Assembly (NCBI GenBank): GCA_035495215.1 | Contig: DATJGH010000137.1 | Span: 1 to 62,928 of the forward strand | Source of the DNA: Patescibacteria group bacterium | GTDB lineage: Bacteria > Chloroflexota > Limnocylindria > Limnocylindrales > CSP1-4 | Direction: 5' to 3' | DNA length: 62,928 bases | The notes under the pieces: generated by a model | Database searches by the model: none | Seen by the model: the letters and a program-made list of their open reading frames with translations, nothing else | What the model was told of the DNA's origin: nothing | Program-made: the position numbers and the translations under genes | Shown: one piece after another, positions 1 through 62,928 of the stretch | Numbering within the stretch: position 1 is the first letter of the stretch | How the letters are laid out: each line of letters opens with the position of its first letter

Positions 1-1
1 A

Positions 2-205
2 CAGCAATTCCAGGGCCCGAGGAGCACACCGGACCCCGTCTATATCCTCTTCGAGGACTTCACGCACGTGAAGTTCTATCGACTCTCGCTGCGGGCCTCG
101 GTAGAGCTCGTGGATGGCCCCTTCGACGAGGGGTTCCACCACGTTGACGATTGGGCACCGCAGCGCCTCGTGACGGCAACCGGGCCGAACCCGCTGCGGC
201 GCTGA
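2..205 (+). CDS. 3' end of an unidentified CDS cut by the window edge
   Basis: Frame is open from position 2 to TGA at 203-205 (..VYILFEDFTHVKFYRLSLRASVELVDGPFDEGFHHVDDW..) with GC-rich third positions. No family recognised. Confidence 0.3.
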   Translation, partial: QQFQGPRSTPDPVYILFEDFTHVKFYRLSLRASVELVDGPFDEGFHHVDDWAPQRLVTATGPNPLRR

Positions 206-248
206 CCGCGCGGCCAGAGACCGTTCACGTCCCACATCGCGGCACAGG

Positions 249-1121
249 TCAGCCGATCTGAAGGGCAGTGAGGATCGCCACGACCGTTGCCTCAGGGTGC
301 GTTCGCTGCGGCGAGTGTGGTCCGCCGGCGATGGTGATCACGTGGTCGGCGCCGAGCTGGCGCTCGATGGCGGGGATCTTCGAATCTGGGATGAAGCCGC
401 CCGTCGACCACTCGCCGCGAATGAGCCACGCGTGCACGTCGCGGGCCTTGGGGTCGCGCAGCGCGGCCATCCCACTGTCCCAGCTGCCGTTCCTGAGGAG
501 CACGTCGAGGACGAGCTGCGGGTTGAACTCGGTCAGTGCCTGTGCCTTCGCGGCCACGTCACCCTCCGACCACGACGGGTTCGCGGTGCGCACAGCGGCG
601 ATCGAGTCTGCGAGCGTCGCGTACGGGCGCTCGGTCGGCTGCTCTGTCAGGGCCCTCAGTCGGCCGAGGGTGAGGTAGGGCGGGTCGAGCAGGATCAGCG
701 TTGCCGGCGCGAGCCCGGCCCCAGGCAGGTTGGCGCTGACCATCCCGCCCCACGAGTGGCCGACGACGGCGAGATCCGGTCGGTCGATGCCGGCCGCCTT
801 CGCAAAGGTCGTGAGCTCTGCCGCGGTGTCCGCGAGCCGATGCGACCGGGGTCCGCGAGCGGTGCGGCCGTGGCCGGGCATGTCGACCGCGATCACGCGG
901 CGCCCAGCAGCGGCCAGCGCAGGCCCGATCCGCCACCAGATGCCCGCGTTCGACGTCACGCCGTGGACGAGGAGCACCGGCGGGTCACCGGGGTTGCCCC
1001 AGGTCAGCGTCGGCCAGGCGGTCCCGCCGACGTCGATCTCGCTTTGCTCGCCGGCCGTTGGGTTCGCGAGCGCGCCCGCGACGGCGGGCGGCAGGTCGGC
1101 GGCTGTCGCTGTCAGGCGCAT
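249..1121 (-). CDS. alpha/beta-fold hydrolase
   Basis: 290 aa. HGVTSN oxyanion-type motif, GHSWGG nucleophile elbow (GxSxG), C-terminal His region (GGPHSPQ). Confidence 0.9.
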   Translation of the reverse strand: MRLTATAADLPPAVAGALANPTAGEQSEIDVGGTAWPTLTWGNPGDPPVLLVHGVTSNAGIWWRIGPALAAAGRRVIAVDMPGHGRTARGPRSHRLADTAAELTTFAKAAGIDRPDLAVVGHSWGGMVSANLPGAGLAPATLILLDPPYLTLGRLRALTEQPTERPYATLADSIAAVRTANPSWSEGDVAAKAQALTEFNPQLVLDVLLRNGSWDSGMAALRDPKARDVHAWLIRGEWSTGGFIPDSKIPAIERQLGADHVITIAGGPHSPQRTHPEATVVAILTALQIG

Positions 1122-1164
1122 CGTCTTCGCACTCTAGCCACCGTCCGCTCCGGGCGGGGCTACG

Positions 1165-1563
1165 ATGCGCGCGATGGCCAACCAGTTCGTGGTCCAGCTC
1201 AAGAACCAGCCCGGGGCGATGGCGGTCCTCGCCGAGGAGCTCGCGGCACGCGGCGTCGACCTGCGCGCGATCGGTGGCGGCGGGCTGGGGGACAGCGGCC
1301 ACGTGATCATGACGACGGCTGACGACGCGACGACGAAGCAGGTGCTCGACGAGGGCGACTACACCTACGTCGAGGGTGAGTCGATCATCGCCGAGGTCGA
1401 CGACAAGCCAGGCGGCATGGCCCGCATCGCGCGCCAGCTCGCGGACGCGGGGGTGAACATCCACGGCCACCTGTTCCTTGGCCGCTGGGGCGATCGCGCG
1501 ATGTTCGCGTTCGTCGTCGACCGGCCAGACCTCGCGAAGCCGATCCTCGAGCGCAAGGGCTAG
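1165..1563 (+). CDS. ACT-domain protein (two ACT-like halves)
   Basis: 132 aa. Two repeats of the (K/Q)NxPG(A/G)MAxxAxxLAxxGVN/D pattern typical of ACT ligand-binding domains. TAG stop. Confidence 0.7.
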   Translation: MRAMANQFVVQLKNQPGAMAVLAEELAARGVDLRAIGGGGLGDSGHVIMTTADDATTKQVLDEGDYTYVEGESIIAEVDDKPGGMARIARQLADAGVNIHGHLFLGRWGDRAMFAFVVDRPDLAKPILERKG

Positions 1564-1671
1564 GCCGGGCCGGCGCGGGCCGGTCATGAAGGACGGGCCC
1601 CTTCGGGCCGTCCGGCACTACCCGACCACCCGGCGAGAGCGCACACCACTCCCAGCAACGGGAGGTGTGCC

Positions 1672-2088
1672 ATGACGCGAGTCCTCGTTGTCAATCACGA
1701 CATCGATCTCGCCGATCTCGAGGTCGATTCGCTGCGGCGGCGTGGCTATGAGGTCCACGAGTGCCAGGGGCCGATCGGCGCCAAGTGCCCGATCCTGTCG
1801 GGGCGGCCGTGCGGCCTCGTCGAGTGGGCGGACGTGCTCGTGTACGACGCCTGGGCGACCGGTGAGCCCGACGGCGCGGTCGAGCTGATCGACGGCCTGC
1901 GCGAGCACCATCCAAGCATTCCGATCGTGCTCTCGGCGTCGGGGATCGAGCCGTCCTGGATCAAGACGACCGGGCCGCTCGGCATCACGCCGCTCGTGGG
2001 TGCGCCGATCGGAGAGCGGCTTGTCGCCGCGATCGAGGAGGCTGTCGCCTCCGCAGAGCACGAGGCCGGCGCCGCCGTCGTGGGCTGA
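1672..2088 (+). CDS. stand-alone CheY-like (possibly pseudo-)receiver domain protein
   Basis: 138 aa. GGGAGG RBS 8 nt upstream. Beta-alpha pattern RVLVVNHD / VLVYDAW / IPIVLSAS resembles a receiver, but the conserved Lys position is not evident. Confidence 0.5.
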   Translation: MTRVLVVNHDIDLADLEVDSLRRRGYEVHECQGPIGAKCPILSGRPCGLVEWADVLVYDAWATGEPDGAVELIDGLREHHPSIPIVLSASGIEPSWIKTTGPLGITPLVGAPIGERLVAAIEEAVASAEHEAGAAVVG

Positions 2089-2094
2089 GTCGGC

Positions 2095-3651
2095 TCAGGA
2101 AAACGAAAGCTTCGTCTCGCCGAGCGAGAGCTCTGCGCGCACCGCGTCGGCCTCGGGGGTCAGCCCAAGCTCCTCGAAGCCGGCGAGCGCCTGCCGAAGG
2201 TGCGGCTCCGCCTCGCTCGCCTTCCCGGCGGCGCGAAGCGATTCACCCCACGCCCGTCGAGTCCGGGCGAGCATGGGCCGCAACCCGATCTCCTGCATCA
2301 ACGCGATCGCCGCTTCGGCATCCGGCCTCGCGGCATCGACGTCGCCGTGCGTGACTGCCGCTTCCGCGCGCTTGGCCAGGATTCCCGCCTCGCCCATGCG
2401 GTTCCCGATGGACCGCGCGGTGGCAAGCGCCTCGTCCCACTCGCCGTCCTCCGCCGCGCCGAGGGCCGCCTGGGTCGAGCTCAGCCAGGCCACCAGCGTC
2501 GGGCGCCATACCTTCCGATCGACCACCGCCGAGATATCCGTGCCGCGCTTCAGGATGTCGCGAGCCTCCGCGTAGCGACCCTGGCGATAGAACACGTCCC
2601 CGAGGATCCATGAGCTCGCGATGATGCAGGCAGTTGCTCCGGTCTCCGCAGATTGCTGCACGCATTTGCTGGCGATCGGAACGGCTCCCTCGAGATCGCC
2701 CTTCGCTGATCGGACCAGGGATTCCGCGATGAGCGCGTCGAGCTGCGCGATCAGGTCGCTCTTGCCGGCGAGCTCCGTAGCCCGGGCGGCCGCGGCCTCC
2801 GCCTTCTCGAACTCCCCCACGTAGGCGTAGCCGATGGCGAGCGCGCCCCGGGCAAAGGCCGGCCCCACGGTGTCCCGGCGGCCCTCCAATACGGGGAGTG
2901 CCTCCTCGAGCTCGGCGATACCTCTGTGGGGATTGCCACTGAAGACATGGCTGAGACCCACGAGCGCCGTGGGAATGACCCGCAACGATGGATCGCCGAT
3001 CGCCTCGCCGACCTGTGCGATCCGGTCGAGCGAACGCTTGACGACCGGTTGGCTCGCGGATTCCCCGTTCTGCAGTCGGCCGAGCGCGATCAGGGTGTGC
3101 AAGCGCCCGATGAGCTCCTGGTCGCCCAGCTCCTCGGCAGGCTCGACGATGTCCTCGAGGGCTGCGAACGTCTCTTCAGGCGAGCGGAAGTAACCGCCGG
3201 CATCGGCCCTGCCGAGCTCGATCTCGATCTGTCGCCGTCGCCGCCGGTCGATCTCTGACCCTGACAGCGCGGCTGGGCCGGACGACTGATCCTCTTCGTG
3301 AATGAGGGTTGCCGCGCGATCGAAGGCCTCGTACGCCTCCTGGATGGCGTTCTGGCCGAGCGCGTGCTTGGCGCCCTCGGCGTAATAGTCGATGGCCCGC
3401 TCGGTGTCGCCGGCCTGCTCGAAGTGCATCGCCAGGACCGGCGCGAGCTCTCCGACGCGTTCCGGATAGAGCTCCTCCAGGGCGGTGCCGACGCGGCCGT
3501 GCAGCTCCCGTCGCTCCTGCTTCAGGAGCGACGTGTAGGCGGCGTCCTGAACGAGGCCATGGCGGAACAGGTACTCCAGCTCCGGTCGGATCGCGGCGAG
3601 GCGGATGAGGCCCTTCGCCTCGAGGACGTCGACCCTGGTATCGATGGTCAT
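2095..3651 (-). CDS. winged-helix/TPR C-terminal module of a cyclase-ATPase-TPR signalling protein (encoded separately)
   Basis: 518 aa. N-terminus (YLFRHGLVQDAAYTSLLKQERRELHGRVG) matches the post-ATPase segment of large STAND-like regulators, followed by TPR-like helical repeats. Its ATG overlaps the upstream stop (ATGA at 3648-3651). Confidence 0.8.
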   Translation of the reverse strand: MTIDTRVDVLEAKGLIRLAAIRPELEYLFRHGLVQDAAYTSLLKQERRELHGRVGTALEELYPERVGELAPVLAMHFEQAGDTERAIDYYAEGAKHALGQNAIQEAYEAFDRAATLIHEEDQSSGPAALSGSEIDRRRRRQIEIELGRADAGGYFRSPEETFAALEDIVEPAEELGDQELIGRLHTLIALGRLQNGESASQPVVKRSLDRIAQVGEAIGDPSLRVIPTALVGLSHVFSGNPHRGIAELEEALPVLEGRRDTVGPAFARGALAIGYAYVGEFEKAEAAAARATELAGKSDLIAQLDALIAESLVRSAKGDLEGAVPIASKCVQQSAETGATACIIASSWILGDVFYRQGRYAEARDILKRGTDISAVVDRKVWRPTLVAWLSSTQAALGAAEDGEWDEALATARSIGNRMGEAGILAKRAEAAVTHGDVDAARPDAEAAIALMQEIGLRPMLARTRRAWGESLRAAGKASEAEPHLRQALAGFEELGLTPEADAVRAELSLGETKLSFS

Positions 3652-5477
3652 GCCTCGGCTCCGATCACGCGCTCCAGGACGCGCACCGGGAACTGGCGGC
3701 CGATGACCGCCGCGACCCGGAGGCTCCGCTTCGCATCATCAGGCAGCTGATCGATTCTCGCCAGCAGCAGGCCGTGGAGCGTCTCCGGGATCTCGACCGA
3801 GGCCACCTCTGCCGTCGCAACCCACCGGCTTCCCTCCTGCACGATCACGCCTCCCTCGATCAGCATTCGGACGAGCTCCTCCACGAAGAAGGGGTTGCCC
3901 TCCGCCCTGGCGAGGATGAGGTCGCGGACGCGGTCGGGGAGGGACTCGATCTCGAGGAGATTCGCGACCAGGCTCCGACTGTCCGATTCGGCGAGCGGAT
4001 CGAGTCGAATCTCGGTGAGCGCTTCGCCGAAGATCGTGCGGGCGTGGCCGATCAGCGCCCAGCCCGGCGAATCCGTCTCGGCGCGCAGCGCGGCGACGAA
4101 CAGGATCGGCAGCTGTGCGGCGAGCGGCATGATCTGCCGTGCCACGTCGATGGATGCGGGGTCCGCCCAGTGCAGATCCTCGCAGACGACGACGACCGGC
4201 CCGCGTGCCGCGAGCCCGCGCAGCAGACGGTGGGTGGCAGCGATGTACCGCCCCTGGAGCGTCTCCGGGGTTTGGGTCGGGATGGCCTCACCCGGGCGCA
4301 GCGGCAGCCCCAGCAGATCTGCGAGATACGGCGCCGTGTCCTCGGCTTCGGTCTGGTCCGCGCCGAGGATGTCGACGAGCGCGGCGTCGAGCGCCGAACG
4401 CGCCTCCGCCTCCGTCGCCGCGAACGAGAAGCCCAGGATCGAACGCAGGAGATCGATCAGCAGGTGGTACGGCAGGCCGCGCCCGTACGAAACGCAGTGC
4501 CCTTCGAACCAGCGCGTCGTCGACGGTGGCGAGAGCGCGGCGCGCTTGAGCTCCGCGAGGAGGCGGCTCTTGCCGATGCCCGGCTCCCCGACGATGAACG
4601 CCGCCCGGCCGTGACCGGCACTCACGACATCGAGCAGCGAGCTGAGTCGCTCGAGCTGCTCCGCGCGCCCGACCATCGGGCTGTCCAGCCCAACCGACGC
4701 CAGGCCGCGGCGCCGCCCGGGGGCCGCATTCCGCCCAAGGACGCGATAGACGTGGATCGGCTCGGTCTTGCCCTTGACCTCGATGTCGCCGAGGTCCTCG
4801 AGATCGAACGTGTCTCCGGTCAGGCGGCGGGTCATCTCGGTCACGAGCACGGTCCCGGGCTGGGCGGCGGTCTGCATCCGCGCCGCGACGTTCACCGCGT
4901 CGCCAAGGGCCGTGTACTCGTAGCGGAGGTCGGAACCGACCTTGCCGACCATGACCGGCCCGCTGTTGATGCCGGCGCGGATCCGGAAGTCGATGCCATG
5001 TGTGGCCTTCAGCTGCGCCGCGAACTCGGCCGTGGCATCGAGCATGTCGAGCGCCGCGAAGATCGCCCGCTCCGGATCGTCCTCGTGCGCGACGGGTGCG
5101 CCGAAGAACGCGAGCATCGCGTCGCCCTGGAGCTGGGCGATGGTCCCTTCGTAGCGGAAGACGGCGCGCGACATGAGGTCGAACGCCTCGTTGATCATCG
5201 CGGTCCAATCCTCGGGGTCCATGTACTCGGCGAGGGTCGTCGAGCCGACGACGTCCGCGAAGAGCGCGGTCACGGGCTTGCGTTCGCCGGTCAGGCGAGC
5301 GCTCCGCATCTTGGTGATCAGCGGCGCAGGGGCCGCGGCGGCGACGCGCGTGTGCACCGCTGCATCGGCGGTCGAGGCCTCGGTCAGCGCCTGGCCGCAG
5401 TTCGCGCAGAACTTGGCCTCCGGCGCGACGCTGGCGTCGCACCGCGGACAGCTCTGCGTCATGGGCTCGACGGTCAT
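3648..5477 (-). CDS. zinc-ribbon / class III adenylate-guanylate cyclase / P-loop AAA ATPase protein
   Basis: 609 aa. CPRCx10CANCG zinc ribbon. Cyclase core (ALFADVVGSTT .. GDAMLAFFGAP .. RIRAGINSGPV .. YTALGDAVNVAARM). Walker A GEPGIGKS. Confidence 0.9.
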   Translation of the reverse strand: MTVEPMTQSCPRCDASVAPEAKFCANCGQALTEASTADAAVHTRVAAAAPAPLITKMRSARLTGERKPVTALFADVVGSTTLAEYMDPEDWTAMINEAFDLMSRAVFRYEGTIAQLQGDAMLAFFGAPVAHEDDPERAIFAALDMLDATAEFAAQLKATHGIDFRIRAGINSGPVMVGKVGSDLRYEYTALGDAVNVAARMQTAAQPGTVLVTEMTRRLTGDTFDLEDLGDIEVKGKTEPIHVYRVLGRNAAPGRRRGLASVGLDSPMVGRAEQLERLSSLLDVVSAGHGRAAFIVGEPGIGKSRLLAELKRAALSPPSTTRWFEGHCVSYGRGLPYHLLIDLLRSILGFSFAATEAEARSALDAALVDILGADQTEAEDTAPYLADLLGLPLRPGEAIPTQTPETLQGRYIAATHRLLRGLAARGPVVVVCEDLHWADPASIDVARQIMPLAAQLPILFVAALRAETDSPGWALIGHARTIFGEALTEIRLDPLAESDSRSLVANLLEIESLPDRVRDLILARAEGNPFFVEELVRMLIEGGVIVQEGSRWVATAEVASVEIPETLHGLLLARIDQLPDDAKRSLRVAAVIGRQFPVRVLERVIGAEA

Positions 5478-5515
5478 TCGAATCGCATCGTACCGCCGTA
5501 CCCGGCGGCTGCTGT

Positions 5516-7006
5516 TCAGGCCGGGATTGCCTCGATCAGCGCCGCGATGGCGTCCCGGATCGCCTGCGCCCGTTGCGCGTCCACGCCCTTGGTTTCCTTG
5601 TCCGCGCGGTCCGAAAGCCGCTCCGCCGCCGTTCGAGCCGCGGTCATGTCCTCGCTCTCGAGTGCGCTGCGGACAGCCCCGGCCAGGTCGAGCAGCTCGC
5701 CCGCCGCCTTGCCGTTCAGCCCGTCGCGGCCGCCCTTGGCCGCGTTGATCGTCGTGACCACGTGACCCAGCGCGGTGAGGGCCGGCCCTGCGGGATCGGG
5801 AGTGGGGGAGGGGGACGGCGAGATGGTGGGCGATGGCACGACGGTGGGGGAGGCTGTCACGCCGGGTGGCGAGGCCGACGCGGACGCTGATGCGGCCCCC
5901 GGGAGGCGGTTGGCGAGCGCCAGGAGCAGTGCGGCCGCCACCACGGCTGTGCCGAGCAGCAGGGCCGCGGTGCTGGGCGTCCGGCGTTCGCGCGCTGAGG
6001 AAGGCCGTTCGGCGCGCCGCCGCCGAACTGGCGCCGCGCGGGTCACCCCCGCTGGCACAGCGATCCGCGTCGTGTCCGTGAGCGGATCCGGCTCGCTGGA
6101 CGGTTGCGCCTCTACGGCCGCCGCGGCCTGCGGCGCCTCGGACGCCAGCGCCGGTTGTACCTCCGCGTCCGAGCCTCCGAGCACGCCAACGAGGCCCGCG
6201 GTGAAGGCATTGAGGCCCGGGCGATCGGCCGGATCGGTGGCGAGTCCCTTCTCGAGCAACGAATCGAACCCCGAGCCCAGCGTCGGCGCGGCGCTCGACG
6301 CGACCGGGATCGGTTCGGCCATCGCCGTCAGGAGGCCGGTCAACGTCTCCGACTGTCGCGGCGCCCGACCGGTCAGGGCGTGGAACGTCGTCGCCGCGAG
6401 CGCGTAGACGTCGCTGGCGAACGTCGGGCGGCCGCCCGCAACGAGCTCTGGCGCCATGTACGCGGGCGTGCCGATCGCCGTACCCGCCTCGGTGAGGGTC
6501 GGAAACTCCGGCCGCCCGTCGCTCCTCGCCAGGCCGAAGTCCGCCAGCTTGGGCCGACCGCCTGTGAACAGGATGTTCGCCGGCTTGATGTCACGATGGA
6601 CGAGGCCGTTGGCGTGGAGCTCGCCGAGACCGCCCGCGACCGCGAGGATCAGCGGGACGAGCTCGCCCGCGGAGATCCTGCCCGCCGTCTCGATTCGGTC
6701 CGCGAGGCTGCCACCCTCGCACAGCTCCATGACGTAGAAGGGCTCGCGCCCGGCTTCGAGATCGCCTGGCTCGACGTCGAAGATCTCCGCGATGCTGGGG
6801 TGGGTGACCGACGCGAGGAGGCGCGCTTCGCGATCGAATCGCTCCGCGAATGACGGATCACGAGCCAGGTTGGGGACGAGCACCTTGACCGCGACCTCGC
6901 GCTCGAGGCGAAGGTCGGTCGCGCGATAGACGGTGGCCATGCCGCCCGCACCGAGAACCGCATCGACGCGATAGCGACCGGCAAGCACGTCTCCGACGGC
7001 GGGCAT
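5516..7006 (-). CDS. Ser/Thr protein kinase with one TM segment and a Pro/Ser-rich extracytoplasmic tail
   Basis: 496 aa. GAGGMATVY glycine loop, AVK, HRDIKPANILF, DFG, APE motifs. Hydrophobic stretch LLLGTAVVAAALLLALA. Confidence 0.95.
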   Translation of the reverse strand: MPAVGDVLAGRYRVDAVLGAGGMATVYRATDLRLEREVAVKVLVPNLARDPSFAERFDREARLLASVTHPSIAEIFDVEPGDLEAGREPFYVMELCEGGSLADRIETAGRISAGELVPLILAVAGGLGELHANGLVHRDIKPANILFTGGRPKLADFGLARSDGRPEFPTLTEAGTAIGTPAYMAPELVAGGRPTFASDVYALAATTFHALTGRAPRQSETLTGLLTAMAEPIPVASSAAPTLGSGFDSLLEKGLATDPADRPGLNAFTAGLVGVLGGSDAEVQPALASEAPQAAAAVEAQPSSEPDPLTDTTRIAVPAGVTRAAPVRRRRAERPSSARERRTPSTAALLLGTAVVAAALLLALANRLPGAASASASASPPGVTASPTVVPSPTISPSPSPTPDPAGPALTALGHVVTTINAAKGGRDGLNGKAAGELLDLAGAVRSALESEDMTAARTAAERLSDRADKETKGVDAQRAQAIRDAIAALIEAIPA

Positions 7007-7023
7007 GCGCGGCAGCGTACGGG

Positions 7024-7728
7024 ATGGTGGCGGGGAGTCATCGAAACGAACGTCGTGCGAGCCCTTGTCGAAAGGGAACAGACGTTCTAAACTTCAGCGT
7101 GCCCGCAAAGCGCAACCAGCGACCCACGAACGTTCGCTTCTACGCGGCGAACCGGGCGAGCGAGATCGAGCGGGTGCGACGTCGGCAGGACCTCACGACT
7201 GCGTTCCTGCGGGAGCTTCGTAACGTCCCCTGTGCCGACTGTGGCGGTCGGTTTGCCGGCCATCAGATGGACTTCGACCATCGGGATCCGAACGAGAAGG
7301 CGTTTGACCTCACGAAGGGCCGGGCTGCGCTCAAGAATCGGGAGCAGCTCCTTGCCGAGGCAGCCAAGTGCGATGTCGTCTGTGCGAATTGCCATCGCCT
7401 CCGGACGCGGAGACAGCATCGCGAATGGCTGGCGGCGCGGACCCAGGCGACCACTCCTGGCCTGGCCGACCGACGGAGACACTGGCGCTACAACGCAGAT
7501 CTGCTGGATCAATTGCGGTCAGTGCCCTGCGCCGATTGCGGCGGTCAGTTCGCACAGTGCGCAATGGACTTCGATCACCGAGACCCGTCGACCAAGGTTC
7601 GAGGCGTTACCCGGATGATCAATGGCAGTACGGATCGCATGCTGGCCGAGGCAGCCAAGTGCGATATCGTCTGCGCGAGCTGCCACCGCCTTCGGACGTT
7701 CGAGCGGCGTTCGCGGCAGTCCGCCTGA
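7024..7728 (+). CDS. tandem-HNH (double CxxC..DH..CxxCH) nuclease-like protein
   Basis: Two ~60-aa modules (7225-7407 and 7522-7698), each VPCADCGG..MDFDHRDP..AEAAKCD(V/I)VCA(N/S)CHRLRT. The start is uncertain; GTG at 7099 is an alternative because the divergent kinase starts at 7006. The TGA stop at 7726-7728 directly abuts the tRNA. Confidence 0.75.
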   Translation: MVAGSHRNERRASPCRKGTDVLNFSVPAKRNQRPTNVRFYAANRASEIERVRRRQDLTTAFLRELRNVPCADCGGRFAGHQMDFDHRDPNEKAFDLTKGRAALKNREQLLAEAAKCDVVCANCHRLRTRRQHREWLAARTQATTPGLADRRRHWRYNADLLDQLRSVPCADCGGQFAQCAMDFDHRDPSTKVRGVTRMINGSTDRMLAEAAKCDIVCASCHRLRTFERRSRQSA

Positions 7729-7804
7729 GCGGGCGAAGCAAAGCTGGTTTTGCACCTGGCTTCCAACCAGGCGGTCGCGGGTTCGAATCCCGTCGCCCGC
7801 TCCA
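7729..7804 (+). tRNA. tRNA-Gly (anticodon UCC), CCA encoded
   Basis: Hand-folded cloverleaf. Acceptor GCGGGCG/CGCCCGC, D stem GCAA/TTGC, anticodon stem CCTGG/CCAGG with loop CTTCCAA, 5-nt variable loop, T arm GCGGG-TTCGAAT-CCCGT, discriminator U, CCA. Position 8 is A rather than the usual U. Confidence 0.88.
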
Positions 7805-7833
7805 TTTCTTATATCGAGCCTTGGTGCGCCCTC

Positions 7834-8136
7834 GTGGGCGTGAGCCTGTACCTCAAGAACTACCTCAGCGTGGCGACGACACTGCCTGCGCTCACCTTCC
7901 TGGTCGGCGGAAATCTCGGTATCGTCGCGTGGGCGCGCGGCGGCACGGTGCTGCAGCGGGCATTCGCGAATGCTGCAGCCATCGCGGAGGAGATGAAGGC
8001 GGCCGGGGGCCCGCCGAGCTCCGAGCTCATGGCCCGCCAGCTGGCAGCCACAGCCCGGCTTCGGACCATCGGGCAGCAGGACCTCGTCCTGGTGCTCGCG
8101 GCCGCCGTGCTCATGTCGGTGGCGCGCTACCTCTGA
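7834..8136 (+). CDS. small membrane protein (two predicted TM segments)
   Basis: The track ORF 7750-8136 would overlap the tRNA, so it was trimmed to GTG 7834. Hydrophobic segments at both ends. Its stop overlaps the next start (TGATG at 8134-8138). Confidence 0.5.
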   Translation: MGVSLYLKNYLSVATTLPALTFLVGGNLGIVAWARGGTVLQRAFANAAAIAEEMKAAGGPPSSELMARQLAATARLRTIGQQDLVLVLAAAVLMSVARYL

Positions 8137-10430
8137 TGCGCGAGCCGGCTCCTACCATCTCGCCGATGGAGGGCCGGCAGCTCCGCGATCGTGAGGCGAT
8201 CGCGCTCGACGTCATCGGCGTCGCAGGGCTTGCCGCATTTGCCATCGGCCTGATCTGGCTGCAGGGCTCGAAGAACCTCGGCTTCGACCTCGGGGCCGCG
8301 ATCGAAGGCGTCCTCGGGCAGGTCGGCGTCACGGTCCCGGCGGCGCTCCTCGTCCTCGGCGCGAGCGCCCTCGAGCTGGCGGCCGGGCTGGTCCTCGCTC
8401 GCGCCGCGCGTCGCACTCCGTTCGATTCGCTCGGCGAGGCGGCGATCGGGGCGATGGTCGCCGCGGTCCTGAAGGACACGCTGCTGCTCGGCACCCTTGC
8501 CGCGTTCGGGCTGTTCCTCGCTCCGATCCTCGCCGGCGTGGACGCGTTGATCGTGGCCGCGGCGATCCTGCCGCCGCTGCGCGGGCACCTCAGGCCGCTC
8601 GTCACGCTCGGCAGCTGGCGCGACCTCCTCGCCGCGATCGGCTCGTGGCCGCTCGCGGCCCTCGTTGCCGTCGTCTGGGTCGGCCCGGCGATCCTGCAGC
8701 TGGCGAGCCCGGTCGTGCCGTTCATCGACGTCCTGCCGAACTACGTCGGGCCGGTGGAGCACCTGCGCACCTTCGGCTGGTTCGCGCCCCTCACGGCGAC
8801 ACAGTCGCCGATCATCGGGCCGTCGCGGACCGTGCTCGGGTACGACGCGCTCCTCGGCGCCGTCGCGACCCTGACCGGCCTGTCCGGCGGCCTCGCGATC
8901 GCCGGGTTCATCCTGCCCCAGACCGTGCTCGTCGCGGCGGGTGTCCATCGCCTCGCGAGCGCGATTCGAAACGGTGATCCACCCGTCTCCGCGTGGGCCC
9001 TGCTGGCCTTCGCGCTCAGCCAATCCTTCGCGCGACTCGCGGACGCCCGAGGCACGGTCGTCGTCCTTCCGCTGGTGTGCCTCGGCCTGGCCGTTGCCGC
9101 CGAGCTGATCCGCGACAGGCCCGAAGGCGACCCGTGGCGGATCGGACGCGGCGCCGTCATCGGGCTCGCGCTCGGCGCGGCCACGCTCGTGCACCCGGTG
9201 ATCGGCTTCTTCGCGATCGTCACGGTCGGCATCGTCGGGCTGGCTCGCCCGCGTGCAGCCGCGCCGGCCGCCTTCGTCGGGGGTCTTGTCGCCGCGCTCG
9301 TGGCCCTGCCGCAGCTGGCGACCATGCTCGGGCTCAGCCTGCCCACGCTCGGCCTCGGCCTCGGGCTCCCGATCGCCGTCGCACTCGGCATCGCGGCGAG
9401 TCGTTTCGTCGATCGGCGCGAGGTCGTTCGGGCAGGCATCGTGCGCCTGGCGGACCTGGGCCGTCTCGTGCTGGTCGTCGCCGGGGGTGCCGTCCTGATC
9501 GGCGCGTTCGCGGTCGCGCTCCTGAACGCCGACAGGATCCCGGACGCGGCGGGCGAGGCAGTCAGCCTCGCGCTCGAATCGAGCGGGATCCTCCTGATCA
9601 CGCTCGGAATCGGCGCCGCGCTCGGCAGCCGTGGCGCTCGCTCGCCGATCGTCGTCGTCGGCCTGGTCGTGGGGGTGGTGGCGGTCGGGATCACGCAGGT
9701 CCTCCCGGACGACCTCGGCTTCCTCGGCACCGCCCTCCGGTTCGAGGTGCCCAAGACCGTGCACTACTGGCTGTCGTTCATCGCGGCTGCGGGCGCCGCA
9801 TCGGCGCTCGCCTTCGCGTGGGCGGGCGGGGGCCGGCCCGTGCTCACAATGGCCGCCCGGGCGGCGATGGTGGCCGCCTTCGTCGTGGTCGCAGCGCTCC
9901 CGCTCCGGTTCGGCAACAGCGGCGACGACTCGAGCTGCAAGGCCGACTGCTCGACGATCAACGCGTACCACCTGGGCGAGCACCGCTGGTCCGAGTCGTT
10001 CGCGATCGACCTGCACTTCGCGGCGATCGGCTTCTGGCAGGGCTTCCCCGACCCGCGCACGGTCGTCGACCGGCCTCGGCAGGAGATCCTCGACGCCGTC
10101 CGGGCGGAGATCGACGCCGGCCGGCTCGAGCACGACACGCCGGTCCTGCACGTCGCGAGCTCCTTCCAGCAGTGGGTCGCCACGCCGCTCGGCGTTTTCG
10201 ACGGCGTGGACGAGACCGATGTCAGCCTCGATCCGGAGGTCAGCCATCAGACCGTCGGCGGCCGGCTCTACGGGCTCGATGCCCTCGCCGGGTTCGTCAC
10301 GTCGGGCGAGTTCCCGTACGTGGTCCTGGAGCCGCGCGGCCTCCAGGACGGCGTGCGGCAGCAGATTGAAGGGGCTGGCTACGAATCCTTCTTCGCCAAC
10401 GAGCAGGGCGAGGTCTTCCGCGCGCCGTAG
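8136..10430 (+). CDS. large polytopic integral membrane protein (~15 TM) with a ~190-aa C-terminal soluble domain
   Basis: Real part of track ORF 7368-10430, whose upstream part runs through the HNH gene and tRNA. 764 aa of successive Ala/Leu/Gly/Val-rich helices, then a polar tail. Family not recognised. Confidence 0.75.
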   Translation: MREPAPTISPMEGRQLRDREAIALDVIGVAGLAAFAIGLIWLQGSKNLGFDLGAAIEGVLGQVGVTVPAALLVLGASALELAAGLVLARAARRTPFDSLGEAAIGAMVAAVLKDTLLLGTLAAFGLFLAPILAGVDALIVAAAILPPLRGHLRPLVTLGSWRDLLAAIGSWPLAALVAVVWVGPAILQLASPVVPFIDVLPNYVGPVEHLRTFGWFAPLTATQSPIIGPSRTVLGYDALLGAVATLTGLSGGLAIAGFILPQTVLVAAGVHRLASAIRNGDPPVSAWALLAFALSQSFARLADARGTVVVLPLVCLGLAVAAELIRDRPEGDPWRIGRGAVIGLALGAATLVHPVIGFFAIVTVGIVGLARPRAAAPAAFVGGLVAALVALPQLATMLGLSLPTLGLGLGLPIAVALGIAASRFVDRREVVRAGIVRLADLGRLVLVVAGGAVLIGAFAVALLNADRIPDAAGEAVSLALESSGILLITLGIGAALGSRGARSPIVVVGLVVGVVAVGITQVLPDDLGFLGTALRFEVPKTVHYWLSFIAAAGAASALAFAWAGGGRPVLTMAARAAMVAAFVVVAALPLRFGNSGDDSSCKADCSTINAYHLGEHRWSESFAIDLHFAAIGFWQGFPDPRTVVDRPRQEILDAVRAEIDAGRLEHDTPVLHVASSFQQWVATPLGVFDGVDETDVSLDPEVSHQTVGGRLYGLDALAGFVTSGEFPYVVLEPRGLQDGVRQQIEGAGYESFFANEQGEVFRAP

Positions 10431-10438
10431 CTGACGCT

Positions 10439-12754
10439 GTGCAGTGCGGACTGGTACAGACGGGGGATGGTGACTGGGCCCCGTCCGCCCGAGCATCGGG
10501 CTGCCCTCCCGAGGGTCGGACACACGGCCGTCTGCCTCCGCCGTCGCCACGAGAGCAAGTGGACACCTCCTCGACGCCCATCCGAGCCGCGAAACGACGC
10601 GCCGCAAAGACCGCCGCTCCGGCTCCCGAGGCCGCGAGCGAGGAAGGTGCGCCCGCCGCGCCGACGCCGCCGACGGAGCCGTTCGCCCCGGTCGAGCACT
10701 CCTTCAAGGACAGGCGCGCGGCCGCCACGGCGCGGACGCGCCGATCGGCGCACCTGACGCTGCGTCTCACCAGCGATCCGCAGTTCCTCCTCGCGGTGGC
10801 GATCGCCCTGCCCGTCCTCGCGGTGGAGGGCACGTACCAGCTCGCGCTCCCGTGGCTTGTCGTCGCCGTCCCGGTGGGGTACGTGGGCCTGCAGCTCGCG
10901 CTGACCGCGTGGCGCTCCGCGCCGGAGTGGCTGGCCCCGGTGCGCCTGGCCCTTGCGCTGGTGTTCATCGTCGTGGCGAACGCGTGGCTCGATCCAACCG
11001 GCACCTGGCCGCTGAGCGCCCTCGCCGTCCCGGTCGTGGCCCTCGCGGCATCACGCGGGGACGTCGCGTCCGTCGCGGTTGCGCTCGCGGGCATGGTGGC
11101 GATCCTCGCCCCGCTCGCCATCCCGAACGCGGATCCCGGCTCGCGCCAGCAGACCCTCGCCCTGGCGATGGCGGCGGGGGTCGTCGCCTTCGGCTGCCAG
11201 CGCATCGTCGCGAGCCTGAAGCGCTCGACGGAACGCGTCCGTTCCGCCAACTCCCGCGACCGCCGCCGGGCGCGCCAGCTCGCCGCCGTCGAGTCGGTGG
11301 GCAGCCTGCTCGCGCGCGAGGGCCCGACGACCGAGACCCTCGATCGGATGATCGGGCTGCTCGAGGAGACGTTCCACTACAGGTACCCATCCGTGTACGT
11401 GTGGGACGGCCGGGCGCTGCAGCTCGGCGCCCACCGCAACTACCGCTTCCCGATCCAGACGGTGACACCGGACAAGGGGGTGATCGGCAGGATCGTGCGG
11501 AGCCGCCAGCCGGCGTTCCTGCCCGACGCCCGCTCCGATCCCGATTTCCTGTCAGGTGATCCCGAGGTCGTCAGCGAGATCGGGATCCCGCTGGTTGCGG
11601 GGGGCGAGCTGATGGGCGTGCTGAACGTCGAGACGAGCGGCGAGCACCGCCTCGACGAGGACGACTTCTCCATGATCCAGATCGTGGGCGACCGCCTTGC
11701 CGTCGCGCTTGCCCTCGGTCGCGAGCGACTGAAGCTGACCGAGCGCGCGGCGCTGCTCGATCGCCTGACGACCTTCGCGACTGTGCTCAATGCCAGCCTC
11801 GAGAGCGCCCTGACGGATGATGAGATCGCGGCCGGCGCGGGCGTTGTCATCCCCGCCGACAGCGTGGTGATCATCCATCGCGACGAGGCGACCAGCGCCT
11901 ACCGGATCAGGGCCGTGGTCGGTGGCGACACCGCCGTCGTCGGCAACAAGATCGAGCTCGGTGAGGGCATCAGCGGCAGGGCGATCGTGGCTCGCAAGGT
12001 GATGGTCACCGATCGGCTGGAGCGCTCGCAGTTCCCGAAGGCCGTTGCCAAGGCGAAGCTGCCCGATGTGCTGGCTGCGATGTCGGCGCCCATGGTCATC
12101 GGCGACCAGATCGCCGGTGTGGTCACCTGGCTCCGCGGCGACCTCGCCAGGCCGTTCAGCGATCAGGAGCAGGAGGTCGCCGCGCTCGCCGCGAGCAGGG
12201 TCGGACTGTCGCTCGCCAACGCCCGGCTGCACCAGAAGACGCGCGACGCCGCGATCACCGACCCCCTGACCGGCATCCACAACCGCCGCCACTTCGACGC
12301 CGCGCTTGCGCACCAGGACGCACTTCGCCAGCGGATCCCGGCGGAGAAGCGTGGCCTTCGCTCCGCGATCCTGTTCGACCTCGACCACTTCGGCAGCGTC
12401 AACAAGCGCTTCGGGCACCAGGTCGGCGACCGCGTGCTCCGGCTCTTCGCCGACACCCTCAAGACCCGCATCCGGGGCAGCGACCTCATGGCCCGCTACG
12501 GCGGCGAGGAGTTCGTCGTCGTCCTCGAGGGCGCGAGCCGCGACGAGGCGATCGGCATCGCCGAGCAGGTGCGCGCGGCGTACTCGAAGCAGTCGGTCGA
12601 TACGGGCACCGGACAGCGGCTCAACTCGACGGTCTCGGCGGGCTGCTCCACGCTCGAGGCCTGGGAGGTCGAGGGCGTCCTCCTGCTCGAGCGCGCCGAC
12701 GTCGCGCTGGCGATGGCCAAGGCCGGCGGCCGCGACCAGGTGGTCGCCGCGTAA
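10439..12754 (+). CDS. membrane-anchored GAF-GAF-GGDEF diguanylate cyclase
   Basis: N-terminal TM helices and two GAF-like regions. GGDEF domain with DPLTGIHNRRHF, active-site GGEEF and I-site RGSD five residues upstream. The true start may be downstream of 10439. Confidence 0.9.
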   Translation: MQCGLVQTGDGDWAPSARASGCPPEGRTHGRLPPPSPREQVDTSSTPIRAAKRRAAKTAAPAPEAASEEGAPAAPTPPTEPFAPVEHSFKDRRAAATARTRRSAHLTLRLTSDPQFLLAVAIALPVLAVEGTYQLALPWLVVAVPVGYVGLQLALTAWRSAPEWLAPVRLALALVFIVVANAWLDPTGTWPLSALAVPVVALAASRGDVASVAVALAGMVAILAPLAIPNADPGSRQQTLALAMAAGVVAFGCQRIVASLKRSTERVRSANSRDRRRARQLAAVESVGSLLAREGPTTETLDRMIGLLEETFHYRYPSVYVWDGRALQLGAHRNYRFPIQTVTPDKGVIGRIVRSRQPAFLPDARSDPDFLSGDPEVVSEIGIPLVAGGELMGVLNVETSGEHRLDEDDFSMIQIVGDRLAVALALGRERLKLTERAALLDRLTTFATVLNASLESALTDDEIAAGAGVVIPADSVVIIHRDEATSAYRIRAVVGGDTAVVGNKIELGEGISGRAIVARKVMVTDRLERSQFPKAVAKAKLPDVLAAMSAPMVIGDQIAGVVTWLRGDLARPFSDQEQEVAALAASRVGLSLANARLHQKTRDAAITDPLTGIHNRRHFDAALAHQDALRQRIPAEKRGLRSAILFDLDHFGSVNKRFGHQVGDRVLRLFADTLKTRIRGSDLMARYGGEEFVVVLEGASRDEAIGIAEQVRAAYSKQSVDTGTGQRLNSTVSAGCSTLEAWEVEGVLLLERADVALAMAKAGGRDQVVAA

Positions 12755-12885
12755 GGTCGCGGATCCGGACGCTGGCGGCGTTGCCGGTTGTGCGCCCTCG
12801 CTCACGCACGTCGGCGTGCGCTCGTTCGGGTGCTCGCCGTCGCCTTGCCATCGCCTCGGCTGCGCGACCTTGAATTTGTTGGAGT

Positions 12886-13674
12886 TCAGTCCTCGACGAG
12901 CGGCACACCCATCACATTGAAGCCGCCATCGACGTAGATCACCTCGCCGGTGACGGCGCTCGACAGGTCGGAAGCCAGCCACAGCGCCGTCTTCCCCACA
13001 TCCTCGGCACTGATGTTCGAGCGCAACGGCGCGAGGGCGGCGAAGGTGCCGTAGAGCTTGCGGAAATCGCGGACGCCCGATGCCGAGAGGGTCCGCACCG
13101 GCCCTGCGCTGATGGCGTTGACGCGGACGCCGGAGGGGCCCAGGTCAGCGGCGAGATACCGCACGCATGCCTCGAGCGCGGCCTTCGCGACGCCCATCAC
13201 GTTGTAGTTCGCGACGACCTTCTCGGCCCCGTAGTAGGACAGCGTCAGTACCGACGAGCCGGGGTGGAGGAGGCCGGCCTGGACAGCCTCGCGACACATC
13301 GCCACGAGGCTGTACGCGGAGACGTCGAGCGCGATCGCGAACCCCGCCCGTGTCGTTTCGGTGAACGAGCCCTCGAGATCCTCGCGCGGGGCATAGGCCA
13401 CCGCGTGAACAAGCACATCGAGCTGGCCGTGCGCAGCCTTCCATTTGCCCAGGACCCCGCGGAGCTGTTCGTCGGATGAGACGTCGCACGACTCGACGAA
13501 TGTCGAGCCGATCGAGGTGGCCAGCGGCCGGACGCGCCGCTCGATCAGGCTCTCGACCGACGAGAACCCGAGAGTCGCGCCCTCGCCGTGCAGTGCCTTG
13601 GCGATGCCCCAGGCGATCGAGTGGTCGTTCGCGACGCCGAAGATCAGCGCCTTCTTCCCGTCGAGCAAACCCAT
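12886..13674 (-). CDS. fabI: enoyl-[acyl-carrier-protein] reductase (NADH)
   Basis: 262 aa. [22 protein letters not shown]-terminus, catalytic YxxxxxxK context ([12 protein letters not shown]), VNAISAGP. Confidence 0.93.
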
Positions 13675-13696
13675 CGCCCGAGCCTACCATCGGCCC

Positions 13697-14590
13697 GTGC
13701 CCCGAACCGCCACGAGGTCGCGCGCCGCGGCTGCCGACCTGCGCGCCGCGCTCGATGGCGTGCGCGCGTTCGTGCTCGACGCCGACGGGGTGCTGATGTA
13801 CCGCAACCAGCCGATCCCGGGCTCGCCCGAGGCGGTCACCGAGCTTCGGCGCCGCGGCATCCCGTATCGCGTCGTGACCAACTTCTCGTCAGCCCATCGG
13901 TCCACGCTTGCCGCCCAATTCGGTAAGGCGACCGGCCTGGCGGTCGACCCTGCCGAGATCATCACGGCGGCCTCTGCCGCAGCCGTGTACACGGCGGCGC
14001 GCCACCATGGCACGCCGCTCCTGGTGCTTGCCCAGCCGGATGCAAAACGGGAGTGGGCGGGCCAGGCACTGCTCACGCCGGACGAGGCGGACGCTCGCGC
14101 CGAACCCGTTGCAGCGGTCGTCATCGGCGATGCCGGCGACGACCTGACGTACCGGAACCTCGACATCGCCTACCGCCAGCTCCGTGCCGGCGCCGAGTTC
14201 GTCGCCATGCACCGCAACCCGTGGTGGGTCACGCAGAAGGGCTTCACGCTCGACGCGGGCGCGCTCGTTGCCGGCCTCGAATTCGCGCTGGGCCGGCGCG
14301 CGATGATCTGCGGCAAGCCCTCACCCGTTGTGTTCCGCCAGGCAGTCGGCGAGCTGCGGGCCGAGCTGGCTGCGCGGCCCGGTGAACGCAATCGGCCCCG
14401 TCTCCGTACCCGCGACGTCGCGATGGTCGGGGACGATCCCCGGGCAGACTTTGCAGCCTCGCGACGTGCCGGTTTGCGCGCCTTCCTCGCGCTCACCGGC
14501 AAGGTCAGCCGCGACGAGGCGCTGGCAGCCGGCGTAGCAGGCAGTCGTATCGCCCGGGATCTCGCACAGCTTGTCGACTCCATTTCCTGA
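13697..14590 (+). CDS. HAD-superfamily subfamily IIA (NagD-like) phosphatase
   Basis: Real part of track ORF 13445-14590. Motif I FVLDADGVL, motif II VVTNFS, GKP and GDDPRADF motifs. GTG 13697 chosen; GTG 13760 is an alternative. Confidence 0.82.
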   Translation: MPRTATRSRAAAADLRAALDGVRAFVLDADGVLMYRNQPIPGSPEAVTELRRRGIPYRVVTNFSSAHRSTLAAQFGKATGLAVDPAEIITAASAAAVYTAARHHGTPLLVLAQPDAKREWAGQALLTPDEADARAEPVAAVVIGDAGDDLTYRNLDIAYRQLRAGAEFVAMHRNPWWVTQKGFTLDAGALVAGLEFALGRRAMICGKPSPVVFRQAVGELRAELAARPGERNRPRLRTRDVAMVGDDPRADFAASRRAGLRAFLALTGKVSRDEALAAGVAGSRIARDLAQLVDSIS

Positions 14591-14700
14591 AGCATTCGGA
14601 TCGGAGCAACGGACCCGCGTCGCCTGAACGCTTGACGCTCCCATCGTGCGCGGAATACTGCATCGACGGCCGGGCAGGACCAGGGAAAGAGGGGACCCAC

Positions 14701-16086
14701 ATGATCATCGATCCGGGCATGCCCAAGTCACGGCGTGCGTTGCTTCTTGGCGCGCTTGGCGGGATCGCGGCAACGGTGGCCGGCTTGATGAAGGCGCCGA
14801 CCACGCTCGCGGGCACCGATGGTGACCTCGCTCTGGAGACCACCAACAACACGGATGTGTTGACCGAGCTGGTCGGGTCGTCTGCGCCCGCGCTCCGAGT
14901 CGTTGGTGGCGGCGTCGGCCTGCAGGCCTGGGGTGACATCGCCCTCGATGCCTTCGGGGACATCGCCGTCAACGCGATCTCGGACGCCACCTCTGCGCCG
15001 GCGAGCATCGGGTTCAACCGGGGCAGCTCGGTCGGGGTCCTCGGCTGGAGCGCCGATGGCAACGAGTCGACGCCAACCCTGCCGCCCAAGACGGGTGTCT
15101 TCGGGCTCGCCGAGCAGGATGCGGATGCGCGAGGCGTTCTCGGGAAGAGCGGGTCTGGCCAGGGCGTCCGCGGCGAAGCCCTGACGGGGATCGGCGTCGC
15201 CGGCGTCATCGGCCCCAATCCAGCACCCAGCACGCCGGCGGCGAGCTGGCCCGGCGTCGAGGGCTACGGCCCGATCGGCGTGATCGGATTCAGCGATCTG
15301 CTCACCGGCGTCATCGGTGTGAGTGACCCGACGGTTCCGTTGACGGTGTCGCCCAAGACCGGTGTCTACGGCATCGCAGCGCAGGACGCGTCCTCGCGAG
15401 GCGTGCTCGGCGAGACGGATTCCGGTGTGGGTGTCCTCGGCCGGGCGTCCACGGGGCAGGGTCTTCGCGGTGAAAGCGATTCCGGGCCCGGCGTCTTCGC
15501 AACCAACAATGCAGCAAGTGTGGGATCGATCGTCGCTGAGGGTGGGCCAGGCACAGCCGTCCACGGGCACGGCGGTGGCGGGAACGTGCCCGTGTCGCCG
15601 CCAACGACCGGGATCTACGGCAGCGCCGCTGGTGTCGCGACGGGTGTGTTCGGTGACGCGACGAGCGGCGTGGGCGTCCGCGGCTGGGCCACGACAGGAG
15701 ACGGTATGTCGGCGAAGGCGACAACCGGCGTCGGGATTCGGTCGGTTGCCACCAGTGGGGAAGGCGTGCACGGAGAGGCGACGGCGGGAGTCGGCGTGAA
15801 GGCGCTCGCCACGACCGGGGTCGCGCTCGCCGTCTCGGGCAGGGCGACCTTCAGCCGCTCTGGCCTCGCGATGGTGTCGCCGAAACAGAGCGTCGTCGAC
15901 GTGATCGTGCCTGGTGGACTCACCGGCAGCCCCATCGTCTTCGCCCAGCTGCAGCTCAAGCGCGGCAACGTCCATGTGCTCGCGTGTCGCCCCAACTCCC
16001 CGTCGGCGGGCAAGATACGGGTGACCCTGAGCGGCGTCGCCTCGACCACGGCCGCGACGCCCCTGGCCTGGCTCGTGCTCGGGTAA
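14701..16086 (+). CDS. Tat-signal secreted protein built of Gly-rich ~10-residue repeats
   Basis: Twin-arginine signal SRRALLLGALGGIAATVAG. Body is dominated by (A/S)T(S/T)GxG(V/I)xGx decapeptides, cleanest at ATSGVGVRGW ATTGDGMSAK ATTGVGIRSV ATSGEGVHGE ATAGVGVKAL. Non-repetitive ~85-aa C-terminus. Confidence 0.7.
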   Translation: MIIDPGMPKSRRALLLGALGGIAATVAGLMKAPTTLAGTDGDLALETTNNTDVLTELVGSSAPALRVVGGGVGLQAWGDIALDAFGDIAVNAISDATSAPASIGFNRGSSVGVLGWSADGNESTPTLPPKTGVFGLAEQDADARGVLGKSGSGQGVRGEALTGIGVAGVIGPNPAPSTPAASWPGVEGYGPIGVIGFSDLLTGVIGVSDPTVPLTVSPKTGVYGIAAQDASSRGVLGETDSGVGVLGRASTGQGLRGESDSGPGVFATNNAASVGSIVAEGGPGTAVHGHGGGGNVPVSPPTTGIYGSAAGVATGVFGDATSGVGVRGWATTGDGMSAKATTGVGIRSVATSGEGVHGEATAGVGVKALATTGVALAVSGRATFSRSGLAMVSPKQSVVDVIVPGGLTGSPIVFAQLQLKRGNVHVLACRPNSPSAGKIRVTLSGVASTTAATPLAWLVLG

Positions 16087-16195
16087 CGCTTCCGGCGGCA
16101 GGGCCTGACGGACCGGGCGGTAGACTGGTCGCAGACGTTCAACGCGCGGGCCTGGAGGCGGCCGCGCAGCCGGAATCGGCACACCGGGAGACCAC

Positions 16196-17779
16196 ATGAC
16201 CACCGAAGTCCGACCTCGGATCAAGATCACCTACGCGACCCTGCGCAACGACAACGAGGAGTTGCACGCCCTGTACGAGCACGGCGTCGAGGAGTCGCGG
16301 GCGGCCCTCGGCGGCCACCACCGCAACTTCATCAACGGGCGCTGGGTGGACGGCTCGGCCGGTGTCTTCGAGGCTCGTTCGCCGATCGATCGGGACATGC
16401 TCATCGGGACGTTCGCCAAGGGCGACCGCGTCGATGTCCAGCAGGCGATCGCGGCCGCGCGAGCCGCCGCGCCGGCCTGGCGGCACACGCCGTGGCGCGA
16501 GCGCCTCGCCGTCCTGCGCAAGGCCGCGGAGCTCATCTCCGAGCGCCAGATGCGCTACGGCGCGGACATGGCCTTCGAGTGCGGGAAGAACCGGCTCGAG
16601 GCGCTCGGCGAGGTCGAGGAAGCGGCGGACCTGATCCGCTTCTACTCCGACACGATGGAGCGCAACGACGGCTACGACCACCCGATGGACAACCTCGGCG
16701 ACGCGGCCGTGCACACCCGCTCGATCCTGCGGCCGCACGGCGTCTTCGCGGTCATCAGCCCGTTCAACTTCCCGATGGCGCTCGCCGCGGGCCCGGTGGG
16801 CGCGGCGCTCATGGCCGGCAACACGGTCGTCTTCAAGCCGGCCTCGGCGACGCCGCTCAGCGGCGTGAACCTGATCCACGCGTTCGAGGACGCGGGCCTC
16901 CCGGCGGGCACGGTCAACCTCGTCATGGGCCCCGGCGACACGGTCGGCGACGAGCTCCAGAAGAACCAGGACATCGACGGCATCGTCTTCACCGGCTCGT
17001 ACGACGTCGGCTTCAAGCTGTTCAAGTCGTTCTCGACCAGCTGGCCCCGGCCGTGCATCGTCGAGATGGGCGGCAAGAACCCGGCGATCGTCTCGCGCAA
17101 GGCCGACCTCGAGGAGGCGGCCGAGGGCATCATGCGCAGCGCCTTCGGCTTCGGTGGCCAGAAGTGCTCGGCGAACTCGCGGGTCTACGTCGAGCAGCCG
17201 GTCCATGACGAGCTCGTCCGGATGCTGGTCGAGAAGACCGAGAAGCTCGCGATCGGCGACCCGATCATGCGCGAGAACTGGCTCGGGCCGATCATCGACC
17301 AGAAGGCGGTCGACCGACACCAGCAGGCCGTCTCCGAGGCGCGCCGCGACGGCACGGTGTTCATCGGCGGCGAGCACCTGTCCGACGGCGCGCTCGCTCG
17401 CGGCTTCTACGTCGAGCCGACGGTCGTCGGCGGCCTCTCGGCCGACCATCGGCTGTTCCAGGACGAGCTGTTCGCCCCGTTCACGGCCGTCCAGGCGGTC
17501 GACTCGCTGGATGAGGCCCTCCGCCTCGCCAATGACTCGACCTACGGGCTGACGGCCGGTGTCTACAGCGAGGACCCGACCGAGGTCGAGCGCTTCCTCG
17601 ACGAGATCGAAGCCGGCGTCCTGTACGTGAATCGCCGCGCCGGCGCGACGACCGGCGCCTGGCCGGGCGTGCAGGCGTTCGGTGGCTGGAAGGGCTCCGG
17701 CTCGACCGGCAAGGCCGGCCTGTCGATGTACTACGTCGCCCAGTTCATGCGGGAGCAGAGCCACACGCTCGTCGACTGA
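16196..17779 (+). CDS. aldehyde dehydrogenase family, likely 1-pyrroline-5-carboxylate / glutamate-semialdehyde dehydrogenase
   Basis: 527 aa. ALDH motifs FKPA, EMGGKNP, catalytic FGFGGQKCSANSR. The N-terminal region resembles long-form P5C dehydrogenases. Confidence 0.88.
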   Translation: MTTEVRPRIKITYATLRNDNEELHALYEHGVEESRAALGGHHRNFINGRWVDGSAGVFEARSPIDRDMLIGTFAKGDRVDVQQAIAAARAAAPAWRHTPWRERLAVLRKAAELISERQMRYGADMAFECGKNRLEALGEVEEAADLIRFYSDTMERNDGYDHPMDNLGDAAVHTRSILRPHGVFAVISPFNFPMALAAGPVGAALMAGNTVVFKPASATPLSGVNLIHAFEDAGLPAGTVNLVMGPGDTVGDELQKNQDIDGIVFTGSYDVGFKLFKSFSTSWPRPCIVEMGGKNPAIVSRKADLEEAAEGIMRSAFGFGGQKCSANSRVYVEQPVHDELVRMLVEKTEKLAIGDPIMRENWLGPIIDQKAVDRHQQAVSEARRDGTVFIGGEHLSDGALARGFYVEPTVVGGLSADHRLFQDELFAPFTAVQAVDSLDEALRLANDSTYGLTAGVYSEDPTEVERFLDEIEAGVLYVNRRAGATTGAWPGVQAFGGWKGSGSTGKAGLSMYYVAQFMREQSHTLVD

Positions 17780-17817
17780 GACGCTCCCGCATGGCGCCAC
17801 CGGGGAGGGTGCGCCAC

Positions 17818-18786
17818 ATGCGCAGGCTCATCGCCGCATCGCTCGTGGTGCTCATCAGCGCCTGCTCGAGCCCCACGTCCGCGACCGCGCCCGCGACGGG
17901 GTCGGCCGAACCGTCGGGATCGCTCGCGCCCACCCTGGGCCCGAGTCCGTCCGCGGCGCCCAGCGCGGCCCCCAGCCCCAGCCTCGGCCCGTCACCGACC
18001 CCGGCGATCGGCACCCTGGACGTCCTCCCGCCCGGCGTCGCGGTCCAGGTCGCGGTCAAGGAGCTGAATCTCCGCGCCAGGGCATCGACCTCCGCCAGGC
18101 GCGTGAAGATCCTCAATCGCGGCGACGTGCTGGTCATCTCGCCGCTGGACAACATCTCGTTCGGGTATGGGCCCGTCAGGAAGAATGGCTACACGTGGTA
18201 TCCGGTGGTCGTGACCCCGTACCGGAACGGCACGCTGCCGGCGCTGCCCGCGGAGCCGGTCGATCTCCGCGGCGGTGAGCCGACGTGGGGGTGGGTGGCG
18301 GCCGACGATGGCGCGAACCCATTCTTGGCCATCCTCCAACCGCGGTGTCCTGTGACGGTGGACCTGGCGAGCGTGCAGGGCATGCTCCCCGCGGAGCGCC
18401 TGGCGTGCTTCGGCGAACCGATCGTGCTCGAAGGCACGTACGGCTGCGGCGGCTGCGGCGGCACCCTGACCGGGACCTTCAAGCCGGAATGGATCGCGTC
18501 GCCGCTGTCGTTCGGGTTCCTCTCGGCCAACGCCTCGGATCGGCTCGGCCCGCTCGCGCTCCGGTTCCCGCCGAAGGGCCCGGCCGAGCCGGCTGCCGGC
18601 ACGATCATCCGGGTCACCGTCCACGTCGACGATTCGCGGGCGACGAAGTGCACGATGTCGGAGCTGTCGGACTCGGGCACCCCCCTGCCCGTGGATGCCC
18701 GGACGGCCGTGTTCCAGTGCCGGGAGCAGCTGGTCGTCGAGTCCTACGACGCGCTGGGTGCCGATCCGAGCTTCCCGCTCGGCTGA
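17818..18786 (+). CDS. lipoprotein with a Pro/Ser/Ala linker and an SH3b-like segment
   Basis: Lipobox LISAC after MRRLIAASLVV. Low-complexity linker. NLRARASTSARRVKILNRGDVLVISP resembles bacterial SH3. Cys-rich GCGGCGG. Confidence 0.65.
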   Translation: MRRLIAASLVVLISACSSPTSATAPATGSAEPSGSLAPTLGPSPSAAPSAAPSPSLGPSPTPAIGTLDVLPPGVAVQVAVKELNLRARASTSARRVKILNRGDVLVISPLDNISFGYGPVRKNGYTWYPVVVTPYRNGTLPALPAEPVDLRGGEPTWGWVAADDGANPFLAILQPRCPVTVDLASVQGMLPAERLACFGEPIVLEGTYGCGGCGGTLTGTFKPEWIASPLSFGFLSANASDRLGPLALRFPPKGPAEPAAGTIIRVTVHVDDSRATKCTMSELSDSGTPLPVDARTAVFQCREQLVVESYDALGADPSFPLG

Positions 18787-18834
18787 CGCCCGGCCGGCCG
18801 ACCGGCGCATGCTAGATTCAGGTTCTATCCACTC

Positions 18835-18851
18835 TGCATAGATCCTATGCA
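18835..18851. promoter_or_regulatory. perfect 7-3-7 palindrome TGCATAG-ATC-CTATGCA in an AT-rich patch upstream of gabT
   Basis: Read directly. It lies 19-31 nt upstream of the candidate gabT starts (GTG 18870 / ATG 18882), next to TAGATT and TAGATC -10-like hexamers, in one of the few AT-rich spots of the window. Confidence 0.5.
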
Positions 18852-18869
18852 CTCGCCTCGAGGTGCCCG

Positions 18870-20252
18870 GTGGCCCAGACCATGTCCTCGCTCGACCGCG
18901 CGTCACGCCCGATCGGGGAGCGACCGCTGCCGGACCTGATCACCGAGATCCCCGGCCCCAGGGCCCGCGCGCACGTCAAGTTCGACGAGGAGTGGACCTC
19001 GCCGAGCCTGCCGCGCGCCTACCCGATCGTCCCCGTGCGCGGCGCCGGGATGGCCATCGAGGACATCGATGGCAACCTGTTCCTCGACTTCGCGGCAGGC
19101 ATCGCCGTCAACTCGACGGGTCACGCGCACCCGCAGGTCGTCGGCGCCATCAAGGAGCAGGCAAGCGAGCTCATCCACTACTCCGCGTCGGACTTCTACC
19201 TGCCCGTGTACGCCGAAGCGGCACGTGCACTGGCTCGGATCGCGCCGATGCGCGGCAAGCTCCGGACGTACCTGGGCAACTCGGGCACGGAGATGGTCGA
19301 GGCCGCGATCAAGCTCGCCCGTCATGCGACCGGCCGGCCGTACGTCGTCGGCTTCCTGGGCGGGTTCCACGGCCGGACCTATGGCGCGGTCTCGCTGACC
19401 GCCTCGAAGGCGAAATACCACGCCCGGTTCGGGCCGCTGCTCCCCGGCGTGTACCACGCGCCGTTCGGCAAGGTCGCGGACCTCGCCTGGTTCGACGAGG
19501 TCCTGTTCACCCACCTGGTCCTGCCGAACGAGGTCGCCGCGGTCATCGTCGAGCCGATCCAGGGCGAGGGCGGCTACATCGTCCCAGAGGACGGCTTCCT
19601 CGAGGGCCTCCGCGAGCTGTGCACGAAGCACGGCATCCTCCTCGTCGCCGACGAGATCCAGTCGGGCGCCGGGCGCACCGGGAAGATGTGGGCAGTCGAG
19701 CACTGGGGCGTCGAGCCGGACATCCTGCTCGTGGCCAAGGGCATCGCCTCGGGCATGCCGCTCGGCGCGATGGTCGCCCGGGCCGAGATCATGGAGGCCT
19801 GGGGCATCGGCGCCCACGGCTCGACCTACGGCGGTAATCCCGTCGCCTGCGCCGCCGCGCTCGCGACCATCGAGCTGCTCGAGGGCGGACTGACGGGGAA
19901 CGCCGCGGATCGCGGCGCGGAGCTGATCACCGGGCTGCGCGGGCTGATGCAGCGCTTTCCCAGGAGCGTCATCGACGTCCGCGGCAAGGGCCTCATGGTC
20001 GGCGTCGAGTTCGCCGACCCGAAGCTCGCCGAGGAGGTCCAGTGGGCCTGCTTCACCCACGGGTTGCTGGTGCTCGAATGCGGCAAGCAGACCGTTCGAC
20101 TCTGTCCGCCGCTCATCGCCTCGGCCGACGACATCCGGACGGCCGTGCGGATCTTCGGCGAGGCAGTCGAGGCGGTGGCGACGCACCCGTCGGAGATCGC
20201 CCGCCAGGCCGAAGCGGCCGGCGCGCTGCACGAGGGCGAGGTCGCCGGCTAG
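18870..20252 (+). CDS. gabT: class III aminotransferase, 4-aminobutyrate:2-oxoglutarate type
   Basis: 460 aa. DGNLFLDFAAGIAVNSTGH, NSGTEMVEAAIKLAR, DEIQSGAGRTGKMWA (PLP Lys context), STYGGNP. Confidence 0.88.
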   Translation: MAQTMSSLDRASRPIGERPLPDLITEIPGPRARAHVKFDEEWTSPSLPRAYPIVPVRGAGMAIEDIDGNLFLDFAAGIAVNSTGHAHPQVVGAIKEQASELIHYSASDFYLPVYAEAARALARIAPMRGKLRTYLGNSGTEMVEAAIKLARHATGRPYVVGFLGGFHGRTYGAVSLTASKAKYHARFGPLLPGVYHAPFGKVADLAWFDEVLFTHLVLPNEVAAVIVEPIQGEGGYIVPEDGFLEGLRELCTKHGILLVADEIQSGAGRTGKMWAVEHWGVEPDILLVAKGIASGMPLGAMVARAEIMEAWGIGAHGSTYGGNPVACAAALATIELLEGGLTGNAADRGAELITGLRGLMQRFPRSVIDVRGKGLMVGVEFADPKLAEEVQWACFTHGLLVLECGKQTVRLCPPLIASADDIRTAVRIFGEAVEAVATHPSEIARQAEAAGALHEGEVAG

Positions 20253-20393
20253 GGACCCCCGGTCGACCGGCCAGCTCGCGAGCGCCCGCTCCAGCCTTCT
20301 GAGGGCGCGCCACGTCGTTCTGCCCGTCGAATGGCCCGTTCTGACCGGGCGACCGACCCGCGTGATCCTCCACAATGCACAGGGAGGGAAACC

Positions 20394-20900
20394 ATGCACA
20401 CCACAAGACTGGCAAGCGCGCTCGCAATCACTTCAATCCTGCTCGCCGCGTGTGGCGGCGGCTCGGCGGCGACCCAGCAGCCGCCCGGCGCGACCACGTC
20501 GACCGGAGGCGGCGGCGGATCCGCCACCGAGGTGCCCGCGGACACACAGGCCGCGGAGGCTACGAGCGGCGGTGGCGGCGGTGGCGGCGGTGGCAGTGCC
20601 GATGTCGAGGCCGTTGCGAACCAGCTCGTTCCGCCGAACTCCACGGAGATCAGCAAGACCACTGCCCAGGACACGTGGTTCGTGATCTACGAGTCGACCG
20701 ACTCCGTCGATTCGCTGAAGAACTTCTACGCGGATGCGATCGTCAGGGCCGGGCAGAAGATCTTCTCGACCACGACCATCCAGGGTGGCGTGTCCTACGT
20801 CTTCGCGAAGGATGACAGCGGCGGCTTCGGCGGCTCGGTGAACATCTACCCCAGCGGGGACGGCAAGACCGCGGTGCAGGTCACGGTCGCCAAGACCTGA
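20394..20900 (+). CDS. lipoprotein with poly-Gly linker
   Basis: AGGGAGGG RBS. Lipobox LLAAC. Runs of G5 and G9. Globular C-terminal ~100 aa. Trimmed from track ORF 20331-20900. Confidence 0.72.
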   Translation: MHTTRLASALAITSILLAACGGGSAATQQPPGATTSTGGGGGSATEVPADTQAAEATSGGGGGGGGGSADVEAVANQLVPPNSTEISKTTAQDTWFVIYESTDSVDSLKNFYADAIVRAGQKIFSTTTIQGGVSYVFAKDDSGGFGGSVNIYPSGDGKTAVQVTVAKT

Positions 20901-20964
20901 CGCCGGGGCGCGCGCGGGCACGCACCACGCGCCGGCGGAGTCCTGGCGCCCGGCGACGTGACCG

Positions 20965-23900
20965 CTAGAGCTCGTCGTCCGGCTGATCGCGAAGCAGGGG
21001 CAGCAGCACGCTGAAGGTCGTGCCCACGCCCAGCCGGCTCTCGACGCTGATCTCGCCGGCGTGCTCCTCGACGATGTGGCGGGTCCCCGCCAGGCCGACG
21101 CCCGTCCCGCTGATCGAGCGGGTCACGTTGCTGCCGCGGAAGTAGGGCTCGAAGACCCGGTCGAGCTCACCCGGAGGGATGCCGATCCCACTGTCGCGCA
21201 CCGAGAACAATGCCCACGGTGCGCCCTCGCGCTCCACGTTGGCGGTCCGGATCACGATCTCGCCGCCCTTGGGGCTGTATTTGACCGCGTTCGACAGCAG
21301 GTTCGCCATGACCCGCTCGATGCGCGCCTCGTCCCAGTCGCCGACGAGGCGCTTGACCTCCGATTCAACCTCGATCGTGTGCCGCGGGCTCATGTTCCGG
21401 TACTCGACCGCGAGCCGGTTCGCGAGCTTGACCAGGTCCGCTGGGCCGAGATCGAGCTCGATGGCCTGACCCATCCGCCAGCGGGTGATGTCGAGGAGCT
21501 CGTCGACGAGCCGGACGAGCTGGATCGTGCTCTCGTCGATCGAGGTCAGACCCTCGACGACCGTCGACGTCGGCACCGTCTCGGAACGTGCCAGGGCCCG
21601 GTGCAGCAGGTTCGCGCGGCCCTTGATGATCGTCGCCGGCGTCTTGAGGTCGTGCGACACGGCCGCCAGGAACTCGTCCTTCTGGCGCTCGAGGTCGCGC
21701 AGCGGGGTGATGTCCTGGAACACCGCCACGCCGCCCGCGGGACCGCCCGACCCGTCGCTGAGGGGCGCGCTGTTGACCAGGATCGGCACGTCCCGGCCGG
21801 CGACGTCGTTCGCGACCACGAGCTGCTCGCCGAGGACGACCTCGCCGTCGAACACGGCTCGCGCGAGGGGTGTGCTCGTGGGGTCGCACGGCGTGCCATC
21901 GAGTCGCCGCGTCCGGCCCGCCGACTCGTCGTGGACCGTCTGCGGAACCGTACCCATGATCCGTTCCGCGGCCGCGTTCCGGAGGTAGACGCGGCCCGCG
22001 GCGTCCGAGATGAGGATGCCCTCGGGCATCACGTCGACGACCTGGCGAAGTCGGGCCAGGCCGGTCTCGGCCTCGGCGCGCGCGGCCTGCTCGCGGAGGA
22101 GCTGCTCGCTGCGCAGGCTCGCATCGATCGAGTTGAGGGCGATCCCGACGACCTCGGCCAGCTGGTCGAGGAACGTCAGGTGGATGTCGGCGAAGCCCTT
22201 GAACGAAGCCAGCTCGAGCACCGCCCGCGTCGAATCCTCGATCAGGACCGGGACGAGCACCAGCGACAGCGGTGGCGCGCTGCCGAGCCCGGACGTGATC
22301 GCGATGTAGCTGCCGGGCACGTCGGTCATCAGGATTCGCTGCCGGTCGCGTGCGCACTGGCCCACGAGCCCGACCGCCAGGGCCATCTCGTCCATGTGCT
22401 CCGGCGCCGCGTACGCGGCGGCGGCCGCAAAGCGTTCGCCGTCGTCGCGACGATCGATCACGTACAGCACGCCGTGCTGCACCCCGATGAGCGGCGCGAG
22501 CTCGGTGAGGACCAGGCGTCCGACGGTCGAGGGATTGCGCTGACCCTGGAGCAGGCGGCTGAGACGGGCGAGATTCGATTTGAGCCAGTCCTGCTCCTCG
22601 TTCTCCCGCGTCGTCTCGCGCAGCTTCCGGATCATCTCGTTGACGTCGTCCTTGAGGATGCCGACCTCGCCGGCCGCCTCGACCGAGATCGACCGGGTGA
22701 GGTCGCCGCGCGTGACCGCCGTCGCGACCTCGCCGATCGCTCGAACCTGCGTGGTGAGGTTCGCGGCCAGCCGGTTGACGTTCTCGGTCAGGTGGCGCCA
22801 CGTTCCGGCAACGCCCGGCACTTCCGCCTGGCCGCCGAGCTTGCCGTCGATGCCCACCTCGCGTGCGACGCGCGACACCTCTGAGGCGAACGCGTTGAGC
22901 TGGTCGACCATCGTGTTGATCGTGTCCTTGAGCTCGAGGATCTCGCCCCGGACGTCGACGGTGATCTTCTTGGACAGGTCGCCCTGGGCGACGGCGGTCG
23001 TGACCTCGGCGATGTTGCGCACCTGGGCGGTGAGGTTGCGGGCCATCGAGTTGACGTTGTCCGTGAGGTCCTTCCACGTCCCGCCCACGCCCTGGACGTC
23101 GGCCTGACCGCCGAGCCGACCCTCCGTCCCCACCTCGCGGGCGACGCGGGTGACCTCGGAGGCGAACGCGTTGAGCTGCTCGACCATGGTGTTGACGGTG
23201 CTCTTCAGCTCCGCGATCTCGCCCTCGGCCTCGACGGTGATCTTGCGGGACAGATCGCCCTGGGCGACGGCGGTCGTGACGTCGGCGATGTTGCGGACCT
23301 GGTCGGTCAGGTTGCGCGCCATGAAGTTGACGTTCTCGGTGAGGTCCTTCCAGGTCCCGTCGACGCCCTGGACGTCGGCCTGGCCGCCGAGCCGGCCCTC
23401 CGTGCCCACCTCCCGGGCCACCCGGGTGACCTCGGAGGCGAAGGCGTTGAGCTGGTCGACCATGGTGTTGATCGTGTCCTTCAGCTCGAGGATCTCGCCT
23501 CTGACGTCGACGGTGATCTTCTTCGACAGGTCGCCCTTGGCCACCGCCGTCGTGACCTCGGCAATGTTGCGCACCTGGGCGGTGAGGTTGCCCGCCATCG
23601 AGTTGACCGAGTCGGTCAGGTCCTTCCACGTGCCCGCCACACCGGGCACCTCGGCCTGGCCGCCGAGCTTGCCTTCGGTGCCCACCTCGCGGGCGACGCG
23701 CGTGACCTCGGAGGCGAACGCGTTGAGCTGCTTGACCATCGTGTTGACGACCTCGCGGGATCGACGGAACTCGCCGCGCAGCGGGCGGCCATCGAGCTCG
23801 AGAGCGAGGCGCTGGTCCAGCTCGCCCCTGGCGACCGCGTCCAGGACCCGGCTGACCTCGAGGGTTGGGGCGGTCACGTCGTCGAGGAGCTGGTTGACGG

Positions 23901-24288
23901 CGCCGAGCATCACCGCCCAGTCGCCGCCGAGGTTCCCGGTCGAGGCGCGCTCGCGGATGCGCCCGGCGCGCCCGACGGCGCGCTGGATCCGACGCAGCTC
24001 GCGGACCGCCCGCTGGTTGGCCTCGACGATGTCGTTGAACGCCATCGCCACGTCCGGCGAGACCCCGCCATCGCCGATGGGGAGGCGAACGTCGAAGTCC
24101 CCAGCCCGGACGGCACGGAGGGCGGCCAGAAGGTGGCGCTGGGCCTCGTCGGACGGCGCGGCGACGTCGGGCGGCGGGGGCGTGCCGCCGGCCAGGGCCT
24201 GGGCGACGGTGGCGTCGGCGAGAACCTCATCGAGTGAGGTCACGCGGGCGGGTGCGACGGCCATCTCCGTTCCATGCAGGGCAGCCAT
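20965..24288 (-). CDS. soluble poly-HAMP / GAF / PAS sensor histidine kinase
   Basis: No TM segment. Four 92-aa double-HAMP units, then a GAF-like region, PAS, HisKA ([12 protein letters not shown]) and HATPase_c ([21 protein letters not shown]). The start is uncertain (Met codons at 24372, 24288, 24264); the 24492 start would collide with the divergent gene. Confidence 0.9.
22624..23727 (-). repeat. four tandem 276-bp (92-codon) coding repeats (double-HAMP units)
   Basis: Units begin LNAFASEV(T/S)RVAREVG. Units 1 and 3 are near-identical at the protein level (..[28 protein letters not shown] in both). Confidence 0.85.
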
Positions 24289-24491
24289 GGGCAGACCACC
24301 CGGTTCGGGAACTGTCGTATAGCCGCCCGCGCGGGGTAATGCACCGGCCGTTGCAATCCCGGCCCGCGACATTGCGCCTGCGCTGCGGTGAATCCAGGCA
24401 CCAGCCAAGCGCCCGCCGTCCCGGCGCCGGGCAAGCCCGGCTCCGCCGACCACAGTGCACGGCGCCGATCGCTCATCGCGATACTTGGTCA

Positions 24492-25448
24492 ATGCCCGCC
24501 TCGAAGGTCGCCTCGATGCACGACGCGGTCGCGGAGCTCGTCCGGGACGGGGACACGGTCGCGATCGAGGGCTTCACGCATCTCATCAGCTTCGCCGCGG
24601 GTCACGAGATCATCCGCCAGCGCCGGCGCGACCTCACCCTCGCCCGGCTGACGCCCGACCTCATCTACGACCAGATGATCGCCGCGGGCGTCGCCCGCAA
24701 GCTGATCTTCTCGTGGCTCGGCAACCCCGGCGTCGGGGGACTCGGCGCGATCCGGCGACGGACCGAGGCCGCGACGAGCGCGCGACCCGGCGATCCGGAC
24801 GACGAGGGCAAGCTGCCCCGCCTCGAGCTCGAGGAGTACAGCCACTTCGGCATGGTCGGGCGGTACACGGCAGGCGCCGCGAATCTGCCCTTCTACCCGC
24901 TCCGATCGTACTTCGAGACCGACCTGCCCAAGGCGAACCCGCTGATCCGCGAGGTCCAGTCGCCGTACGGCGACGGGGTGGTCTACGCCGTGCCGCCGCT
25001 GAAGCCGGACGTGACGATCGTCCACGCCCAGCGGGCCGACGCGACGGGCAACACCCAGGTGTGGGGCCTGCTCGGCTGCCAGAAGGAGGCGGCCTTCGCC
25101 GCTGAGCGCGTCATCGTGGTCGTCGAGGAGCTGGTCGACGAGGCCGTCATCCGGGCTGATCCGAACCGCACGATCATCCCGGGCCTGATCGTCGACGCCG
25201 TGGTGGTCGAGCCATACGGGGCGCACCCCTCCTATGTCCAGGGCGCCTACGACCGCGACAACCGCTTCTACCTGGACTGGGACGCGATCACCAAGGATGA
25301 GGACGCACTCCAGGCCTGGCTGCGGAAGTGGGTCTACGGCCTCGATGGCAGGGCCGCGTATGTCGAGAAGCTGGGGGCCGAGCGGATCGCGGCACTCAAG
25401 CCCGGCTCGGCGCCGTCCGGCTCAGTCGACTATGGATCGTACCCATGA
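24492..25448 (+). CDS. family I CoA-transferase, subunit A (glutaconate/3-oxoacid type)
   Basis: Real part of track ORF 24234-25448. MHDAVAELVRDGDTVAIEGF start typical of subunit A. 318 aa. Confidence 0.82.
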   Translation: MPASKVASMHDAVAELVRDGDTVAIEGFTHLISFAAGHEIIRQRRRDLTLARLTPDLIYDQMIAAGVARKLIFSWLGNPGVGGLGAIRRRTEAATSARPGDPDDEGKLPRLELEEYSHFGMVGRYTAGAANLPFYPLRSYFETDLPKANPLIREVQSPYGDGVVYAVPPLKPDVTIVHAQRADATGNTQVWGLLGCQKEAAFAAERVIVVVEELVDEAVIRADPNRTIIPGLIVDAVVVEPYGAHPSYVQGAYDRDNRFYLDWDAITKDEDALQAWLRKWVYGLDGRAAYVEKLGAERIAALKPGSAPSGSVDYGSYP

Positions 25449-25542
25449 GCCCGCGAGCGGAGTTCCCGGGGATGACCTTGCGGCGCGACGTTCGTGGGTT
25501 CGAGCGAGGCTCGAGCGGTCCGCGGCGCGTCGCGGGGGGTCT

Positions 25543-25775
25543 GTTGCCTGTGAGTCACGAAATCAACGGTCAGGCGGCGGGTTCAGGCTCGCGGGCTGGC
25601 CAGGGCCGCGGATGTTGCCTGTGAGGCACGAGATCGACGGTGAAGGGGCGGTTTCAGGCTCGCGGGCTGGCCAGGGCCGCGGAATGTTGCCTGTGAGTCA
25701 CGAAATCAACGATCAGGCGGCGGGTTCAGGCTCGCGGGCTGGCCAGGGCCGCGGAATGTTGCCTGTGGGTCACGC
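25543..25775 (+). repeat. 71/72-bp tandem repeat, 3 full copies plus a partial fourth, between the two CoA-transferase subunit genes
   Basis: Units start at 25543, 25614, 25686 and 25758 with GTTGCCTGTGAG. Units 1 and 3 differ by a single substitution plus the 1-nt length difference; unit 2 differs at about 10 positions. Each carries the GTGAGTCAC near-palindrome and CGCGG..TGGCCA..CCGCG. Confidence 0.9.
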
Positions 25776-25859
25776 GCTCCGGTTGCGCCAACCGATTCCG
25801 GCGTTGCGCGACGAGGATCGCCCCGCAATCGTGCCGGGCAGTCAACGCTCCAGCGCCGG

Positions 25860-26666
25860 ATGGCGGCCGTGTCGCCGGCGATGAGCAACCCTGAGTCCGC
25901 CTTCTCCAAGTCCGAGATGATGATCGTGGCCGCCGCTCGCGAGCTGGCCGGGCAGCGCGTGTGCTTCGTCGGGGTGGGCCTGCCGAACATCGCGGTCAAT
26001 CTCGCGCAGCGGACCGTTGCGCCGGACCTCGAGCTCGTCTACGAGGCAGGCGTGTTCGGGGCGAAACCCGCCCGCCTGCCCCTGAGCATCGGCGACCCGA
26101 CGATCGTCACCGGCGCGACCGCCGTGACGAGCATGTACGAGCTGTTCAGCTTCTACCTGCAGGGCGGGCTGATCGATGTCGGCTTCCTCGGCGCGGCGCA
26201 GATCGACAAGTTCGGCAACATCAACACCACGGTGATCGGCGAGTACGACGCACCCACCACGCGCCTTCCCGGCAGCGGCGGCGCGTGCGAGATCGCGATC
26301 AATGCGCGCCAGGTCTTCGTGATCATGCGGCAGTCAACGCGGTCATTCGTGGAAGACATCGACTTCCGGACGTCAGCCGGCAATCTCGGCGGCGCCGCGG
26401 ACTCGGAGCGGATCCGACGCGCGCAGGGCTGGAACGGACGCGGGCCGTCCGTGGTGGTCACCGACCTCGCGATCTGGCACTTCGACGAGACCGGCGAGAT
26501 GCGCGTCGACAGCCTCCACCCGGGCGTGACGCTGGACGACGTGCGGGCCGCGACCGGGTGGTCGCCGAAGGTCGCGGCCACGGTCGCGACGACACCGCCA
26601 CCCTCCGAGGTCGAGCTCGGACTCATCCGCGACGAGCTCGACCCCGGCGGCGCCTACACGCGCTAG
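25860..26666 (+). CDS. family I CoA-transferase, subunit B
   Basis: 268 aa. MIVAAARELAGQRVCFVGVGLPN and GAAQIDKFGNINTTVIG..LPGSGGACE typical of B subunits. ATG 25881 is an alternative start. Confidence 0.82.
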   Translation: MAAVSPAMSNPESAFSKSEMMIVAAARELAGQRVCFVGVGLPNIAVNLAQRTVAPDLELVYEAGVFGAKPARLPLSIGDPTIVTGATAVTSMYELFSFYLQGGLIDVGFLGAAQIDKFGNINTTVIGEYDAPTTRLPGSGGACEIAINARQVFVIMRQSTRSFVEDIDFRTSAGNLGGAADSERIRRAQGWNGRGPSVVVTDLAIWHFDETGEMRVDSLHPGVTLDDVRAATGWSPKVAATVATTPPPSEVELGLIRDELDPGGAYTR

Positions 26667-26678
26667 CCCGGACAGCAA

Positions 26679-26730
26679 GAAGCGCGCCGCCGTCCGGCGA
26701 CGCGCTTCGGATCGTCAGCGGCTGACGATC
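26679..26730. terminator. two consecutive GC-rich hairpins between convergent genes
   Basis: GAAGCGCGCCGCC-GTCC-GGCGACGCGCTTC (26679-26708, 12/13 paired), then GATCGTCAG-CGG-CTGACGATC (26710-26730, 9-bp perfect stem). Confidence 0.6.
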
Positions 26731-26736
26731 AGCGGT

Positions 26737-26862
26737 TCAGGCAGGTGTTCCTTCGTCGGTCGCTTCCGGCTCGATCTCGCCGGACCGGGTCATGGCCGTC
26801 GCCACGCCGATCACGAGCATCGCCGCCATGAGCGCGAACAGTACGAACAGGAGCTTCTTCAT
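26737..26862 (-). CDS. 41-aa single-TM small protein
   Basis: MKKLLFVLFALMAAMLVIGVATAM.. GGGAGGG RBS 6 nt upstream of the ATG at 26862. The rest of track ORF 26737-27102 is discounted. Confidence 0.55.
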   Translation of the reverse strand: MKKLLFVLFALMAAMLVIGVATAMTRSGEIEPEATDEGTPA

Positions 26863-27026
26863 GGGTCGCCCTCCCAGGCCGTGAAATGGTGTCGACGCCA
26901 AGGCTAGCCCATGCCATCGGGGACCGCTCTGGCCGAGCCTCCATGGGAACGAAAGAGACCCGACCCTCTTGCGAAGGTCGGGTCTCGGAGCGCCGGGAGG
27001 GAGCAGGGCGCTCCCTCCGTGAGCGA

Positions 27027-27725
27027 TCAGGCCGGGGTCGGGGCGACCGTCGGCTGGAAGGAGGGCTTGACGGCCGGCTCCTTGAGCGTCTGGGCGACCC
27101 ACACGAGGCCGAAGCCCGCGATCAGGGCGAAGATCCCCATGCCTGCGAAGAGGCCGGCGATTCCGAAGCCGAGCTGCAGGGCCGTGGCCGTGGCCGTCCC
27201 GACACCGAGGTTCGAGATGAGCGCCAGGCCCGTGCCGGTCCAGGCCTGATCGCGGGCCTTGCCCTCGATCGGGTTGGCGCGGTTGAACTGGCTGAAGTAG
27301 CGGCCGTCGACGTTGAACTCGTACGTGCCGGCCTTGAAGACCGTGCCGTCAGCGGCAGTCACATCCTCCGGCAGGACGACGGTCTGCGTCCCGCTCAGGA
27401 TGTGGTGGCTGATGGTCGCCATCTGGAACATGAACTCGGTGGCCGTGTTCACGACCGGGTCATTGGGGTTCAGGTCGGCCGTGTTGACCGGGTACTTCCA
27501 GTCGTCGCGGAGGAGCGACATGATCGTCTGCGCCGCGGCGGGGTCGCCGCGGTCGACGAGCTGGCCCTGGTCGTTGTAGCTGAGCTTGACGTTCTGGGCC
27601 GCGCTCAGGGCGTTGAGGCTCTGGTAGCCCTCGTAGGTCTTGGCAAACACGAATGCTCCGCCCGCCATGAACACGATGCCCATGAGGGCGAGCACGATGC
27701 CGAGTCCACGCATCCGTCCGTACAT
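27027..27725 (-). CDS. bitopic membrane protein of unknown function (N- and C-terminal TM, ~150-aa external domain)
   Basis: 232 aa with normal, non-Arg-rich composition. AGGGAG RBS 6 nt upstream. TM segments GIVLALMGIVFMAGGAFVF and GIAGLFAGMGIFALIAGFGLVWV. Confidence 0.7.
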   Translation of the reverse strand: MYGRMRGLGIVLALMGIVFMAGGAFVFAKTYEGYQSLNALSAAQNVKLSYNDQGQLVDRGDPAAAQTIMSLLRDDWKYPVNTADLNPNDPVVNTATEFMFQMATISHHILSGTQTVVLPEDVTAADGTVFKAGTYEFNVDGRYFSQFNRANPIEGKARDQAWTGTGLALISNLGVGTATATALQLGFGIAGLFAGMGIFALIAGFGLVWVAQTLKEPAVKPSFQPTVAPTPA

Positions 27726-27853
27726 CGAAATCTCCCTTCAACCTTGGTGTTGCCTGTGGATCTGCTGATCAAACTGTCGCAATCGCGGGTGGGTCCGGGA
27801 CGCTGCCAGACGGACCGATCACGGGGCGGGGTGGCACGGTCGGGGCGGGCCAT

Positions 27854-27875
27854 CTGTCCCGGGCCATCGGGACAG
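27854..27875. terminator. 8-6-8 hairpin CTGTCCCG-GGCCAT-CGGGACAG, 3 nt downstream of the USP stop
   Basis: Read directly. No T-tract. The motif resembles the hairpin at 35354-35375. Confidence 0.45.
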
Positions 27876-27877
27876 GG

Positions 27878-28336
27878 TCAGGAGCGGACGATCAGCACCG
27901 GGCACGGAGCGTGTCGAACGACGTGGTCGGAGACGCTGCCGAGGACGAAGCGCTCGACCCGGTTCCGGCCGCGCGTGCCGACGATGACGAGGTCAGCGGC
28001 CTCCGCCGCGGCGGCCTCGACGATGGCCGGCCCGGGCTCGCCCTCCCAGACGAGGAAGGACACGCTGACGCCGATGCGCCGGCCCTGCACGACGATCGCC
28101 TGGGCGGCGAACTCCCGGGCCGCGCGGCGCTGGTCCATGCGCTCCACGGGACCGCTGGACAGCGGTGTCGCCGGGTCGATGACGCTCACCACGAGGAGAT
28201 CCGCGTGCAGCGATCGCGCCAGCTCCAACGCCTCGTCCGTCGCGCCAGCCGACGCCGGCGAGAGATCCGTCGCGAGCAGGATTCGCTGAATCGCCCGGCG
28301 CGGCGCGGGCACGAGCGACGGGGTCACGGCGGGCAC
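27878..28336 (-). CDS. universal stress protein (UspA family)
   Basis: C-terminal 152 codons of track ORF 27878-29224. ILLATDLS.., ADLVIVGTRGRN, GSVSDHVVRHAPCPVLIV. GTG start at 28336, 5 nt after the oxidase stop. Confidence 0.85.
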   Translation of the reverse strand: MPAVTPSLVPAPRRAIQRILLATDLSPASAGATDEALELARSLHADLLVVSVIDPATPLSSGPVERMDQRRAAREFAAQAIVVQGRRIGVSVSFLVWEGEPGPAIVEAAAAEAADLVIVGTRGRNRVERFVLGSVSDHVVRHAPCPVLIVRS

Positions 28337-28341
28337 CGCGC

Positions 28342-29634
28342 TCAAAGGACCCGACACTCCAGCGCCGTGGACCCGGCGGCGGCCGCGGCGACGCGGACGG
28401 GCGATGCCGCACCCGCGCTCACGGTCGACGCGGTCGCGGCAGCTGGCGCCTGGACGACGAGCGCGGTGACCATCCCGAACATGCCGTCGCGGCCCTCGGC
28501 GTGCGGCAGGATGTGGCAATGGAATGCCCATGCGCCGGGCTCGGTGCAATCGATCACCACGTCCCACCGCTCGCCCGGGTTCACGCCAAGCGTGTCGCAG
28601 CGGAACGAGGCCGCCCCGAGCTCGTAGCCGTCCCGGGCGACGACATGCATCGGCGTACCGTGCAGGTGCCAGGGATGCATCATCACGCCCTCGTTCATGA
28701 ACCGGACGAGGATCTTGTCCCCGAGCTTGGCGACGAGGGGCGCCGTGGCAGGAAAGCCGCGGCCGTTGATCGTGAATCCGCCAAGGGAATCGTTGCTGAT
28801 CCAGACGATGTCCTGGCTCACGCCGTACTTGCGCTCGACGCGCTGCGCAGGATCCTTCGGGTGGACGATGAACGCGCCCAGCAAGCCGCGCCCGACCTGG
28901 TCGGTCGCGTTGTGGTGCGAGTGGTACATGTGCGAGCCGGTCGTGCGGGCGGTGAACTCGTAGGTGAACGAGGCTCCCGGCTGGATCGGGTCCTGGGTGA
29001 TGTGCGGGACACCGTCCATGTTGTTGGGCAGCTGCTGCCCGTGGAAATGGATGCCCGTCGTCTCGTCGAGGTTGTTGGTGAAGATCGCCCTGACCTTGTC
29101 CCCCTCGACGACGTCGAGCCGCGGACCGGGCCACGTGCCGTTGAAGCCGAGGGCATCGATCGGGTCCTTGAGCGCATCGATCCGGTGCTTGATCCGGTCG
29201 ACGGTCAGCTCGAACACCTTCCACTCGCCATCGCGCTTCGGCTCGCCGTAGGGCTGGTTGCCCTTGCCTTCGACCGCAGTCGCTTCACCGTCGAGGAAGC
29301 GCTTGACGATCGCCGCCGCGTTCGCGTCGTGGTCGTCGGCGCCGGGGCTCGCGCCCGGGCTGCCGTGATCCATCGATGCTCCCGGCGTCGTCGCGGGGCT
29401 GGCCGCAGGGCCGCTTGTCGTGTTCGGTGCGCCGATCGGCCCGTAGATCCAGGGCTGTGCCGTCGCCGCGGGCGTGCAGGCCGCCGCGACGGTGGCTGCG
29501 ACCGCGCCGCCGCCGGCGAGCACCGCGCCGCGCAGGAACCGGCGCCGGCTGAGCTCCCGGGGGAGGTCGGCGATGAGCGCGGCTGCCGCGGGGCCGCCGG
29601 GCAGGGATGTGCTGCGGTCCGTCTCGTTCGTCAT
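28342..29634 (-). CDS. Tat-exported multicopper oxidase
   Basis: SRRRFLRG twin-arginine signal. Copper-site motifs HFHG, HSHH, HPWHLHG, HCHILPHAEGRDGM. Confidence 0.92.
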   Translation of the reverse strand: MTNETDRSTSLPGGPAAAALIADLPRELSRRRFLRGAVLAGGGAVAATVAAACTPAATAQPWIYGPIGAPNTTSGPAASPATTPGASMDHGSPGASPGADDHDANAAAIVKRFLDGEATAVEGKGNQPYGEPKRDGEWKVFELTVDRIKHRIDALKDPIDALGFNGTWPGPRLDVVEGDKVRAIFTNNLDETTGIHFHGQQLPNNMDGVPHITQDPIQPGASFTYEFTARTTGSHMYHSHHNATDQVGRGLLGAFIVHPKDPAQRVERKYGVSQDIVWISNDSLGGFTINGRGFPATAPLVAKLGDKILVRFMNEGVMMHPWHLHGTPMHVVARDGYELGAASFRCDTLGVNPGERWDVVIDCTEPGAWAFHCHILPHAEGRDGMFGMVTALVVQAPAAATASTVSAGAASPVRVAAAAAGSTALECRVL

Positions 29635-29756
29635 GCCGGGATGTTGGCGGCGAGGCCATTGGCGTCACAGTGACCTTCGGCACGTATTGCGCGGGCAAAT
29701 GGCATCCGGCGGGTGGGCCCGCGGAATCGCCGGGTGGGCCGCGGTAGGCTCTCGGA

Positions 29757-30902
29757 ATGCGCTCGGACGACGCCCTGTACCAGCTGGACCGCGCCACCCG
29801 CGCGATCGCCGGCGAGCTCGACCTGGATCGCGTCCTCCAGCTCATCGTCGATGGCGTGCGTGAGCTCGTCGGGGCGCAGTACGCGGCCCTCGGCATCGTC
29901 GACGTCACGGGCCGGATCGAGCGGTTCATCACGAGCGGGATCTCCGATGCGCTGCGCCGCTCGATCGGCCCCCTGCCCGAGGGGCATGGACTGCTCGGAA
30001 CCATCATCCGCGACGGTGTGACGCTTCGGATACCGGACATCTCGAAGCACCCGGACTCGTACGGCTTCCCGCCGAACCATCCCCCGATGCACTCGCTGCT
30101 CGGCGTCCCCATCCGGGTCGGCCGGGCGACGGTGGGCAACTTCTACCTGACCGAGAAGCAGGGGGCCTCGGCGTTCAGCGACGACGACGAGGAGCTCGTC
30201 GAGATGTTCGCCCTCCATGCAGGCATCGCAATCCAGAACGCACGGCTGCTCCTCGAGGTCCAGAAGCTGGCGATCGTCGACGAGCGGCTACGCATCAGCC
30301 GCGACCTGCACGACGGCATCATCCAGAGCATCTATGCGGTGAGCCTGTCGCTCGAGGACGTGCCGGAGCTCATCCAGGAGGATGACGCCGAGGCGGTTGC
30401 CCGGGTCGATCGCGCGATCGACCGGCTCCATACGACCATCGGCGACATCCGGACGTTCATCGTCGGACTGGGGCCAGAGGCGGGCTCCGGGCTCGGAGGC
30501 GCGATCGAGTCGATGGCCCGGGAGCTGTTCACCGGGTCGACGACCGAGCTCACCCTCGACCTGCCGGGTGCCAGTGCCCTGGATGTCGGCCTGCCCCCGG
30601 AGGCCGCCCACGAGCTGGTCCAGATCGCCCGGGAGGCCCTCAGCAACGTCGCCCGTCACAGTCGCGCCGGCCGGGCCAGGCTCGAGCTCCGGCTCGACGA
30701 CGGCGAAGCCGAGCTGCTCGTCGAGGACGACGGCGAAGGGTTCGATCCCCGGCAGCGCTTCGGCAGCGGCCACTTCGGCCTGGCGAATCTCCGCGATCGG
30801 GCGGCCGCGGTTGCCGGGACCCTGACGATCGACAGCGAGCCCGGCAAGGGCGCGCGTATCATCGTCCGGCTTCCCATCTCTCAAGCGGAGCCCGCAGCTT
30901 GA
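29757..30902 (+). CDS. cytoplasmic GAF-domain histidine kinase (HisKA_3 / NarL-partner type, DevS/DosS-like architecture)
   Basis: 381 aa. GAF (GHGLLGTIIRDG..HPPMHSLLGVPI), H-box RISRDLHDGIIQS, ATPase motifs EALSNVARHS, DDGEGF, GHFGLANL. No TM. Confidence 0.9.
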   Translation: MRSDDALYQLDRATRAIAGELDLDRVLQLIVDGVRELVGAQYAALGIVDVTGRIERFITSGISDALRRSIGPLPEGHGLLGTIIRDGVTLRIPDISKHPDSYGFPPNHPPMHSLLGVPIRVGRATVGNFYLTEKQGASAFSDDDEELVEMFALHAGIAIQNARLLLEVQKLAIVDERLRISRDLHDGIIQSIYAVSLSLEDVPELIQEDDAEAVARVDRAIDRLHTTIGDIRTFIVGLGPEAGSGLGGAIESMARELFTGSTTELTLDLPGASALDVGLPPEAAHELVQIAREALSNVARHSRAGRARLELRLDDGEAELLVEDDGEGFDPRQRFGSGHFGLANLRDRAAAVAGTLTIDSEPGKGARIIVRLPISQAEPAA

Positions 30903-31594
30903 CCGAAACGCGTGCCGAGATGCCGGGCGGCCCGGGCCGGCCATACCGTCTGCTCATCGTCGACGACCACGAGGTCGTGCGCCAGGGCCTGTCCGCGCTG
31001 CTCGACCGGCGCGAGGGCTTCCAGGTGGTGGCCGAAGCAGGCACCGCCGCTGAAGCCATCGAGCAGGCGCGACGCTTCGAGCCCGACATCGTGGTCATGG
31101 ACGTACGGCTGCCCGACGGCTCCGGGATCGAGGCGTGCCGGGAGATCCGCGCCGAGCTGCCGTCGACCCGGGTCGTGATGCTCACCTCGTACCCGGACGA
31201 AGAGGCGGTCCTGTCGGCCATCGTGGCCGGGGCGGCGGGCTACCTGCTCAAGCAGATCCGCGCCCGCGACCTCGTGGCGGCGCTGGAGGCCGTTGGCCGC
31301 GGCGAGTCCCTGCTCGACCCCGCCGTCACCGAGAAGGTGCTGGAACGCGTCCGCCGCATCGCGACCGGGGGCCAGACCGACGAGATGTCCCTGCTCACGT
31401 CGCAGGAGCAGAAGATCCTGATGCTCGTCGCCGAGGGCAAGACGAACAAGGAGATCGCGGCCGACGTGTTCCTCTCCGACAAGACCGTCAAGAACTACGT
31501 CAGCTCGATCCTGTCCAAGCTGAACCTCGAGCGCCGCGCCCAGGCCGCAGCCTTCGTCGCGAAGCACCGGGGATACGGCCGCCCGCCCGACTGA
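30899..31594 (+). CDS. NarL/LuxR-family response regulator
   Basis: Receiver LLIVDDHEVVR..VVMDVRLPDGSG..VVMLTS, C-terminal LuxR HTH (LTSQEQKILMLVAEGKTNKEIAADVFLSDKTVKNYVSSI). TTG 30899 overlaps the kinase stop; ATG 30920 is an alternative. Confidence 0.92.
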   Translation: MTETRAEMPGGPGRPYRLLIVDDHEVVRQGLSALLDRREGFQVVAEAGTAAEAIEQARRFEPDIVVMDVRLPDGSGIEACREIRAELPSTRVVMLTSYPDEEAVLSAIVAGAAGYLLKQIRARDLVAALEAVGRGESLLDPAVTEKVLERVRRIATGGQTDEMSLLTSQEQKILMLVAEGKTNKEIAADVFLSDKTVKNYVSSILSKLNLERRAQAAAFVAKHRGYGRPPD

Positions 31595-31700
31595 CCAGCC
31601 CGGGTTGCGCCGGACGTCCCGTCCGGCCGGTCCATTCGGCCATGGTCGAGCCCGCTGGCGGTGGCTAGCGTGCCATCCGGGTCGGTGGAGGCGCCCGGTC

Positions 31701-32048
31701 ATGCACACCCTCGAGCAGCACGTCCCCGCCCAGGCGGCGGTCATCTGGGTTGACACCTGGCACGCGCTGATCGCGCGCACCGATCACGGCCGGCCGACCG
31801 TGACCGAGGTCGATCGCGTGGCCGAATCGGAGCACGACTACTTCCAGCGCGTCGCCCGCGAGGCCGAGGATTGCGATCGCCTGATGCTCCTCGGGCCGGC
31901 CACGACATGGCAGGCGTTCGAGCTCGAGTACTGCACCGTGTTCCGGCGCGTCGATCGCTTCGTCGAAGCCGAGACCGCCGCCCCCACGACGCCGCGGGAG
32001 CTCGTCGAGCGACTCCGCCTGCTCGAACCCGACGAACGGCGCGCCTGA
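31701..32048 (+). CDS. hypothetical 115-aa protein, paralog of 32705-33040
   Basis: Trimmed from track ORF 31605-32048 to MHTLEQH. Aligns with the downstream paralog: AVIWVDTWHALIA / AVVWVDAARAIVA, SEHDY / SETEY, LLGP / IVGP, ELVERLRLL / RILERMRRL. Confidence 0.6.
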   Translation: MHTLEQHVPAQAAVIWVDTWHALIARTDHGRPTVTEVDRVAESEHDYFQRVAREAEDCDRLMLLGPATTWQAFELEYCTVFRRVDRFVEAETAAPTTPRELVERLRLLEPDERRA

Positions 32049-32114
32049 TCGGGACCCGCGGCCCTACCCGGCGCCGTCGCGGCGCGTGAGCATCTCCACG
32101 ACAGGAGGTGCGCC

Positions 32115-32567
32115 GTGACCATCCAGCTCTCAGCCGATGTCATCGAACGGCGATTCGTGGAGCAGGAGCATCACCGGCTGCGGGCCGGTCTCTCGAACCT
32201 TCAGGACGCGCTCGAGGACGCGCATCGACTGAGCCAGCCCGAGATCATGGACCGGGTCGTCCGCTCGCTGACCTGGCTCCGTCGCGACGTGCTCCCGCAC
32301 GCCGCGTGGGAGGAGGCCTGGCTGTACGGCCACGTCGATTCCCAGGCCGGGACGCCCTGGGCGACGCGGGCGCTGCGTTTCGAGCACGAGCAGATCCGGG
32401 AGGTTGCCGCGGCCCTCGAGACGGAGTTCCAGACCGCCCACGAGCACTGGACCGTCGAGCAGGCGACGCGACTGGTGATCGCGCTGACCCGCCTCGAGAC
32501 GCTGATCTCGGCGCACCTCGCGCAGGAGGAGCGCATGGTCGTGCCGCTCCTGCAGGCGGCTGACTAG
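32115..32567 (+). CDS. hemerythrin HHE cation-binding domain protein
   Basis: 150 aa. AGGAGG RBS 6 nt upstream of the GTG. His/Glu pattern EHHRL .. HAAWEE .. FEHEQI .. HLAQEE spaced as in a four-helix hemerythrin-like bundle. Confidence 0.78.
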   Translation: MTIQLSADVIERRFVEQEHHRLRAGLSNLQDALEDAHRLSQPEIMDRVVRSLTWLRRDVLPHAAWEEAWLYGHVDSQAGTPWATRALRFEHEQIREVAAALETEFQTAHEHWTVEQATRLVIALTRLETLISAHLAQEERMVVPLLQAAD

Positions 32568-32622
32568 GGGAGCTGGTTGATCACGGCCGGCCGAGCCAGC
32601 GACTCGGCAGCACCCGCAACGT

Positions 32623-32656
32623 GGAAGGGCCCGCCGGCAAGCCGGCGGGCCCTTCC
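32623..32656. terminator. perfect 34-nt palindrome GGAAGGGCCCGCCGGC-AA-GCCGGCGGGCCCTTCC between convergent genes
   Basis: Read directly. 16-nt arms (about a 14-bp stem once a loop is opened). Sits between the hemerythrin stop (32567) and the stop of the minus-strand paralog (32705). Confidence 0.7.
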
Positions 32657-32704
32657 GATGCCCCGTGTCGGTGCGGCCGGGGCGTCTTGCTGGGGTTCTC
32701 CGGG

Positions 32705-33040
32705 TCAGGCGGCGAGTCGGCGCATGCGCTCGAGGATCCGGGCTTCGGCCAGGGGCGCCGAAAGCGGGATCCCGACGAGGCGCTCGGGCCTGTGGCTGAT
32801 CGCCACGAACTCTCGTTCGAGGGCCAGCCGGACCGAGCTCGGGCCGACGATGCTCACCTTCGGCCGGTTACCGATCTCGTGGACGACGTGGGCGAGGTAC
32901 TCCGTCTCGGATGCGGACCCACGCTCGATCTTCTCGGTCGCGATCCCGCCCTCCGGCTCGGTGCACGCGACGATCGCGCGCGCCGCATCCACCCAGACCA
33001 CCGCGCTGGGCTCCCGCTGTGCCTGCTTCCTGTCTGTCAT
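32705..33040 (-). CDS. hypothetical 111-aa protein, paralog of 31701-32048
   Basis: Trimmed from track ORF 32705-33112 to MTDRKQAQ. AGGAGG RBS 7 nt upstream of the ATG at 33040. Confidence 0.65.
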   Translation of the reverse strand: MTDRKQAQREPSAVVWVDAARAIVACTEPEGGIATEKIERGSASETEYLAHVVHEIGNRPKVSIVGPSSVRLALEREFVAISHRPERLVGIPLSAPLAEARILERMRRLAA

Positions 33041-33127
33041 GGCCGCACCTCCTGCGTCGACCCTAGCCCTGCGTCGAGACCGCTGATACGGCCGTCCGGC
33101 CCGCGGCCACATGCCGATTGGGCCCTC

Positions 33128-33982
33128 ATGGCATCCGATCGGACCGGGCCACGCGGACGATTCTCGGTGCGCGATCGGTGCTCCTGGACCCTAGGCGTTG
33201 CCTGGCGGACTGCCGATGCTGGAACCGTGACCAGCACCGGCCTTGCAGTGCGGGCGCCCCAAACGGCCACGGAGCGTCGTGCACTGCTCGACGCGCTCGA
33301 GGATCCGGCGGGCTGGCCGGAGGCCGCAGCGGCCCTGCTGGCCGAGCTCGGCTTCCGCCTCGTCGCCGCCGACCGGATGGCCGACGACGACAGCCACCTG
33401 TTGATCGCCCTGCGCGAGCGGCCGACGCTGCGACACTTCGATCCCGAGTCAGTCGCCTACTACGCGCCGAGCGGGACGACCGCGGCGCTGGCGGCGGTCG
33501 ATCGCGCCTCCCTGGACGGTCCGTCCCGTGACCGCCGCGCCCTGTGGGGTCACGTCCACGTGATCGACCGGATGCCCGTGGAGAACCGGTTCCTGACGTT
33601 CGGCGGCGACCTGCGCGCCGCGCGAATCGACGCCGAGCTCACCGTTGTCGACCTCTGGTCGCCGGCGCCGATCGTGCGCTGGGGCGGGCACAGCCAGGCG
33701 ACGGATCCGCTGGCCGAGGCGATCGGCGCGTTCTTCGGGCGACTGATCGTCCCGGTCGACTTCGTCCCGGGCGTCGCCCAGATGGTCGACGAGCTCCTGC
33801 CCGAGGTGCTGTACCGGGCGTTCCTGCTTGACGCGCTTGCACGCACCGCGCGCGTCGACCGCGCGAACCGACCAGCTTCGCCCTTCGACGCCTGGCTGGC
33901 CGCCGCGTGGGCTCGAGCGCGGGCCGACCGGCAGGCCTGCACCGCGGCCGAGGGCGTCATTCGCGAGCTGCGCCTGCCATAG
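33128..33982 (+). CDS. hypothetical protein
   Basis: Real part of track ORF 32621-33982. GC3 is high from about 33250 onward but low in the first ~40 codons, so GTG 33227 or 33248 may be the true start. No family recognised. Confidence 0.5.
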   Translation: MASDRTGPRGRFSVRDRCSWTLGVAWRTADAGTVTSTGLAVRAPQTATERRALLDALEDPAGWPEAAAALLAELGFRLVAADRMADDDSHLLIALRERPTLRHFDPESVAYYAPSGTTAALAAVDRASLDGPSRDRRALWGHVHVIDRMPVENRFLTFGGDLRAARIDAELTVVDLWSPAPIVRWGGHSQATDPLAEAIGAFFGRLIVPVDFVPGVAQMVDELLPEVLYRAFLLDALARTARVDRANRPASPFDAWLAAAWARARADRQACTAAEGVIRELRLP

Positions 33983-34064
33983 GGCCGCCCGGGTGACATC
34001 CGGCACCCAGCTGCGGGCCCAACGGCCGGGCGCCGCCGGCGCGCCGGGACCGTACGCTCCGGGC

Positions 34065-35336
34065 ATGCGAATCGTCACGCCTGCCGAAGCGGTCGCCGGA
34101 ATCCGATCGGGCGAGCAGCTCTACCTGCATTGCGCCGCGGCGACGCCGTCCGTGCTCCTCGACGCCCTCGTGGCGCGCGCGCCCGAGCTGACCGACGTCC
34201 GCGTCGTTCACCTGCACTGCGAAGGTCCGGGGCCGCATCTCGCCCCCGAGATGGCGCCTCACTTCCGGCATCGCGCGTTGTTCGTCGGACCGAATGCGCG
34301 CGCCGCGGTGAACGAGGGCCGCGCCGACTACGTGCCAGTGTTCCTGTCGGACGTGCCCCGCCTGTTCGAATCCGGGATGCTCCCGCTCGACCACGTCTTC
34401 GTCAACGCGACCCCCCCGGACGCCCACGGCTTCTGCTCGCTGGGCACCAGCGTCGAAGCCATGCACGCCGCTATCAGAGCGGCTCGGACGGTCATCGTCC
34501 AGTTCAACCGGGCAATCCCGCGAACGCTCGGCGAGAGCTTCATCCATGTCGACGACATCGACCTCGGGATCGAATGCGACGTCCCGCCGTACGAGCACCG
34601 CAACGGTGGGATCGGGGAGGTCGAGCGGCGGATCGGCGGCTACGTCGCCGAGCTCATCCCCGACGGGGCGACGCTCCAGCTGGGGATCGGCGCGATCCCG
34701 GCCGCGGTCGGCGCCGCGCTCCACGGCAAGAAGGACCTGGGCGTGCACACCGAGATGTTCACGGACACCGTGGTCGACCTGGTCGAGGCCGGCGTCATCA
34801 ACGGCTCTCGCAAGGAACGGAACCGGGGCAAGATCGTCGCCGCGTTCATGCTCGGCACGAAACGCCTGTACGACTTCGCCAACGACAACCCGATGGTCGA
34901 GATGCGCTCGGTCGACTTCACCAACGACACCCACGTGATCCGATCGTTCGGCCGGATGGTGGCGATCAACTCCGCCATCGAGATCGACCTGACGGGCCAG
35001 ATCGTGGCCGACTCGATCGGCCACCGGATGTATTCCGGTGTCGGCGGCCAGATGGACTTCATCCGGGGTGCCACCCTCGCCGCCGAGGGCCAGGCGATCA
35101 TCGCGCTGCCCGCGACCGCCACTGCCGGGGCGCGGTCGCGCATCGTCGCCTCGCTGCAGGAGGGAGCGGGCGTCGTCACGACCCGAGCCCACGCCCGCAC
35201 CGTGGTCACCGAGCACGGCATCGCGGAGCTGTGGGGTCGATCGCTCCGGGAGCGGGCCAAGGCGCTCATCGCGATCGCCGAGCCGGCATTCCGCGACGAG
35301 CTGACGCGAGAGGCCCGCCGGCTCCACCTCGACTAG
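34065..35336 (+). CDS. acetyl-CoA hydrolase/transferase family (4-hydroxybutyrate CoA-transferase-like)
   Basis: 423 aa from MRIVTPAEAVAGIRSGEQLYLH. FVGPNARAAVNEGRADYVPVFLS, LQLGIGAIP, GVHTEMF, SGVGGQMDF motifs. Confidence 0.88.
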   Translation: MRIVTPAEAVAGIRSGEQLYLHCAAATPSVLLDALVARAPELTDVRVVHLHCEGPGPHLAPEMAPHFRHRALFVGPNARAAVNEGRADYVPVFLSDVPRLFESGMLPLDHVFVNATPPDAHGFCSLGTSVEAMHAAIRAARTVIVQFNRAIPRTLGESFIHVDDIDLGIECDVPPYEHRNGGIGEVERRIGGYVAELIPDGATLQLGIGAIPAAVGAALHGKKDLGVHTEMFTDTVVDLVEAGVINGSRKERNRGKIVAAFMLGTKRLYDFANDNPMVEMRSVDFTNDTHVIRSFGRMVAINSAIEIDLTGQIVADSIGHRMYSGVGGQMDFIRGATLAAEGQAIIALPATATAGARSRIVASLQEGAGVVTTRAHARTVVTEHGIAELWGRSLRERAKALIAIAEPAFRDELTREARRLHLD

Positions 35337-35353
35337 GCGACGCGCGAGTCCGG

Positions 35354-35375
35354 AGGTCCCGGCCCCTCGGGACCT
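35354..35375. terminator. 8-6-8 hairpin AGGTCCCG-GCCCCT-CGGGACCT, 18 nt after the CoA-transferase stop
   Basis: Read directly. Shares the GTCCCGG..TCGGGAC core with 27854-27875. It could instead be an operator for the downstream hydrogenase operon. Confidence 0.45.
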
Positions 35376-35454
35376 GTGGCCGCGCCGATAGGGCCGTCTG
35401 GCGCTCTCGCGGGAGGTGCCTCCCTCCTACGTTGATGGCGGAGGTACCTGCCTC

Positions 35455-35934
35455 ATGACCAGCGCCCCGATCGACTTCGCCGCTCCGGGGAGCGTGCTCG
35501 ACCATCTTTCCGGCTACGCCCGGGATCGACTCTCGCGCATCTCGCGGACCGAAACGTTCGAAGCAGGCGCCACGATCCTCGCGGAAGGCGGTCCGACGCT
35601 CTTCCTGGGCGTGGTCGAGTCGGGCCGGATCGCGCTCCGACTTCGGGTCCCCGAGCAGGGTGATCGCCTCACGATCCTGACCATCGAGCCGGGTGAGCTC
35701 TTCGGCTGGTCAGCGGTCGTGCCGCCGTACCGGGCCACGATCGACGCGATCGCGACCGAGCCGGCGACGGTCCTCGCGATCGATGCCCTGGAGCTGCGGA
35801 CGACGCTCGCGCGCGACTGCGACCTCGCGGCGGAGGTGCTGCCGCTCGTGCTCGAGTCGCTCGCAGCGCGCCTTGCCGGCAGCTGGCACCAGCTGCTCGA
35901 CCTGTTCGCGACCGGGACGCCGCAACCGTGGTGA
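35455..35934 (+). CDS. stand-alone cyclic-nucleotide-binding domain protein (no DNA-binding domain)
   Basis: 159 aa. GGAGG RBS 10 nt upstream. cNMP beta-barrel pattern FEAGATILAEGGP..LFLGVVESGRIAL..ELFGWSAVV. Its stop overlaps the next ATG (TGATG). Confidence 0.72.
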   Translation: MTSAPIDFAAPGSVLDHLSGYARDRLSRISRTETFEAGATILAEGGPTLFLGVVESGRIALRLRVPEQGDRLTILTIEPGELFGWSAVVPPYRATIDAIATEPATVLAIDALELRTTLARDCDLAAEVLPLVLESLAARLAGSWHQLLDLFATGTPQPW

Positions 35935-38003
35935 TGCCGGGCGACCCCCTGGCTCCGGGTCCGTCGCCGGGCGCCCCGCCGGCCGGCTGGGGCGAGGCGA
36001 CCCGATTCCTGCCGCGAGACCGCCTGGGCGACCTGATCGCGGCGCTGCGCGCGGCCGGACGGCGCGTCGTCGCCCCCGTGGTCGAGGACGGCGCATTGAA
36101 GATGGCCGAGATCGAGAGCCCGAACGAGCTGCCATTCGGCTGGACCGCGAAGTCCGAACCCGGCGTGGCCCGGCTGGTTCGGCAGCCCGCGGGGTCGCCG
36201 GGCGCCGATCGCGCCTTCGACAACGGTCCCGCATGGCGCGGCATCAAGCCCTGGACGTTCCCGGCCCGGGTGGAGTCGCTGGCCGTCGAGACCACCGCGG
36301 ACGGGCGCCTCGCCGTCCGAGTCGAGGCGCCGGCGCTGCAGCCAACCGCGGTGTTCGGCGCCCGTGCCTGCGACCTCGCCGCGCTCGCGGTCCATGACCG
36401 CGTCCTCGCGGACGGTCCCGCGGTGGATCCGGACTACGCAGCGCGCCGCGGCGACCTGTTCGTGGTCGCAGTCGAGTGTGCCCTGGCCACGTCGACCTGC
36501 TTCTGCACGTCGATGGGCACCGGGCCCGAGGTGACGACCGGCGCGGACATCGTGCTGAGCGAGGTCGACGGCGGATTCGTGGCTCGCTCCGAATCGGCCG
36601 CGGGCGCTCGGCTCCTCGACGGGCTCGCGCTCGACATCGCCATGCCCGCGCGCGTCGCGCAGGCCGCCGACCAGGTGGCGGCGACGCGGACCGCCATGGG
36701 CAACCCGGTGCAGGCGGCGGGCCTGCACGACCGGCTCCTGGCCAACCTCGACCATCCGCGCTGGGACGCGATCGCCGAGCGCTGCCTCGCCTGCGCGAAC
36801 TGCACCCTGGTCTGCCCGACCTGTTTCTGCACCGGGCTGGAGATCGGCTCGGACCTCGAAGGCCGCGAGTCGACCGCGACCCGGACCTGGGACAGCTGCT
36901 TCACCGCCGGCTTCGCCCAGGTCGCGGGCGGCGGCTCGTTCCGGCCCCGGCAACGGGATCGCTACCGGCAGTGGCTCACCCACAAGTTCGGGACGTGGTG
37001 GGACCAGTTCGGGACCTCGGGCTGCGTGGGCTGCGGCCGGTGCATCGCCTGGTGCCCGGTCGGGATCGACGTGCGCGAGGAGCTCGCGATCATCGCCGCC
37101 CCCGCCCTGGCGGACGCCGCGCCCGCCGCGCCTGCCGCGACGCGCCGGCACCCGGTGCTCCAGACAACGGTCGAGCCGGGCTCGGTCCGGACGGACTACG
37201 TGACTGTGAAGGTCACCGAGGTCCGCCCCGAGACCGCCGATACGACGACGCTCGTCCTGGCCACGGACGATCCGTCCCTTCTCGCCGCACGCCCGGGGCA
37301 GTTCGTGATGGTCGCGATGCCGGCCTTTGCCATCCCCCCGATCTCGATCTCGCGGATCCGGCCGGACGGGCTCGAGCTGACGATTCGCGCGGCCGGTCCG
37401 GCGACGTCGCTGCTGGCCAGGCTCCAGCCGGGCGCGCAGCTCGGCCTCCGCGGCCCCCTCGGCCGGCCGTGGCCGATCGAGGATGCAACGGGACGCGACG
37501 TCGTGATCGTCGGCGGCGGGATCGGCCTCGCCCCGCTGCGCGGCGTGATCGACGCGGTGCTCGCCGACCGGGACCGCTACGGGGCCGTCCGCGTCTACGC
37601 CGGCGCGCGCACGCCGCGCGACCGCCTGTTCGTGGCCCAGCTCGATGCCCTGTCCGCCCGAGACGACGTGGTCGTCCGGTCCACCGTGGACCGGGCCGGC
37701 GCGGACTGGCTCGGCCGGGTCGGGATCGTGACCCAGCTGTTCCCGACGCCGCAACCGGGGATCAGCGGCGCGAACGTCACTGCCTTCGTGTGCGGGCCCG
37801 AGCGGATGATGACGGCGACCGCCGATGCGCTCGTGGACCTCGGTGTCCCGGCGGACCACCTGTGGTTGACGCTCGAACGGCGGATGGAGTGCGGCGTGGG
37901 GCTGTGCGGCCACTGCCAGCTCGGAACGCGGTTCGTCTGTCGCGACGGGCCGGTGTTCTCGGTCGCGGAGCTCGGGCCGGACCTCCGGCGGGAGGGGTTG
38001 TGA
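35934..38003 (+). CDS. group 3b [NiFe]-hydrogenase beta (Fe-S, AsrA/HydB-like) and gamma (FAD/NAD(P)-binding, 2Fe-2S, HydG/PyrK-like) subunits fused in one polypeptide
   Basis: 689 aa. Cys clusters CFCTSMGTG, CLACANCTLVCPTCFC, GCVGCGRCIAWCP. Ala/Pro linker. Then a ferredoxin-reductase-type fold (RPGQFVMV, ISISR, VIVGGGIGLAPL) and C-terminal CGVGLCGHCQ. Confidence 0.87.
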   Translation: MPGDPLAPGPSPGAPPAGWGEATRFLPRDRLGDLIAALRAAGRRVVAPVVEDGALKMAEIESPNELPFGWTAKSEPGVARLVRQPAGSPGADRAFDNGPAWRGIKPWTFPARVESLAVETTADGRLAVRVEAPALQPTAVFGARACDLAALAVHDRVLADGPAVDPDYAARRGDLFVVAVECALATSTCFCTSMGTGPEVTTGADIVLSEVDGGFVARSESAAGARLLDGLALDIAMPARVAQAADQVAATRTAMGNPVQAAGLHDRLLANLDHPRWDAIAERCLACANCTLVCPTCFCTGLEIGSDLEGRESTATRTWDSCFTAGFAQVAGGGSFRPRQRDRYRQWLTHKFGTWWDQFGTSGCVGCGRCIAWCPVGIDVREELAIIAAPALADAAPAAPAATRRHPVLQTTVEPGSVRTDYVTVKVTEVRPETADTTTLVLATDDPSLLAARPGQFVMVAMPAFAIPPISISRIRPDGLELTIRAAGPATSLLARLQPGAQLGLRGPLGRPWPIEDATGRDVVIVGGGIGLAPLRGVIDAVLADRDRYGAVRVYAGARTPRDRLFVAQLDALSARDDVVVRSTVDRAGADWLGRVGIVTQLFPTPQPGISGANVTAFVCGPERMMTATADALVDLGVPADHLWLTLERRMECGVGLCGHCQLGTRFVCRDGPVFSVAELGPDLRREGL

Positions 38004-38941
38004 TGGCGCTTGCCATGCCGGAGCCCGGTCGAGTCCGGCGCGTCGCCGAGGCGCAGCGACCGCGGGTCGGTGTCGTCAAGTTCGCGTCGTGCGACGGCTG
38101 CCAGCTGACCATCCTCGATCTCGAGGACGAGCTGCTCGCCCTCACCGACCGCTTCGATTTCGTCGAGTTCGCCGAGGCAACGTCGAAGCGCTCGTCCGGC
38201 CCATTCGACGTCTTGTTCGTCGAGGGCTCCATCTCCACCCCGGAGCAGGCGGTCGAGATCGTTCGCCTGCGGGCGGTCACGAGGACGCTGGTCACGATCG
38301 GGGCGTGCGCCACCGTCGGCGGGATCCAGGCCCTGCGAACCGCCTCGGAACACGAGGCCTTCCGGTCGGCGGTGTACCCGTCGCCCGCGTTCGTCGACTC
38401 GCTCGTGGTCGCCTCGCCGATCGCCAGCCACGTCACCGTCGACCATGAGCTCCGCGGCTGCCCGATCGACGGACACCAGCTCGTCGAGCTGCTGACCTCC
38501 GTCGCCACGGGCCGGCGCCCCCAGCTGCCGGACCAGGCGGTGTGCCTCGAGTGCAAGCGGCGCGGGTACGAGTGCGTCGTCGTGACCCGCGGCGAGCCGT
38601 GCCTGGGGCCGGTCACGCAAACCGGTTGCGGCGCGATCTGCCCGGGCATGGGGCGCGGCTGCTACGGCTGCTTCGGGCCCCGGGAGGGTGCCAACGTCGA
38701 GTCGCTCGCCGGCTGGTACATGAACGGGCCGTCCGGGCCGCGGGCCGCGGTCGACGTGGGCCGCCTGTTCGCCGGCTTCACCGGCGCGAGCCCGGCCTTC
38801 CGCGCCATCACGGATCGGCTCGGCGGACGCCCGCCCCTGCCACTGCGGCCGGCGCTGGCCCACCCGCCCGAGCTCGTCCAGGAGGCGCTCCCCACGTGGG
38901 GGCCGCAACCGGCGGAGGAGGCTGTCGATGCACACGAGTGA
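38003..38941 (+). CDS. hyhS: [NiFe]-hydrogenase small (delta) subunit, group 3b type
   Basis: Last 312 codons of track ORF 36476-38941. FASCDGCQL, GACATVGGI, CLECKRRGYEC, GPVTQTGCGAICPGMGRGCYGCFGP. ATG overlaps the upstream TGA. Confidence 0.9.
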   Translation: MALAMPEPGRVRRVAEAQRPRVGVVKFASCDGCQLTILDLEDELLALTDRFDFVEFAEATSKRSSGPFDVLFVEGSISTPEQAVEIVRLRAVTRTLVTIGACATVGGIQALRTASEHEAFRSAVYPSPAFVDSLVVASPIASHVTVDHELRGCPIDGHQLVELLTSVATGRRPQLPDQAVCLECKRRGYECVVVTRGEPCLGPVTQTGCGAICPGMGRGCYGCFGPREGANVESLAGWYMNGPSGPRAAVDVGRLFAGFTGASPAFRAITDRLGGRPPLPLRPALAHPPELVQEALPTWGPQPAEEAVDAHE

Positions 38942-40232
38942 CCTCCGCTTCCAGGTCCAGAACCTGACCCGTGTCGAGGGCGAGGGGTCGCTGCACCTGA
39001 CGGTCCGGGACGGGCAGGTCAGCGAGGCGCGACTGCAGATCTTCGAGGCGCCGCGGTACTTCGAGGCGCTCGTGGTTGGCCGGACCCCGAACGAAGTCCT
39101 CGACATCGTGTCGCGCATCTGCGGCATCTGCCCCGTCGCCTACCAGATGAGCGCGGTCCACGCCTTCGAGGACCTGTTCGGCGTCGAGGTCGAGCCGGCG
39201 ACGCGGGCCCTCCGCCGGCTCCTGTACTGCGCCGAATGGATCGAGAGCCACGCCCTGCATATCTACCTCCTGCACGCCCCCGACTTCCTCGGCTACCCGA
39301 GCGCGGTGGAGCTCGCCCGGGACCATCGCCAGCTGGTCACGGATGGGCTGCGGCTCAAGCAGATCGGCAACCAGCTGCTGGCGCTCCTCGGTGGCCGCGC
39401 GATCCACCCGGTCAGCGTCCGCGTCGGCGGCTGGTCGCGAGCTCCGCGGCGAGCCCAGCTCACGGCGTTCGTCCCCGCCCTGCACGAGGCGCTCCAGCTC
39501 GCCCGTGCCACGGTCGACGTGGCGCTCACGCTCACGCCGCCCGAGTTCGAGCGCGAGCCGCGGCTCGTCGCGCTCCACCATCCGGGCGAATACCCGATGA
39601 ACGAGGGCCGGATCGTCTCTGATCGCGGGCTCAACCTCCCAGCGCAGTCCTGGCCCGAGGTCTTCCACGAGGTCCAGGTGCCCTGGTCGAATGCGCTCCA
39701 GGCCCGGGACGACAGCGGCCTGCCGTATCTCCTCGGGCCCGCCGCGCGGATCGTGCTCGATCACGACCAGCTTCATCCGCTGGCCAGGGAGGCGCTCGAG
39801 AGCAGCGGGGCGCTGGAGTCGATCCGGCGCAACCCATATCGAAGCATCGTTGCCAGGGGCATCGAGCTGGTGCAGGCCGCCGCGGACGCGCTCGACATCG
39901 TCGAGGCCTACCGGCCTCCGGAGGCACCGGCCGTCACCTGGGAGCCGCGGCCGGGCGTCGCGGCCTGGGCCACCGAGGCGCCGCGGGGACTCCTGTTCCA
40001 TCGCTACGAGGTCGGCGAGGACGGGCTCGTCGCGGCCGCGACGATCGTCCCCCCGACGTCGCAGAACCAGGCAGCGATCGAGGCCGACATCGCGCTGTTC
40101 GCGCCCCGCGTCCTGGGCCTGCCGATGGACGAAGCGACGCGCCGGCTCGAGCAGCTGATCCGGGCCTACGACCCGTGCATCTCCTGCGCGACGCACTTCC
40201 TGGACCTGTCGATCGATGGGGTGCCGGCATGA
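38928..40232 (+). CDS. hyhL: [NiFe]-hydrogenase large (alpha) subunit, group 3b type
   Basis: 434 aa. N-terminal RICGICPVAY (RxCGxC) and C-terminal DPCISCATH Ni-Fe ligand motifs. GGAGGAG RBS. Confidence 0.95.
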   Translation: MHTSDLRFQVQNLTRVEGEGSLHLTVRDGQVSEARLQIFEAPRYFEALVVGRTPNEVLDIVSRICGICPVAYQMSAVHAFEDLFGVEVEPATRALRRLLYCAEWIESHALHIYLLHAPDFLGYPSAVELARDHRQLVTDGLRLKQIGNQLLALLGGRAIHPVSVRVGGWSRAPRRAQLTAFVPALHEALQLARATVDVALTLTPPEFEREPRLVALHHPGEYPMNEGRIVSDRGLNLPAQSWPEVFHEVQVPWSNALQARDDSGLPYLLGPAARIVLDHDQLHPLAREALESSGALESIRRNPYRSIVARGIELVQAAADALDIVEAYRPPEAPAVTWEPRPGVAAWATEAPRGLLFHRYEVGEDGLVAAATIVPPTSQNQAAIEADIALFAPRVLGLPMDEATRRLEQLIRAYDPCISCATHFLDLSIDGVPA

Positions 40233-40729
40233 ACGCGCCGGCGCCGGTGATCCGGCTGCTCGTCTGCGGCAATGCCGATCGGGGCGACGACGGCGCTCCG
40301 CTGTGCGCGGTCGCCCATGTGCTGCCGCGCCTCGACGCCTCGCTGCGCGGGCTGCTCGAGGTACGCCGTTGCGAGCAGCTGGACGCGACCGACCTCATCG
40401 ACGTCGCCCCCGGCGAGGCGTGCCTGATCCTCGACACGGTCGTCGGGGTGGAGCCCGGGGCGATCGTCGAGCTCTCGCTCGAGGACCTCGCGCTGCAGCC
40501 GACGGTCACGCCGCGGTCATCCCACGCCCTGCCGATCAGCCAGGTCCTCGGCATCGCCCGGTCCGTGCGCGGCTCCCTCCCGCGCGGCACGTTCGTCGGC
40601 ATCGGCGGCAAGTGGTTCGGGTTCGGCGAAGTCCGGTCACGTGCGCTGCGCGAGGGCATGGACGATTTCGAGCGGGCGATCACGGCGGCGATCGCGGCAC
40701 TTGCGACGCCACAGGAGGTTGCCGGCTGA
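40229..40729 (+). CDS. hydrogenase maturation endopeptidase (HycI/HoxW family)
   Basis: 166 aa from MNAPAPVIRLLVCGNADRGDDGAP (GNxxxGDDG motif), SSHALP. ATGA overlap with the hyhL stop. Confidence 0.85.
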   Translation: MNAPAPVIRLLVCGNADRGDDGAPLCAVAHVLPRLDASLRGLLEVRRCEQLDATDLIDVAPGEACLILDTVVGVEPGAIVELSLEDLALQPTVTPRSSHALPISQVLGIARSVRGSLPRGTFVGIGGKWFGFGEVRSRALREGMDDFERAITAAIAALATPQEVAG

Positions 40730-40803
40730 CGGGGCCGACCGGACCCCGCCCTTGGGGCCACTGGTCCCTTCGTTCGGCGCCGCAAGTGGCCGACCATCAG
40801 CAC

Positions 40804-42210
40804 ATGAGCGCATCGAGGCCACCGCTGCAGCCACGCTACCCGGGCATCCCGGCGATCGTCGACGGCTCCGAGGCCGTCGCCCACGTCGAGACCCGGCTCG
40901 CCGAGGTCGCCTGCGTCTACCCGATCACGCCGTCGACGACGATGGCCGCGATCTACCAGGCGGCCGTGGCGGACGGCCGGACCGACCTGTGGGGCACCCA
41001 CCTGCGCTTCATCGAGCCGGAGTCGGAGCACTCCTCGGCCTCCGCGGCGGAGGGCGCCGCGCTGGCGGGCGCGCGGGTCACCAACTTCACCGCTGGCCAG
41101 GGCCTGGTGCTGATGAAGGAGGTCCTGTACGTCATCAGCGGCAAGCGGCTGCCGGCCGTCTTCCACGTCGGCGCGCGGGCGCTGACGAGCCAGGCGCTCA
41201 ACATCCACGCCGGCCACGACGACGTGATGGCCGTGGCCGACTGCGGCTGGGGCATCCTGTTCGCCCGGAACGCCCAGGAGGCGGCGGACCTCGCGGCGAT
41301 CGCGCGCCGGGTCGCCGAGCTGACCGAGACGCCGTTCATGGTCGCGCAGGACGGCTTCCTGACGACCCACACGCTCGAGAACGTCCGGCTGCCCGAGGAC
41401 GAGCTGCTGCGCGAGTTCGTCGGCGACCCGCGCCAGCACGTGCGTGACCTGTTCGACCCGGCCGAGGCGCTGATGACCGGCGTCGTCCAGAACCAGGACA
41501 GCTACATGAAGGGCCGGATCGGCCAGCGGGCGTACACCGACAGGACCCACGGCGCGCTCGAGGGCGCGATGGCCGAGTGGACCGAGCTGACCGGCCGAGA
41601 GGTCCGGCCGGTGAGCACGTACCGGACCGAGGGCGCCCGCGAGATCCTGATCGCGATGGGCACGATCGCCGACACCGCGATCGCGGTCGTCGACCATCTC
41701 CGCGAGGCTGGCCGGCCGGTCGGGTGCATCGCGCTGACGGCGTTCCGGCCGTTCCCGGCCCTCGCCCTGGCCGAGGCCATCGGCGACGCCCGCGCGGTCG
41801 CGGTCGTCGAGCGGACGGATGAGCCGCTCGCCGCGGCCAACCCGCTTACGCGCGAGATTCGGGCAGCCCTGTACGACGCCGCCGCCGAGGGCGAGATGGT
41901 TCCCCGGGTGCGGTCCTACGTCGCCGGCCTCGGCTCGCGGGACGTCTCGGCGGGCGACCTGGTCGCCGTCTTCGACGATATCGCGGACCGCGCAGAGGTG
42001 AGCGATCGAGTCCGGGTCCTGGGCATCCGCCATCCCCTGGCGCTGCCCTCGACGTCGATCGACCTCCGGCCCCCAGGCGCCTACTCCATGCGCGGTCACT
42101 CGATCGGCGGGTTCGGCTCCGTCACGACCAACAAGCTCGTCGCCACGCTCGTCGGCGAGCTCTTCGACAAGCAGGTCCAGGCCTACCCGCGCTACGGATC
42201 GGAGAAGTAG
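40804..42210 (+). CDS. pyruvate/2-oxoacid:ferredoxin oxidoreductase, domains I-II plus the first ~40 residues of domain III (gamma), ending at an in-frame TAG
   Basis: AIVDGSEAVAHVE..VYPITPST..EHSSASAAEGAALAGAR..QGLVLMKE (alpha/domain I), then ..GHSIGGFGSVTTNKLVATLVG..AYPRYGSEK followed by TAG at 42208-42210. Confidence 0.85.
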   Translation: MSASRPPLQPRYPGIPAIVDGSEAVAHVETRLAEVACVYPITPSTTMAAIYQAAVADGRTDLWGTHLRFIEPESEHSSASAAEGAALAGARVTNFTAGQGLVLMKEVLYVISGKRLPAVFHVGARALTSQALNIHAGHDDVMAVADCGWGILFARNAQEAADLAAIARRVAELTETPFMVAQDGFLTTHTLENVRLPEDELLREFVGDPRQHVRDLFDPAEALMTGVVQNQDSYMKGRIGQRAYTDRTHGALEGAMAEWTELTGREVRPVSTYRTEGAREILIAMGTIADTAIAVVDHLREAGRPVGCIALTAFRPFPALALAEAIGDARAVAVVERTDEPLAAANPLTREIRAALYDAAAEGEMVPRVRSYVAGLGSRDVSAGDLVAVFDDIADRAEVSDRVRVLGIRHPLALPSTSIDLRPPGAYSMRGHSIGGFGSVTTNKLVATLVGELFDKQVQAYPRYGSEK

Positions 42211-42774
42211 GGCCTGCCGACGACCTACTACCTGACCATTGCGGACGCCCCGATTCGCGTGCACGCGGAGCTCGATCAGGTCGACTTCGTGCCGCTCCAC
42301 GACGTCTCGGCGTTCGATCTCGGAAACCCGCTCGCGGGTCTCGTCGACGGCGGCGACCTGTTCATCCAGTCGCCGCTCGCCGCGCCGGAGGCCATCTGGG
42401 CCTCGATCCCGGCGGACGCGCGCGCGGAGATCCTGGCGCGGAGCATCCGGGTGACCGCGCTCGACACCGCCGCCCTCGCCGTCCGCCACTCGCCGCGGCC
42501 GGATCTCGTGATCCGGATGCAGGGCGTGGCGCTGGTCGGGGTCTTCCTGCGCGTCGCGCCGTTCGCGGCGGCCGCGGGCATGGGTCGGCACCAGCTCCTG
42601 GAGGCGGTTGGCGAGCGGCTCGGGCGCTTCTTCGGCAAGCGCGGCACGAACGTCGTCCGCGCGAACCTCGCGGTCATCGGCGAGGCATGGGACGGGCTGA
42701 TCGATGTGACGGCTGCGATCGGCGGTCTCGAGACGGCAAAGCCGGTGCTGGAACGAGCGGGGGTGCTGCTGTGA
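42211..42774 (+). CDS. remainder of the PFOR gamma domain, same frame as the preceding ORF immediately after the TAG
   Basis: Codons after the TAG read GLPTTYYLTIADAPIRVHAELDQVDFVPLHD.., continuing the conserved GxE(K/R)xGxP..R(I) gamma-subunit motif. The first in-frame start (GTG 42259) would omit conserved residues. Confidence 0.7.
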   Translation, partial: GLPTTYYLTIADAPIRVHAELDQVDFVPLHDVSAFDLGNPLAGLVDGGDLFIQSPLAAPEAIWASIPADARAEILARSIRVTALDTAALAVRHSPRPDLVIRMQGVALVGVFLRVAPFAAAAGMGRHQLLEAVGERLGRFFGKRGTNVVRANLAVIGEAWDGLIDVTAAIGGLETAKPVLERAGVLL

Positions 42775-43211
42775 ATGAGGCGCATGGGTCCGAAGGCTCG
42801 CCGATCGTGGCCGACCGGATGGCCCGAACCCCGATCCTGATCCAGGCTGACGCCACGCTCACCGAGGCGGCCGGAATGATGGACCGCAACCATGTCCACG
42901 GCCTGCCGGTCATCGATCCCGACGGCACGCTCGTCGGCGTGCTGTCCCAGACCGACCTCAACCGCGCCCGCGCGACGGAGTACCTGTGGGTCAACTGGCC
43001 CGGGCTGTCGGTGCGCCACCTCATGACCAGCCCGGCCGTGACCATCCATCGCTCGACCCCGCTGATCGTCGCGGCGCGGAAGATGGAGCAGCTCGGGATC
43101 CACCGCCTCGTCGTGGTCGAGGACGGCGACGAGACGACGCCGATCGGAGTCCTGTCGATGAGCGACCTGATCCACGCCCTCGCCGAGGAGACGGACGGGG
43201 GTCGAGCCTGA
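42771..43211 (+). CDS. CBS-pair domain protein
   Basis: 146 aa. Two CBS motifs (HGLPVIDPDGTLVGVLSQTDL and HRLVVVEDGDETTPIGVLSMSDL). GTGA overlap upstream and TGATG overlap downstream. Confidence 0.8.
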   Translation: MNEAHGSEGSPIVADRMARTPILIQADATLTEAAGMMDRNHVHGLPVIDPDGTLVGVLSQTDLNRARATEYLWVNWPGLSVRHLMTSPAVTIHRSTPLIVAARKMEQLGIHRLVVVEDGDETTPIGVLSMSDLIHALAEETDGGRA

Positions 43212-44977
43212 TGTCCGAGCTGCTGGCCAAGGGCATCGGCGAGGTCAAGGAGGCCCACGACAGCCGCCTGCTGGCGGCAGCGCCGCCGCTGCTCGACATG
43301 GATGCCTACGTCGAGGAGTTCGGCCGCAGCGTCGTACCCGCCTACCGGCGGGGCATCGCCGATCGCGAGCTGCCCGCGGACGTCGGGCTCGCCCGCAGCG
43401 TCATCCCACCCGGGACGGCGGCGACGCGCGACTTCAGCCATCTGGCGCCGCGAATCCCGGAGCTGCTCGCGGAGCGCTGCGTCGGCTGCATGGCCTGCGT
43501 GAACGCGTGTCCCGACTCGGCGATCCTGGCGACGGTCGTGCCGGCGCCGGAGCTGGAGGGCCGGATCGCGACCTTCGCGGCCTCGACCGACGATCCGGCG
43601 CGCGCCGTTGCCACGGCCCGCAGCCATTTCGCCGACACGCAGAAGTACGGCGAGGTCCCTGCCCGCCGCGGACTGGACCGCGGCTCGTTCGGCCTCTTTG
43701 TCGATCCCGGCCACTGCAAGGGCTGCGGCGAATGCGTCGAGGTCTGCTCCGCGCTGGGTCACGACGCCCTGTTCATGCTCGACAAGGTCGCCGAGGAGCT
43801 GCCCCTGGCGGCTCCGCTCGCGGCGGCCGATCCGGCTCCCGTGACCGCGCCGACGGCACCCGCCGAAGGCCCTCTCTTGGACGAGCACATCACGGTCCAC
43901 GCCGCCGCCGAGTCGACGCTCGATCGATTCCGCCGCGACATGGCGTTCTATCGGACGCTTCCGCCGACGCCGAGCGAGTACCGCAACGAGAAGGCCCTGG
44001 CGGACGTGATGCTCGGCGAGTTCGCCTTCGGCTACGTCGGTGGCGCGGGGTCGTGCGCCGGCTGCGGCGAGGCGACGGCGATCCGGATGCTGGTGGCCGC
44101 GACGCGACAGGTCCACGGCCCGGAATCGATGGGCATCGTCGCCGCGACGGGCTGCAACACGGTCTTCGGCAGCACCTATCCGTTCAATCCCTATCGCGTG
44201 CCCTGGACCAACTCGCTGTTCGAGAACGCGCCGGCCGTCGCGCTCGGCGTCCGGGCCCGCTGGGACGCGGCCGGCCATCCCGAGCGGCGCCTGTGGGTGC
44301 TGGGCGGCGACGGCGCGATGTACGACATCGGCTTCCAGTCGCTGTCGCGGATGGTCGCGTCCGGGGCGGATATCAAGGTCCTCGTCCTCGACACGCAGGT
44401 CTACTCGAACACCGGCGGGCAGGCGTCCACGGCGACGTTCGGCGGCCAGGTGACCAAGATGTCGGCGTTCGGCAAGGAGCTGCACGGCCGCCCGGAGCGA
44501 CGCAAGGAGCTCGGCCGGATCCTGATGGCGCACGGCGAGGTCTACGTCGCCCAGACGACGCCCGCCCACCTGAACCACTTCTACCGGGCCGTCATGGACG
44601 CCAACGAGTACCCCGGGCCGGCGGTGATCGTGTGCTACGCGGCGTGCATGCCCGAGCACGGTATCGCCGACGACGCGGCCACCGCGCAGGCGAAGCTCGC
44701 CGTCGAGTCGCGGGCGTTCCCCCTGTACACGTATGACCCGCGGCGCGGGCCCTCGATGGCCGAGCGGCTCTCGCTCCAGGGCAACCCCGCGCTTCGCGAC
44801 GACTGGTCGAAGCAGCCCGATGGGGCGCCCGTGGACTTCCTGGCGTTCGCCCGCTCGGAGGGCCGCTTCGCCGGCCACTTCGGCCCAGACGGCTCGCGCA
44901 CCCCGGAGATCCTCGCGACCCAGGACGACCGGCTCGCCAACTGGCGCGGCCTCCAGGAGCTCGCCGGGCTGTCCTGA
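43211..44977 (+). CDS. PFOR domains IV-V-VI (2x[4Fe-4S] ferredoxin domain plus TPP-binding beta domain)
   Basis: 588 aa. CVGCMACVNACP and CKGCGECVEVC cluster motifs. TPP region GAGSCAGCGEATAIR, GGDGAMYDIGFQSL, VLDTQVYSNTGGQ. Confidence 0.9.
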   Translation: MSELLAKGIGEVKEAHDSRLLAAAPPLLDMDAYVEEFGRSVVPAYRRGIADRELPADVGLARSVIPPGTAATRDFSHLAPRIPELLAERCVGCMACVNACPDSAILATVVPAPELEGRIATFAASTDDPARAVATARSHFADTQKYGEVPARRGLDRGSFGLFVDPGHCKGCGECVEVCSALGHDALFMLDKVAEELPLAAPLAAADPAPVTAPTAPAEGPLLDEHITVHAAAESTLDRFRRDMAFYRTLPPTPSEYRNEKALADVMLGEFAFGYVGGAGSCAGCGEATAIRMLVAATRQVHGPESMGIVAATGCNTVFGSTYPFNPYRVPWTNSLFENAPAVALGVRARWDAAGHPERRLWVLGGDGAMYDIGFQSLSRMVASGADIKVLVLDTQVYSNTGGQASTATFGGQVTKMSAFGKELHGRPERRKELGRILMAHGEVYVAQTTPAHLNHFYRAVMDANEYPGPAVIVCYAACMPEHGIADDAATAQAKLAVESRAFPLYTYDPRRGPSMAERLSLQGNPALRDDWSKQPDGAPVDFLAFARSEGRFAGHFGPDGSRTPEILATQDDRLANWRGLQELAGLS

Positions 44978-45107
44978 GTGCGCATCGCCCCGCGGGTGGA
45001 TCGCTCGCGACGAGCGGCCCGGCCGGAGGCATCCATCGGCACTACCGCCCGCCGCCCCAGGGGGCTGTCATGAGCACGGGCCCGCGGGCCCGCAAGGAGG
45101 AACTTCG

Positions 45108-45701
45108 ATGCAGCAATCGTTCGGTCAGCGCCCTGTGGCCGCGCCCGCCATCCTGGGCTTCCTGCTCATCGCCGTCGGCGCGATCGTCCTGCTCGCGCAG
45201 GAGATCGGCTTCGACGTGTTCGGGCAGATCGGGGCGTGGGGCTGGCCGCTGTTCGTCATCGTGCCCGGCCTCCTGCTCCTCGTGGCGGCCCTCCTGCCGA
45301 GCCCGCCTCGGGGCATCGGCTTCGCGATCGCCGGGGCGATCGTCACCACGGTCGGTGCGTTGCTCCTGTACCAGTCACGGACCGGGCACTGGGAAAGCTG
45401 GGCGTACGCCTGGGCGCTGATCCCGATGGCCGCCGGCGTGGCGCTCATCGCGTATGGGCTGTACTCGCGGTCGTCGAGCATGGTCCGGGGCGGGACGTGG
45501 ATGGCCGGCATCGCGGCGCTCATGCTGGCGATCGGCGCATGGTTCTTCGAGGCCCTTTTTGCCGGAGGCATTCGACCAGAGCTCGGTGAGTGGTGGCCGA
45601 TCGCGATCGTCGCGCTTGGCGCCGTCATCGTGCTCCGCGCCATGTTCACCGGCGATCGACGGCGCGAGGGAGCGCCGAAGCAGCCTGGCACCGGGGCCTG
45701 A
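45108..45701 (+). CDS. integral membrane protein (5-6 TM), unknown function
   Basis: AAGGAGG RBS. 197 aa of hydrophobic helices. Trimmed from track ORF 44733-45701. Confidence 0.68.
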
Positions 45702-45765
45702 CCGGCTCCCGAGCGCTTCACCCCTGCCGGCGGCACGATCGCCTGCCCGCCGCGACAATAGCCGG

Positions 45766-48159
45766 GTGCCACGATCCATTACGGTCGAGGCCACCCGGCT
45801 CCACCCCGAGGCGCTTCGCCAGATCGATGTGTGGTGGCGGGCGGCCAACTACCTGTCCGTCGGCCAGATCTACCTGCTCGACAACCCGCTGCTGCGCGAG
45901 CCGCTGAGGCCAGAGCACGTCAAGCCGAGGCTGCTCGGCCATTGGGGCACGACGCCGGGCCTGAACCTGCTCTACGCGCACCTGAACCGGTGCATCCGTG
46001 AGCGCGACCTGGCCATGCTGTTCATCACCGGTCCCGGGCACGGCGGGCCGGGCATGGTCGCGAACGCATACCTCGAAGGGACCTACAGCGAGGTCTATCC
46101 GCGGATCTCGCAGGACGAGGCGGGCCTGCGCCGCCTGTTCCGCCAGTTCAGCTTCCCGGGCGGGGTGCCGAGCCACGACTCGCCGGAGCGCCCCGGCTCC
46201 ATCCACGAAGGCGGCGAGCTCGGCTACTCGCTGATGCACGCCTACGGCGCCGCGTTCGACAACCCGGACCTGGTGGTCGCGTGCGTGATCGGCGACGGCG
46301 AGGCCGAGACGGGCCCGCTGGCCACGAGCTGGCATTCGAACAAGTTCCTCGACCCGACCCGCGACGGCGCCGTCCTGCCCGTGCTGCACCTGAACGGCTA
46401 CAAGATCGCCAACCCCACGGTCCTCGCCCGGATCCCGGAGCCGGAGCTGGTCAAGCTGCTCGAGGGGTATGGCCACCGGGTCCTCGTGGTCGCGGGCGAC
46501 GAGCCGGACGCCGTCCACGAGGCGCTCGCGGCGGCGCTCGACGACGCGCTCGACGACATCGCCGCGATCCAGGCCGAAGCCAGGCGGTCGCGCGACGGCG
46601 GGCGACGACCCGCATCAACGAGACCCAGCTGGCCGATGATCGTCCTGCGCACGCCGAAGGGCTGGACCGGGCCGCGCGAGGTCGACGGGGTCCAGGTCGA
46701 GGACACCTTCCGGTCCCACCAGGTACCCGTCTCGAACGCTCGGGGCGACGCCGAGCACCGCCAGATCCTCGAGGACTGGCTCCGAAGCTATCGGCCCGAC
46801 GAGCTGTTCGACGCTGCCGGGCGGCCCCGACCCGAGCTGGCCGCGCAGGCGCCGGCCGGCGACCGGCGCATGAGCGCGAGCCCGCACGCCAACGGCGGGC
46901 TGCTCCTGCGCGACCTGGCCCTGCCCGACTTCCGGCGCTACGCGGTCGACGTCCCGACGCCCGGCGCCACGACCGCGGAGGCAACGCGCGTCCTGGGCGG
47001 GTACCTGCGCGACACCATCCGGGCGAACGCGACGACCTTCCGCCTCTTCGGGCCGGATGAGACCGCGTCGAACCGGCTGGATGCCGTGTTCGAGGCGACG
47101 GACAAGACGTGGAACAACGGCCTGCTGCCGATCGACGTCGATCTCGCCCCGGACGGGCGGGTGATGGAGGTCCTGTCCGAGCATCTCTGCCAGGGCTGGC
47201 TCGAGGGCTACCTGCTGACGGGCCGGCACGGCCTGTTCAACTGCTACGAGGCGTTCATCCACATCATCGACTCGATGTTCAACCAGCACGCCAAGTGGTT
47301 GAAGGTCACGCGCACCCTGGCCTGGCGCAAGCCCATCGCGTCGCTCAACTACCTGCTCTCGAGCCACGTGTGGCGCCAGGATCACAACGGCTTCAGTCAC
47401 CAGGATCCGGGCTTCATCGACCACGTCGTGAACAAGAAGGCCGAGGTCATCCGGGTCTACCTGCCGCCCGACGCGAACACCCTCCTCAGCGTCGCCGATC
47501 ACTGCCTCCGGAGCCGGAGCTACGTCAACGTCATCGTCGCCGGCAAGCAGCCGTCGCTGTCCTGGCTGTCGATGGACCAGGCGATCGCGCACTGCGAACG
47601 AGGCGCGGGCATCTGGGGCTGGGCGTCGAGCGACGCCGGCGGCGAGCCGGACGTCGTCCTCGGCTGCTGTGGCGACGTGCCCACGCTCGAGACGCTCGCG
47701 GCGGTCGACATCCTGCGCCGGGAGCTGCCCGACCTCCGCGTTCGCGTGGTCAACGTCGTCGACCTGATGCGGCTCCAGCAGAGCGGCGAGCATCCCCACG
47801 GCATGACCGACGCCGAGTTCGACGCGCTGTTCACCACCGACCGACCGATCGTGTTCGCGTACCACGGCTATCCGTGGCTGATCCACCGCCTGACCTACCG
47901 GCGGGCGAACCACGACAACCTGCACGTCCGCGGCTACAAGGAGGAGGGCACGACGACGACGCCGTTCGACATGGTCATGCTCAACGACCTCGACCGGTTC
48001 CACCTCGTGATGGACGTGATCGATCGGGTGCCCGGCCTCGCCGACCGCGCGGGGCACGTGCGCCAGCTGATGGTCGACTCCCGGGCGCGCGCCCGGGCCT
48101 GGACGCGCGAGCACGGCGAGGACCTGCCGGAGGTTCGCGACTGGACCTGGCCGGGCTAG
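45766..48159 (+). CDS. xfp: xylulose-5-phosphate/fructose-6-phosphate phosphoketolase
   Basis: [68 protein letters not shown] 45766 gives 797 aa. Confidence 0.93.
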
Positions 48160-48173
48160 CCATTTCCCGGCCG

Positions 48174-49259
48174 GTGCGGATCCTCGTCGTCAACGCGGGC
48201 TCGAGCAGCCTGAAGCTGCGGCTCCTCGGCGAGGGCGATGCGCCCCTGGCCGCCGCGGACCTGCCGCCGGGGGTCGCGGACGCGAGCCTCGCCGAGGCGC
48301 TGGACCGGTTCGGGCGAGTCGATGCGGTGGGGCACCGGATCGTCCACGGCGGGGTCGAGTTCCGGGACCCGGTCATCGTCGACGACGGCCTCGTCGCCCG
48401 CATCGCGGCCCTCGGCGAGCTCGCCCCGCTCCATCAGCCCGCGGCCGTGGCCGCGCTGCGAGCGGCAAGGACCGCGCTGCCCGCGGTGCCCCACGTTGCG
48501 TGCTTCGACACGGCGTTCCACGCCAGGCTTCCGCCGGCGGCGGCGACCTATGCGCTTCCCGCGGCGTGGCGGGGGCGCTTCGGGCTGCGCCGGTTCGGCT
48601 TCCACGGCCTGTCCCACGCGCACGCCTCGCGGCGCGCAGCCGAGCTTCTCGGTCGCGCGGAGGCAGACGTGCACTGCATCACCTGCCATCTCGGCGCCGG
48701 TGCCTCCCTCGCGGCGGTGCGCGGCGGGCGCTCCGTGGACACCACGATGGGCTTCACGCCACTGGAGGGCCTCGTCATGGCGACGCGGTCGGGGAGCGTC
48801 GATCCGGGCCTGCTGCTCTGGCTCCAGCAGCGGGCCGGCGTCGCCGTCGACGAGCTCGCCGACGGCCTCGAGCATCGCTCCGGCCTGACCGGCCTGGCCG
48901 GCACCGCGGACATGCGCGAGGTGCTGCGCCGGGCCGCGGCCGACGACGCGGCAGCGGTGCTCGCGCGCGACGTCTACGTCCACCGGCTCAGCGCGGGGAT
49001 CGCGGCCATGGCCGCGGCGCTGCCTCGAGTCGACGCGGTCGTGTTCACCGGCGGGGTCGGCGAGAACGCGGCGGAGATCCGCGCGCGAGCCCTCGCCGGC
49101 GTGCCCTTCCTCGCCGTCGAGCTGGACGCCGAGGCCAACATGCGCGGCTCCGGGGATCGGGTGATCGGGCTGGCGGGCGACTCCTCCACCCGAGCCCTCG
49201 TCGTCTCCAGCCGCGAGGATCTCGAGATCGCCCGCCAGGTCCGATCCGTCCTCGCCTAG
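48174..49259 (+). CDS. ackA: acetate kinase
   Basis: VRILVVNAGSSSLK, GHRIVHGG, FDTAFH, FHGLSH, CHLGAGAS, EGLVMATRSGSVDPG, FTGGVGEN. Confidence 0.92.
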   Translation: MRILVVNAGSSSLKLRLLGEGDAPLAAADLPPGVADASLAEALDRFGRVDAVGHRIVHGGVEFRDPVIVDDGLVARIAALGELAPLHQPAAVAALRAARTALPAVPHVACFDTAFHARLPPAAATYALPAAWRGRFGLRRFGFHGLSHAHASRRAAELLGRAEADVHCITCHLGAGASLAAVRGGRSVDTTMGFTPLEGLVMATRSGSVDPGLLLWLQQRAGVAVDELADGLEHRSGLTGLAGTADMREVLRRAAADDAAAVLARDVYVHRLSAGIAAMAAALPRVDAVVFTGGVGENAAEIRARALAGVPFLAVELDAEANMRGSGDRVIGLAGDSSTRALVVSSREDLEIARQVRSVLA

Positions 49260-49275
49260 ACCGCCGGGGGCGGTC
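49259..49275. terminator. hairpin GACCGCC-GGG-GGCGGTC between convergent ackA and the flavodoxin-like gene
   Basis: 7-bp perfect stem that starts inside the ackA stop codon. The convergent gene's stop is at 49282. Confidence 0.5.
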
Positions 49276-49281
49276 GCTGGC

Positions 49282-49809
49282 TCAGGACGCCGCCTCTGCC
49301 GCGACGACCTGGGCGCCATCCATCGGCGCGAGGGTCGCCGCGATCCAGCGCGCCCACTCCAGGACGTCGTCCCACGGCCGGTAGTCTCCGGCCTGGGCGC
49401 CGACGGCCGAGACGATGACCTTCTCCCCGAGGCCCAGCCTGGACCGATCCAGCCGGCCCTCGAGGACCTGGTGATCGACGGCGTTCAATCGCTCCGCGAT
49501 GGCGAGCGCCTCCGGTGGCGCGACCGCCGGCCTCGGCGGATCGCCGGTCGGGCCGCTGGACAGCAGCCACACGCGCCGCTCGCGCAACTGCTCGAGCTCG
49601 CGTTCGGCGAGCTCGCGCGCCGGCGCCAGCCACCGACCGCCGTAGATCGCGCTGCCGAGGATGATCCCGTCGTACGGTTCGACGGAGGTCACGTATTCCG
49701 GGTCGATGATGTCGACGTCGACCCCGGCAGCCTCGAGGACGCGCGCGATCGCCGTCCCGATCTCGTGCGTCGAGCCATGGCGGGACGAAACGGCGATCAG
49801 CGCACGCAT
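49282..49809 (-). CDS. flavodoxin-like fold protein (HemG/flavodoxin_5-like)
   Basis: Last 175 codons of track ORF 49282-50379. MRALIAVSSRHGSTHEIG (FMN phosphate-loop-like), GIILGSAIYGG. GGGAGG RBS. Confidence 0.78.
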   Translation of the reverse strand: MRALIAVSSRHGSTHEIGTAIARVLEAAGVDVDIIDPEYVTSVEPYDGIILGSAIYGGRWLAPARELAERELEQLRERRVWLLSSGPTGDPPRPAVAPPEALAIAERLNAVDHQVLEGRLDRSRLGLGEKVIVSAVGAQAGDYRPWDDVLEWARWIAATLAPMDGAQVVAAEAAS

Positions 49810-49865
49810 CCTGGATGCCTCCCTGCAGGATGGGTGCGCCGCCACGCGGCGGCGCACCCAGTCCC

Positions 49866-50810
49866 TCACGCGCCCGTCGGGGCCGTGCTGATGCGAGCCG
49901 GGCCGGCCATGGGCCGCGGCACGCCGCGAAGCGTTCGGAAGAGGAGCCGGACGACTGCTCCAAAGCCGAGCAGGCTCGCGATCGCGGTGACGATCGTCAG
50001 CACCGGCACCAGGCCGATGACCGTGAGCACCAGGACGCCGGCGAGGACCGGCAGGTAGGGCCGTCCCTCGCCCTCGGGCGACGTGGCACTTGCCTGCCGG
50101 ACGATCCAGCCGCCGATCCAGGTCGCCGCGACGACATAGCCGGCGAAGGCCAGCAGCGGCATCGCCGCGAGCAGGATTCCGACGCCGAGCGGCGCCCCGA
50201 TGACCGTGACCATGAGCAGGATCGCGAGGATCGGCAGGAGGATGACCGAGCCGAGGCCGACGAGGAACGTCTGGACCGGCTCCGTGGCGACCACCCGTGC
50301 CGCCTCGCGCAGCTGTCGACCCGCAACGCCCGCGACGAGCAGGGCCCAGACGATGGTCGCCAGCCCGAACCCGAGCCACAGCAGGATGAGCGCCGGCGCC
50401 AGCATGGCGCCGAAGGCGAGCAGCGACGCAGCGAGGTCCGTGACCCCGCCGACGATCTCGGCATCGCCGGTCTGGTGCACGGTCGAGTCGAGGCGCATGA
50501 CCTCCTGGGACACGACCGTGCCAGGCCCGACCTCGACCTGGCTGCGGATGGCGACGACGGACTCTGCGCGGGCGCCGACGAGATTGACGGAGCCGTCGAT
50601 GACGAGGACCGTGTTGACCTCGCCGAGCACCTCGGCGTGGCCGTTGACCACGACGATGGCGTCGGCGTGGTCACCGGCCGGGATGACCACGTCACCCTGG
50701 GTGCTGATGAGCACGCGACCGGTGTGCTGAAGCGGCTCTGCCGCCACCGTCACGCCCGCACCGAGGGCGAGCGCAGCGATCACGGCAAGCGCGACGGCGA
50801 GGCGCCTCAT
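49866..50810 (-). CDS. membrane protein with an N-terminal beta-helical (bactofilin/polymer-forming-like) domain and C-terminal TM bundle
   Basis: Signal/TM MRRLAVALAVIAALALG. Repetitive V-x-G/V-x-V strands (DAIVVVNGHAEVLGEVNTVLVIDGSVNLVG..). Then about 5 TM helices. GGAGGAGG RBS. ATGA overlap with the upstream small ORF. Confidence 0.68.
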   Translation of the reverse strand: MRRLAVALAVIAALALGAGVTVAAEPLQHTGRVLISTQGDVVIPAGDHADAIVVVNGHAEVLGEVNTVLVIDGSVNLVGARAESVVAIRSQVEVGPGTVVSQEVMRLDSTVHQTGDAEIVGGVTDLAASLLAFGAMLAPALILLWLGFGLATIVWALLVAGVAGRQLREAARVVATEPVQTFLVGLGSVILLPILAILLMVTVIGAPLGVGILLAAMPLLAFAGYVVAATWIGGWIVRQASATSPEGEGRPYLPVLAGVLVLTVIGLVPVLTIVTAIASLLGFGAVVRLLFRTLRGVPRPMAGPARISTAPTGA

Positions 50811-50977
50811 GCTGTCGCCTCCTCCGCGACGTGCTCGACCTTCTCGCCGAGCGTGCGCCGCCATTCGGATGGCGCGATGTTCGCGGGCCACTTGCTGGGC
50901 CGCGCGAACGCCACCAGCAGGCCGGCGACCGTCATCGCCACGGTGAGCCCGAGCAGAACGAACAGGACGCGCTTCAT
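50807..50977 (-). CDS. 56-aa single-TM small protein
   Basis: MKRVLFVLLGLTVAMTVAGLLVAF.. GGAGGG RBS 7 nt upstream. The N-terminus resembles the 41-aa protein at 26737-26862. Confidence 0.55.
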   Translation of the reverse strand: MKRVLFVLLGLTVAMTVAGLLVAFARPSKWPANIAPSEWRRTLGEKVEHVAEEATA

Positions 50978-51100
50978 GTGATAACCCTCCATGTGGACGA
51001 AATTCAGCACCATCTCACTGCGGCGCGAGCCGCCCGGCCAGAGCCATCGGCACCGGCGCGGCGGGCCTACGGGCCTGATCGCCCAGAGTTGCAGCGAGGG

Positions 51101-51808
51101 CTAGTGGATCCCGTACGGGAACTCGGGGCTGCGGGTGGCCGGCTCGACATCGCGATCGTCGAGCGTCCAGTTCACGTCGACGTTCGCGTTGACGATGCCC
51201 GGCACGAGCCTGATCGTCTCGGCAACGATCGCCGCGGTCGAGCGCCGCTCGACAGTGCCCCGCACCGTCGCTTCGCCGTTGCGCACCTCGACCGTGAACC
51301 CAGCCGGATCGAGCCACAGGATTCGGAGCAGGACGTCCTCCCGGATGGTCTGGACGAGCTCCTCGTCGGTTCGCAGGTAGGCGCGGACCAGGTCCGCGCG
51401 GCTGACGATCCCGACCAGTCGGTCCTTGTCGACGACCGGCAGCCGATTGATCCGCCGGCTGGTCATGATCGCGGCGGCGTCGCTGATCGCGCACGTCGGC
51501 GCGACGGTCACGGCGGGCGCGGTCATCGCCTGGCCGGCCGTGCCCGCGGCGAGCTTGTCTCGCTGGGTTCGCACCTCGGCGCTCTCGCCCAGCAGGGTCT
51601 CGAGGCGCCGGTGCCGGACGGCGCGCGCGCCCTGTTCCTTGATCAGGAAGTCGGCTTCGGAAACGACGCCGAGGACAGTCCCCTTCGCGTCCACCACCGG
51701 CACGCCGCTGATGCCCCTGTCGAGCAGCACGCGGGCGACGTCCTTGAGCGGCGTCTCGGGCCGGACGGTCTTCACTGCGTGGGTCATCACGTCTCGAACG
51801 GTCAGCAT
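51101..51808 (-). CDS. CBS-pair plus BON domain protein
   Basis: 235 aa from MLTVRDVMT. Two CBS motifs (SGVPVVDAKGTVLGVVSEADF; NRLPVVDKDRLVGIVSRADL). C-terminal BON-like VEVRNGEATVRGTVE..IPGIVNANV. Confidence 0.85.
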   Translation of the reverse strand: MLTVRDVMTHAVKTVRPETPLKDVARVLLDRGISGVPVVDAKGTVLGVVSEADFLIKEQGARAVRHRRLETLLGESAEVRTQRDKLAAGTAGQAMTAPAVTVAPTCAISDAAAIMTSRRINRLPVVDKDRLVGIVSRADLVRAYLRTDEELVQTIREDVLLRILWLDPAGFTVEVRNGEATVRGTVERRSTAAIVAETIRLVPGIVNANVDVNWTLDDRDVEPATRSPEFPYGIH

Positions 51809-51828
51809 CTCGATCTCCAGTCGTCGCT

Positions 51829-53577
51829 TCAGGCGGGTTCGTACGGGTCGTAGTCGGGCGTCCACATCGCGCGGTCCACGGCGGGCTCGATGTCCTCGTC
51901 GCGCAGCTGCCGCCCGTAACCCGTGTCGCGCAATCTGCGCACCACGGCGACGGCGATCCGCCGGGCGATCGGCCGCAGGTTGCCGATCGGGGGATAGATG
52001 GCGCCGAGGGCCAGGCGATCCGGCGTCACGCACGCCGCCAGCTCATGTGCCGCGGTCAGGAAGGCTTCGTCGGTGATCTCGCGTGCCTCGGCGACGAGCG
52101 CCGCGAGTCCCACGCCCGGGAAGACGAACACGTTGTTTGCCTGCCCGATCGCGTGGCCCGGGATCAAGGTCTGGCAGGGGCTGCCGGTGGCCACGAGGGC
52201 GCGACCCTCCGTCCAGTCGAGGACGTCCTGCGCCTGGGCCTCGGCGCGATCGCTGGGATTGGACAACGGCAGGATGATCGGCGCGGGGTCGTGGCGCGCG
52301 ACCTCCTGCACGAGCGCTCGGGTGAACACGCCCGCGGTGCCGGTGGTGCCGATCAGGACCGTGGGTCGAAATGCGCTCGCGATCGCCACGGGATCCGCGA
52401 GATCCGGCTGCGACAGCCCGCTCGCGGCGATCCACGAGGCACCGACTGCGAGCTCGCGCTGGTCGTCCGCGATGTCCGGGCGCCCGGCATGGACGAGCCC
52501 GTGGCTGTCCATCAGCGCGAGTCTCGGTTGGTCACGGTCGGCCCCGACGTCGTCGCCGAGGGCGCGTACCAGCAGGCGGGCGATCCCGATCGCCGCGGCG
52601 CCTGCGCCCAGGAACAGGAACCGGTCCCGGCGCAGCGCATCGCTGCTGCCGCGCGCCGCGAGGAGCCCGGCGAGGGCAACGGCACCGGTGCCCTGGATGT
52701 CGTCGTTGAAGCTCGGCAGGCGGTGCCGGTAGCGATCGAGGATGCGCAGCGCGTTGTGCTGCTTGAAGTCCTCCCACTGGAGCACGGCGCTCGGGAACAC
52801 TCGCCGGACCGAGGCCACGAATGCCTCGATCACGCGGTCGTATGCCTCACCACGCAGCCGCGGCGCGCGATAGCCGAGGTACAGCGGATCGTCCAGGAGC
52901 TCGCGGCGGTCCGTGCCCACGTCCAGGGAGATCGGCAGGGTCAGCGCCGGGTAGATCCCCGCGGCCGCGCTGTACAACGCGAGCTTGCCGACCGGGATGG
53001 CCATCCCGCCGGCGCCCTGGTCGCCGAGCCCGAGGATGCGCTCGTTGTCCGTGACGACGATCAGGCGCGTGGACTCGTTGCCGGCGTTCTCGAGGATCTG
53101 GTCGATCCGATCGATGTCGTCGGGCGTGATCCACACCCCTCGCGGCCGTCGGAAGATGTGGCTGAAGTCCTGGCACGCCCGCCCGACGGTGGGCGTGTAC
53201 ACGATCGGCAGGAACTCCTCGAGGTTCTCGACGAGCACGCGATAGAACAGCGTCTCATTCCGATCCTGGAGCGCCGCCAGCCCGATGTAACGCTCGAGGT
53301 CGTCCGCCTTCCGCCGGACGTGCTCGAGCTCGAGGGCAACCTGCTCCTCGATCGAGCTGACCCGCGCGGGCAGGAGGCCCCGGAGCGAGAAGGCGTCACG
53401 CTCGCCGGCGCTGAAGGCTGTGCCCTTGTTGAGCAGCGGCTGGCCGATCAACGAGCGCCCGCGCTCCGCGACCCGGCGGCGGGGTCCAGGCGGCCTCGGG
53501 GGCGCGTCGGCATGGCCGTTCCGGCTGGCCGTGCGAACCGCCACGGCGCTGCGGCCGGGTTCCCGATGGGTGGCCAT
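51829..53577 (-). CDS. NAD(P)-dependent malic enzyme
   Basis: LLNKGTAFSAGERD, IVYTPTVG, VVTDNERILGLGDQGAGGMAIPVGK, FLGAGAAAIG. The N-terminal ~45 aa may be over-extended. Confidence 0.92.
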   Translation of the reverse strand: MATHREPGRSAVAVRTASRNGHADAPPRPPGPRRRVAERGRSLIGQPLLNKGTAFSAGERDAFSLRGLLPARVSSIEEQVALELEHVRRKADDLERYIGLAALQDRNETLFYRVLVENLEEFLPIVYTPTVGRACQDFSHIFRRPRGVWITPDDIDRIDQILENAGNESTRLIVVTDNERILGLGDQGAGGMAIPVGKLALYSAAAGIYPALTLPISLDVGTDRRELLDDPLYLGYRAPRLRGEAYDRVIEAFVASVRRVFPSAVLQWEDFKQHNALRILDRYRHRLPSFNDDIQGTGAVALAGLLAARGSSDALRRDRFLFLGAGAAAIGIARLLVRALGDDVGADRDQPRLALMDSHGLVHAGRPDIADDQRELAVGASWIAASGLSQPDLADPVAIASAFRPTVLIGTTGTAGVFTRALVQEVARHDPAPIILPLSNPSDRAEAQAQDVLDWTEGRALVATGSPCQTLIPGHAIGQANNVFVFPGVGLAALVAEAREITDEAFLTAAHELAACVTPDRLALGAIYPPIGNLRPIARRIAVAVVRRLRDTGYGRQLRDEDIEPAVDRAMWTPDYDPYEPA

Positions 53578-53730
53578 CGCATCGCCTCGCTGCCGGCATG
53601 ACGAGCGTCGCCGGTGTGCACCGAGAGTCTGCTCGGCGACGCTTCGGAGACAGGGCCGAGCGACCCCTGTTCGCGGAGTCGATCGTCACAGCTCGCTGGG
53701 ACCGACGGTGCCCGGCCGATCGGGAGAGGG

Positions 53731-54768
53731 TCAGAGCAGCTCGTCGAGCGTGACGAGCTCGAAGCCGGCCGCCCGGAGGCCGGCGACGATCCGCGGCAGC
53801 GCCTCGAACGTCTCGTAGCCACCGAGGTGCATCAGCACGATCGAGCCGCCCCGCGCGTTGCCGAGCACCTTCAGCACGATCTGGTCCGCGGTCGGGCCCG
53901 GCGGATCGTTGACGATCGGCCGCCAGTCGATGGTGTCGACGTCCCAGGTGACGGTGTCGCTGTAGCCGGCGGCACCCACCGCGGCGAGGACGTCGGCGTC
54001 GTAGCCACCGTTCGGGGGCCGGAAGAAGGGCCGCAGGTCCTGCGAGCAGGAGGGCGCGATGGCCGCCTCGGTTCGACGGAGCTCGTCCCGGATCTCGGCG
54101 GCCGAGAGGTCGCGGAAGTCGCGATGCGTGTACGAGTGGTTGCCGAGCGTGAACAGCCCGGGATGGGCGTCGATGATCCCGAGCACCCGTCGTCCGGCAT
54201 TGGTGTTGACGCTATCGGCCATCGCGCCGGTCATGAACACCGATGCGTGTACGTCGTGCCCAACGAGCCAGTCCATGATCGCGAGCGCGTCACCGACGCG
54301 ACCGCCCATGTCGAAGGTCAGCGCGACCATGCCACTCGTTCGCGAGCCGTGTCGCACCAGCCGACTTGGCGGCAACGGCGAGGGTGCCGGCGTCGCGGTG
54401 GGGCGGGCGGTGGGCCGCGGGGTCGGGGTCGGCGTTGGGCGGTGGGTGGGCGAGGGCGTCGGCTTCGGGGGATCCGTCGGCGCTGGCGTCGCGGTGTGGC
54501 TCGGTGACCCGGGCGTGGCGGATGGCGCAGCCGTCGCTGGCGTCGACCCGGCCGGGGCGGTCGAGGCCGTCGGCTCCGCCGAGGGCGGGGCGGTCCGGCC
54601 TGGCGGCGGGCTCGCCGGCGGCGTGCACCCGGCGGTCGGTCCGGCCGTCGGGGCAACCACCGCACCCGGCGAGATCACGGTGCCGAAGGCGGCGCCCGCG
54701 AGGGCGAGGAGCACGACAAGCATGCCCGCCCTGTGTGCGCCCTGGGATCGGAACTCGCTGCCGTGCAT
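53731..54768 (-). CDS. secreted polysaccharide deacetylase (NodB/CE4) with a Pro/Thr-rich linker
   Basis: Signal/TM MLVVLLALAGAAFG, ~100-aa PT linker. NodB motifs TFDMGG, GNHSYTH, RPPNG, LMH. Confidence 0.87.
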   Translation of the reverse strand: MHGSEFRSQGAHRAGMLVVLLALAGAAFGTVISPGAVVAPTAGPTAGCTPPASPPPGRTAPPSAEPTASTAPAGSTPATAAPSATPGSPSHTATPAPTDPPKPTPSPTHRPTPTPTPRPTARPTATPAPSPLPPSRLVRHGSRTSGMVALTFDMGGRVGDALAIMDWLVGHDVHASVFMTGAMADSVNTNAGRRVLGIIDAHPGLFTLGNHSYTHRDFRDLSAAEIRDELRRTEAAIAPSCSQDLRPFFRPPNGGYDADVLAAVGAAGYSDTVTWDVDTIDWRPIVNDPPGPTADQIVLKVLGNARGGSIVLMHLGGYETFEALPRIVAGLRAAGFELVTLDELL

Positions 54769-54983
54769 GGATCACCGCCACGTCCAGCATCGCGCATCGA
54801 CACCCTGCGCCGGAACGGCCGAAGGAACGAAAAAGCAGGACAGGCGGACCAGCCCTCACGTGCATCCGTCCGGCTCGGCGACATCGGGACCTGCGGCACT
54901 ACCTGCCTGATCGTGGCCGCAGGACGCTGCTGGCGTACTCAGCCGCGAAGCCACGGCGCGCGGCACGAAAGGAGCTCCGAATC

Positions 54984-55385
54984 ATGAAGCGCATCCTGTT
55001 GGCGTACGACGGCGGTGAGCCGGCCCGTCGCGCGCTGGATACCGCGATCGAGCTGGCGAAGCATTACGAGGCGTCGGTCGACGTCGTCAGCGTCGTGCCG
55101 TTCCATTCCGGTCGCGCCCCGGTCGATCCCTGGGACGATCACGTCGTCCATGCCGACGAGCTCCGGGACGCCAAGGCGATCCTCGAAGAGCACGGCCTGC
55201 ACCCCGAGCTGATGGAGCCGGTGGGTGACCCGGCGTCGAGCATCGAGCGAATTGCCAACGACGGTGGCTACGACACCGTCGTGATCGGGTCGCGCGGACT
55301 GTCCGCCCTGTCCCGAGTCCTCCAGGGCAGCGTGTCGTCGCACGTCGCGAGCCACGCGCACACCACGGTGGTCGTCGCCCGCTGA
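54984..55385 (+). CDS. universal stress protein (UspA family)
   Basis: 133 aa. AAAGGAG RBS. MKRILLAYDGG.., DTVVIGSRGLS, GSVSSHVASHAHTTVVV. Confidence 0.88.
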   Translation: MKRILLAYDGGEPARRALDTAIELAKHYEASVDVVSVVPFHSGRAPVDPWDDHVVHADELRDAKAILEEHGLHPELMEPVGDPASSIERIANDGGYDTVVIGSRGLSALSRVLQGSVSSHVASHAHTTVVVAR

Positions 55386-55409
55386 CCCGGGCACGACCTC
55401 CTGCCGGAA

Positions 55410-55436
55410 GGGCTACCCGATCGTGACGGGCAGCCC
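55410..55436. terminator. hairpin GGGCTACCCG-ATCGTGA-CGGGCAGCCC after the USP gene
   Basis: 9 of 10 stem positions pair. Begins 25 nt downstream of the stop at 55385. Confidence 0.45.
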
Positions 55437-55505
55437 TACCGCCGGAGAACGGTCCGGCTGAGCATGGTCCGGGGACGCGAGGCGTCCTCGAAAGGAGGAG
55501 GCAAG

Positions 55506-55820
55506 ATGGAGCTTGCCATCAATCTGGGCTATGCCGGCTGGATCGCGATCGTGGCCGGCGCACTGCTCTTCGGGATCGTCGCCCAGTTCATCGGGGAGAC
55601 GAGGACAGGCTACGAGTGGCTCGCCGACGGCATCGCGGCGGGGCTCGGCGCTGTGATCGCCAGCGAGTTCATCATCTCGGCTCGGACGTTCGAGCCGGTT
55701 TGGGACGGGCTCGCGATCGTTCCCGCGCTCATCGGTGGCATTGCGCTCGGCCTCGTGGTCGAGCTGGGCACTCGGTTCCTGACTGGCGGGAGGTACACGA
55801 CCCGGCCGATGGCCGTGTGA
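55506..55820 (+). CDS. small membrane protein (3 TM; GlsB/YeaQ/YmgE-like by appearance)
   Basis: AAAGGAGGAGG RBS. 104 aa, Gly/Ala/Ile-rich helices. Trimmed from track ORF 55464-55820. Confidence 0.55.
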   Translation: MELAINLGYAGWIAIVAGALLFGIVAQFIGETRTGYEWLADGIAAGLGAVIASEFIISARTFEPVWDGLAIVPALIGGIALGLVVELGTRFLTGGRYTTRPMAV

Positions 55821-55911
55821 GTCGTTTCGCCCGTCTGGAGAGGACGGCCCGCCGGGTTTGCCCGGCGGGCCGTATCTCGTCCCGCGGGGTCCCGGCGCGC
55901 CGAAGCACAGA

Positions 55912-58425
55912 ATGGAAGTGATGGACGAGACCTACGCGCAGTCGCCGGACATGGTCGCAACGGCGCTCGCGGTCGATCCGGCCCAGGGCCTCGACGATTC
56001 CGAGGTTGCTGATCGGTCGGCAGCGTCCGGCCCGAACGACCTCGAGCGGGCGGGTCGCGCCCCCGTGCTGCGCATGGTCCTCAAGGCCGCCACCGAGCCG
56101 TTCGTCCTGCTGCTCCTTGCGGCAGGGCTCGGCGCAGTCCTCCTCGGCGAGGTGCGTGACGGTCTCCTGATTCTCGCCGGCCTGATCCCGATCGTCGGCG
56201 CGGACGTCGTGACCGAGTACCGCGGGGAGCGGGCGTTGGAGGCGTTGCGCGACGCGACGGCTCCCCGGGCCACGGTTCGCCGGGGCGGCACCGTCCAGGA
56301 CATCGCGGCAGCCGAGCTCGTTCCCGGCGACATCGTCCTCCTGCGGGTCGGCGACGTCGTGCCGGCCGACCTGCGCGTGATTCGCGCGGACCGCCTGGTG
56401 CTGGATCGAAGCGTGCTCACCGGCGAATCGCTGCCGGAGCCTGCTGCGGTCGAACCCGCGGCCCCGGGCACGCCCCTCGCCGACCGGCGCTCCGTGGCCT
56501 ACTCGGGGACGAGCGTCGTCGGCGGACGCGGCGAGGGCATCGTCGTCGCGACCGGGGCACGCACCGAGGTCGGCCGCATCGCCCAGGGGCTGACCGCACG
56601 ACAGCGGCGGCGCTCGCCGCTCCAGCGCGAGCTGGACCGGCTGGTCCGGATCCTGCTCGTCGTCGCCGTCGGGCTCATTGCGATCACCAGTGGGCTCGGC
56701 TTCATTCGCGGCAACCCGCTCGGTGCGAACCTCCTCGCCGGCATCTCGGCCGCCATCGCCGCCATCCCCGAGGAGCCTCCGGTCCTGCTCGCCGTGATCC
56801 TCGGGCTCGGCGCGTACCGCCTCCTGCGCCGCGGCGTCCTCGTCCGGCGCCTCAACGCCGAAGAGGTGCTCGGCGCCGTCGATCTCATCGTCACCGACAA
56901 GACCGGCACGTTGACGCTGAACCAGCTCGAGGTCGCGAGCGTGTCCGACCTCGGCGGGCCGGTGCCGGCCGAACGGCGCACGCCGCTGCTCGAGGCCGCG
57001 CTCCGGGCGGAGGATGACGCGTGGGCCGCGCACGGCCGCGGCTCGTTCACGCTTGCCTTGGCCCGCGCCGTCGACGCCGCGGGTGGTGCTTCGCAGCCCG
57101 ATGCCGCCGACCTCATCGAAGCCGAGCCGGTCGACGACGGCCGGCCGTATTCGCGAACGGTGGCCCGACGAGGCGCCACGCTCGAGACGCTGGCCCTGGG
57201 TGCGCCCGAAACGGTGGCGGACCTCGCCCTCGGATCGACCGGGCCGGAGCGCCAGCAATGGCATGCGCTGATCGAGGGATCGGTCGATCGTGGCGAGCGC
57301 GTCGTCGGGCTGGCGCGCCGGCTGGGCGAGGAGCGATGGGTCATGGAGGCGCTCATCGGCTTCGCGGACGCGCTCCGCCCGGGGATCAGGGAGGCGGCCG
57401 CGGAGGCCCGCGACGCCGGAATCCACGTCGTCATGGTCACCGGCGACCATCCCGGCACGGCCCGGGCCATCGCCGAGCATGCCGGCCTCGGCCAGGGGGC
57501 CGTCGCGCTCGGCGCGGCGGTCGAGGGATGGTCGGATGCCGAGCTCGGTGAGCGGCTCCCGGGCCTCCTCGCCATCGCCCGGTCGACGCCCGACCTGAAG
57601 CGTCGGGTGGTCGAGTGTGCCCGGGCGGCGGGCCACCTGGTCGCCGTCACGGGCGACGGCGTCAACGACGCGCCGGCGCTCCATGGCGCGGACGTGGCGG
57701 TCGCGATGGGCAGCGGAACGGCCGTTGCCAAGGAGGCCTCCGACCTGGTCCTCGGCGACGATTCGTTCGCGACGCTCATCTTCGGCATCGCCGAGGGGCG
57801 CCGGATCGTCGACAACGTGCAGAAGGGCCTGGTGTTCCTGGTCTCGACGCACGTCGCGCTGCTCGGCTTCGTGCTGATCGCGACGCTCGCCGGGTTCAGC
57901 CAGCCGCTGCTCCCGATCCAGATCCTGTGGCTGGAGCTGTTCATCGACTTGTCGACGTCCGTCGCCTTCGAACGGGAGCCGGCCGAGCCGGATCTCATGA
58001 CCCGAGCGCCGCGCCAGGTCGATCGACCCCTGCTGACGCGCAGCCTCCTCGCACGGATCAGCCTTGCCGGCGGATTCAGCGCGATCGCGGCGCTGGGCCT
58101 GTTGTCCGGCGTGCTCGTCGGCTCTGCCCATCCCCAGTGGCTGGCCTACACCGCGCTCGTCTGCGCACAGGCTGTTCGGGCGTACGCGAACCGGAGCCTG
58201 ACCAAGCCGCTCTTCCGCCTCGCGCCGAACGGCGTGCTCCTCGTCGCGTGCCTCGCGGTCGTCGCGGTGCAGGCGGCCATCCCGCTCGTTCCCGGGCTCG
58301 CCGACGCGTTCCGCGCGGAGCCGCTGTCCCTGGCCGAATGGGCGCTCGTGGCCGCGATCGCCGTCGCGCCGGCCCTGTTCGCTGAGCTCGTCCGCGCCAC
58401 CCGGCGGGTTGCCTGGGTGGCCTGA
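55912..58425 (+). CDS. P-type cation-transporting ATPase (P2-like)
   Basis: LTGES, DKTGTLT phosphorylation site, MVTGDHPGTA, VTGDGVNDAPAL. The TM4 motif reads AIPEEPP rather than the PEGLP I would expect for Ca-type pumps. Confidence 0.92.
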   Translation: MEVMDETYAQSPDMVATALAVDPAQGLDDSEVADRSAASGPNDLERAGRAPVLRMVLKAATEPFVLLLLAAGLGAVLLGEVRDGLLILAGLIPIVGADVVTEYRGERALEALRDATAPRATVRRGGTVQDIAAAELVPGDIVLLRVGDVVPADLRVIRADRLVLDRSVLTGESLPEPAAVEPAAPGTPLADRRSVAYSGTSVVGGRGEGIVVATGARTEVGRIAQGLTARQRRRSPLQRELDRLVRILLVVAVGLIAITSGLGFIRGNPLGANLLAGISAAIAAIPEEPPVLLAVILGLGAYRLLRRGVLVRRLNAEEVLGAVDLIVTDKTGTLTLNQLEVASVSDLGGPVPAERRTPLLEAALRAEDDAWAAHGRGSFTLALARAVDAAGGASQPDAADLIEAEPVDDGRPYSRTVARRGATLETLALGAPETVADLALGSTGPERQQWHALIEGSVDRGERVVGLARRLGEERWVMEALIGFADALRPGIREAAAEARDAGIHVVMVTGDHPGTARAIAEHAGLGQGAVALGAAVEGWSDAELGERLPGLLAIARSTPDLKRRVVECARAAGHLVAVTGDGVNDAPALHGADVAVAMGSGTAVAKEASDLVLGDDSFATLIFGIAEGRRIVDNVQKGLVFLVSTHVALLGFVLIATLAGFSQPLLPIQILWLELFIDLSTSVAFEREPAEPDLMTRAPRQVDRPLLTRSLLARISLAGGFSAIAALGLLSGVLVGSAHPQWLAYTALVCAQAVRAYANRSLTKPLFRLAPNGVLLVACLAVVAVQAAIPLVPGLADAFRAEPLSLAEWALVAAIAVAPALFAELVRATRRVAWVA

Positions 58426-58571
58426 CCGAAGCCCCCGGGCGGTCCGGCCCGGGTCCTCTGGCGCATCGGTCGTGACCGTCGGCCCTCCCGCGAGGGCCGA
58501 GCCGGCCGCGAGAGTGAGGGCATGCGACGCCTGATCGTCAGCCGACTTCGCGAGCCCGCGGGCGCGTAGCC

Positions 58572-58838
58572 ATGTGCATCGCAGCGCCCGCACGGATCAT
58601 CGAGATCGAGGCTGGATCGGCCCTCATCGAGCTCGATGGCCGGCGTCGCCGCGCCTCGCTGCTGCGGGCTCCTGCGGTCGCCGTCGGCGACTGGGCGCTC
58701 GTCGCCGCGGGCAGCGTGCTCCGCCGGCTCGAGCCCGAAGAGGCCGCGGAGCTTGCCGAGCTGCTCCGCCCGGCGAGGCTCGCAACCACGGACCCAGCTG
58801 ATCAGGACGCAGCCCACCCCGGAGGAGAATCAAGATGA
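58572..58838 (+). CDS. hypC: HypC/HupF-family hydrogenase assembly chaperone
   Basis: 88 aa. N-terminal MCIAAPARIIEIE (essential Cys2). GDWALVAAG core, where the usual His of GxWVLVHxG is Ala. ATGA overlap with the next gene. Confidence 0.82.
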   Translation: MCIAAPARIIEIEAGSALIELDGRRRRASLLRAPAVAVGDWALVAAGSVLRRLEPEEAAELAELLRPARLATTDPADQDAAHPGGESR

Positions 58839-59803
58839 GGACCGAACCGAGCGCACCCGCGACCAAGGCGCCCAGGATCCCCGGCACGCTGCGGTGGGGC
58901 CTCCTGCTCGCCCTGGCGACCGCCGCCATCAGCGGCATCTCGATCTGGGTCAACGCCTTCGCGGTGAAGCAGCTGCCCGATCCGGCCGTGTACACGACCG
59001 TCAAGAATGGTGTCGCCGCCGTCCTGCTCATCGCCCTCGTCGCCGCCACCGTCCGCCCGGCACAGGTCCGGGCGATCACGCCGCGTTCATGGGGCTGGCT
59101 GCTCCTGATCGGGGTCGTCGGGGGAAGCCTGCCGTTCATCCTGTTCTTCACCGGGCTGGCACAGGCCAGCGCGCCGTCCGCGGCGTTCATCCACAAGACC
59201 CTGTTCGTGTGGGTGGCGCTGCTCGCCGTGCCGTTCCTCGGCGAGCGACTCGGCTTCGTCCAGCTCGGCGCGCTCGGCGTGCTCCTCGCGGGCCAGGCCC
59301 TCGTGCTCACGCCGGCCGGGGTCACCTGGGGCGCCGGCGAGACGATGATCGCCGCCGCCACGCTGCTGTGGGCGGTCGAGAGCATCGTTGCCAAGCGCGT
59401 CCTGCGCAGCGTGCCGTCGCAGGTGGTCGGCGCGAGCCGCCTGGGCGCGGGTCTCCTTGTCCTCGTCGGCTATCTCGCGCTCACCGGCAAGCTCGGCGTG
59501 GTCGCCGGGCTGACACCGGTGCAGTGGGGCTGGGCCATGCTGACGGGCCTGTTCCTGCTCGGCTACGTCGGGACATGGTTCGCCGCGCTCCAGCGCGCTC
59601 CAGCGAGCCTCGTGACCGCGATCCTGGTGCTGGGCGCTCCTGTCACCGCATTGGCCCAGGTCCTCCAGACCGGCGCGGCTCCGGCCGTCCCGGCGCTCAC
59701 CGGCCAGCTCCTCATCCTCGTCGCGGGCGCCGTCCTGGCGCTACCGGCCGTGCTGCACCTCCGCGGCGCGTCGAACCAGGCACCGGAGCCTGCTCGGACA
59801 TGA
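58835..59803 (+). CDS. EamA/DMT-superfamily transporter (10 TM)
   Basis: 322 aa. GGAGGAG RBS. Two EamA-like halves of 5 TM each. Confidence 0.83.
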   Translation: MRTEPSAPATKAPRIPGTLRWGLLLALATAAISGISIWVNAFAVKQLPDPAVYTTVKNGVAAVLLIALVAATVRPAQVRAITPRSWGWLLLIGVVGGSLPFILFFTGLAQASAPSAAFIHKTLFVWVALLAVPFLGERLGFVQLGALGVLLAGQALVLTPAGVTWGAGETMIAAATLLWAVESIVAKRVLRSVPSQVVGASRLGAGLLVLVGYLALTGKLGVVAGLTPVQWGWAMLTGLFLLGYVGTWFAALQRAPASLVTAILVLGAPVTALAQVLQTGAAPAVPALTGQLLILVAGAVLALPAVLHLRGASNQAPEPART

Positions 59804-60591
59804 CCTCGGCGGCGCCGGTCCCGGCAACCTCGGACTGGACGCGGCCGATCCCGCCCGCGCCCGGGCCGATCCGCTTCGCGCGCTACGCCTTCGGGCCGAA
59901 CCGACTGGGCTACTGCGGGCCGGACGAGGCCGGCGAGCTGTTCGCGCAGGCGACCCTCGGGCAGGACCTGCGCAAGCTGCGCGAGCTCGCGGGCCAGTTC
60001 GAGGGGGCCTACCCCTACCTGTGCCTGATCGCGGACGGCAACGGCGTGCGCGATCCCCTCGACGCCGGCGTGGTCGAGGCGTACTGGCTCGGCAACTCCC
60101 TGCTCGGGGGCGTGCGACCGCGCGACTTCGGCGGCAGCCTGGACGCCCGCTTCCGCGCGCGGCTGCGCGGCGACGGCTGGCGCTGGCTCGGATCGAAGCC
60201 CGAGCTGGGCGCCGTGCCCAACCACGCCTTCCACGTGCTGGACGTGTTCCCGAAGGTCGGCATGCTCCGGACCGGCGAGGTGGAGCACGCGCTCGAGGTC
60301 ATGGATTCGTGCCGCATCCGCTGGGGTCGCGTCCTGGAGCGCGACGGCGATGCGCTCGTGGTGTCGGCGGTGCCGCTGACGATGATCGACGGCAAGCTGC
60401 GCATGGGCCCGCCACGGGTCGAGCGGATCCGCGGCTGGCTGGATGGCGCGGGCTTCGTCGACGAGGTCACGCCGGGCGATGTCGTCTCGATCCACTGGGA
60501 CTGGGCGTGCGAGCGGCTGGACGCACGCCGCCTCGCCGCGCTGCGTGGCGTGACCGCCACGGAGCTGGAGCTCGCGAACCGCACGATCTGA
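59800..60591 (+). CDS. uncharacterised protein with an internal/C-terminal HypC-like segment
   Basis: Last 263 codons of track ORF 58636-60591. ATGA overlap upstream. C-terminal ~95 aa reads SCRIRWGRVLERDGDALVV .. GDVVSIHWDWA..LD, paralleling the HypC pattern MC(I/L)xxPGxVxEIDGxxAxV .. GxWVLVHxGFA..I. Confidence 0.65.
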   Translation: MTSAAPVPATSDWTRPIPPAPGPIRFARYAFGPNRLGYCGPDEAGELFAQATLGQDLRKLRELAGQFEGAYPYLCLIADGNGVRDPLDAGVVEAYWLGNSLLGGVRPRDFGGSLDARFRARLRGDGWRWLGSKPELGAVPNHAFHVLDVFPKVGMLRTGEVEHALEVMDSCRIRWGRVLERDGDALVVSAVPLTMIDGKLRMGPPRVERIRGWLDGAGFVDEVTPGDVVSIHWDWACERLDARRLAALRGVTATELELANRTI

Positions 60592-60662
60592 GCGCGGGGG
60601 TCGGGACCTTCGGCAGGGAAACGGACCCAATGCGCCGCCCGGGAACGAGACGCGCGGCACTC

Positions 60663-61061
60663 ATGCACAAGCCTGCATATGAGCATGCTCGTGACATGGA
60701 CGAGATCACCCGACTCCAGGCCGACGTTCTGAAGGTGCTCGCGCACCCGGCCAGGATCGAGATCCTGCATCGGCTGGCCGGCGGACCGATCGAGGTCGGC
60801 CGCCTCGCCGAGCTGATCGGCACGACCCAGCCCAACGCCTCCCAGCATCTCGCCGTCCTGCGCGGCGCCGGGCTCGTGGAGCCGGACCGCCACGGGCGCG
60901 AGATCCGGTATCGCCTGACCGATCCCGACGTGATCGTCGCCTGCTCGCTGATGCGCGGCGTCCTGCAGCGCCGCCTCGAGCGCCTCGCGCTGCTCGCCTC
61001 GACCCCTTCGCCCGGCATGACGAGTACGTCGATGCCGAGCCTCCTCCGATCACCAGCCTGA
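60663..61061 (+). CDS. ArsR/SmtB-family transcriptional regulator
   Basis: LKVLAHPARIEILHRLAGGPIEVGRLAELIGTTQPNASQHLAVLRGAGLV wHTH signature. ATG 60696 is an alternative start. Confidence 0.85.
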   Translation: MHKPAYEHARDMDEITRLQADVLKVLAHPARIEILHRLAGGPIEVGRLAELIGTTQPNASQHLAVLRGAGLVEPDRHGREIRYRLTDPDVIVACSLMRGVLQRRLERLALLASTPSPGMTSTSMPSLLRSPA

Positions 61062-61486
61062 TGGAGCCAGCCATGGACCAACCGCTCAACCTCGTGCTCT
61101 TCTCCGGGACCGACGACAAGCTCCAGGCAGCCGCGGTCCTGACCGCCGGCGCCGCGGCGCTCGGGCGGCCGGTGAACGTGTTCCTGCAGTACTGGGCCCT
61201 CGACGCATTCCGCAAGGGCAAGGTCGATCGCGACCACGGCCTGGCCCCGGAGGCCGGCGCCGAGGGTCGCGAGCACGTGGACCACCTGCGCAAGGCCGGA
61301 CAGGTGGGCTGGGCGGAGGTGCTCCGCCAGGCCAAGGACCTGGGCCCGGTCGACATCCAGGCCTGCTCACTGTCGATGGACCTGCTGGGCATCGACGAGT
61401 CCGACCTCGATCCACTCGTCGACGGCGTCGAAGGCGTGACCGCCTTCTACCTCAACGCCGGCGACGGGCACATGGTCTTCATCTGA
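61061..61486 (+). CDS. DsrE/DsrF-like sulfur-relay family protein
   Basis: 141 aa. LNLVLFSGTDDKLQAAAVL and active-site-like ACSLSMDLLGI. ATG overlaps the ArsR stop. Confidence 0.72.
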   Translation: MEPAMDQPLNLVLFSGTDDKLQAAAVLTAGAAALGRPVNVFLQYWALDAFRKGKVDRDHGLAPEAGAEGREHVDHLRKAGQVGWAEVLRQAKDLGPVDIQACSLSMDLLGIDESDLDPLVDGVEGVTAFYLNAGDGHMVFI

Positions 61487-61515
61487 GCGCGGACGAGCGC
61501 GAAAGGACCGACGCC

Positions 61516-61752
61516 ATGACCCTCCTCGACATCGCAACCACCGTCGACGCGCGCGGGCTGTCGTGCCCGATGCCGATCGTCCGCACGGCGCTCGCCGTCA
61601 AGTCGCTGCAACCCGGGGCCCTGATCGAGGTCCTCGCGACGGACCCGGGCTCGCAGCGCGATTTCGTGGCCTGGTGCCGCTCGACCGGACACGTCCTCGT
61701 CGGGCAGACCGCCGATGGCCCCGTCTACCGCTTCCTCATCCGCCGGAAGTGA
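61516..61752 (+). CDS. tusA: TusA-like sulfurtransferase
   Basis: 78 aa. DARGLSCPMPIV (CPxP motif). Confidence 0.88.
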   Translation: MTLLDIATTVDARGLSCPMPIVRTALAVKSLQPGALIEVLATDPGSQRDFVAWCRSTGHVLVGQTADGPVYRFLIRRK

Positions 61753-61760
61753 GGCTCGAG

Positions 61761-62393
61761 ATGACCCCCACCGCCCCCATCGAAGCCCCGAAGACGACGC
61801 CCGCCCCGCCGTTCGACCCGATCGCCGCGGCGATCGCCGACGTGGAAGGCCTCGCCGGCGTCGATCCGATCCCTGCCCCGTTCGCCGAGGCGTTCGGCGC
61901 TCCGGAGGAGCGGGCCAAGCCCCGCGACCTCGTGATCATCTGCTACAGCGGGGACCTGGAGAAGACCTGGGCAGCGCTGATTCTCGCGACCACGGCGGCC
62001 GCCAGCGGCGTGACGACCAGGATCTTCCTGACCTTCTGGGGCCTCCAGACGTTCGTCAAGGACGAGCGCCGCATCACGGGCCAGAACTGGATGCAGCGGA
62101 TGCTCAGCTTCATGCAGCGACCGGGCATCAGCCATCGGAAGCTGTCGAAGATGAACTTCCTGGGCATGGGCCCGTGGATGATGGGCACGCTCGCCCGCCG
62201 CTACCACGTCGCCAGCCCCAAGGAGCTGCTCGACATGGCGCTCGTCCTCGGCGTCGAGCTCATGCCCTGCCAGATGACGATGGACATGTTCGGCCTGACC
62301 CGCGACGACATGATCGACGGGCTCGGTGAGCCGGTCGGCGCCGCGACCGTCGTCGAGCTCCTCGCCAACGGCGCGGCACCCCTGTTCATCTGA
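61761..62393 (+). CDS. DsrE/DsrF-like sulfur-relay family protein with a ~50-aa N-terminal extension
   Basis: 210 aa. LVIICYSGDLEKTWAALIL and PCQMTMDMFGL parallel the motifs of 61061-61486. Confidence 0.72.
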   Translation: MTPTAPIEAPKTTPAPPFDPIAAAIADVEGLAGVDPIPAPFAEAFGAPEERAKPRDLVIICYSGDLEKTWAALILATTAAASGVTTRIFLTFWGLQTFVKDERRITGQNWMQRMLSFMQRPGISHRKLSKMNFLGMGPWMMGTLARRYHVASPKELLDMALVLGVELMPCQMTMDMFGLTRDDMIDGLGEPVGAATVVELLANGAAPLFI

Positions 62394-62419
62394 TCCAAAC
62401 CTCCCGAAGGGAGCACGCC

Positions 62420-62671
62420 ATGACCGCCATCCTCCAGGTCGAGACCGTCACCCGGACGGTCGATGCCCGGGGCAGCTTCTGCCCCGGCCCGCTGATGGAG
62501 CTGATCCGAGCGATCCGCGAGTCGCAGGTCGGCGATGTGATCGCCGTCCAGTCGACGGACAAGGGCTCGAAGCTCGACATCCCCAAGTGGGTCGAGAAGG
62601 CCGGCCACCGGCTGGTCTCCCTCGACGCACGCGAGGGCTACGACGAGATCGTGGTCCAGAAGCTGCGGTAG
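62420..62671 (+). CDS. tusA: TusA-like sulfurtransferase (second copy)
   Basis: 83 aa. DARGSFCPGPLM motif. Confidence 0.85.
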   Translation: MTAILQVETVTRTVDARGSFCPGPLMELIRAIRESQVGDVIAVQSTDKGSKLDIPKWVEKAGHRLVSLDAREGYDEIVVQKLR

Positions 62672-62679
62672 GGATACCC

Positions 62680-62928
62680 ATGGACCGCATCGTCATCCTC
62701 GGCGGCGGCGTCGGCGGCACGCTCACCGCGAACCTCCTCGCCCGCCGGCTGCGCGCGCGGATCCGCCGCGGCGAGGTCGACCTGACGCTGGTCGACGCGC
62801 AGGGTGCCCACGTCTACCAGCCCGGGTTCATGTACATCGCCATGGGCGGCGAGCGCGAGGAGCGCCTCGCCCGATCGGAACGGGCGCTGCTCGATGATCC
62901 GGTGAACCTCATCGTCGGCACCGCCGAG
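62680..62928 (+). CDS. FAD-dependent pyridine nucleotide-disulfide oxidoreductase, sulfide:quinone oxidoreductase-like (5' part, truncated by the window end)
   Basis: MDRIVILGGGVGGTLTANLL Rossmann GxGxxG, then HVYQPGFMYIAMG, typical of SQR/NDH-2-type enzymes. Confidence 0.72.
   Translation, partial: MDRIVILGGGVGGTLTANLLARRLRARIRRGEVDLTLVDAQGAHVYQPGFMYIAMGGEREERLARSERALLDDPVNLIVGTAE

Follow-up and report, generated by a model that had tools for sequence, protein, structure and literature searches.

Two adjacent gene units rather than one chain

Genes for a [NiFe]-hydrogenase (hyh) and for a pyruvate:ferredoxin oxidoreductase (PFOR; por) lie side by side on one strand of an environmental contig, which raises the question of whether the two enzymes belong to one unit and how electrons would pass between them. 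We analyzed a 62,928-nt stretch of DNA (the window), a metagenome-assembled contig that carries the NCBI label Patescibacteria and has Limnocylindria-type Chloroflexota as its closest relatives. These relatives are uncultured and known mostly from environmental metagenome-assembled genomes, and the window reads as a soil Chloroflexota genome fragment. The initial annotation had read the genes as a single translationally coupled chain; based on the sequence comparisons below, hyh and por appear instead to be two adjacent same-strand units within one DosR-type low-oxygen/redox-stress island (Table 1).

Table 1. Genes and operator-like boxes of the hydrogenase-PFOR island, with window coordinates. 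L001 is a locus from a relative.
Feature	Coordinates	Strand	Evidence and remarks
DosS/DosT-like sensor kinase, 381 aa	29757..30902	+	Pfam GAF + HisKA_3 + HATPase
DosR/DevR-like response regulator	30899..31594	+	Pfam REC + LuxR/GerE HTH
Hemerythrin-domain protein	32115..32567	+	Pfam; strict box 5' at 32051-32064
Acetyl-CoA hydrolase/CoA-transferase	34065..35336	+	Pfam; start set by tblastn against the 423-aa L001 orthologue, 86% identity
Two degenerate DosR-like boxes 5' of cNMP gene	GGGACCTGTGGCCG 35369-35382; GGGCCGTCTGGCGC 35391-35404	+	PWM 3.1 and 10.9; 22 nt apart
Stand-alone cNMP-binding-domain protein, 159 aa	35455..35934	+	PF00027, E 2e-11
HyhB-HyhG fusion (FeS + FAD/NAD(P)/[2Fe-2S] diaphorase subunits), 689 aa	35934..38003	+	Pfam, NCBIfam
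HyhS (delta) small subunit	38003..38941	+	PF01058 (Oxidored_q6); best NCBIfam match ShyD, E 1e-47
HyhL (alpha) [NiFe] large subunit, group 3b	38928..40232	+	PF00374 (NiFeSe_Hases); PDB matches
Hydrogenase maturation endopeptidase	40229..40729	+	TIGR00072, E 6e-12
Two DosR-like boxes in 74-nt gap	GGGCCGACCGGACC 40732-40745; GGGCCACTGGTCCC 40755-40768	+	PWM, strict match; 23 nt apart
porA (PFOR domains I, II, III), cut by TAG at 42208-42210	40804..42774	+	Pfam POR_N, PFOR_II, POR
CBS-pair protein between porA and porB	42771..43211	+	PF00571, two copies, E 2e-28
porB (two-[4Fe-4S] ferredoxin domain V + TPP-binding domain VI)	43211..44977	+	Pfam 2x Fer4 + TPP_enzyme_C
LiaF-TM-like membrane protein	45135..45701	+	Pfam; box 5' at 45078-45091
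Phosphoketolase	45766-48159	+	Pfam XFP_N/XFP/XFP_C
Acetate kinase	48174-49259	+	Pfam Acetate_kinase
Flavodoxin_5-domain protein, candidate low-potential carrier	49282..49869	-	Pfam
Malic enzyme	51829..53577	-	Pfam; predicted product pyruvate + NAD(P)H
HypC hydrogenase maturation chaperone	58572..58838	+	PF01455, E 5e-18; EamA then DUF6390 downstream

The seven annotated junction strings are all exact (TGATG at 35932-35936 and 38001-38005, a 14-nt overlap at 38928-38941, ATGA at 40229-40232, the in-frame TAG, GTGA at 42771-42774 and TGATG at 43209-43213), as is the 74-nt gap between the protease stop at 40729 and the porA ATG. Such overlapping stops and starts are commonplace in operons and by themselves nothing unusual. 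The six overlapping junctions of the proposed chain stand, but its continuity from hyh into por does not, the gap holding two conserved operator-like boxes. These boxes are conserved upstream of porA in loci with and without hyh, which implies that por has its own promoter. The initial annotation had proposed that a separate promoter or terminator in the gap with uncorrelated expression, together with no such adjacency in relatives, would refute a functional unit; a por promoter is implied, a consensus scan of the gap found no terminator, and the adjacency does recur in relatives. The gap RNA folds no more stably than shuffled sequence (z = -0.64), the protease-porA junction has no Shine-Dalgarno sequence, and a scan for sigma-70 consensus promoters, uninformative at 71% GC, returned none in the 33-46 kb region.

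A group 3b hydrogenase with a fused diaphorase

Pfam and NCBIfam searches bore out the hydrogenase genes as annotated: a fused beta-gamma subunit, small and large subunits, and a protease. HyhL (accession HTK45477.1 by cluster look-up) aligns over its full length to its best PDB matches, P. furiosus sulfhydrogenase I alpha (9nez, 9e15) and T. kodakarensis 5yxy, with E values of 2e-65 to 6e-64, compared to 2.5e-46 for Mvh (group 3c) and 5e-43 for the NAD-reducing 3d enzyme. Its best NCBIfam models are ShyA and HydA, both scoring under their equivalog cut-offs, and the N-terminal CxxC motif (RICGICP) and C-terminal nickel-binding motif (DPCISCATH) can be read in the translation, the latter followed by an 11-aa tail. 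By these best matches and motifs, we assign the enzyme to the NAD(P)-linked group 3b [NiFe]-hydrogenases of the Hyh/sulfhydrogenase type.

The group 3b partner modules, an AsrA-like FeS beta subunit and a PyrK/AsrB-like FAD-NAD(P)-[2Fe-2S] gamma subunit, are both present, with their fusion as a variation. ShyB/HydB models align to residues 135-387 of the fusion and HydG/ShyC models to 425-677, and Pfam places Fer4_22 at 283-378, NAD_binding_1 at 526-630 and DHODB_Fe-S_bind at 648-680. The HyhG half keeps an intact dinucleotide-binding motif, GGGIGLAP, the only readable motif behind the predicted NAD(P)(H)-dependent reversible H2 turnover. The protease is borderline (45.8 bits against a TIGR00072 cut-off of 47.45), and its position after hyhL is conserved in relatives. 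A cNMP-binding protein without a DNA-binding domain does head the unit, as annotated: Pfam detected cNMP_binding and no HTH/DNA-binding domain, the PDB matches were weak and to CRP/FNR effector domains only, and a cNMP-domain-only protein stands at the head of hyh in all relatives carrying hyh.

A two-subunit PFOR interrupted by an isolated stop codon

PFOR domains I, II, III, V and VI are all encoded, with TIGR02176 aligning to all three pieces; domains IV and VII were not detected by Pfam. The family is a two-subunit enzyme of PorA (I-II-III, ~656 aa) and PorB with a CBS-pair gene between them, a gene that tblastn recovered in 74 of the family's 82 loci. Four PFOR-related ORFs had been annotated, and the ORFs exist, but two are halves of one TAG-cut gene and a third encodes the CBS-pair protein rather than a PFOR domain. 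Nor is the enzyme "fragmented", as it had been called: PorA homologues are uninterrupted (646-681 aa), and the TAG is unique to the window's contig. The best PDB matches of PorB are D. africanus PFOR (7plm/1b0p, E 2.5e-45) and 6cin, also named pyruvate-ferredoxin oxidoreductase, and its TPP motif GDG...NTGGQ can be read in the translation. Pyruvate specificity is suggested by the best curated and solved matches of the enzyme, which are PFORs (TIGR02176, PorA_Arch, 1b0p, 6cin), with all NCBIfam scores under equivalog cut-offs. Orthology of the CBS protein to Rv2626c/Hrp1 was not supported, as only generic CBS proteins pass the 1e-8 cut-off.

The window's porA is not an intact ORF, the TAG interrupting domain III within GSEK*GLPTTYY, inside the invariant GSEKKGLPTTYY motif. 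A biologically meaningful split, whether programmed or through readthrough or TAG recoding, would fit the replacement of a lysine codon and the fully conserved frame downstream (GC3 0.91), but we give it hardly any credence. The position is a sense codon in 78 of 78 relatives where the motif was found (AAG 74, AAA 2, CAG 2), including AAG in the two closest; TAG terminates 11 of 54 other genes in the window; and, with the stop lying inside domain III in an invariant motif, a restart at GTG 42259 would lose 16 conserved residues. TAG recoding or pyrrolysine was rejected on the same stop-codon usage and the AAG of relatives. TAG serves as a normal terminator for other genes of the window, and we read this one as either a very recent inactivating nonsense mutation or a base error; PFOR may be dead in this strain.

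Conservation of the hyh-por adjacency

A survey of related genomes, as the initial annotation had proposed, found the synteny conserved: hyh lies directly upstream of porA on the same strand in 21 of 53 informative GTDB species loci, nearly all from Limnocylindria-type Chloroflexota, and in 14 of 22 in the closest clade. In at least three relatives (L001, L007 and L011), though not in the window, hyh and por form a coupled operon, with a 4-nt overlap between the end of the protease gene and the beginning of porA. Below 75% identity, hyh accompanies 1 of 17 PFOR loci, and most more distant relatives carry the PFOR cluster without it, so PFOR is not dependent on Hyh. Where hyh is inserted, it sits precisely between the acetyl-CoA hydrolase gene and porA and not elsewhere in the island. 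Other arrangements include hyh nearby on the opposite strand (L020, L079), ORFs matching the HypC-EamA-DUF6390 trio between protease and porA (L050), and an insert of ~2 kb at that place in four loci (L015, L019, L025, L076), similar in size to that of L050.

A putative DosR-type regulon

Homologues of DosS/T and DosR are encoded 4 kb upstream of the cNMP-hyh unit. The kinase GAF domain has DosT 2vzw and DevS 2w3d/2y8h as its best PDB matches (E 4e-39 to 8e-37), and the response regulator, 79-94% identical across linked relatives, best matches M. tuberculosis DevR 3c3w over its full length (E 3e-56). We defined a strict box as the palindrome GGGCC-N4-GGCCC and scored degenerate copies by PWM scan; its 5-4-5 palindrome layout is identical to that of the M. 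tuberculosis DosR consensus TTSGGGACTWWAGTCCCSAA (PMC2275270). Of 78 loci, 42 have a strict box in the 250 nt preceding porA, compared to a background rate of 0.028 per 250 nt (~20-fold enrichment). A strict box also precedes the cNMP gene in 11 of 20 loci, and none was found upstream of the acetyl-CoA hydrolase gene (0/36 loci) or XFP (0/7). Only ~10.6% of the window is intergenic, yet all 4 strict matches and 11 of the 15 top PWM matches fall there.

The second gap box is both a strict match and the highest PWM match of the whole window (13.5), and both gap boxes are conserved in L085 and L086. The boxes upstream of the cNMP gene carry one mismatch each in the window, and their region is conserved in L085, L001, L005 and L014. 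Box-bearing non-coding sequence is conserved across species, and we propose that the boxes are putative DosR-type operators common to the hyh and por units. Together with the DosS/T-DosR homology, this suggests DosR-type control of the island, with induction by hypoxia.

The island also encodes phosphoketolase, acetate kinase, malic enzyme and universal stress proteins, and parts of its order recur in relatives: phosphoketolase then acetate kinase in six loci (L005, L006, L007, L014, L085, L086), the LiaF-TM-like gene after porB in contig P0004, L001, L085 and L086, and malic enzyme in the neighborhood in L001, L002 and contig P0004, the last of which has a Flavodoxin_5 paralogue between the acetyl-CoA hydrolase and cNMP genes. 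Decay of the island into multiple pseudogenes was rejected: the seemingly gene-free stretch 33041-33827 contains an intact counterpart, orthologous to L001 gene 2348-3127, the true start of the long acetyl-CoA hydrolase ORF is at 34065, and the CBS and PorB proteins are conserved to the same degree as in other relatives. A foreign origin was likewise rejected, as GC is 0.68-0.75 throughout with no compositional signal.

Such an island could bring together units that are co-induced under stress and are not electron partners, with Hyh re-oxidizing NAD(P)H (for example from malic enzyme) and PFOR feeding ferredoxin or flavodoxin to other sinks. Many unrelated DosR-type genes surround the two units (universal stress proteins and, by Pfam, hemerythrin, CBS-BON and P-type ATPase), por carries its own boxes and often occurs without hyh, and hyh can lie nearby on the other strand. 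We nevertheless consider mere co-residence unlikely, since the association has tightened to overlapping genes repeatedly in several species and hyh is inserted exactly between the acetyl-CoA hydrolase gene and porA.

A model for electron flow

We favor, with somewhat better than even confidence, a model in which hyh and por are two co-regulated units of one hypoxia regulon and PFOR-derived reductant is vented as H2 by Hyh. It builds on the gene identities, synteny, conserved boxes and DosS/T-DosR homology described above; hypoxic induction, flux direction and electron routing would be as follows. As O2 falls, the heme-GAF kinase would activate the DosR-like regulator, which would bind the tandem boxes before each unit and also those before the hemerythrin and LiaF-like genes. 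Pyruvate, coming from glycolysis or the nearby malic enzyme, would then be oxidized by PFOR, giving acetyl-CoA and CO2 along with reduced ferredoxin or flavodoxin. Acetyl units could yield acetate and ATP via the CoA-transferase/hydrolase, phosphoketolase and acetate kinase, and excess reductant would leave as H2 through Hyh via the NAD(P)H pool.

The initial annotation had remarked that the route from ferredoxin to NAD(P) is not obvious from the genes, and Pfam indeed finds no ferredoxin:NAD(P) oxidoreductase encoded in the window. A route from POR through ferredoxin, FNOR and NADPH to sulfhydrogenase I (SHI) is biochemically possible in Pyrococcus (PMC3341082). H2 evolution from NAD(P)H is thermodynamically unfavorable (PMC3341082), which counts against the proposed venting. 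The absence of that oxidoreductase from the window, the hyh-less PFOR clusters, the degenerate cNMP boxes and the possibly dead PFOR also count against the hypoxia-regulon model. The dedicated pyruvate-to-H2 (or H2-to-pyruvate) module that the initial annotation suggested is not supported, nor is a self-contained one; the genes sit in a larger DosR-type island.

The unfavorable thermodynamics reported in PMC3341082 would be overcome if PorAB, together with the CBS protein, docked on the fused HyhBG and the PorB ferredoxin domain fed the HyhB FeS chain without free ferredoxin or NAD(P), making a soluble "pyruvate hydrogenlyase"; in a variant, Hyh would confurcate reduced ferredoxin and NAD(P)H. 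Direct coupling of this kind would suit an adjacency under selection (up to the 4-nt protease-porA overlap), an island without a ferredoxin:NADP reductase, and the HyhB-HyhG fusion of this clade, which M. smegmatis and Pyrococcus do not share. We judge it quite improbable, as the NAD(P)-binding GGGIGLAP motif and NAD_binding_1 domain of HyhG are intact, porA-CBS-porB keeps the same architecture in many relatives without hyh, no Por-Hyh docking domain or fusion was seen, and operon adjacency alone does not show a complex.

Electrons might also run the other way, with Hyh taking up H2 to form NADPH and PorAB fixing CO2 onto acetyl-CoA in the manner of a pyruvate synthase. In principle, the PFOR reaction is reversible. 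Group 3b hydrogenases are bidirectional, and a role in recycling H2 to NADPH has been proposed for SHI in Pyrococcus (PMC3341082). This direction is very unlikely here: short of bifurcation, for which no enzyme lies nearby, electrons at the level of NADPH cannot reduce the ferredoxin that pyruvate synthesis needs, and the surrounding phosphoketolase, acetate kinase, CoA-transferase, DosR system and universal stress proteins point to catabolic survival metabolism.

Comparison with known systems

Group 3b hydrogenases occur widely among aerobic soil bacteria. The placement of hyh beside PFOR, apparently under one DosR-type switch, offers a testable candidate electron source for their hypoxic H2 production, supplies predicted operator and promoter geometry for experiments, and would extend the DosR dormancy paradigm past Actinomycetota. 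Direct coupling, if true, would explain how the NAD(P)-type group 3b hydrogenases of aerobes evolve H2 against thermodynamics in hypoxia. We found no paper describing the hyh-por arrangement, weak evidence of absence given limited literature coverage.

The window's enzyme has the catalytic domains (I, II, III, V and VI), TPP motif and cluster cysteines of single-chain bacterial PFOR (1b0p/7plm, 6cin) and four-subunit archaeal PorABDG, but it is built from a I-II-III and a V-VI subunit whose genes flank a CBS-pair gene, and this copy has a premature stop. In the pyruvate:NADP+ oxidoreductase of Euglena and Cryptosporidium, PFOR is covalently fused to a P450-reductase-like domain and hands its electrons to this NADP-binding flavoprotein module with no free ferredoxin involved; the window encodes no Por-Hyh fusion. 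P. furiosus SHI, source of the closest solved HyhL homologues, is an NADP(H)-linked four-module enzyme like that of the window, but its beta and gamma subunits are separate and it lacks DosR control. Its genes are not known to lie in a cluster with POR. The main role ascribed to SHI is the recycling of H2 (PMC3341082).

With the M. tuberculosis DosS/DosT-DosR system, the window shares a heme-type GAF kinase, a NarL-family regulator and 5-4-5 boxes, often in tandem ~22 nt apart, before universal stress protein, hemerythrin, hydrogenase and other stress genes. The window's kinase has one detected GAF domain; DosS and DosT have two. The box core differs from the TTSGGGACTWWAGTCCCSAA operator at its fourth position, and the regulon content, unlike that of M. 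tuberculosis, takes in PFOR, phosphoketolase and acetate kinase.

A close parallel is M. smegmatis, in which Hyh/Hyd3 (msmeg_3931-3927) lies within the DosR-regulated cluster msmeg_3926-3955 and is hypoxia-induced together with POR/KOR, ferredoxin and ferredoxin-NADP reductase (PMC2799521), and in which Hyh evolves H2 fermentatively in hypoxia (bioRxiv 10.1101/2023.09.11.557286). Both loci encode group 3b beta, gamma, delta and alpha subunits with a dedicated peptidase beside a DevR/DosR two-component system. In the window, however, the host is a Chloroflexota rather than an Actinomycetota, the beta and gamma subunits form one protein, the operon begins with a cNMP-domain gene, and the half-sites are GGGCC/GGCCC instead of GGGAC/GTCCC. 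The M. smegmatis POR/KOR genes (msmeg_4645-4646) lie elsewhere, tying Hyd3 to ferredoxin-dependent enzymes by co-expression only, whereas here PFOR adjoins hyh and, in a number of species, is joined with it in a single operon of overlapping genes. By analogy with the DosR-controlled Hyh of M. smegmatis, the arrangement may represent a hard-wired form of a known fermentative survival strategy.

Results

A GC3-based gene call with translations reproduced the gene chain of the initial annotation, and all seven of its junction sequences, as well as the 74-nt gap between the protease gene and porA, were found where it had placed them. Pfam and NCBIfam searches also backed its gene identities: a 159-aa protein consisting of a cNMP-binding domain alone, a 689-aa HyhBG fusion of beta (Fer4_22, AsrA/ShyB-like) and gamma (NAD_binding_1 plus DHODB [2Fe-2S], HydG/ShyC-like) subunits, a ShyD-like small subunit, a ShyA-like large subunit followed by a maturation endopeptidase gene, and a PFOR region comprising POR_N, PFOR_II and POR (domains I-III), a CBS pair, and 2x[4Fe-4S] plus TPP_enzyme_C (domains V-VI). 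The best solved matches of HyhL, which is identical to accession HTK45477.1, were the group 3b enzymes of Pyrococcus and Thermococcus (E ~1e-65, full length), whereas E-values for the next hydrogenase group were ~20 orders of magnitude higher; those of PorB were bona fide PFORs. A regulator encoded 4 kb upstream had its best match in M. tuberculosis DevR/DosR (3c3w, E 3e-56); for the GAF domain of its neighboring kinase, the heme GAF-A domains of DosT and DevS came out closest (E ~1e-38). By every sequence test run, the window is predicted to encode a group 3b hydrogenase, a PFOR and a DosS/T-DosR homologue pair.

Within the cNMP protein, the stretch expected to be the phosphate-binding cassette reads FGWSAVVPPYRATIDA, with Trp in place of Glu after Gly, and Arg then Ala rather than Ser/Thr. 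Given these substitutions, the ligand may be something other than cAMP or cGMP. A possible source of a nucleotide signal is encoded 30 kb away, where a gene joining an adenylate/guanylate cyclase to an AAA_16 ATPase domain is followed by one for a TPR protein.

The PFOR had been described as fragmented. Translated through the in-frame TAG, porA reads ...YPRYGSEK*GLPTTYYLT..., and this query yielded 5929 homologues, the best 120 of which are 79-93% identical and nearly all ~640-680 aa, with POR_N, PFOR_II and POR on a single chain. PorA was full-length and uninterrupted in every close relative examined. The TAG replaces an invariant Lys inside the invariant block YPRYGSEKKGLPTTYYLT (alignment of 16 PorA homologues), and a sense codon stands there in each of the 78 fetched loci where the motif was identified (AAG in 74, AAA in 2, CAG in 2). 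The closest two relatives (loci L085 and L086) carry AAG and show few other differences across the surrounding 101-nt stretch, mostly at third-codon positions. Conservation of the post-TAG fragment, the CBS gene and porB equals that in other relatives, and porA is the only broken gene found in its vicinity; TAG is the ordinary stop of 11 of the 54 other window genes. Because relatives have a sense codon, the rest of por is conserved and the neighbors are intact, we attribute the split to one A-to-T substitution, either a base error of the metagenome assembly or a nonsense mutation that arose very recently. It does not reflect the enzyme's architecture, and fragmentation should be dropped from the description. 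In its true form, por encodes PorA (I-II-III), a CBS-pair protein and PorB (V-VI); tblastn found the CBS gene in 74 of 82 loci of this PFOR family.

We fetched 80 GTDB species-representative loci with this PorA, nearly all from Chloroflexota MAGs named Limnocylindria or Limnocylindrales. Patescibacteria generally have low G+C, and the window has 68-75% along its whole length (~71% overall). The label "Patescibacteria group bacterium" of this public TPA MAG contig is hard to reconcile with this composition and these relatives, which indicate that the contig is probably mis-binned or mislabelled and point to Limnocylindria-type Chloroflexota.

We then mapped window proteins onto all fetched loci by tblastn, taking those with at least 5.5 kb upstream of porA as informative (n = 53). 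The cNMP-hyhBG-hyhS-hyhL-protease cassette lies immediately 5' of porA on the same strand in 21 of them, extending the synteny seen in the window to related genomes; by PorA N-terminal identity to the window, these are 14/22 loci at ≥80%, 6/14 at 75-80% and 1/17 below 75%. Five more loci with short flanks have the same order. Gene tables of six relatives (the P0004 contig, L001, L002, L004, L085 and L086) match the window, several as far as the LiaF-like gene, phosphoketolase and acetate kinase. Loci lacking hyh usually still link porA-CBS-porB to a GAF kinase, a LuxR-type regulator and acetyl-CoA hydrolase/transferase; the regulator is 79-94% identical across linked relatives. This synteny makes por the conserved core; one large sub-clade carries the hyh cassette between hydrolase and porA. 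The protease and porA genes overlap by 4 nt in L001, L007 and L011; elsewhere they are separated by 8 nt in L009, 8 and 32 nt between tblastn matches in L005 and L014, 74-190 nt in many loci, and ~2 kb in L015, L019, L025, L050 and L076, where the L050 insert holds ORFs matching HypC, EamA and DUF6390.

In three loci where hyhBG, hyhS and hyhL were not detected (L008 at 6902, L033 at 7689 and L048 at 4980, locus coordinates), a maturation protease homologue still sits between the acetyl-CoA hydrolase gene and porA; it could be what remains of a deleted hyh cassette, or a protease that serves another purpose. A second, four-subunit 2-oxoacid:ferredoxin oxidoreductase (delta-alpha-beta-gamma type) directly follows porB in L001 (15690-18398), L002 (14088-16895) and L004 (6119-8965), and L004 in addition encodes a [NiFe]-hydrogenase of the membrane type, including a cytochrome b subunit; neither enzyme occupies the post-porB position in the window.

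The palindrome GGGCC-N4-GGCCC recurs 70-130 nt 5' of porA in loci with and without hyh, often as tandem copies 22-23 nt apart. It shares its 5-4-5 symmetry with the published M. tuberculosis DosR consensus, TTSGGGACTWWAGTCCCSAA (PMC2275270). A strict box lies at most 250 nt upstream of porA in 42 of 78 loci (13/26 with hyh, 29/52 without), compared with 0.028 per 250 nt in the background, and upstream of the cNMP gene in 11 of 20. None preceded the acetyl-CoA hydrolase gene (0/36) or XFP (0/7), and the box is absent from the protease-porA junction where both genes overlap or almost touch. Of the matches in the window, only ~10.6% of which is intergenic, all 4 strict ones and 11 of the top 15 to a position weight matrix (PWM) of the box fall between genes, ahead of the hemerythrin gene, the LiaF-like gene and others. 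The further matches suggest that some ten or more transcription units of the window belong to one putative regulon.

Coordinates of features in the window
Feature	Position (nt)	Strand	Remark
cNMP gene	35455-35934
hyhBG	35934-38003
hyhS	38003-38941
hyhL	38928-40232
Protease gene	40229-40729
porA	40804-42774		TAG at 42208-42210
CBS gene	42771-43211
porB	43211-44977
DosS/DosT-like kinase gene	29757-30902	+
DosR/DevR-like regulator gene	30899-31594	+
por boxes	40732-40745, 40755-40768		second is top PWM match in whole 63 kb
cNMP-upstream boxes	35369-35382, 35391-35404		one mismatch each; region conserved in relatives
cNMP-upstream TACGTT	35428-35433
cNMP-upstream GGAGG	35440-35444
Further intergenic box matches	1605-1618, 27847-27860, 31607-31620, 32051-32064, 33089-33102, 45078-45091, 53653-53666, 54886-54899		neighbors include hemerythrin, LiaF-like and malic enzyme genes
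232-aa gene beside further box	27027-27725	-	no Pfam match
Universal stress protein gene beside further box	27878-28345	-
Universal stress protein gene beside further box	54984
Cyclase-AAA_16 gene, then TPR protein	2095-5477	-
Multicopper oxidase gene	28342-29634	-	two-domain (Cu-oxidase_3 + Cu-oxidase_2), 430 aa
Well-coded ORF	8136-10430	+	764 aa; no Pfam match at E ≤ 1e-4
Well-coded ORF	14776-16086	+	436 aa; no Pfam match at E ≤ 1e-4
HypC to sulfur-relay run	58572-62671		same strand

Alignments identified both porA boxes and an ACCATC element right before the ATG as conserved non-coding sequence. The proximal box is centered 42.5 nt upstream of the ATG, a conserved GACCAT occupies -12 to -7, and no Shine-Dalgarno sequence precedes porA (40786-40806); the porA mRNA may therefore be leaderless, transcribed from a class-II-type DosR promoter. 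Upstream of the cNMP gene, the spacing of the box (center 35397.5), TACGTT and GGAGG resembles that of por. No terminator-like site or unusually stable fold was found in the 74-nt gap, so read-through from hyh into por is also possible. The proposal of a single unit holds only in part: the same-strand adjacency is conserved, but the gap carries conserved boxes and is a putative operator region, which would fit two promoters within one putative regulon.

The neighborhood further encodes two universal stress proteins, a hemerythrin, a CBS-BON protein, malic enzyme, acetyl-CoA hydrolase/CoA-transferase with two more CoA-transferase genes, phosphoketolase, acetate kinase, a flavodoxin_5 protein (49282-49869), a P-type ATPase and HypC-EamA-DUF6390. 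The HypC, EamA transporter and DUF6390 genes share a same-strand run with an ArsR-type HTH gene and four DsrE/TusA sulfur-relay genes; ArsR, TusA and DsrE come after this trio in L002 as well. One possibility is that DUF6390 is a hydrogenase-associated factor; another is a tie between the sulfur-relay genes and sulfhydrogenase activity. The multicopper oxidase gene adjoins a universal stress protein gene just upstream of the kinase gene, and its product could be a copper nitrite reductase-like enzyme of the same putative hypoxia island.

Discussion

The evidence best supports reading this region as a DosR-type hypoxia island that would run a fermentative maintenance metabolism. Pyruvate would be oxidised by PFOR, acetyl units would yield acetate and ATP, and reductant would be vented as H2 through Hyh. 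How electrons pass between ferredoxin and NAD(P) had seemed unobvious to the initial annotation, and we agree, having found no ferredoxin:NAD(P) oxidoreductase or Nfn-type gene in the neighborhood. The adjacency of hyh and por would fit direct electron transfer from PorB to HyhB, or confurcation, which we consider unlikely; an NAD(P) link is still expected because HyhG retains its dinucleotide-binding motif. Pyrococcus provides a precedent for such a ferredoxin/NAD(P) interface: SHI uses NADP(H) and FNOR joins ferredoxin to NADPH, with H2 formation from NADPH being thermodynamically unfavourable (PMC3341082).

The same fermentative logic has already been proposed in M. smegmatis. Its Hyd3 (msmeg_3931-3927), whose beta and gamma subunits are separate and which comes with a peptidase, lies in a DosR cluster and is induced by hypoxia along with POR/KOR, ferredoxin and Fd-NADP reductase (PMC2799521), and M. 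smegmatis Hyh evolves H2 in hypoxia (bioRxiv 10.1101/2023.09.11.557286). Our literature search found no paper describing the present hyh-por arrangement. It departs from described systems in the physical linkage of hyh and por, to the point of overlapping genes, in the beta-gamma fusion and the cNMP-domain gene heading hyh, in the CBS gene within the PFOR operon, and in the predicted presence in Chloroflexota of a DosR-type regulon whose operator is a variant.

Follow-up and report, generated by a model that had tools for sequence, protein, structure and literature searches.

The closest described counterparts of the enzyme encoded at this locus are the single-chain PFORs of Desulfovibrio africanus and Moorella thermoacetica (PDB 1b0p, 7plm and 6cin). 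The CoA-binding site of PFOR is formed by domain III, which carries a CoA-binding P-loop (PMC8091585). In the pyrrolysine (Pyl) genes mtmB, mtbB and mttB, which encode methylamine methyltransferases, an in-frame UAG stands inside a conserved enzyme domain and the reading frame goes on beyond it; the UAG is conserved in the orthologues and the genome carries pylTSBCD. A third point of comparison is offered by young nonsense alleles, of which the rpoS amber alleles of Escherichia coli K-12 lineages are reportedly an example with a single lesion.

The locus described here lies in a stretch of 62,928 nucleotides (the window, with a G+C content of about 71% across its whole length) and contains a PFOR gene of an uncultured soil bacterium of the Limnocylindria-type Chloroflexota, intact except for one in-frame amber codon. 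This codon represents either a fresh knockout allele of an ordinary kind or an error of base calling, and not the sign of an unusual genetic code.

Domains I to III of the window enzyme align with the single-chain PFORs of Desulfovibrio and Moorella (residues 19-628 of the alpha-gamma product, E about 1e-77 against the PDB), and the YPITP motif and a P-loop-like GxGxxG of domain III are common to both. Unlike those enzymes, the window enzyme is encoded by two genes with a CBS-pair gene between them, a layout common to its relatives, and the partner gene supplies a ferredoxin domain V and a TPP domain VI of the PFOR type. Codon 469 is a stop in the window only, the aligned residue being Ser460 in 7plm_A and Lys in the close clade. 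As in mtmB, mtbB and mttB, the amber codon is placed within a conserved enzyme domain and the frame continues after it. However, the window UAG is unique and sits in an unrelated family, and neither a pyl-like gene nor a tRNA-CUA was found in the window. With the rpoS alleles it shares a single point mutation, the absence of decay and the restriction to one lineage, although the only record of the window allele is one assembled sequence from an uncultured bacterium.

The PFOR gene, its operon and the position of the amber codon

With the TAG masked, the product of the alpha-gamma gene (Table 1) has 656 residues, in which three Pfam domains were matched: POR_N (PF01855) at residues 33-249 (E 1.7e-60), PFOR_II at residues 280-385 and the POR/gamma domain (PF01558) at residues 435-628 (E 2.2e-22), the last of these across the stop. 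The YPITP motif of domain I, carried by the POR_N match, can be read in the translation as VYPITPST, and the P-loop-like glycine motif within PF01558, GHSIGGFGSVT, aligns with GLGADGTVG of the D. africanus PFOR. The TPP/Fe-S beta partner of a PFOR is encoded by the adjacent delta-beta gene. Among the relatives whose DNA was retrieved, the closest is the JGI soil metagenome contig L001 (protein identity 93%). It has an intact orthologue with the same start and length, and its synteny is identical, comprising hydrogenase genes, alpha-gamma, CBS, delta-beta, a LiaF-TM protein and phosphoketolase. Its domain content, motifs and synteny place the gene in the PFOR/OFOR family; the sole PFOR character that it lacks is an uninterrupted frame through domain III.

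The CBS gene overlaps the PFOR stop as GTGA (GTG 42771 / TGA 42772), the coupling that the first-pass annotation had described, and the delta-beta gene overlaps the CBS stop as ATGA. The surroundings form a coherent and otherwise intact hydrogenase/phosphoketolase/acetate-kinase fermentation cluster. No promoter-like sites were found in the operon, and neither of two terminator-like matches is near the stop.

Table 1. Features of the PFOR locus and examples of genes in the window that end in TAG
Feature	Coordinates	Strand	Remarks
Alpha-gamma fusion gene (domains I, II, III) of a PFOR encoded by two genes	40804..42774	+	Interrupted at codon 469
5' segment, 468 codons	40804..42207	+	Alpha domains I and II and the first ~34-45 gamma-domain residues
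In-frame amber codon TAG	42208..42210	+	In place of Lys codon AAG; changed base 42208 (A>T)
3' segment, 187 sense codons and TGA	42211..42774	+	Remaining gamma (domain III) fold; untranslated if TAG is obeyed
First canonical in-frame start after the stop, GTG	42259..42261	+	17 codons downstream
CBS-pair protein gene	42771..43211	+	Pfam CBS, E 1.9e-28; same position in L001
Delta-beta subunit gene	43208..44977	+	Fer4 families (2x[4Fe-4S] ferredoxin domain) and TPP_enzyme_C; same synteny in L001
TAG-ended gene, XFP_C			Match to residue 795 of 797
TAG-ended gene, acetate kinase			Match 392/392, at residue 354 of 361
TAG-ended gene, AcetylCoA_hyd_C			Match 154/154, at residue 388 of 394
TAG-ended gene, hemerythrin			Match 127/127, at residue 146 of 150
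TAG-ended gene, HATPase_c			Match at residue 1098 of 1107

The frame that runs from ATG 40804 to TGA 42772-42774 holds a single internal stop, the TAG at codon 469 of 657, around which the translation reads QAYPRYGSEK-stop-GLPTTYYLTIADAPIRVH. It is located directly 3' of the P-loop-like GHSIGGFGSVT, within the motif YGSEK-x-GLPTTYY and 34 residues into the Pfam gamma domain, the cut falling 34-45 residues into the domain fold. Both the YPITP motif and the P-loop-like sequence are thereby contained in the 5' segment, and the rest of the gamma (CoA-binding) domain follows the TAG in the same frame. The first-pass annotation had placed an amber codon inside this gamma-domain motif, in the context found here, and had counted 188 further open codons; the frame is indeed open, but it holds 187 sense codons, the figure of 188 including the terminal TGA.

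As long open frames are common at 71% GC, the openness of the downstream frame is by itself little evidence. That this frame is the same gene continued follows from the identity of its 187 codons to orthologues (up to 89%), from a codon composition (GC3 0.91, GC2 0.48) that is the coding signature of the genome, and from the completion of the PF01558 match.

Codon 469 in orthologues and the state of preservation

A search of the protein collection retrieved thousands of relatives, and the best 120 of them (79-93% identical, 610-681 residues long) were compared. All of these 120 are uninterrupted and have Lys at the aligned column. At the DNA level 161 loci were considered, made up of tblastn-confirmed GTDB species representatives (80) and JGI metagenomes (80) together with L001; a sense codon occupies the site in every one of them, encoding Lys in 151 (AAG in 126, AAA in 25), Arg in nine and Gln in one. 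TAG was present at the site in none of the 281 relatives (120 proteins and 161 loci). This alignment had been called for by the first-pass annotation, whose example of a TCG to TAG change is not borne out: the ancestral residue is Lys (AAG), and Ser is confined to distant single-chain PFORs such as that of D. africanus.

The relatives, all of them MAGs of uncultured bacteria, assign the window to the Limnocylindria/Limnocylindrales lineage of Chloroflexota. Identity to the window is 87% for the best species representative and 90% for the relative L082. No second assembly of the same population (more than 93% identical) was found. Exact-protein look-ups with the 468-aa fragment, a 171-aa fragment, the delta-beta subunit and the hydrogenase large subunit gave no record for any of the four, and a degenerate 44-nt pattern for PRYGSEK-TAG-GLPTTYY had no match in metagenome_contigs or genome_contigs. 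The DNA at the codon reads GGATCGGAGAAGAAGGGCCT in L001 and GGATCGGAGAAGTAGGGCCT in the window, that is, AAG in an otherwise identical context. Since the codon of the relatives is one for Lys or another amino acid, that of L001 is AAG and the TAG pattern is unmatched, the event is one A>T transversion at 42208, converting AAG to TAG and private to the window sequence.

The remainder of the gene is undamaged. At near-invariant columns, defined by at least 97% agreement among the 120 orthologues, the window differs at none of the 278 that precede the stop and at none of the 89 that follow it, where the orthologues themselves deviate on average at 1.3 and 0.7, respectively. Private residues number zero upstream and three downstream, all three at variable sites, and at least three downstream private residues are also found in one third of the orthologues. 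Downstream of the stop the window branch shows synonymous to non-synonymous changes of 22:5 with L002 as outgroup and 17:2 with L003, the corresponding values for the intact L001 branch being 20:6 and 23:7. In the partner genes conserved columns are likewise without deviation (delta-beta 0/189, CBS 0/27). An apparent excess of downstream change obtained with L082 as outgroup (50:25) is an artefact of the mosaic nature of L001, whose 5' part is 94-96% identical to the window and which from about 42100-42200 onwards is 96-100% identical to L082; the excess is gone with L002 or L003.

A decaying (old) pseudogene was rejected, there being neither further lesions nor relaxed constraint downstream, and the operon partners being intact. 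Because the rest of the gene and the operon are undamaged, the change is either very recent or artefactual, which agrees with the recent nonsense mutation and the sequencing or assembly error that the first-pass annotation had listed among its options.

Decoding of the amber codon, restart of translation and TAG as a terminator

An amber codon followed by 187 fully preserved codons might in principle be decoded, so that part or all of the ribosomes would complete the enzyme. Decoding could be due to a suppressor tRNA, to a pyrrolysine system whose pylTSBCD genes lie outside the window, or to near-cognate tRNAs inserting Gln, Tyr or Lys, and the stop might then attenuate the PFOR level. Near-cognate read-through of UAG occurs at a low level in all bacteria, and such basal read-through could yield traces of full-length PFOR. 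The inserted residue would probably be tolerated, because Lys, Arg and Gln are natural at this position in relatives and Ser in D. africanus. Nevertheless we regard decoding as very unlikely. A stop found in none of the 281 relatives, with no match to its pattern in the contig collections, is not conserved as a recoding site, and conservation in orthologues is what characterizes a pyrrolysine UAG; moreover, the gene encodes a PFOR and not a known Pyl host protein. The 126 nt 3' of the stop fold no better than shuffled sequences (MFE -43.9 against a shuffle mean of -42.1 kcal/mol, z = -0.52), and a PYLIS-like or read-through structure was rejected on these values; neither a stimulatory structure nor a conserved 3' context, as expected for programmed read-through, was present. 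ARAGORN found no suppressor tRNA in the window, the sole tRNA being tRNA-Gly(TCC), and Pfam matches, covering essentially all window genes, included no aminoacyl-tRNA synthetase, PylB-, PylC- or PylD-like protein or methylamine methyltransferase. UAG-G with a preceding Lys is not known to be a leaky context. The literature search returned no report of pyrrolysine use in this lineage, Chloroflexota appearing only in incidental co-mentions. The read-through option raised in the first-pass annotation is thus left without positive support, the stop being unconserved and accompanied in the window by neither a structure nor a suppressor tRNA.

Less probable still is a real amber codon that is decoded in part, either by a near-cognate tRNA or through a suppressor or Pyl system that has escaped recognition in this uncultured Limnocylindria lineage, with PFOR being kept low and possibly condition-dependent. 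On this equally improbable reading the stop would be a recently evolved means of attenuating the translation of an oxygen-sensitive enzyme.

The use of TAG elsewhere in the window also speaks against decoding. A GC3-based gene call gave about 54 genes, ending in TGA (40), TAG (13, including the PFOR gene) and TAA (1). TAG is therefore the normal terminator of 12 of about 53 other genes, all of them GC3-supported, where at least eight had been claimed before. In seven TAG-terminated genes a Pfam domain match extends almost to the C-terminus, with no more than a few residues left over (examples in Table 1). Past the 12 TAGs the coding signature is lost or another stop is soon reached, except in two cases in which the next gene is in the same frame. 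As these 12 genes end in TAG at natural C-termini, there is no genome-wide reassignment of TAG, in keeping with the earlier judgement that it was unlikely.

A scan for stops with coding sequence on both sides (60 stop-free codons with coding composition on each flank) returned only 42208 and 51103 (-). The latter was rejected as a second in-frame amber codon, as it is the normal end of a CBS-pair gene and a small membrane-protein gene follows in frame. The TAG at 1561-1563 was also rejected, a separate gene following it in the same frame. Position 42208 is accordingly the only in-frame stop of the 63-kb window with coding signal on both sides inside one gene.

Another way of keeping the enzyme active would be a new subunit boundary, in which a 468-residue alpha (plus N-terminal gamma) chain associates with a separately started C-terminal gamma fragment, for instance from GTG 42259. 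OFORs have many subunit layouts, the gamma subunit being a separate polypeptide in four-subunit enzymes (PDB 9bt4), and both halves of the gene are intact. Against this, no boundary exists at the site in any of the 120 proteins and 161 loci, all of which are continuous with a sense codon, and the cut falls inside the domain fold. There is no in-frame ATG, GTG or TTG before 42259, and the 20 nt preceding that GTG (TTGCGGACGCCCCGATTCGC) contain no Shine-Dalgarno-like purine run, on which grounds a reinitiation site was rejected. A start at this GTG would moreover remove the invariant GLPTTYYLTIADAPIR strand. Neither the start with a ribosome-binding site nor the boundary shared by orthologues that mark a natural split was thus observed, and we consider this the least probable of the explanations. 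The first-pass annotation had doubted a natural subunit split, and had named GTG 42259 as the first downstream start and as one that loses conserved residues; on both points it was right.

Origin of the substitution and its consequences

There remain the two explanations in which the stop is simply a stop or simply a mistake. The evidence tilts, without much force, towards a very young nonsense (null) allele that is real in the sequenced population. A less probable but still serious alternative is that T42208 belongs to the assembly only, through an error of sequencing or consensus calling or because the assembler took up a base from a minority strain, and that the organism has AAG and an intact PFOR gene. 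An error would explain why neither the gene nor the two genes coupled to it deviate at any other conserved position, why the codon is one base away from that of 126 of the 161 relatives, and why the TAG variant is seen nowhere else in metagenome_contigs and genome_contigs. A pristine gene with one lesion is expected from an error exactly as it is from a null allele, the sequence alone fitting both. In addition, the loss of PFOR alone within an intact fermentation cluster is not obviously expected.

On the other side, the 63-kb window does not look error-prone. About 50 of its genes have full-length Pfam matches with no sign of a frameshift, and the window seems otherwise to be an accurate assembly in which coding frames carry neither a second internal stop nor an evident frameshift lesion, which mildly favours a real variant. 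Graph-based short-read assemblers rarely output a base without read support, and young pseudogenes with a single lesion are common in bacterial genomes; because of this background we lean further towards a real variant, and we infer that T42208 is present in the DNA of the organism and not only in the assembly.

If the null allele is real, the A>T change at 42208 would turn the AAG codon of Lys-469 into TAG in an otherwise intact Limnocylindria-type Chloroflexota PFOR gene, and ribosomes would halt after residue 468. The truncated product would keep the TPP-side domains I and II together with the first strand and the P-loop of domain III, and would lack about 187 residues of the CoA-binding domain III. 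Because the premature stop lies 561 nt ahead of the overlapping CBS start, the CBS and delta-beta genes would be expected to lose their translational coupling to the alpha-gamma gene. Polarity is likely to follow, and one would expect a loss or strong reduction of the entire PFOR.

The feature is of a kind already known, an ordinary nonsense allele or an error, and matters little beyond annotation. Whichever of the two applies, it provides no evidence for stop-codon recoding in Chloroflexota. Should the base prove to be erroneous, the annotation should show a single intact protein of 656 aa. If it is real, the PFOR, which couples the oxidation of pyruvate to ferredoxin and presumably to the neighbouring [NiFe] hydrogenase, has just disappeared from this population or is present in it as a null allele, and metabolic reconstructions of this MAG should exclude PFOR as a functional enzyme.

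A mosaic orthologue and a longer delta-beta subunit

The PFOR gene of L001, a soil metagenome contig from JGI (Ga0496087_0003567) carrying an intact orthologue, is a mosaic at the nucleotide level. Its 5' part is 94-96% identical to the window, whereas from about window position 42100-42200 onwards it presents 96-100% identity to L082, another related PFOR locus, and only 75-87% to the window (L001 about 2600-3283 aligned to window 42100-42774). The point at which identity switches falls within the most conserved stretch and adjoins the in-frame amber codon of the window gene (42208-42210). This mosaicism can be explained either by recombination between lineages or by a chimeric metagenome assembly.

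The delta-beta subunit is also longer in the window than in L001 (589 against 563 aa), and in the alignment of the two about 25 additional residues fall on the window side. The insertion is apparently located between the two ferredoxin cluster motifs, within an Ala/Pro-rich stretch (..LAAPLAAADPAPVTAPTAPAEGP..).

Features outside the PFOR region

In the ORF that ends exactly where tRNA-Gly(TCC) begins, a Cys-rich HNH-like module (VPCADCGG..F..MDFDHRDP...AKCD.VCA.CHRLRT) occurs twice. A Pfam search of this ORF gave no match. Two further proteins, one multi-pass membrane and one repetitive and Gly/Val-rich, were likewise assigned to no family when searched against Pfam.

Features of the window
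Feature	Position	Remarks
ORF with HNH-like modules	7024-7728	
tRNA-Gly(TCC)	7729-7804	
Multi-pass membrane protein	8136-10430	764 aa
Repetitive Gly/Val-rich protein	14632-16086	484 aa
Gene island	27878-55385	
Two Usp genes		in island
GAF-HisKA_3 kinase and LuxR-type response regulator		in island; DosS/DosR-like by domain content
Hemerythrin gene		in island
Acetyl-CoA hydrolase/transferase		in island
cNMP-binding protein		in island
[NiFe] hydrogenase genes	35928-40232	in island; group-3-like, with a probable maturation protease
PFOR operon	40804-44977	in island
Delta-beta subunit	43208-44977	in PFOR operon
Phosphoketolase, acetate kinase, flavodoxin, CBS-pair protein, malic enzyme		in island

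The gene island and the CBS-pair gene

The PFOR operon and the genes surrounding it form a coherent island of hypoxia/fermentation type. PFOR itself is here a two-gene enzyme, alpha-gamma being followed by a ferredoxin domain plus beta, and a CBS-pair gene is placed between the two with a translational overlap with each. The same layout is found in L001 (1313-5435). A match to the CBS ORF was obtained in 91 of the 161 related loci, several phyla being represented. The protein encoded by this CBS-pair gene is a possible candidate for a nucleotide or energy sensor for PFOR.

Follow-up and report, generated by a model that had tools for sequence, protein, structure and literature searches.

A translationally coupled HypC, permease and DUF6390 gene trio as a candidate accessory unit of [NiFe]-hydrogenase maturation

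According to reviews, the NiFe(CN)2CO cofactor of all [NiFe]-hydrogenases is made by six Hyp proteins (PMC12134894, PMC12130793). All six are considered necessary, and binding of the iron is ascribed to C2 and H51 of HypC together with C41 of HypD (PMC12134894). The window considered here, the whole stretch of 62,928 nucleotides that was analysed, encodes a HypC, a permease and a DUF6390 protein in immediate succession; literature searches returned no paper mentioning DUF6390 and nothing relevant on hydrogenases without hypD. O2-tolerant hydrogenases have extra maturation scaffolds or HypC paralogues (HoxL, HoxV, HupF and HupK), which are cluster-encoded, hold the iron unit or pass it between HypCD and the large subunit, and act on top of HypCDEF; they are not known to have a helical Cys/His fusion or a coupled permease. 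Transporters of the DMT/EamA type carry metabolites and metallophores, an example being the pseudopaline exporter CntI, and effector-binding domains form part of one-component metal regulators, following the logic of NikR.

Gene structure and domains of the trio

The three genes lie on the forward strand in the order hypC, EamA/DMT permease, DUF6390 gene, and are joined by the two ATGA overlaps that a first-pass annotation of the sequence had described. The features are as follows.

58572..58838, + strand: hypC-family gene, 88 aa, with a Met-Cys start (PF01455 E 5.4e-18; TIGR00074 53.2 bits)
58835..58838, + strand: ATGA stop/start overlap of hypC and the EamA gene (sequence reading)
58835..59803, + strand: EamA/DMT-family permease, 322 aa, ATGA overlaps with both neighbours (PF00892, two repeats, E 1.2e-24)
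59800..59803, + strand: ATGA stop/start overlap of the EamA and DUF6390 genes (sequence reading)
59800..60591, + strand: DUF6390 protein, 263 aa, whole gene (PF19927 E 3.1e-81)
59800..60309, + strand: predicted N-terminal all-helical domain of the DUF6390 protein, residues 1-170 (model helices 22-171)
60310..60591, + strand: predicted HypC-like OB-fold domain and C-terminal helix of the DUF6390 protein, residues 171-263 (hhalign, PDB searches)

A 4-nt overlap is also the most frequent junction between EamA and DUF6390 genes in related loci (15 of 55). No promoter or terminator element was found in a scan of positions 58300-60800, and a TCGGGACC half-site directly 3′ of the DUF6390 stop showed no enrichment (5 copies against 6.75 expected). 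The trio is preceded by a P-type cation ATPase and followed by a sulfur-transfer cluster of ArsR-DsrE-TusA-DsrE-TusA-Pyr_redox_2 genes, an arrangement retained in the closest relatives.

The product of gene 1 scores above both curated cut-offs (65.3 against 28.5 bits for PF01455, 53.2 against 48 bits for TIGR00074), and a search of its own genome found only this one HypC-family gene above cut-off in the assembly. It begins MCIAAP, with Cys2 present, and, as had been pointed out in the first-pass annotation, lacks the core His: profile alignment and alignment with the Thermococcus HypC both place Ala45 of its GDWALVAAG motif in the column of that conserved residue (H51 in E. coli; GDxVLVHxG). 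Loss of the His is a lineage trait shared by HypC partners of the Limnocylindria type; partners in Actinomycetota and Ktedonobacteria retain it. No HypD partner for this HypC was found by PF01924 in the assembly, which is 81.7% complete, or in two genomes of the same genus (93-94% complete).

Gene 2 matches PF00892 in two stretches (87.6 bits against a cut-off of 28.2), and its hydropathy profile has about ten hydrophobic segments, in keeping with its earlier description as a 10-TM EamA protein. Among 63 orthologues from related loci no His or Cys is conserved, the conserved positions being S33, G34, N40, K57, N58, E137, R138, E182 and T271. NCBIfam matched the permease only far below threshold.

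The match of gene 3 to PF19927, a family that comprises 1,842 or more clusters at 50% identity and is carried by at least 589 genomes, is full-length (272.9 bits against a cut-off of 25; profile positions 4-240 of 244). Across 57 sequences from three phyla, six residues (C39, H142, H145, C171, H232 and C237) never vary, and the AlphaFold2 model of the protein has a pLDDT of 91.4 and a pTM of 0.90. As read from its sequence, the protein is predicted to be soluble and to consist of two domains. The first, which holds invariant C39 (in YCGP) and H142 and H145 (in HxFHV), is, in its modelled form, without a relative among solved structures; Foldseek with the whole model against the PDB gave no match at E<0.1, and generic OB folds only. 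The match to HypC emerged only when the C-terminal domain was used in isolation, its top hit among 350,542 PDB chains being 2z1c_B (E 2.1e-3, probability 1.00, target-normalised TM 0.63). A search of 177,635 PDB sequences placed three HypC entries at the top (2z1c, 0.0044; 3vyr, 0.0057; 3d3r, 0.43), and hhalign of the C-terminal profile with the HypC profile gave a probability of 95.8% (E 6.8e-9). C171 (TGC, 60310-60312) aligns to Cys2 of HypC and H232 (CAC, 60493-60495) to its His; the OB domain retains both residues with which HypC holds iron. The domain has an insert of about 18 residues in its middle, and C171 is internal, at the end of the helix preceding strand 1, leaving no free N-terminal Cys. 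With PF01455 the domain scores 13.8 bits (E 0.067), under the cut-off of 28.5, and weak matches to the same family occur in 16 of the 57 DUF6390 members (best E 0.0046). Taken together, profile and model comparisons predict that the C-terminal part is a true HypC-type OB domain, with a likeness beyond chance.

The first-pass annotation had proposed that the 263-aa protein embeds the N-terminal strand and the His core of HypC, and both motifs proved real, SCRIRWGRVLERDGDALVV spanning residues 170-188 and GDVVSIHWDWACERLD residues 226-241. The fold comparison proposed with it returned a HypC-like prediction, with 2z1c as the best PDB match, rather than an unrelated fold. The annotation was right in placing the Cys inside the chain and wrong in placing it at about residue 167; the gap between the two motifs, given as 55 aa, is 37 residues, 55 being the distance from C171 to G226. 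Gene 3 was also considered as a HypD. Pfam and NCBIfam searches gave no PF01924 match, and this candidate was rejected, the protein having three conserved Cys only, outside any four-Cys [4Fe-4S] motif.

Linkage to hydrogenases and distribution relative to the Hyp proteins

The presumed client of the trio is a group-3-type [NiFe]-hydrogenase, which in the window lineage lies about 18 kb away.

35928..40232, + strand: group-3-type [NiFe]-hydrogenase, presumed client (Pfam, own-genome PF00374 search, translation)
35928-38003, + strand: fused Fe-S/flavoprotein subunit (Pfam)
about 38003-38930, + strand: hydrogenase small subunit (Pfam)
38928-40232, + strand: hydrogenase large subunit, RICGIC...DPCISCATH, 11-residue tail (PF00374, translation)
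40229..40729, + strand: divergent hydrogenase maturation endopeptidase, 166 aa (PF01750 E 0.0045, short of the family cut-off)

The large subunits compared look canonical, with the four Cys, the PRG Arg and the PT..N and DPCxxCxxH motifs retained. The consensus order in related genomes is hydrogenase-protease-HypC-EamA-DUF6390, and 27 of 80 related loci have a homologue of the endopeptidase in the same position, after the large subunit gene and before hypC. Among 80 loci from GTDB species genomes, EamA is present in 67, HypC in 62 and a large subunit in 51; where the flank was sufficient, the large subunit lies within 10 kb of DUF6390 in 43 of 56 related loci. A direct EamA-DUF6390 fusion protein was also found. 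A strong [NiFe] large-subunit match was obtained in 28 of the 32 DUF6390-positive Chloroflexota genomes and in 130 of the 269 others, the Fisher tests on DUF6390 co-occurrence being uncorrected for phylogeny. DUF6390 thus does not occur independently of hydrogenases, the outcome that the first-pass annotation had named as refuting its proposal. That annotation had pointed to group 3b, but the link is wider, since group-1-like clusters also bear DUF6390 and more than one hydrogenase class is involved.

No hypA, hypB, hypD, hypE or hypF had been seen in the window, and profile searches extend this absence to the whole assembly, in which hypA, hypD, hypE and hypF gave no match above family cut-offs and hypB none at E<=1e-10. 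At the family level, none of HypA, HypB, HypD, HypE and HypF was found in three genomes of the window genus. With none of these detectable in the genus, the trio and the endopeptidase are the sole recognisable maturation genes for the upstream hydrogenase.

Across 301 Chloroflexota genomes, HypD was found in 135, DUF6390 in 32 and both in none; of the 158 with a strong large-subunit match, 126 have HypD, 28 DUF6390, none both and 4 neither. HypE and HypF above cut-offs were present in 0 of the 32 DUF6390-positive Chloroflexota genomes, as against 20 of 20 controls. Both the DUF6390 and the HypD state occur inside four single families and within one genus. In further DUF6390 genomes HypD is missing from 31 of 32, among them two Pedococcus isolates and two closed chromosomes, and one Pseudonocardiales genome has DUF6390 and HypD together. 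Pedococcus cremeus CGMCC 1.6963 and P. bigeumensis JCM 16023 have the complete hydrogenase-HypC-EamA-DUF6390 cluster and neither HypD nor HypA. The distribution of DUF6390 in hydrogenase genomes is complementary to that of HypD, HypE and HypF. The proposal that sister genera mature the same hydrogenase by HypCDEF was dropped, as their HypD-positive large subunits belong to another group-3 subtype.

Neither HypA nor HypB was detected in the window genus, its sister family or Pedococcus; HypA, or HypA with HypB, adjoins DUF6390 in ten genomes. Since HypA and HypB often adjoin DUF6390, the anticorrelation is with the Fe(CN)2CO branch and not with the nickel branch. TIGR00073 likewise gave no HypB in half of the HypD-positive controls (10 of 20); the absence of HypB is therefore non-diagnostic and was dropped as evidence.

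In Carbonactinospora thermoautotrophica a single operon reads hypF-hypC-hypE-hypC-hypD-DUF6390. The coexistence of DUF6390 and HypD here and in the Pseudonocardiales genome means that DUF6390 is not always an alternative to HypD, HypE and HypF; both cases sit in a separate subclade of the DUF6390 tree. Fusions of DUF6390 to DNA-binding domains are recurrent for PadR (15 members, at least 34 index blocks) and MarR (17 members, at least 41 index blocks), apart from one PadR fusion, P0222, that is a singleton, and fusions to GntR, XRE and ArsR domains were found as well. Every fusion inspected sits inside a hydrogenase cluster. The PadR-DUF6390 form heads an operon that also contains hydrogenase structural genes and an ABC importer of the Nik/Opp type, and the MarR- and GntR-fused forms are located after hypC. 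Transporter couplings of DUF6390 comprise EamA, an ABC importer of the PhnS/Fbp/PotD class and the direct EamA fusion. The label of iron importer was dropped for the coupled ABC importers because their NCBIfam matches are all far under the cut-offs, the nearest being to 2-aminoethylphosphonate, polyamine and ferric types. Those fused and ABC-coupled forms that were placed in the tree all group in a single subclade, apart from the EamA-coupled clade of the window, and their role may be derived.

Proposed role of the trio and alternatives

The best reading of DUF6390 is that of a HypC-derived, putative metal- or cofactor-binding accessory protein acting with its own HypC and transporter. For the trio as a whole, we give about an even chance to the reading that its genes, for a dedicated HypC, the DMT permease and DUF6390, form one translationally coupled operon with an accessory part in the maturation of [NiFe]-hydrogenases. 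In the mechanism proposed, DUF6390 would bind a species that contains metal, most likely the iron unit for the Ni-Fe centre, with nickel also possible, and the co-translated permease would provide this species or its precursor. From DUF6390 the species would go to the neighbouring HypC, which would insert it into the large subunit by means of its free N-terminal Cys; the DUF6390 protein would, in effect, reproduce the HypC-HypD cysteine pair in cis. The view of the first-pass annotation, that this is an undescribed accessory maturation or cofactor-handling module, gains support from the predicted HypC-like fold, the linkage to hydrogenases and the lack of any DUF6390 literature, the function itself being putative.

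Several observations weigh against this reading. The recurrent fusions to DNA-binding domains point to a ligand-sensing domain and not to an assembly scaffold, and none of the three genes could plausibly supply the cyanide and CO ligands. The separation of trio and hydrogenase in the window, a permease without conserved His or Cys and the canonical large subunits were also noted on this side. The Carbonactinospora operon, the DNA-binding fusions and the coupling to ABC importers warn against reading DUF6390 as a simple replacement for HypD.

A more tentative claim, to which we give appreciably less than an even chance, is that a sizeable bacterial group matures genuine [NiFe]-hydrogenases without HypD, HypE and HypF, the HypC-permease-DUF6390 unit being the core of a second iron-cofactor route. 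The DUF6390-type group makes up about one sixth of the hydrogenase-bearing Chloroflexota sample and is also found in Actinomycetota (cultured Pedococcus strains) and Dormibacterota. Such a route might involve new chemistry on a HypC/DUF6390 scaffold, or uptake of a precursor that DUF6390 would receive in the cytoplasm from the coupled transporter, and the DNA-binding fusions would sense the same compound.

It is possible, though rather unlikely, that DUF6390 carries no cofactor and is mainly a sensor of metal availability or of the state of cofactor assembly, the stand-alone form gating or regulating the permease and the DNA-binding fusions controlling transcription of hydrogenase and transporter. 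The fusions to PadR, MarR, GntR, XRE and ArsR domains are genuine and recurrent, those inspected all lie in hydrogenase clusters, with the PadR form heading a Nik/Opp-type importer operon, and both the coupling to three kinds of transporter and the place of DUF6390 beside a full Hyp set in Carbonactinospora are consistent with sensing. However, a sensor would leave unexplained the exclusion between DUF6390 and HypD/E/F (0 of 32 in Chloroflexota; HypD missing from 31 of 32 further genomes), as well as the finding that just 4 of 158 hydrogenase genomes have neither HypD nor DUF6390. The fused and ABC-coupled forms are confined to one subclade away from the clade of the window, and the close association with a HypC of its own is as suggestive of hand-over as of sensing.

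Still less probable is a nickel supply line, in which nickel, free or chelated, would enter through the permease and DUF6390 would be a Cys/His nickel chaperone replacing HypA and HypB. Nickel proteins typically have Cys/His-rich sites and nickel transporters are common in hydrogenase clusters; both points were counted in favour of this proposal, as were the lack of detectable HypA or HypB in the window genus, the sister family and Pedococcus, and the PadR fusion that precedes a Nik/Opp-type importer. Nevertheless, HypA or HypA and HypB directly adjoin DUF6390 in many genomes, the exclusion concerns HypD/E/F and not HypA/B, and HypB is undetected in 10 of 20 HypD-positive controls as well; the permease is without conserved His or Cys, and the OB domain descends from the iron chaperone HypC.

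That the trio is unrelated to the hydrogenase of the window genome and serves the upstream P-type ATPase or the downstream ArsR-DsrE-TusA cluster, as the 18 kb of separation and the location between cation ATPase and sulfur cluster retained in the closest relatives might suggest, is very improbable, because outside an 8-member subclade containing the window the trio orthologues lie directly 3′ of a hydrogenase, the sulfur cluster is there 2-10 kb off at varying distance and orientation and was not found in Actinomycetota DUF6390 loci, and the trio holds the sole HypC of a genome with a [NiFe]-hydrogenase.

The reading of the trio as an accessory maturation operon gives a first functional context to DUF6390, a Pfam family of unknown function. 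Soil bacteria with the trio are almost always without hypD, hypE and hypF, and may therefore build or obtain their metal centre in an undescribed way. Hydrogenase genomes split almost cleanly into a HypD/E/F group and a DUF6390 group, closed chromosomes and two culturable strains included, and this split implies either that the iron unit with its cyanide and CO is obtained by a route not yet described or that these enzymes have a different centre. The finding bears on the origin of the cofactor iron and on how minimal gene sets for producing hydrogenases in heterologous hosts are designed.

Comparison with known systems

Gene 1 is a member of the HypC/HybG/HupF family (PF01455, TIGR00074; 2z1c, 3vyr, 2ot2, 3d3r) and differs from a typical HypC in having no conserved His. 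The C-terminal 90 residues of DUF6390 resemble HypC in their predicted OB barrel and helix, with a Cys where strand 1 begins and a His in GDxVxxH; unlike in HypC, the Cys is internal, an insert of about 18 residues is present, a 170-residue helical domain stands in front and the score falls below the Pfam cut-off. With HypD (PF01924), DUF6390 shares its place next to hypC and a complementary distribution, and its conserved Cys and His could pair with Cys2 of HypC in the manner of HypD C41 (PMC12134894). It resembles HypD in neither sequence nor fold, lacks a four-Cys cluster motif and shows nothing that would indicate a redox or ATPase function. DUF6390 resembles HoxL, HoxV, HupF and HupK in being an additional cluster-encoded protein. 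Fusion to PadR, MarR, GntR, XRE and ArsR domains near transporter and hydrogenase genes recalls regulators of the NikR type, from which the window protein differs in being stand-alone. The permease has the two EamA repeats and about ten membrane segments of DMT/EamA transporters, but belongs to a distinct orthologous group bound to HypC and DUF6390.

Hydrogenase and gene trio in the window

The window (71% G+C) is a single contig from an 81.7%-complete metagenome-assembled genome of 2.68 Mb, whose relatives bear Chloroflexota and Limnocylindria names. It encodes a [NiFe]-hydrogenase and, 18 kb downstream, a trio of overlapping genes.

35.9-40.2 kb, + strand: group-3-type [NiFe]-hydrogenase (fused Fe-S/flavoprotein subunit, small subunit, large subunit)
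38928-40232, + strand: hydrogenase large subunit (RICGIC...DPCISCATH, 11-residue tail)
40229-40729, + strand: divergent maturation endopeptidase, 166 aa (PF01750, E 0.0045, under the Pfam cut-off)
58572-58838, + strand: gene 1, HypC family, 88 aa, matched by both curated models
58835-59803, + strand: gene 2, EamA permease, 322 aa, two EamA repeats and about 10 hydrophobic segments
59800-60591, + strand: gene 3, DUF6390, 263 aa, Pfam match over the full length
58835 and 59800, + strand: ATGA overlaps at the gene 1/gene 2 and gene 2/gene 3 junctions
60630-62928, + strand: ArsR-DsrE-TusA-DsrE-TusA-Pyr_redox_2 cluster, downstream of DUF6390

The first-pass annotation had described three open reading frames joined by ATGA overlaps, the first a canonical hypC lacking its conserved His. 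The forward-strand reading frames agree with this description, and the gene 1 product, which begins Met-Cys, has Ala45 at the column of the conserved His. Loss of this residue is typical of partner HypC proteins in Limnocylindria; those of Actinomycetota and Ktedonobacteria keep it. Since the permease has no conserved His or Cys, its sequence does not favour a free soft-metal substrate.

The endopeptidase ORF lies directly 3′ of the large subunit, and 27 of 80 related loci have a homologue at this position. The trio is flanked by a cation P-type ATPase and the ArsR-DsrE-TusA-DsrE-TusA-Pyr_redox_2 cluster, a detached layout common to the closest relatives. Many Limnocylindria loci also have the latter cluster, 2-10 kb downstream of DUF6390 (once inverted); Actinomycetota loci lack it. 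A sulfhydrogenase-type enzyme may be tied to sulfur trafficking at class level.

When one genome per GTDB species was scanned, at least 589 DUF6390 loci were found. The best 80 of them, from Chloroflexota, Actinomycetota (Pedococcus cremeus and P. bigeumensis among them) and Dormibacterota, were searched with the window proteins as seeds. HypC was found in 62 of these best 80 loci, EamA in 67 and the large subunit in 51. The genes typically run Fe-S/flavoprotein-small-large-protease-HypC-EamA-DUF6390, an order borne out on annotated contigs. In the tree, the window falls within a well-supported eight-member subclade in which the trio is detached from the hydrogenase.

The C-terminal domain of DUF6390

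Four lines of evidence, from sequence profiles and predicted structures, agree that the C-terminal half of DUF6390 is HypC-like. In gene 3, residues 219-246 give a weak PF01455 match as well. A profile of residues 160-263 (57 family members) aligned with a HypC profile (59 proteins) at 95.8% probability (E 6.8e-9), placing C171 at HypC Cys2 and H232 at the His column, with an 18-residue insert between them. The three top matches of the domain profile among 177,635 PDB sequences were all HypC (2z1c, 3vyr and 3d3r). AlphaFold2 models, with pLDDT of 91.4 for full-length DUF6390 and 93.7 for the isolated domain, predicted helices at 22-171, a beta barrel at 174-240 and a final helix. When the domain model was compared with 350,542 chains, the top fold match was HypC 2z1c_B (E 2.1e-3, target-normalised TM 0.63), while E. 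coli HypC ranked 42, amid generic OB folds. The HypC-like segment first noticed within gene 3 is upheld by all four approaches, and the model and fold search, which could have returned the unrelated fold named in advance as contrary evidence, returned a HypC-like one. The whole DUF6390 model had no fold match at E below 0.1, and its helical domain is therefore without a solved relative. Six Cys/His positions (C39, H142, H145, C171, H232 and C237) are invariant in 57 sequences from three phyla.

Distribution relative to HypD

Among 301 evenly drawn Chloroflexota genomes, DUF6390 was present in 32 and HypD in 135, and the two occurred together in none (0/301). A strong large-subunit match was obtained in 158 of these genomes: 126 with HypD only, 28 with DUF6390 only and four with neither (Fisher p = 4e-27, in a test that ignores phylogeny). 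Both states were found within four families (f1, f8, f15 and f22) and one genus (g29), indicating repeated switches between HypD and DUF6390. HypE and HypF were not detected at cut-off in any of the 32 DUF6390 genomes, as against 20 of 20 HypD-positive controls. HypD was also absent from 31 of 32 further DUF6390 genomes, including two Pedococcus isolates and two closed chromosomes, and in the sole exception no hydrogenase genes surround DUF6390. Many genomes encode HypA immediately next to DUF6390, and some of them HypB as well. Neither was found in the window's genus, for which the Hyp gene searches thus show only HypC and the endopeptidase of the known maturation set. HypD/E/F, rather than HypA/B, are anticorrelated with DUF6390, which suggests a link to the iron branch of maturation.

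Large subunits associated with DUF6390 keep every canonical active-site motif. In group-3 large subunits adjoining DUF6390 the first motif is RICGICPVAYQ; Tyr takes the place of the normal His in 36 of 46 of them, and C-terminal tails are only 9-15 residues long in 42 of 46. In 12 large subunits from genomes with HypD, by comparison, that position is His and the tail is 25-28 residues long. In the window's large subunit these regions are residues 65-73 (first motif) and 423-434 (C-terminal end).

Variants and proposed role of DUF6390

Some of 1,842 DUF6390 representatives are fusions, one of them EamA-DUF6390 and others with PadR, MarR, GntR, XRE or ArsR. The PadR (15) and MarR (17 cluster members) fusions recur on many contigs and sit within group-1-like hydrogenase clusters, the PadR fusion ahead of a Nik/Opp-type importer and structural genes and the MarR fusion directly after hypC, which the GntR fusion likewise follows. 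All non-EamA variants placed in the tree belong to one Actinomycetota subclade. At loci L139/L140 (1852-10902), PadR-DUF6390 heads an operon with a 394-aa protein and the Nik/Opp-type ABC importer; beyond a small opposite-strand gene lie group-1-like small and large subunits and a NifU-Rieske protein.

In several members, DUF6390 is followed by a PhnS/Fbp/PotD-class ABC importer, and NCBIfam-level naming yielded no substrate name for these importers. One such DUF6390 (L125, 1062-7532), with no hydrogenase within 10 kb, adjoins genes of carbamoyl-phosphate metabolism: two resembling ornithine carbamoyltransferase and one resembling carbamate kinase. Cyanide is canonically derived from carbamoyl phosphate; the proximity may be coincidence. 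In three Pseudonocardiales loci (L098, L106 and L116; DUF6390 at about 9950-10762), one from the HypD-positive exception among the 32 further carriers, DUF6390 adjoins a divergently transcribed class-V aminotransferase gene (cysteine-desulfurase-like), with GCS2, epimerase and metallo-beta-lactamase-fold genes nearby and no HypC, EamA or hydrogenase within 10 kb.

Two strains of Carbonactinospora thermoautotrophica, a cultured H2/CO oxidiser, carry hypF-hypC-(HupF-like)-SIS-hypE-hypC-hypD-DUF6390, with hypD and DUF6390 overlapping by 4 nt. At these loci (L119/L120, 3359-10819) the genes, including a 245-aa HupF-like gene, a SIS-domain gene and a second hypC, form one operon, and DUF6390 can work beside a full Hyp set. 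This operon, the HypD-positive exception, the importer-coupled members and the DNA-binding fusions complicate a simple model of HypD replacement.

Constant for DUF6390 are the hydrogenase neighbourhood, an adjoining HypC and the six Cys/His; a coupled transporter is frequent, as is, in one subclade, a DNA-binding domain. These features fit a predicted HypC-derived protein that would bind a metal-containing species relevant to cofactor assembly, the stand-alone form perhaps as carrier or scaffold and the fused form as sensor. The DUF6390 family is catalogued with no function described for it, and a literature search found no paper mentioning it. We read the trio's DUF6390 as a putative HypC-derived maturation accessory. 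A minority possibility, at about one chance in three, is that it is the mark of a route independent of HypDEF; such a route, if real, would be categorically new. In a published model, iron is held between HypC C2, HypC H51 and HypD C41 (PMC12134894); DUF6390 has comparable candidate iron ligands in a single chain.
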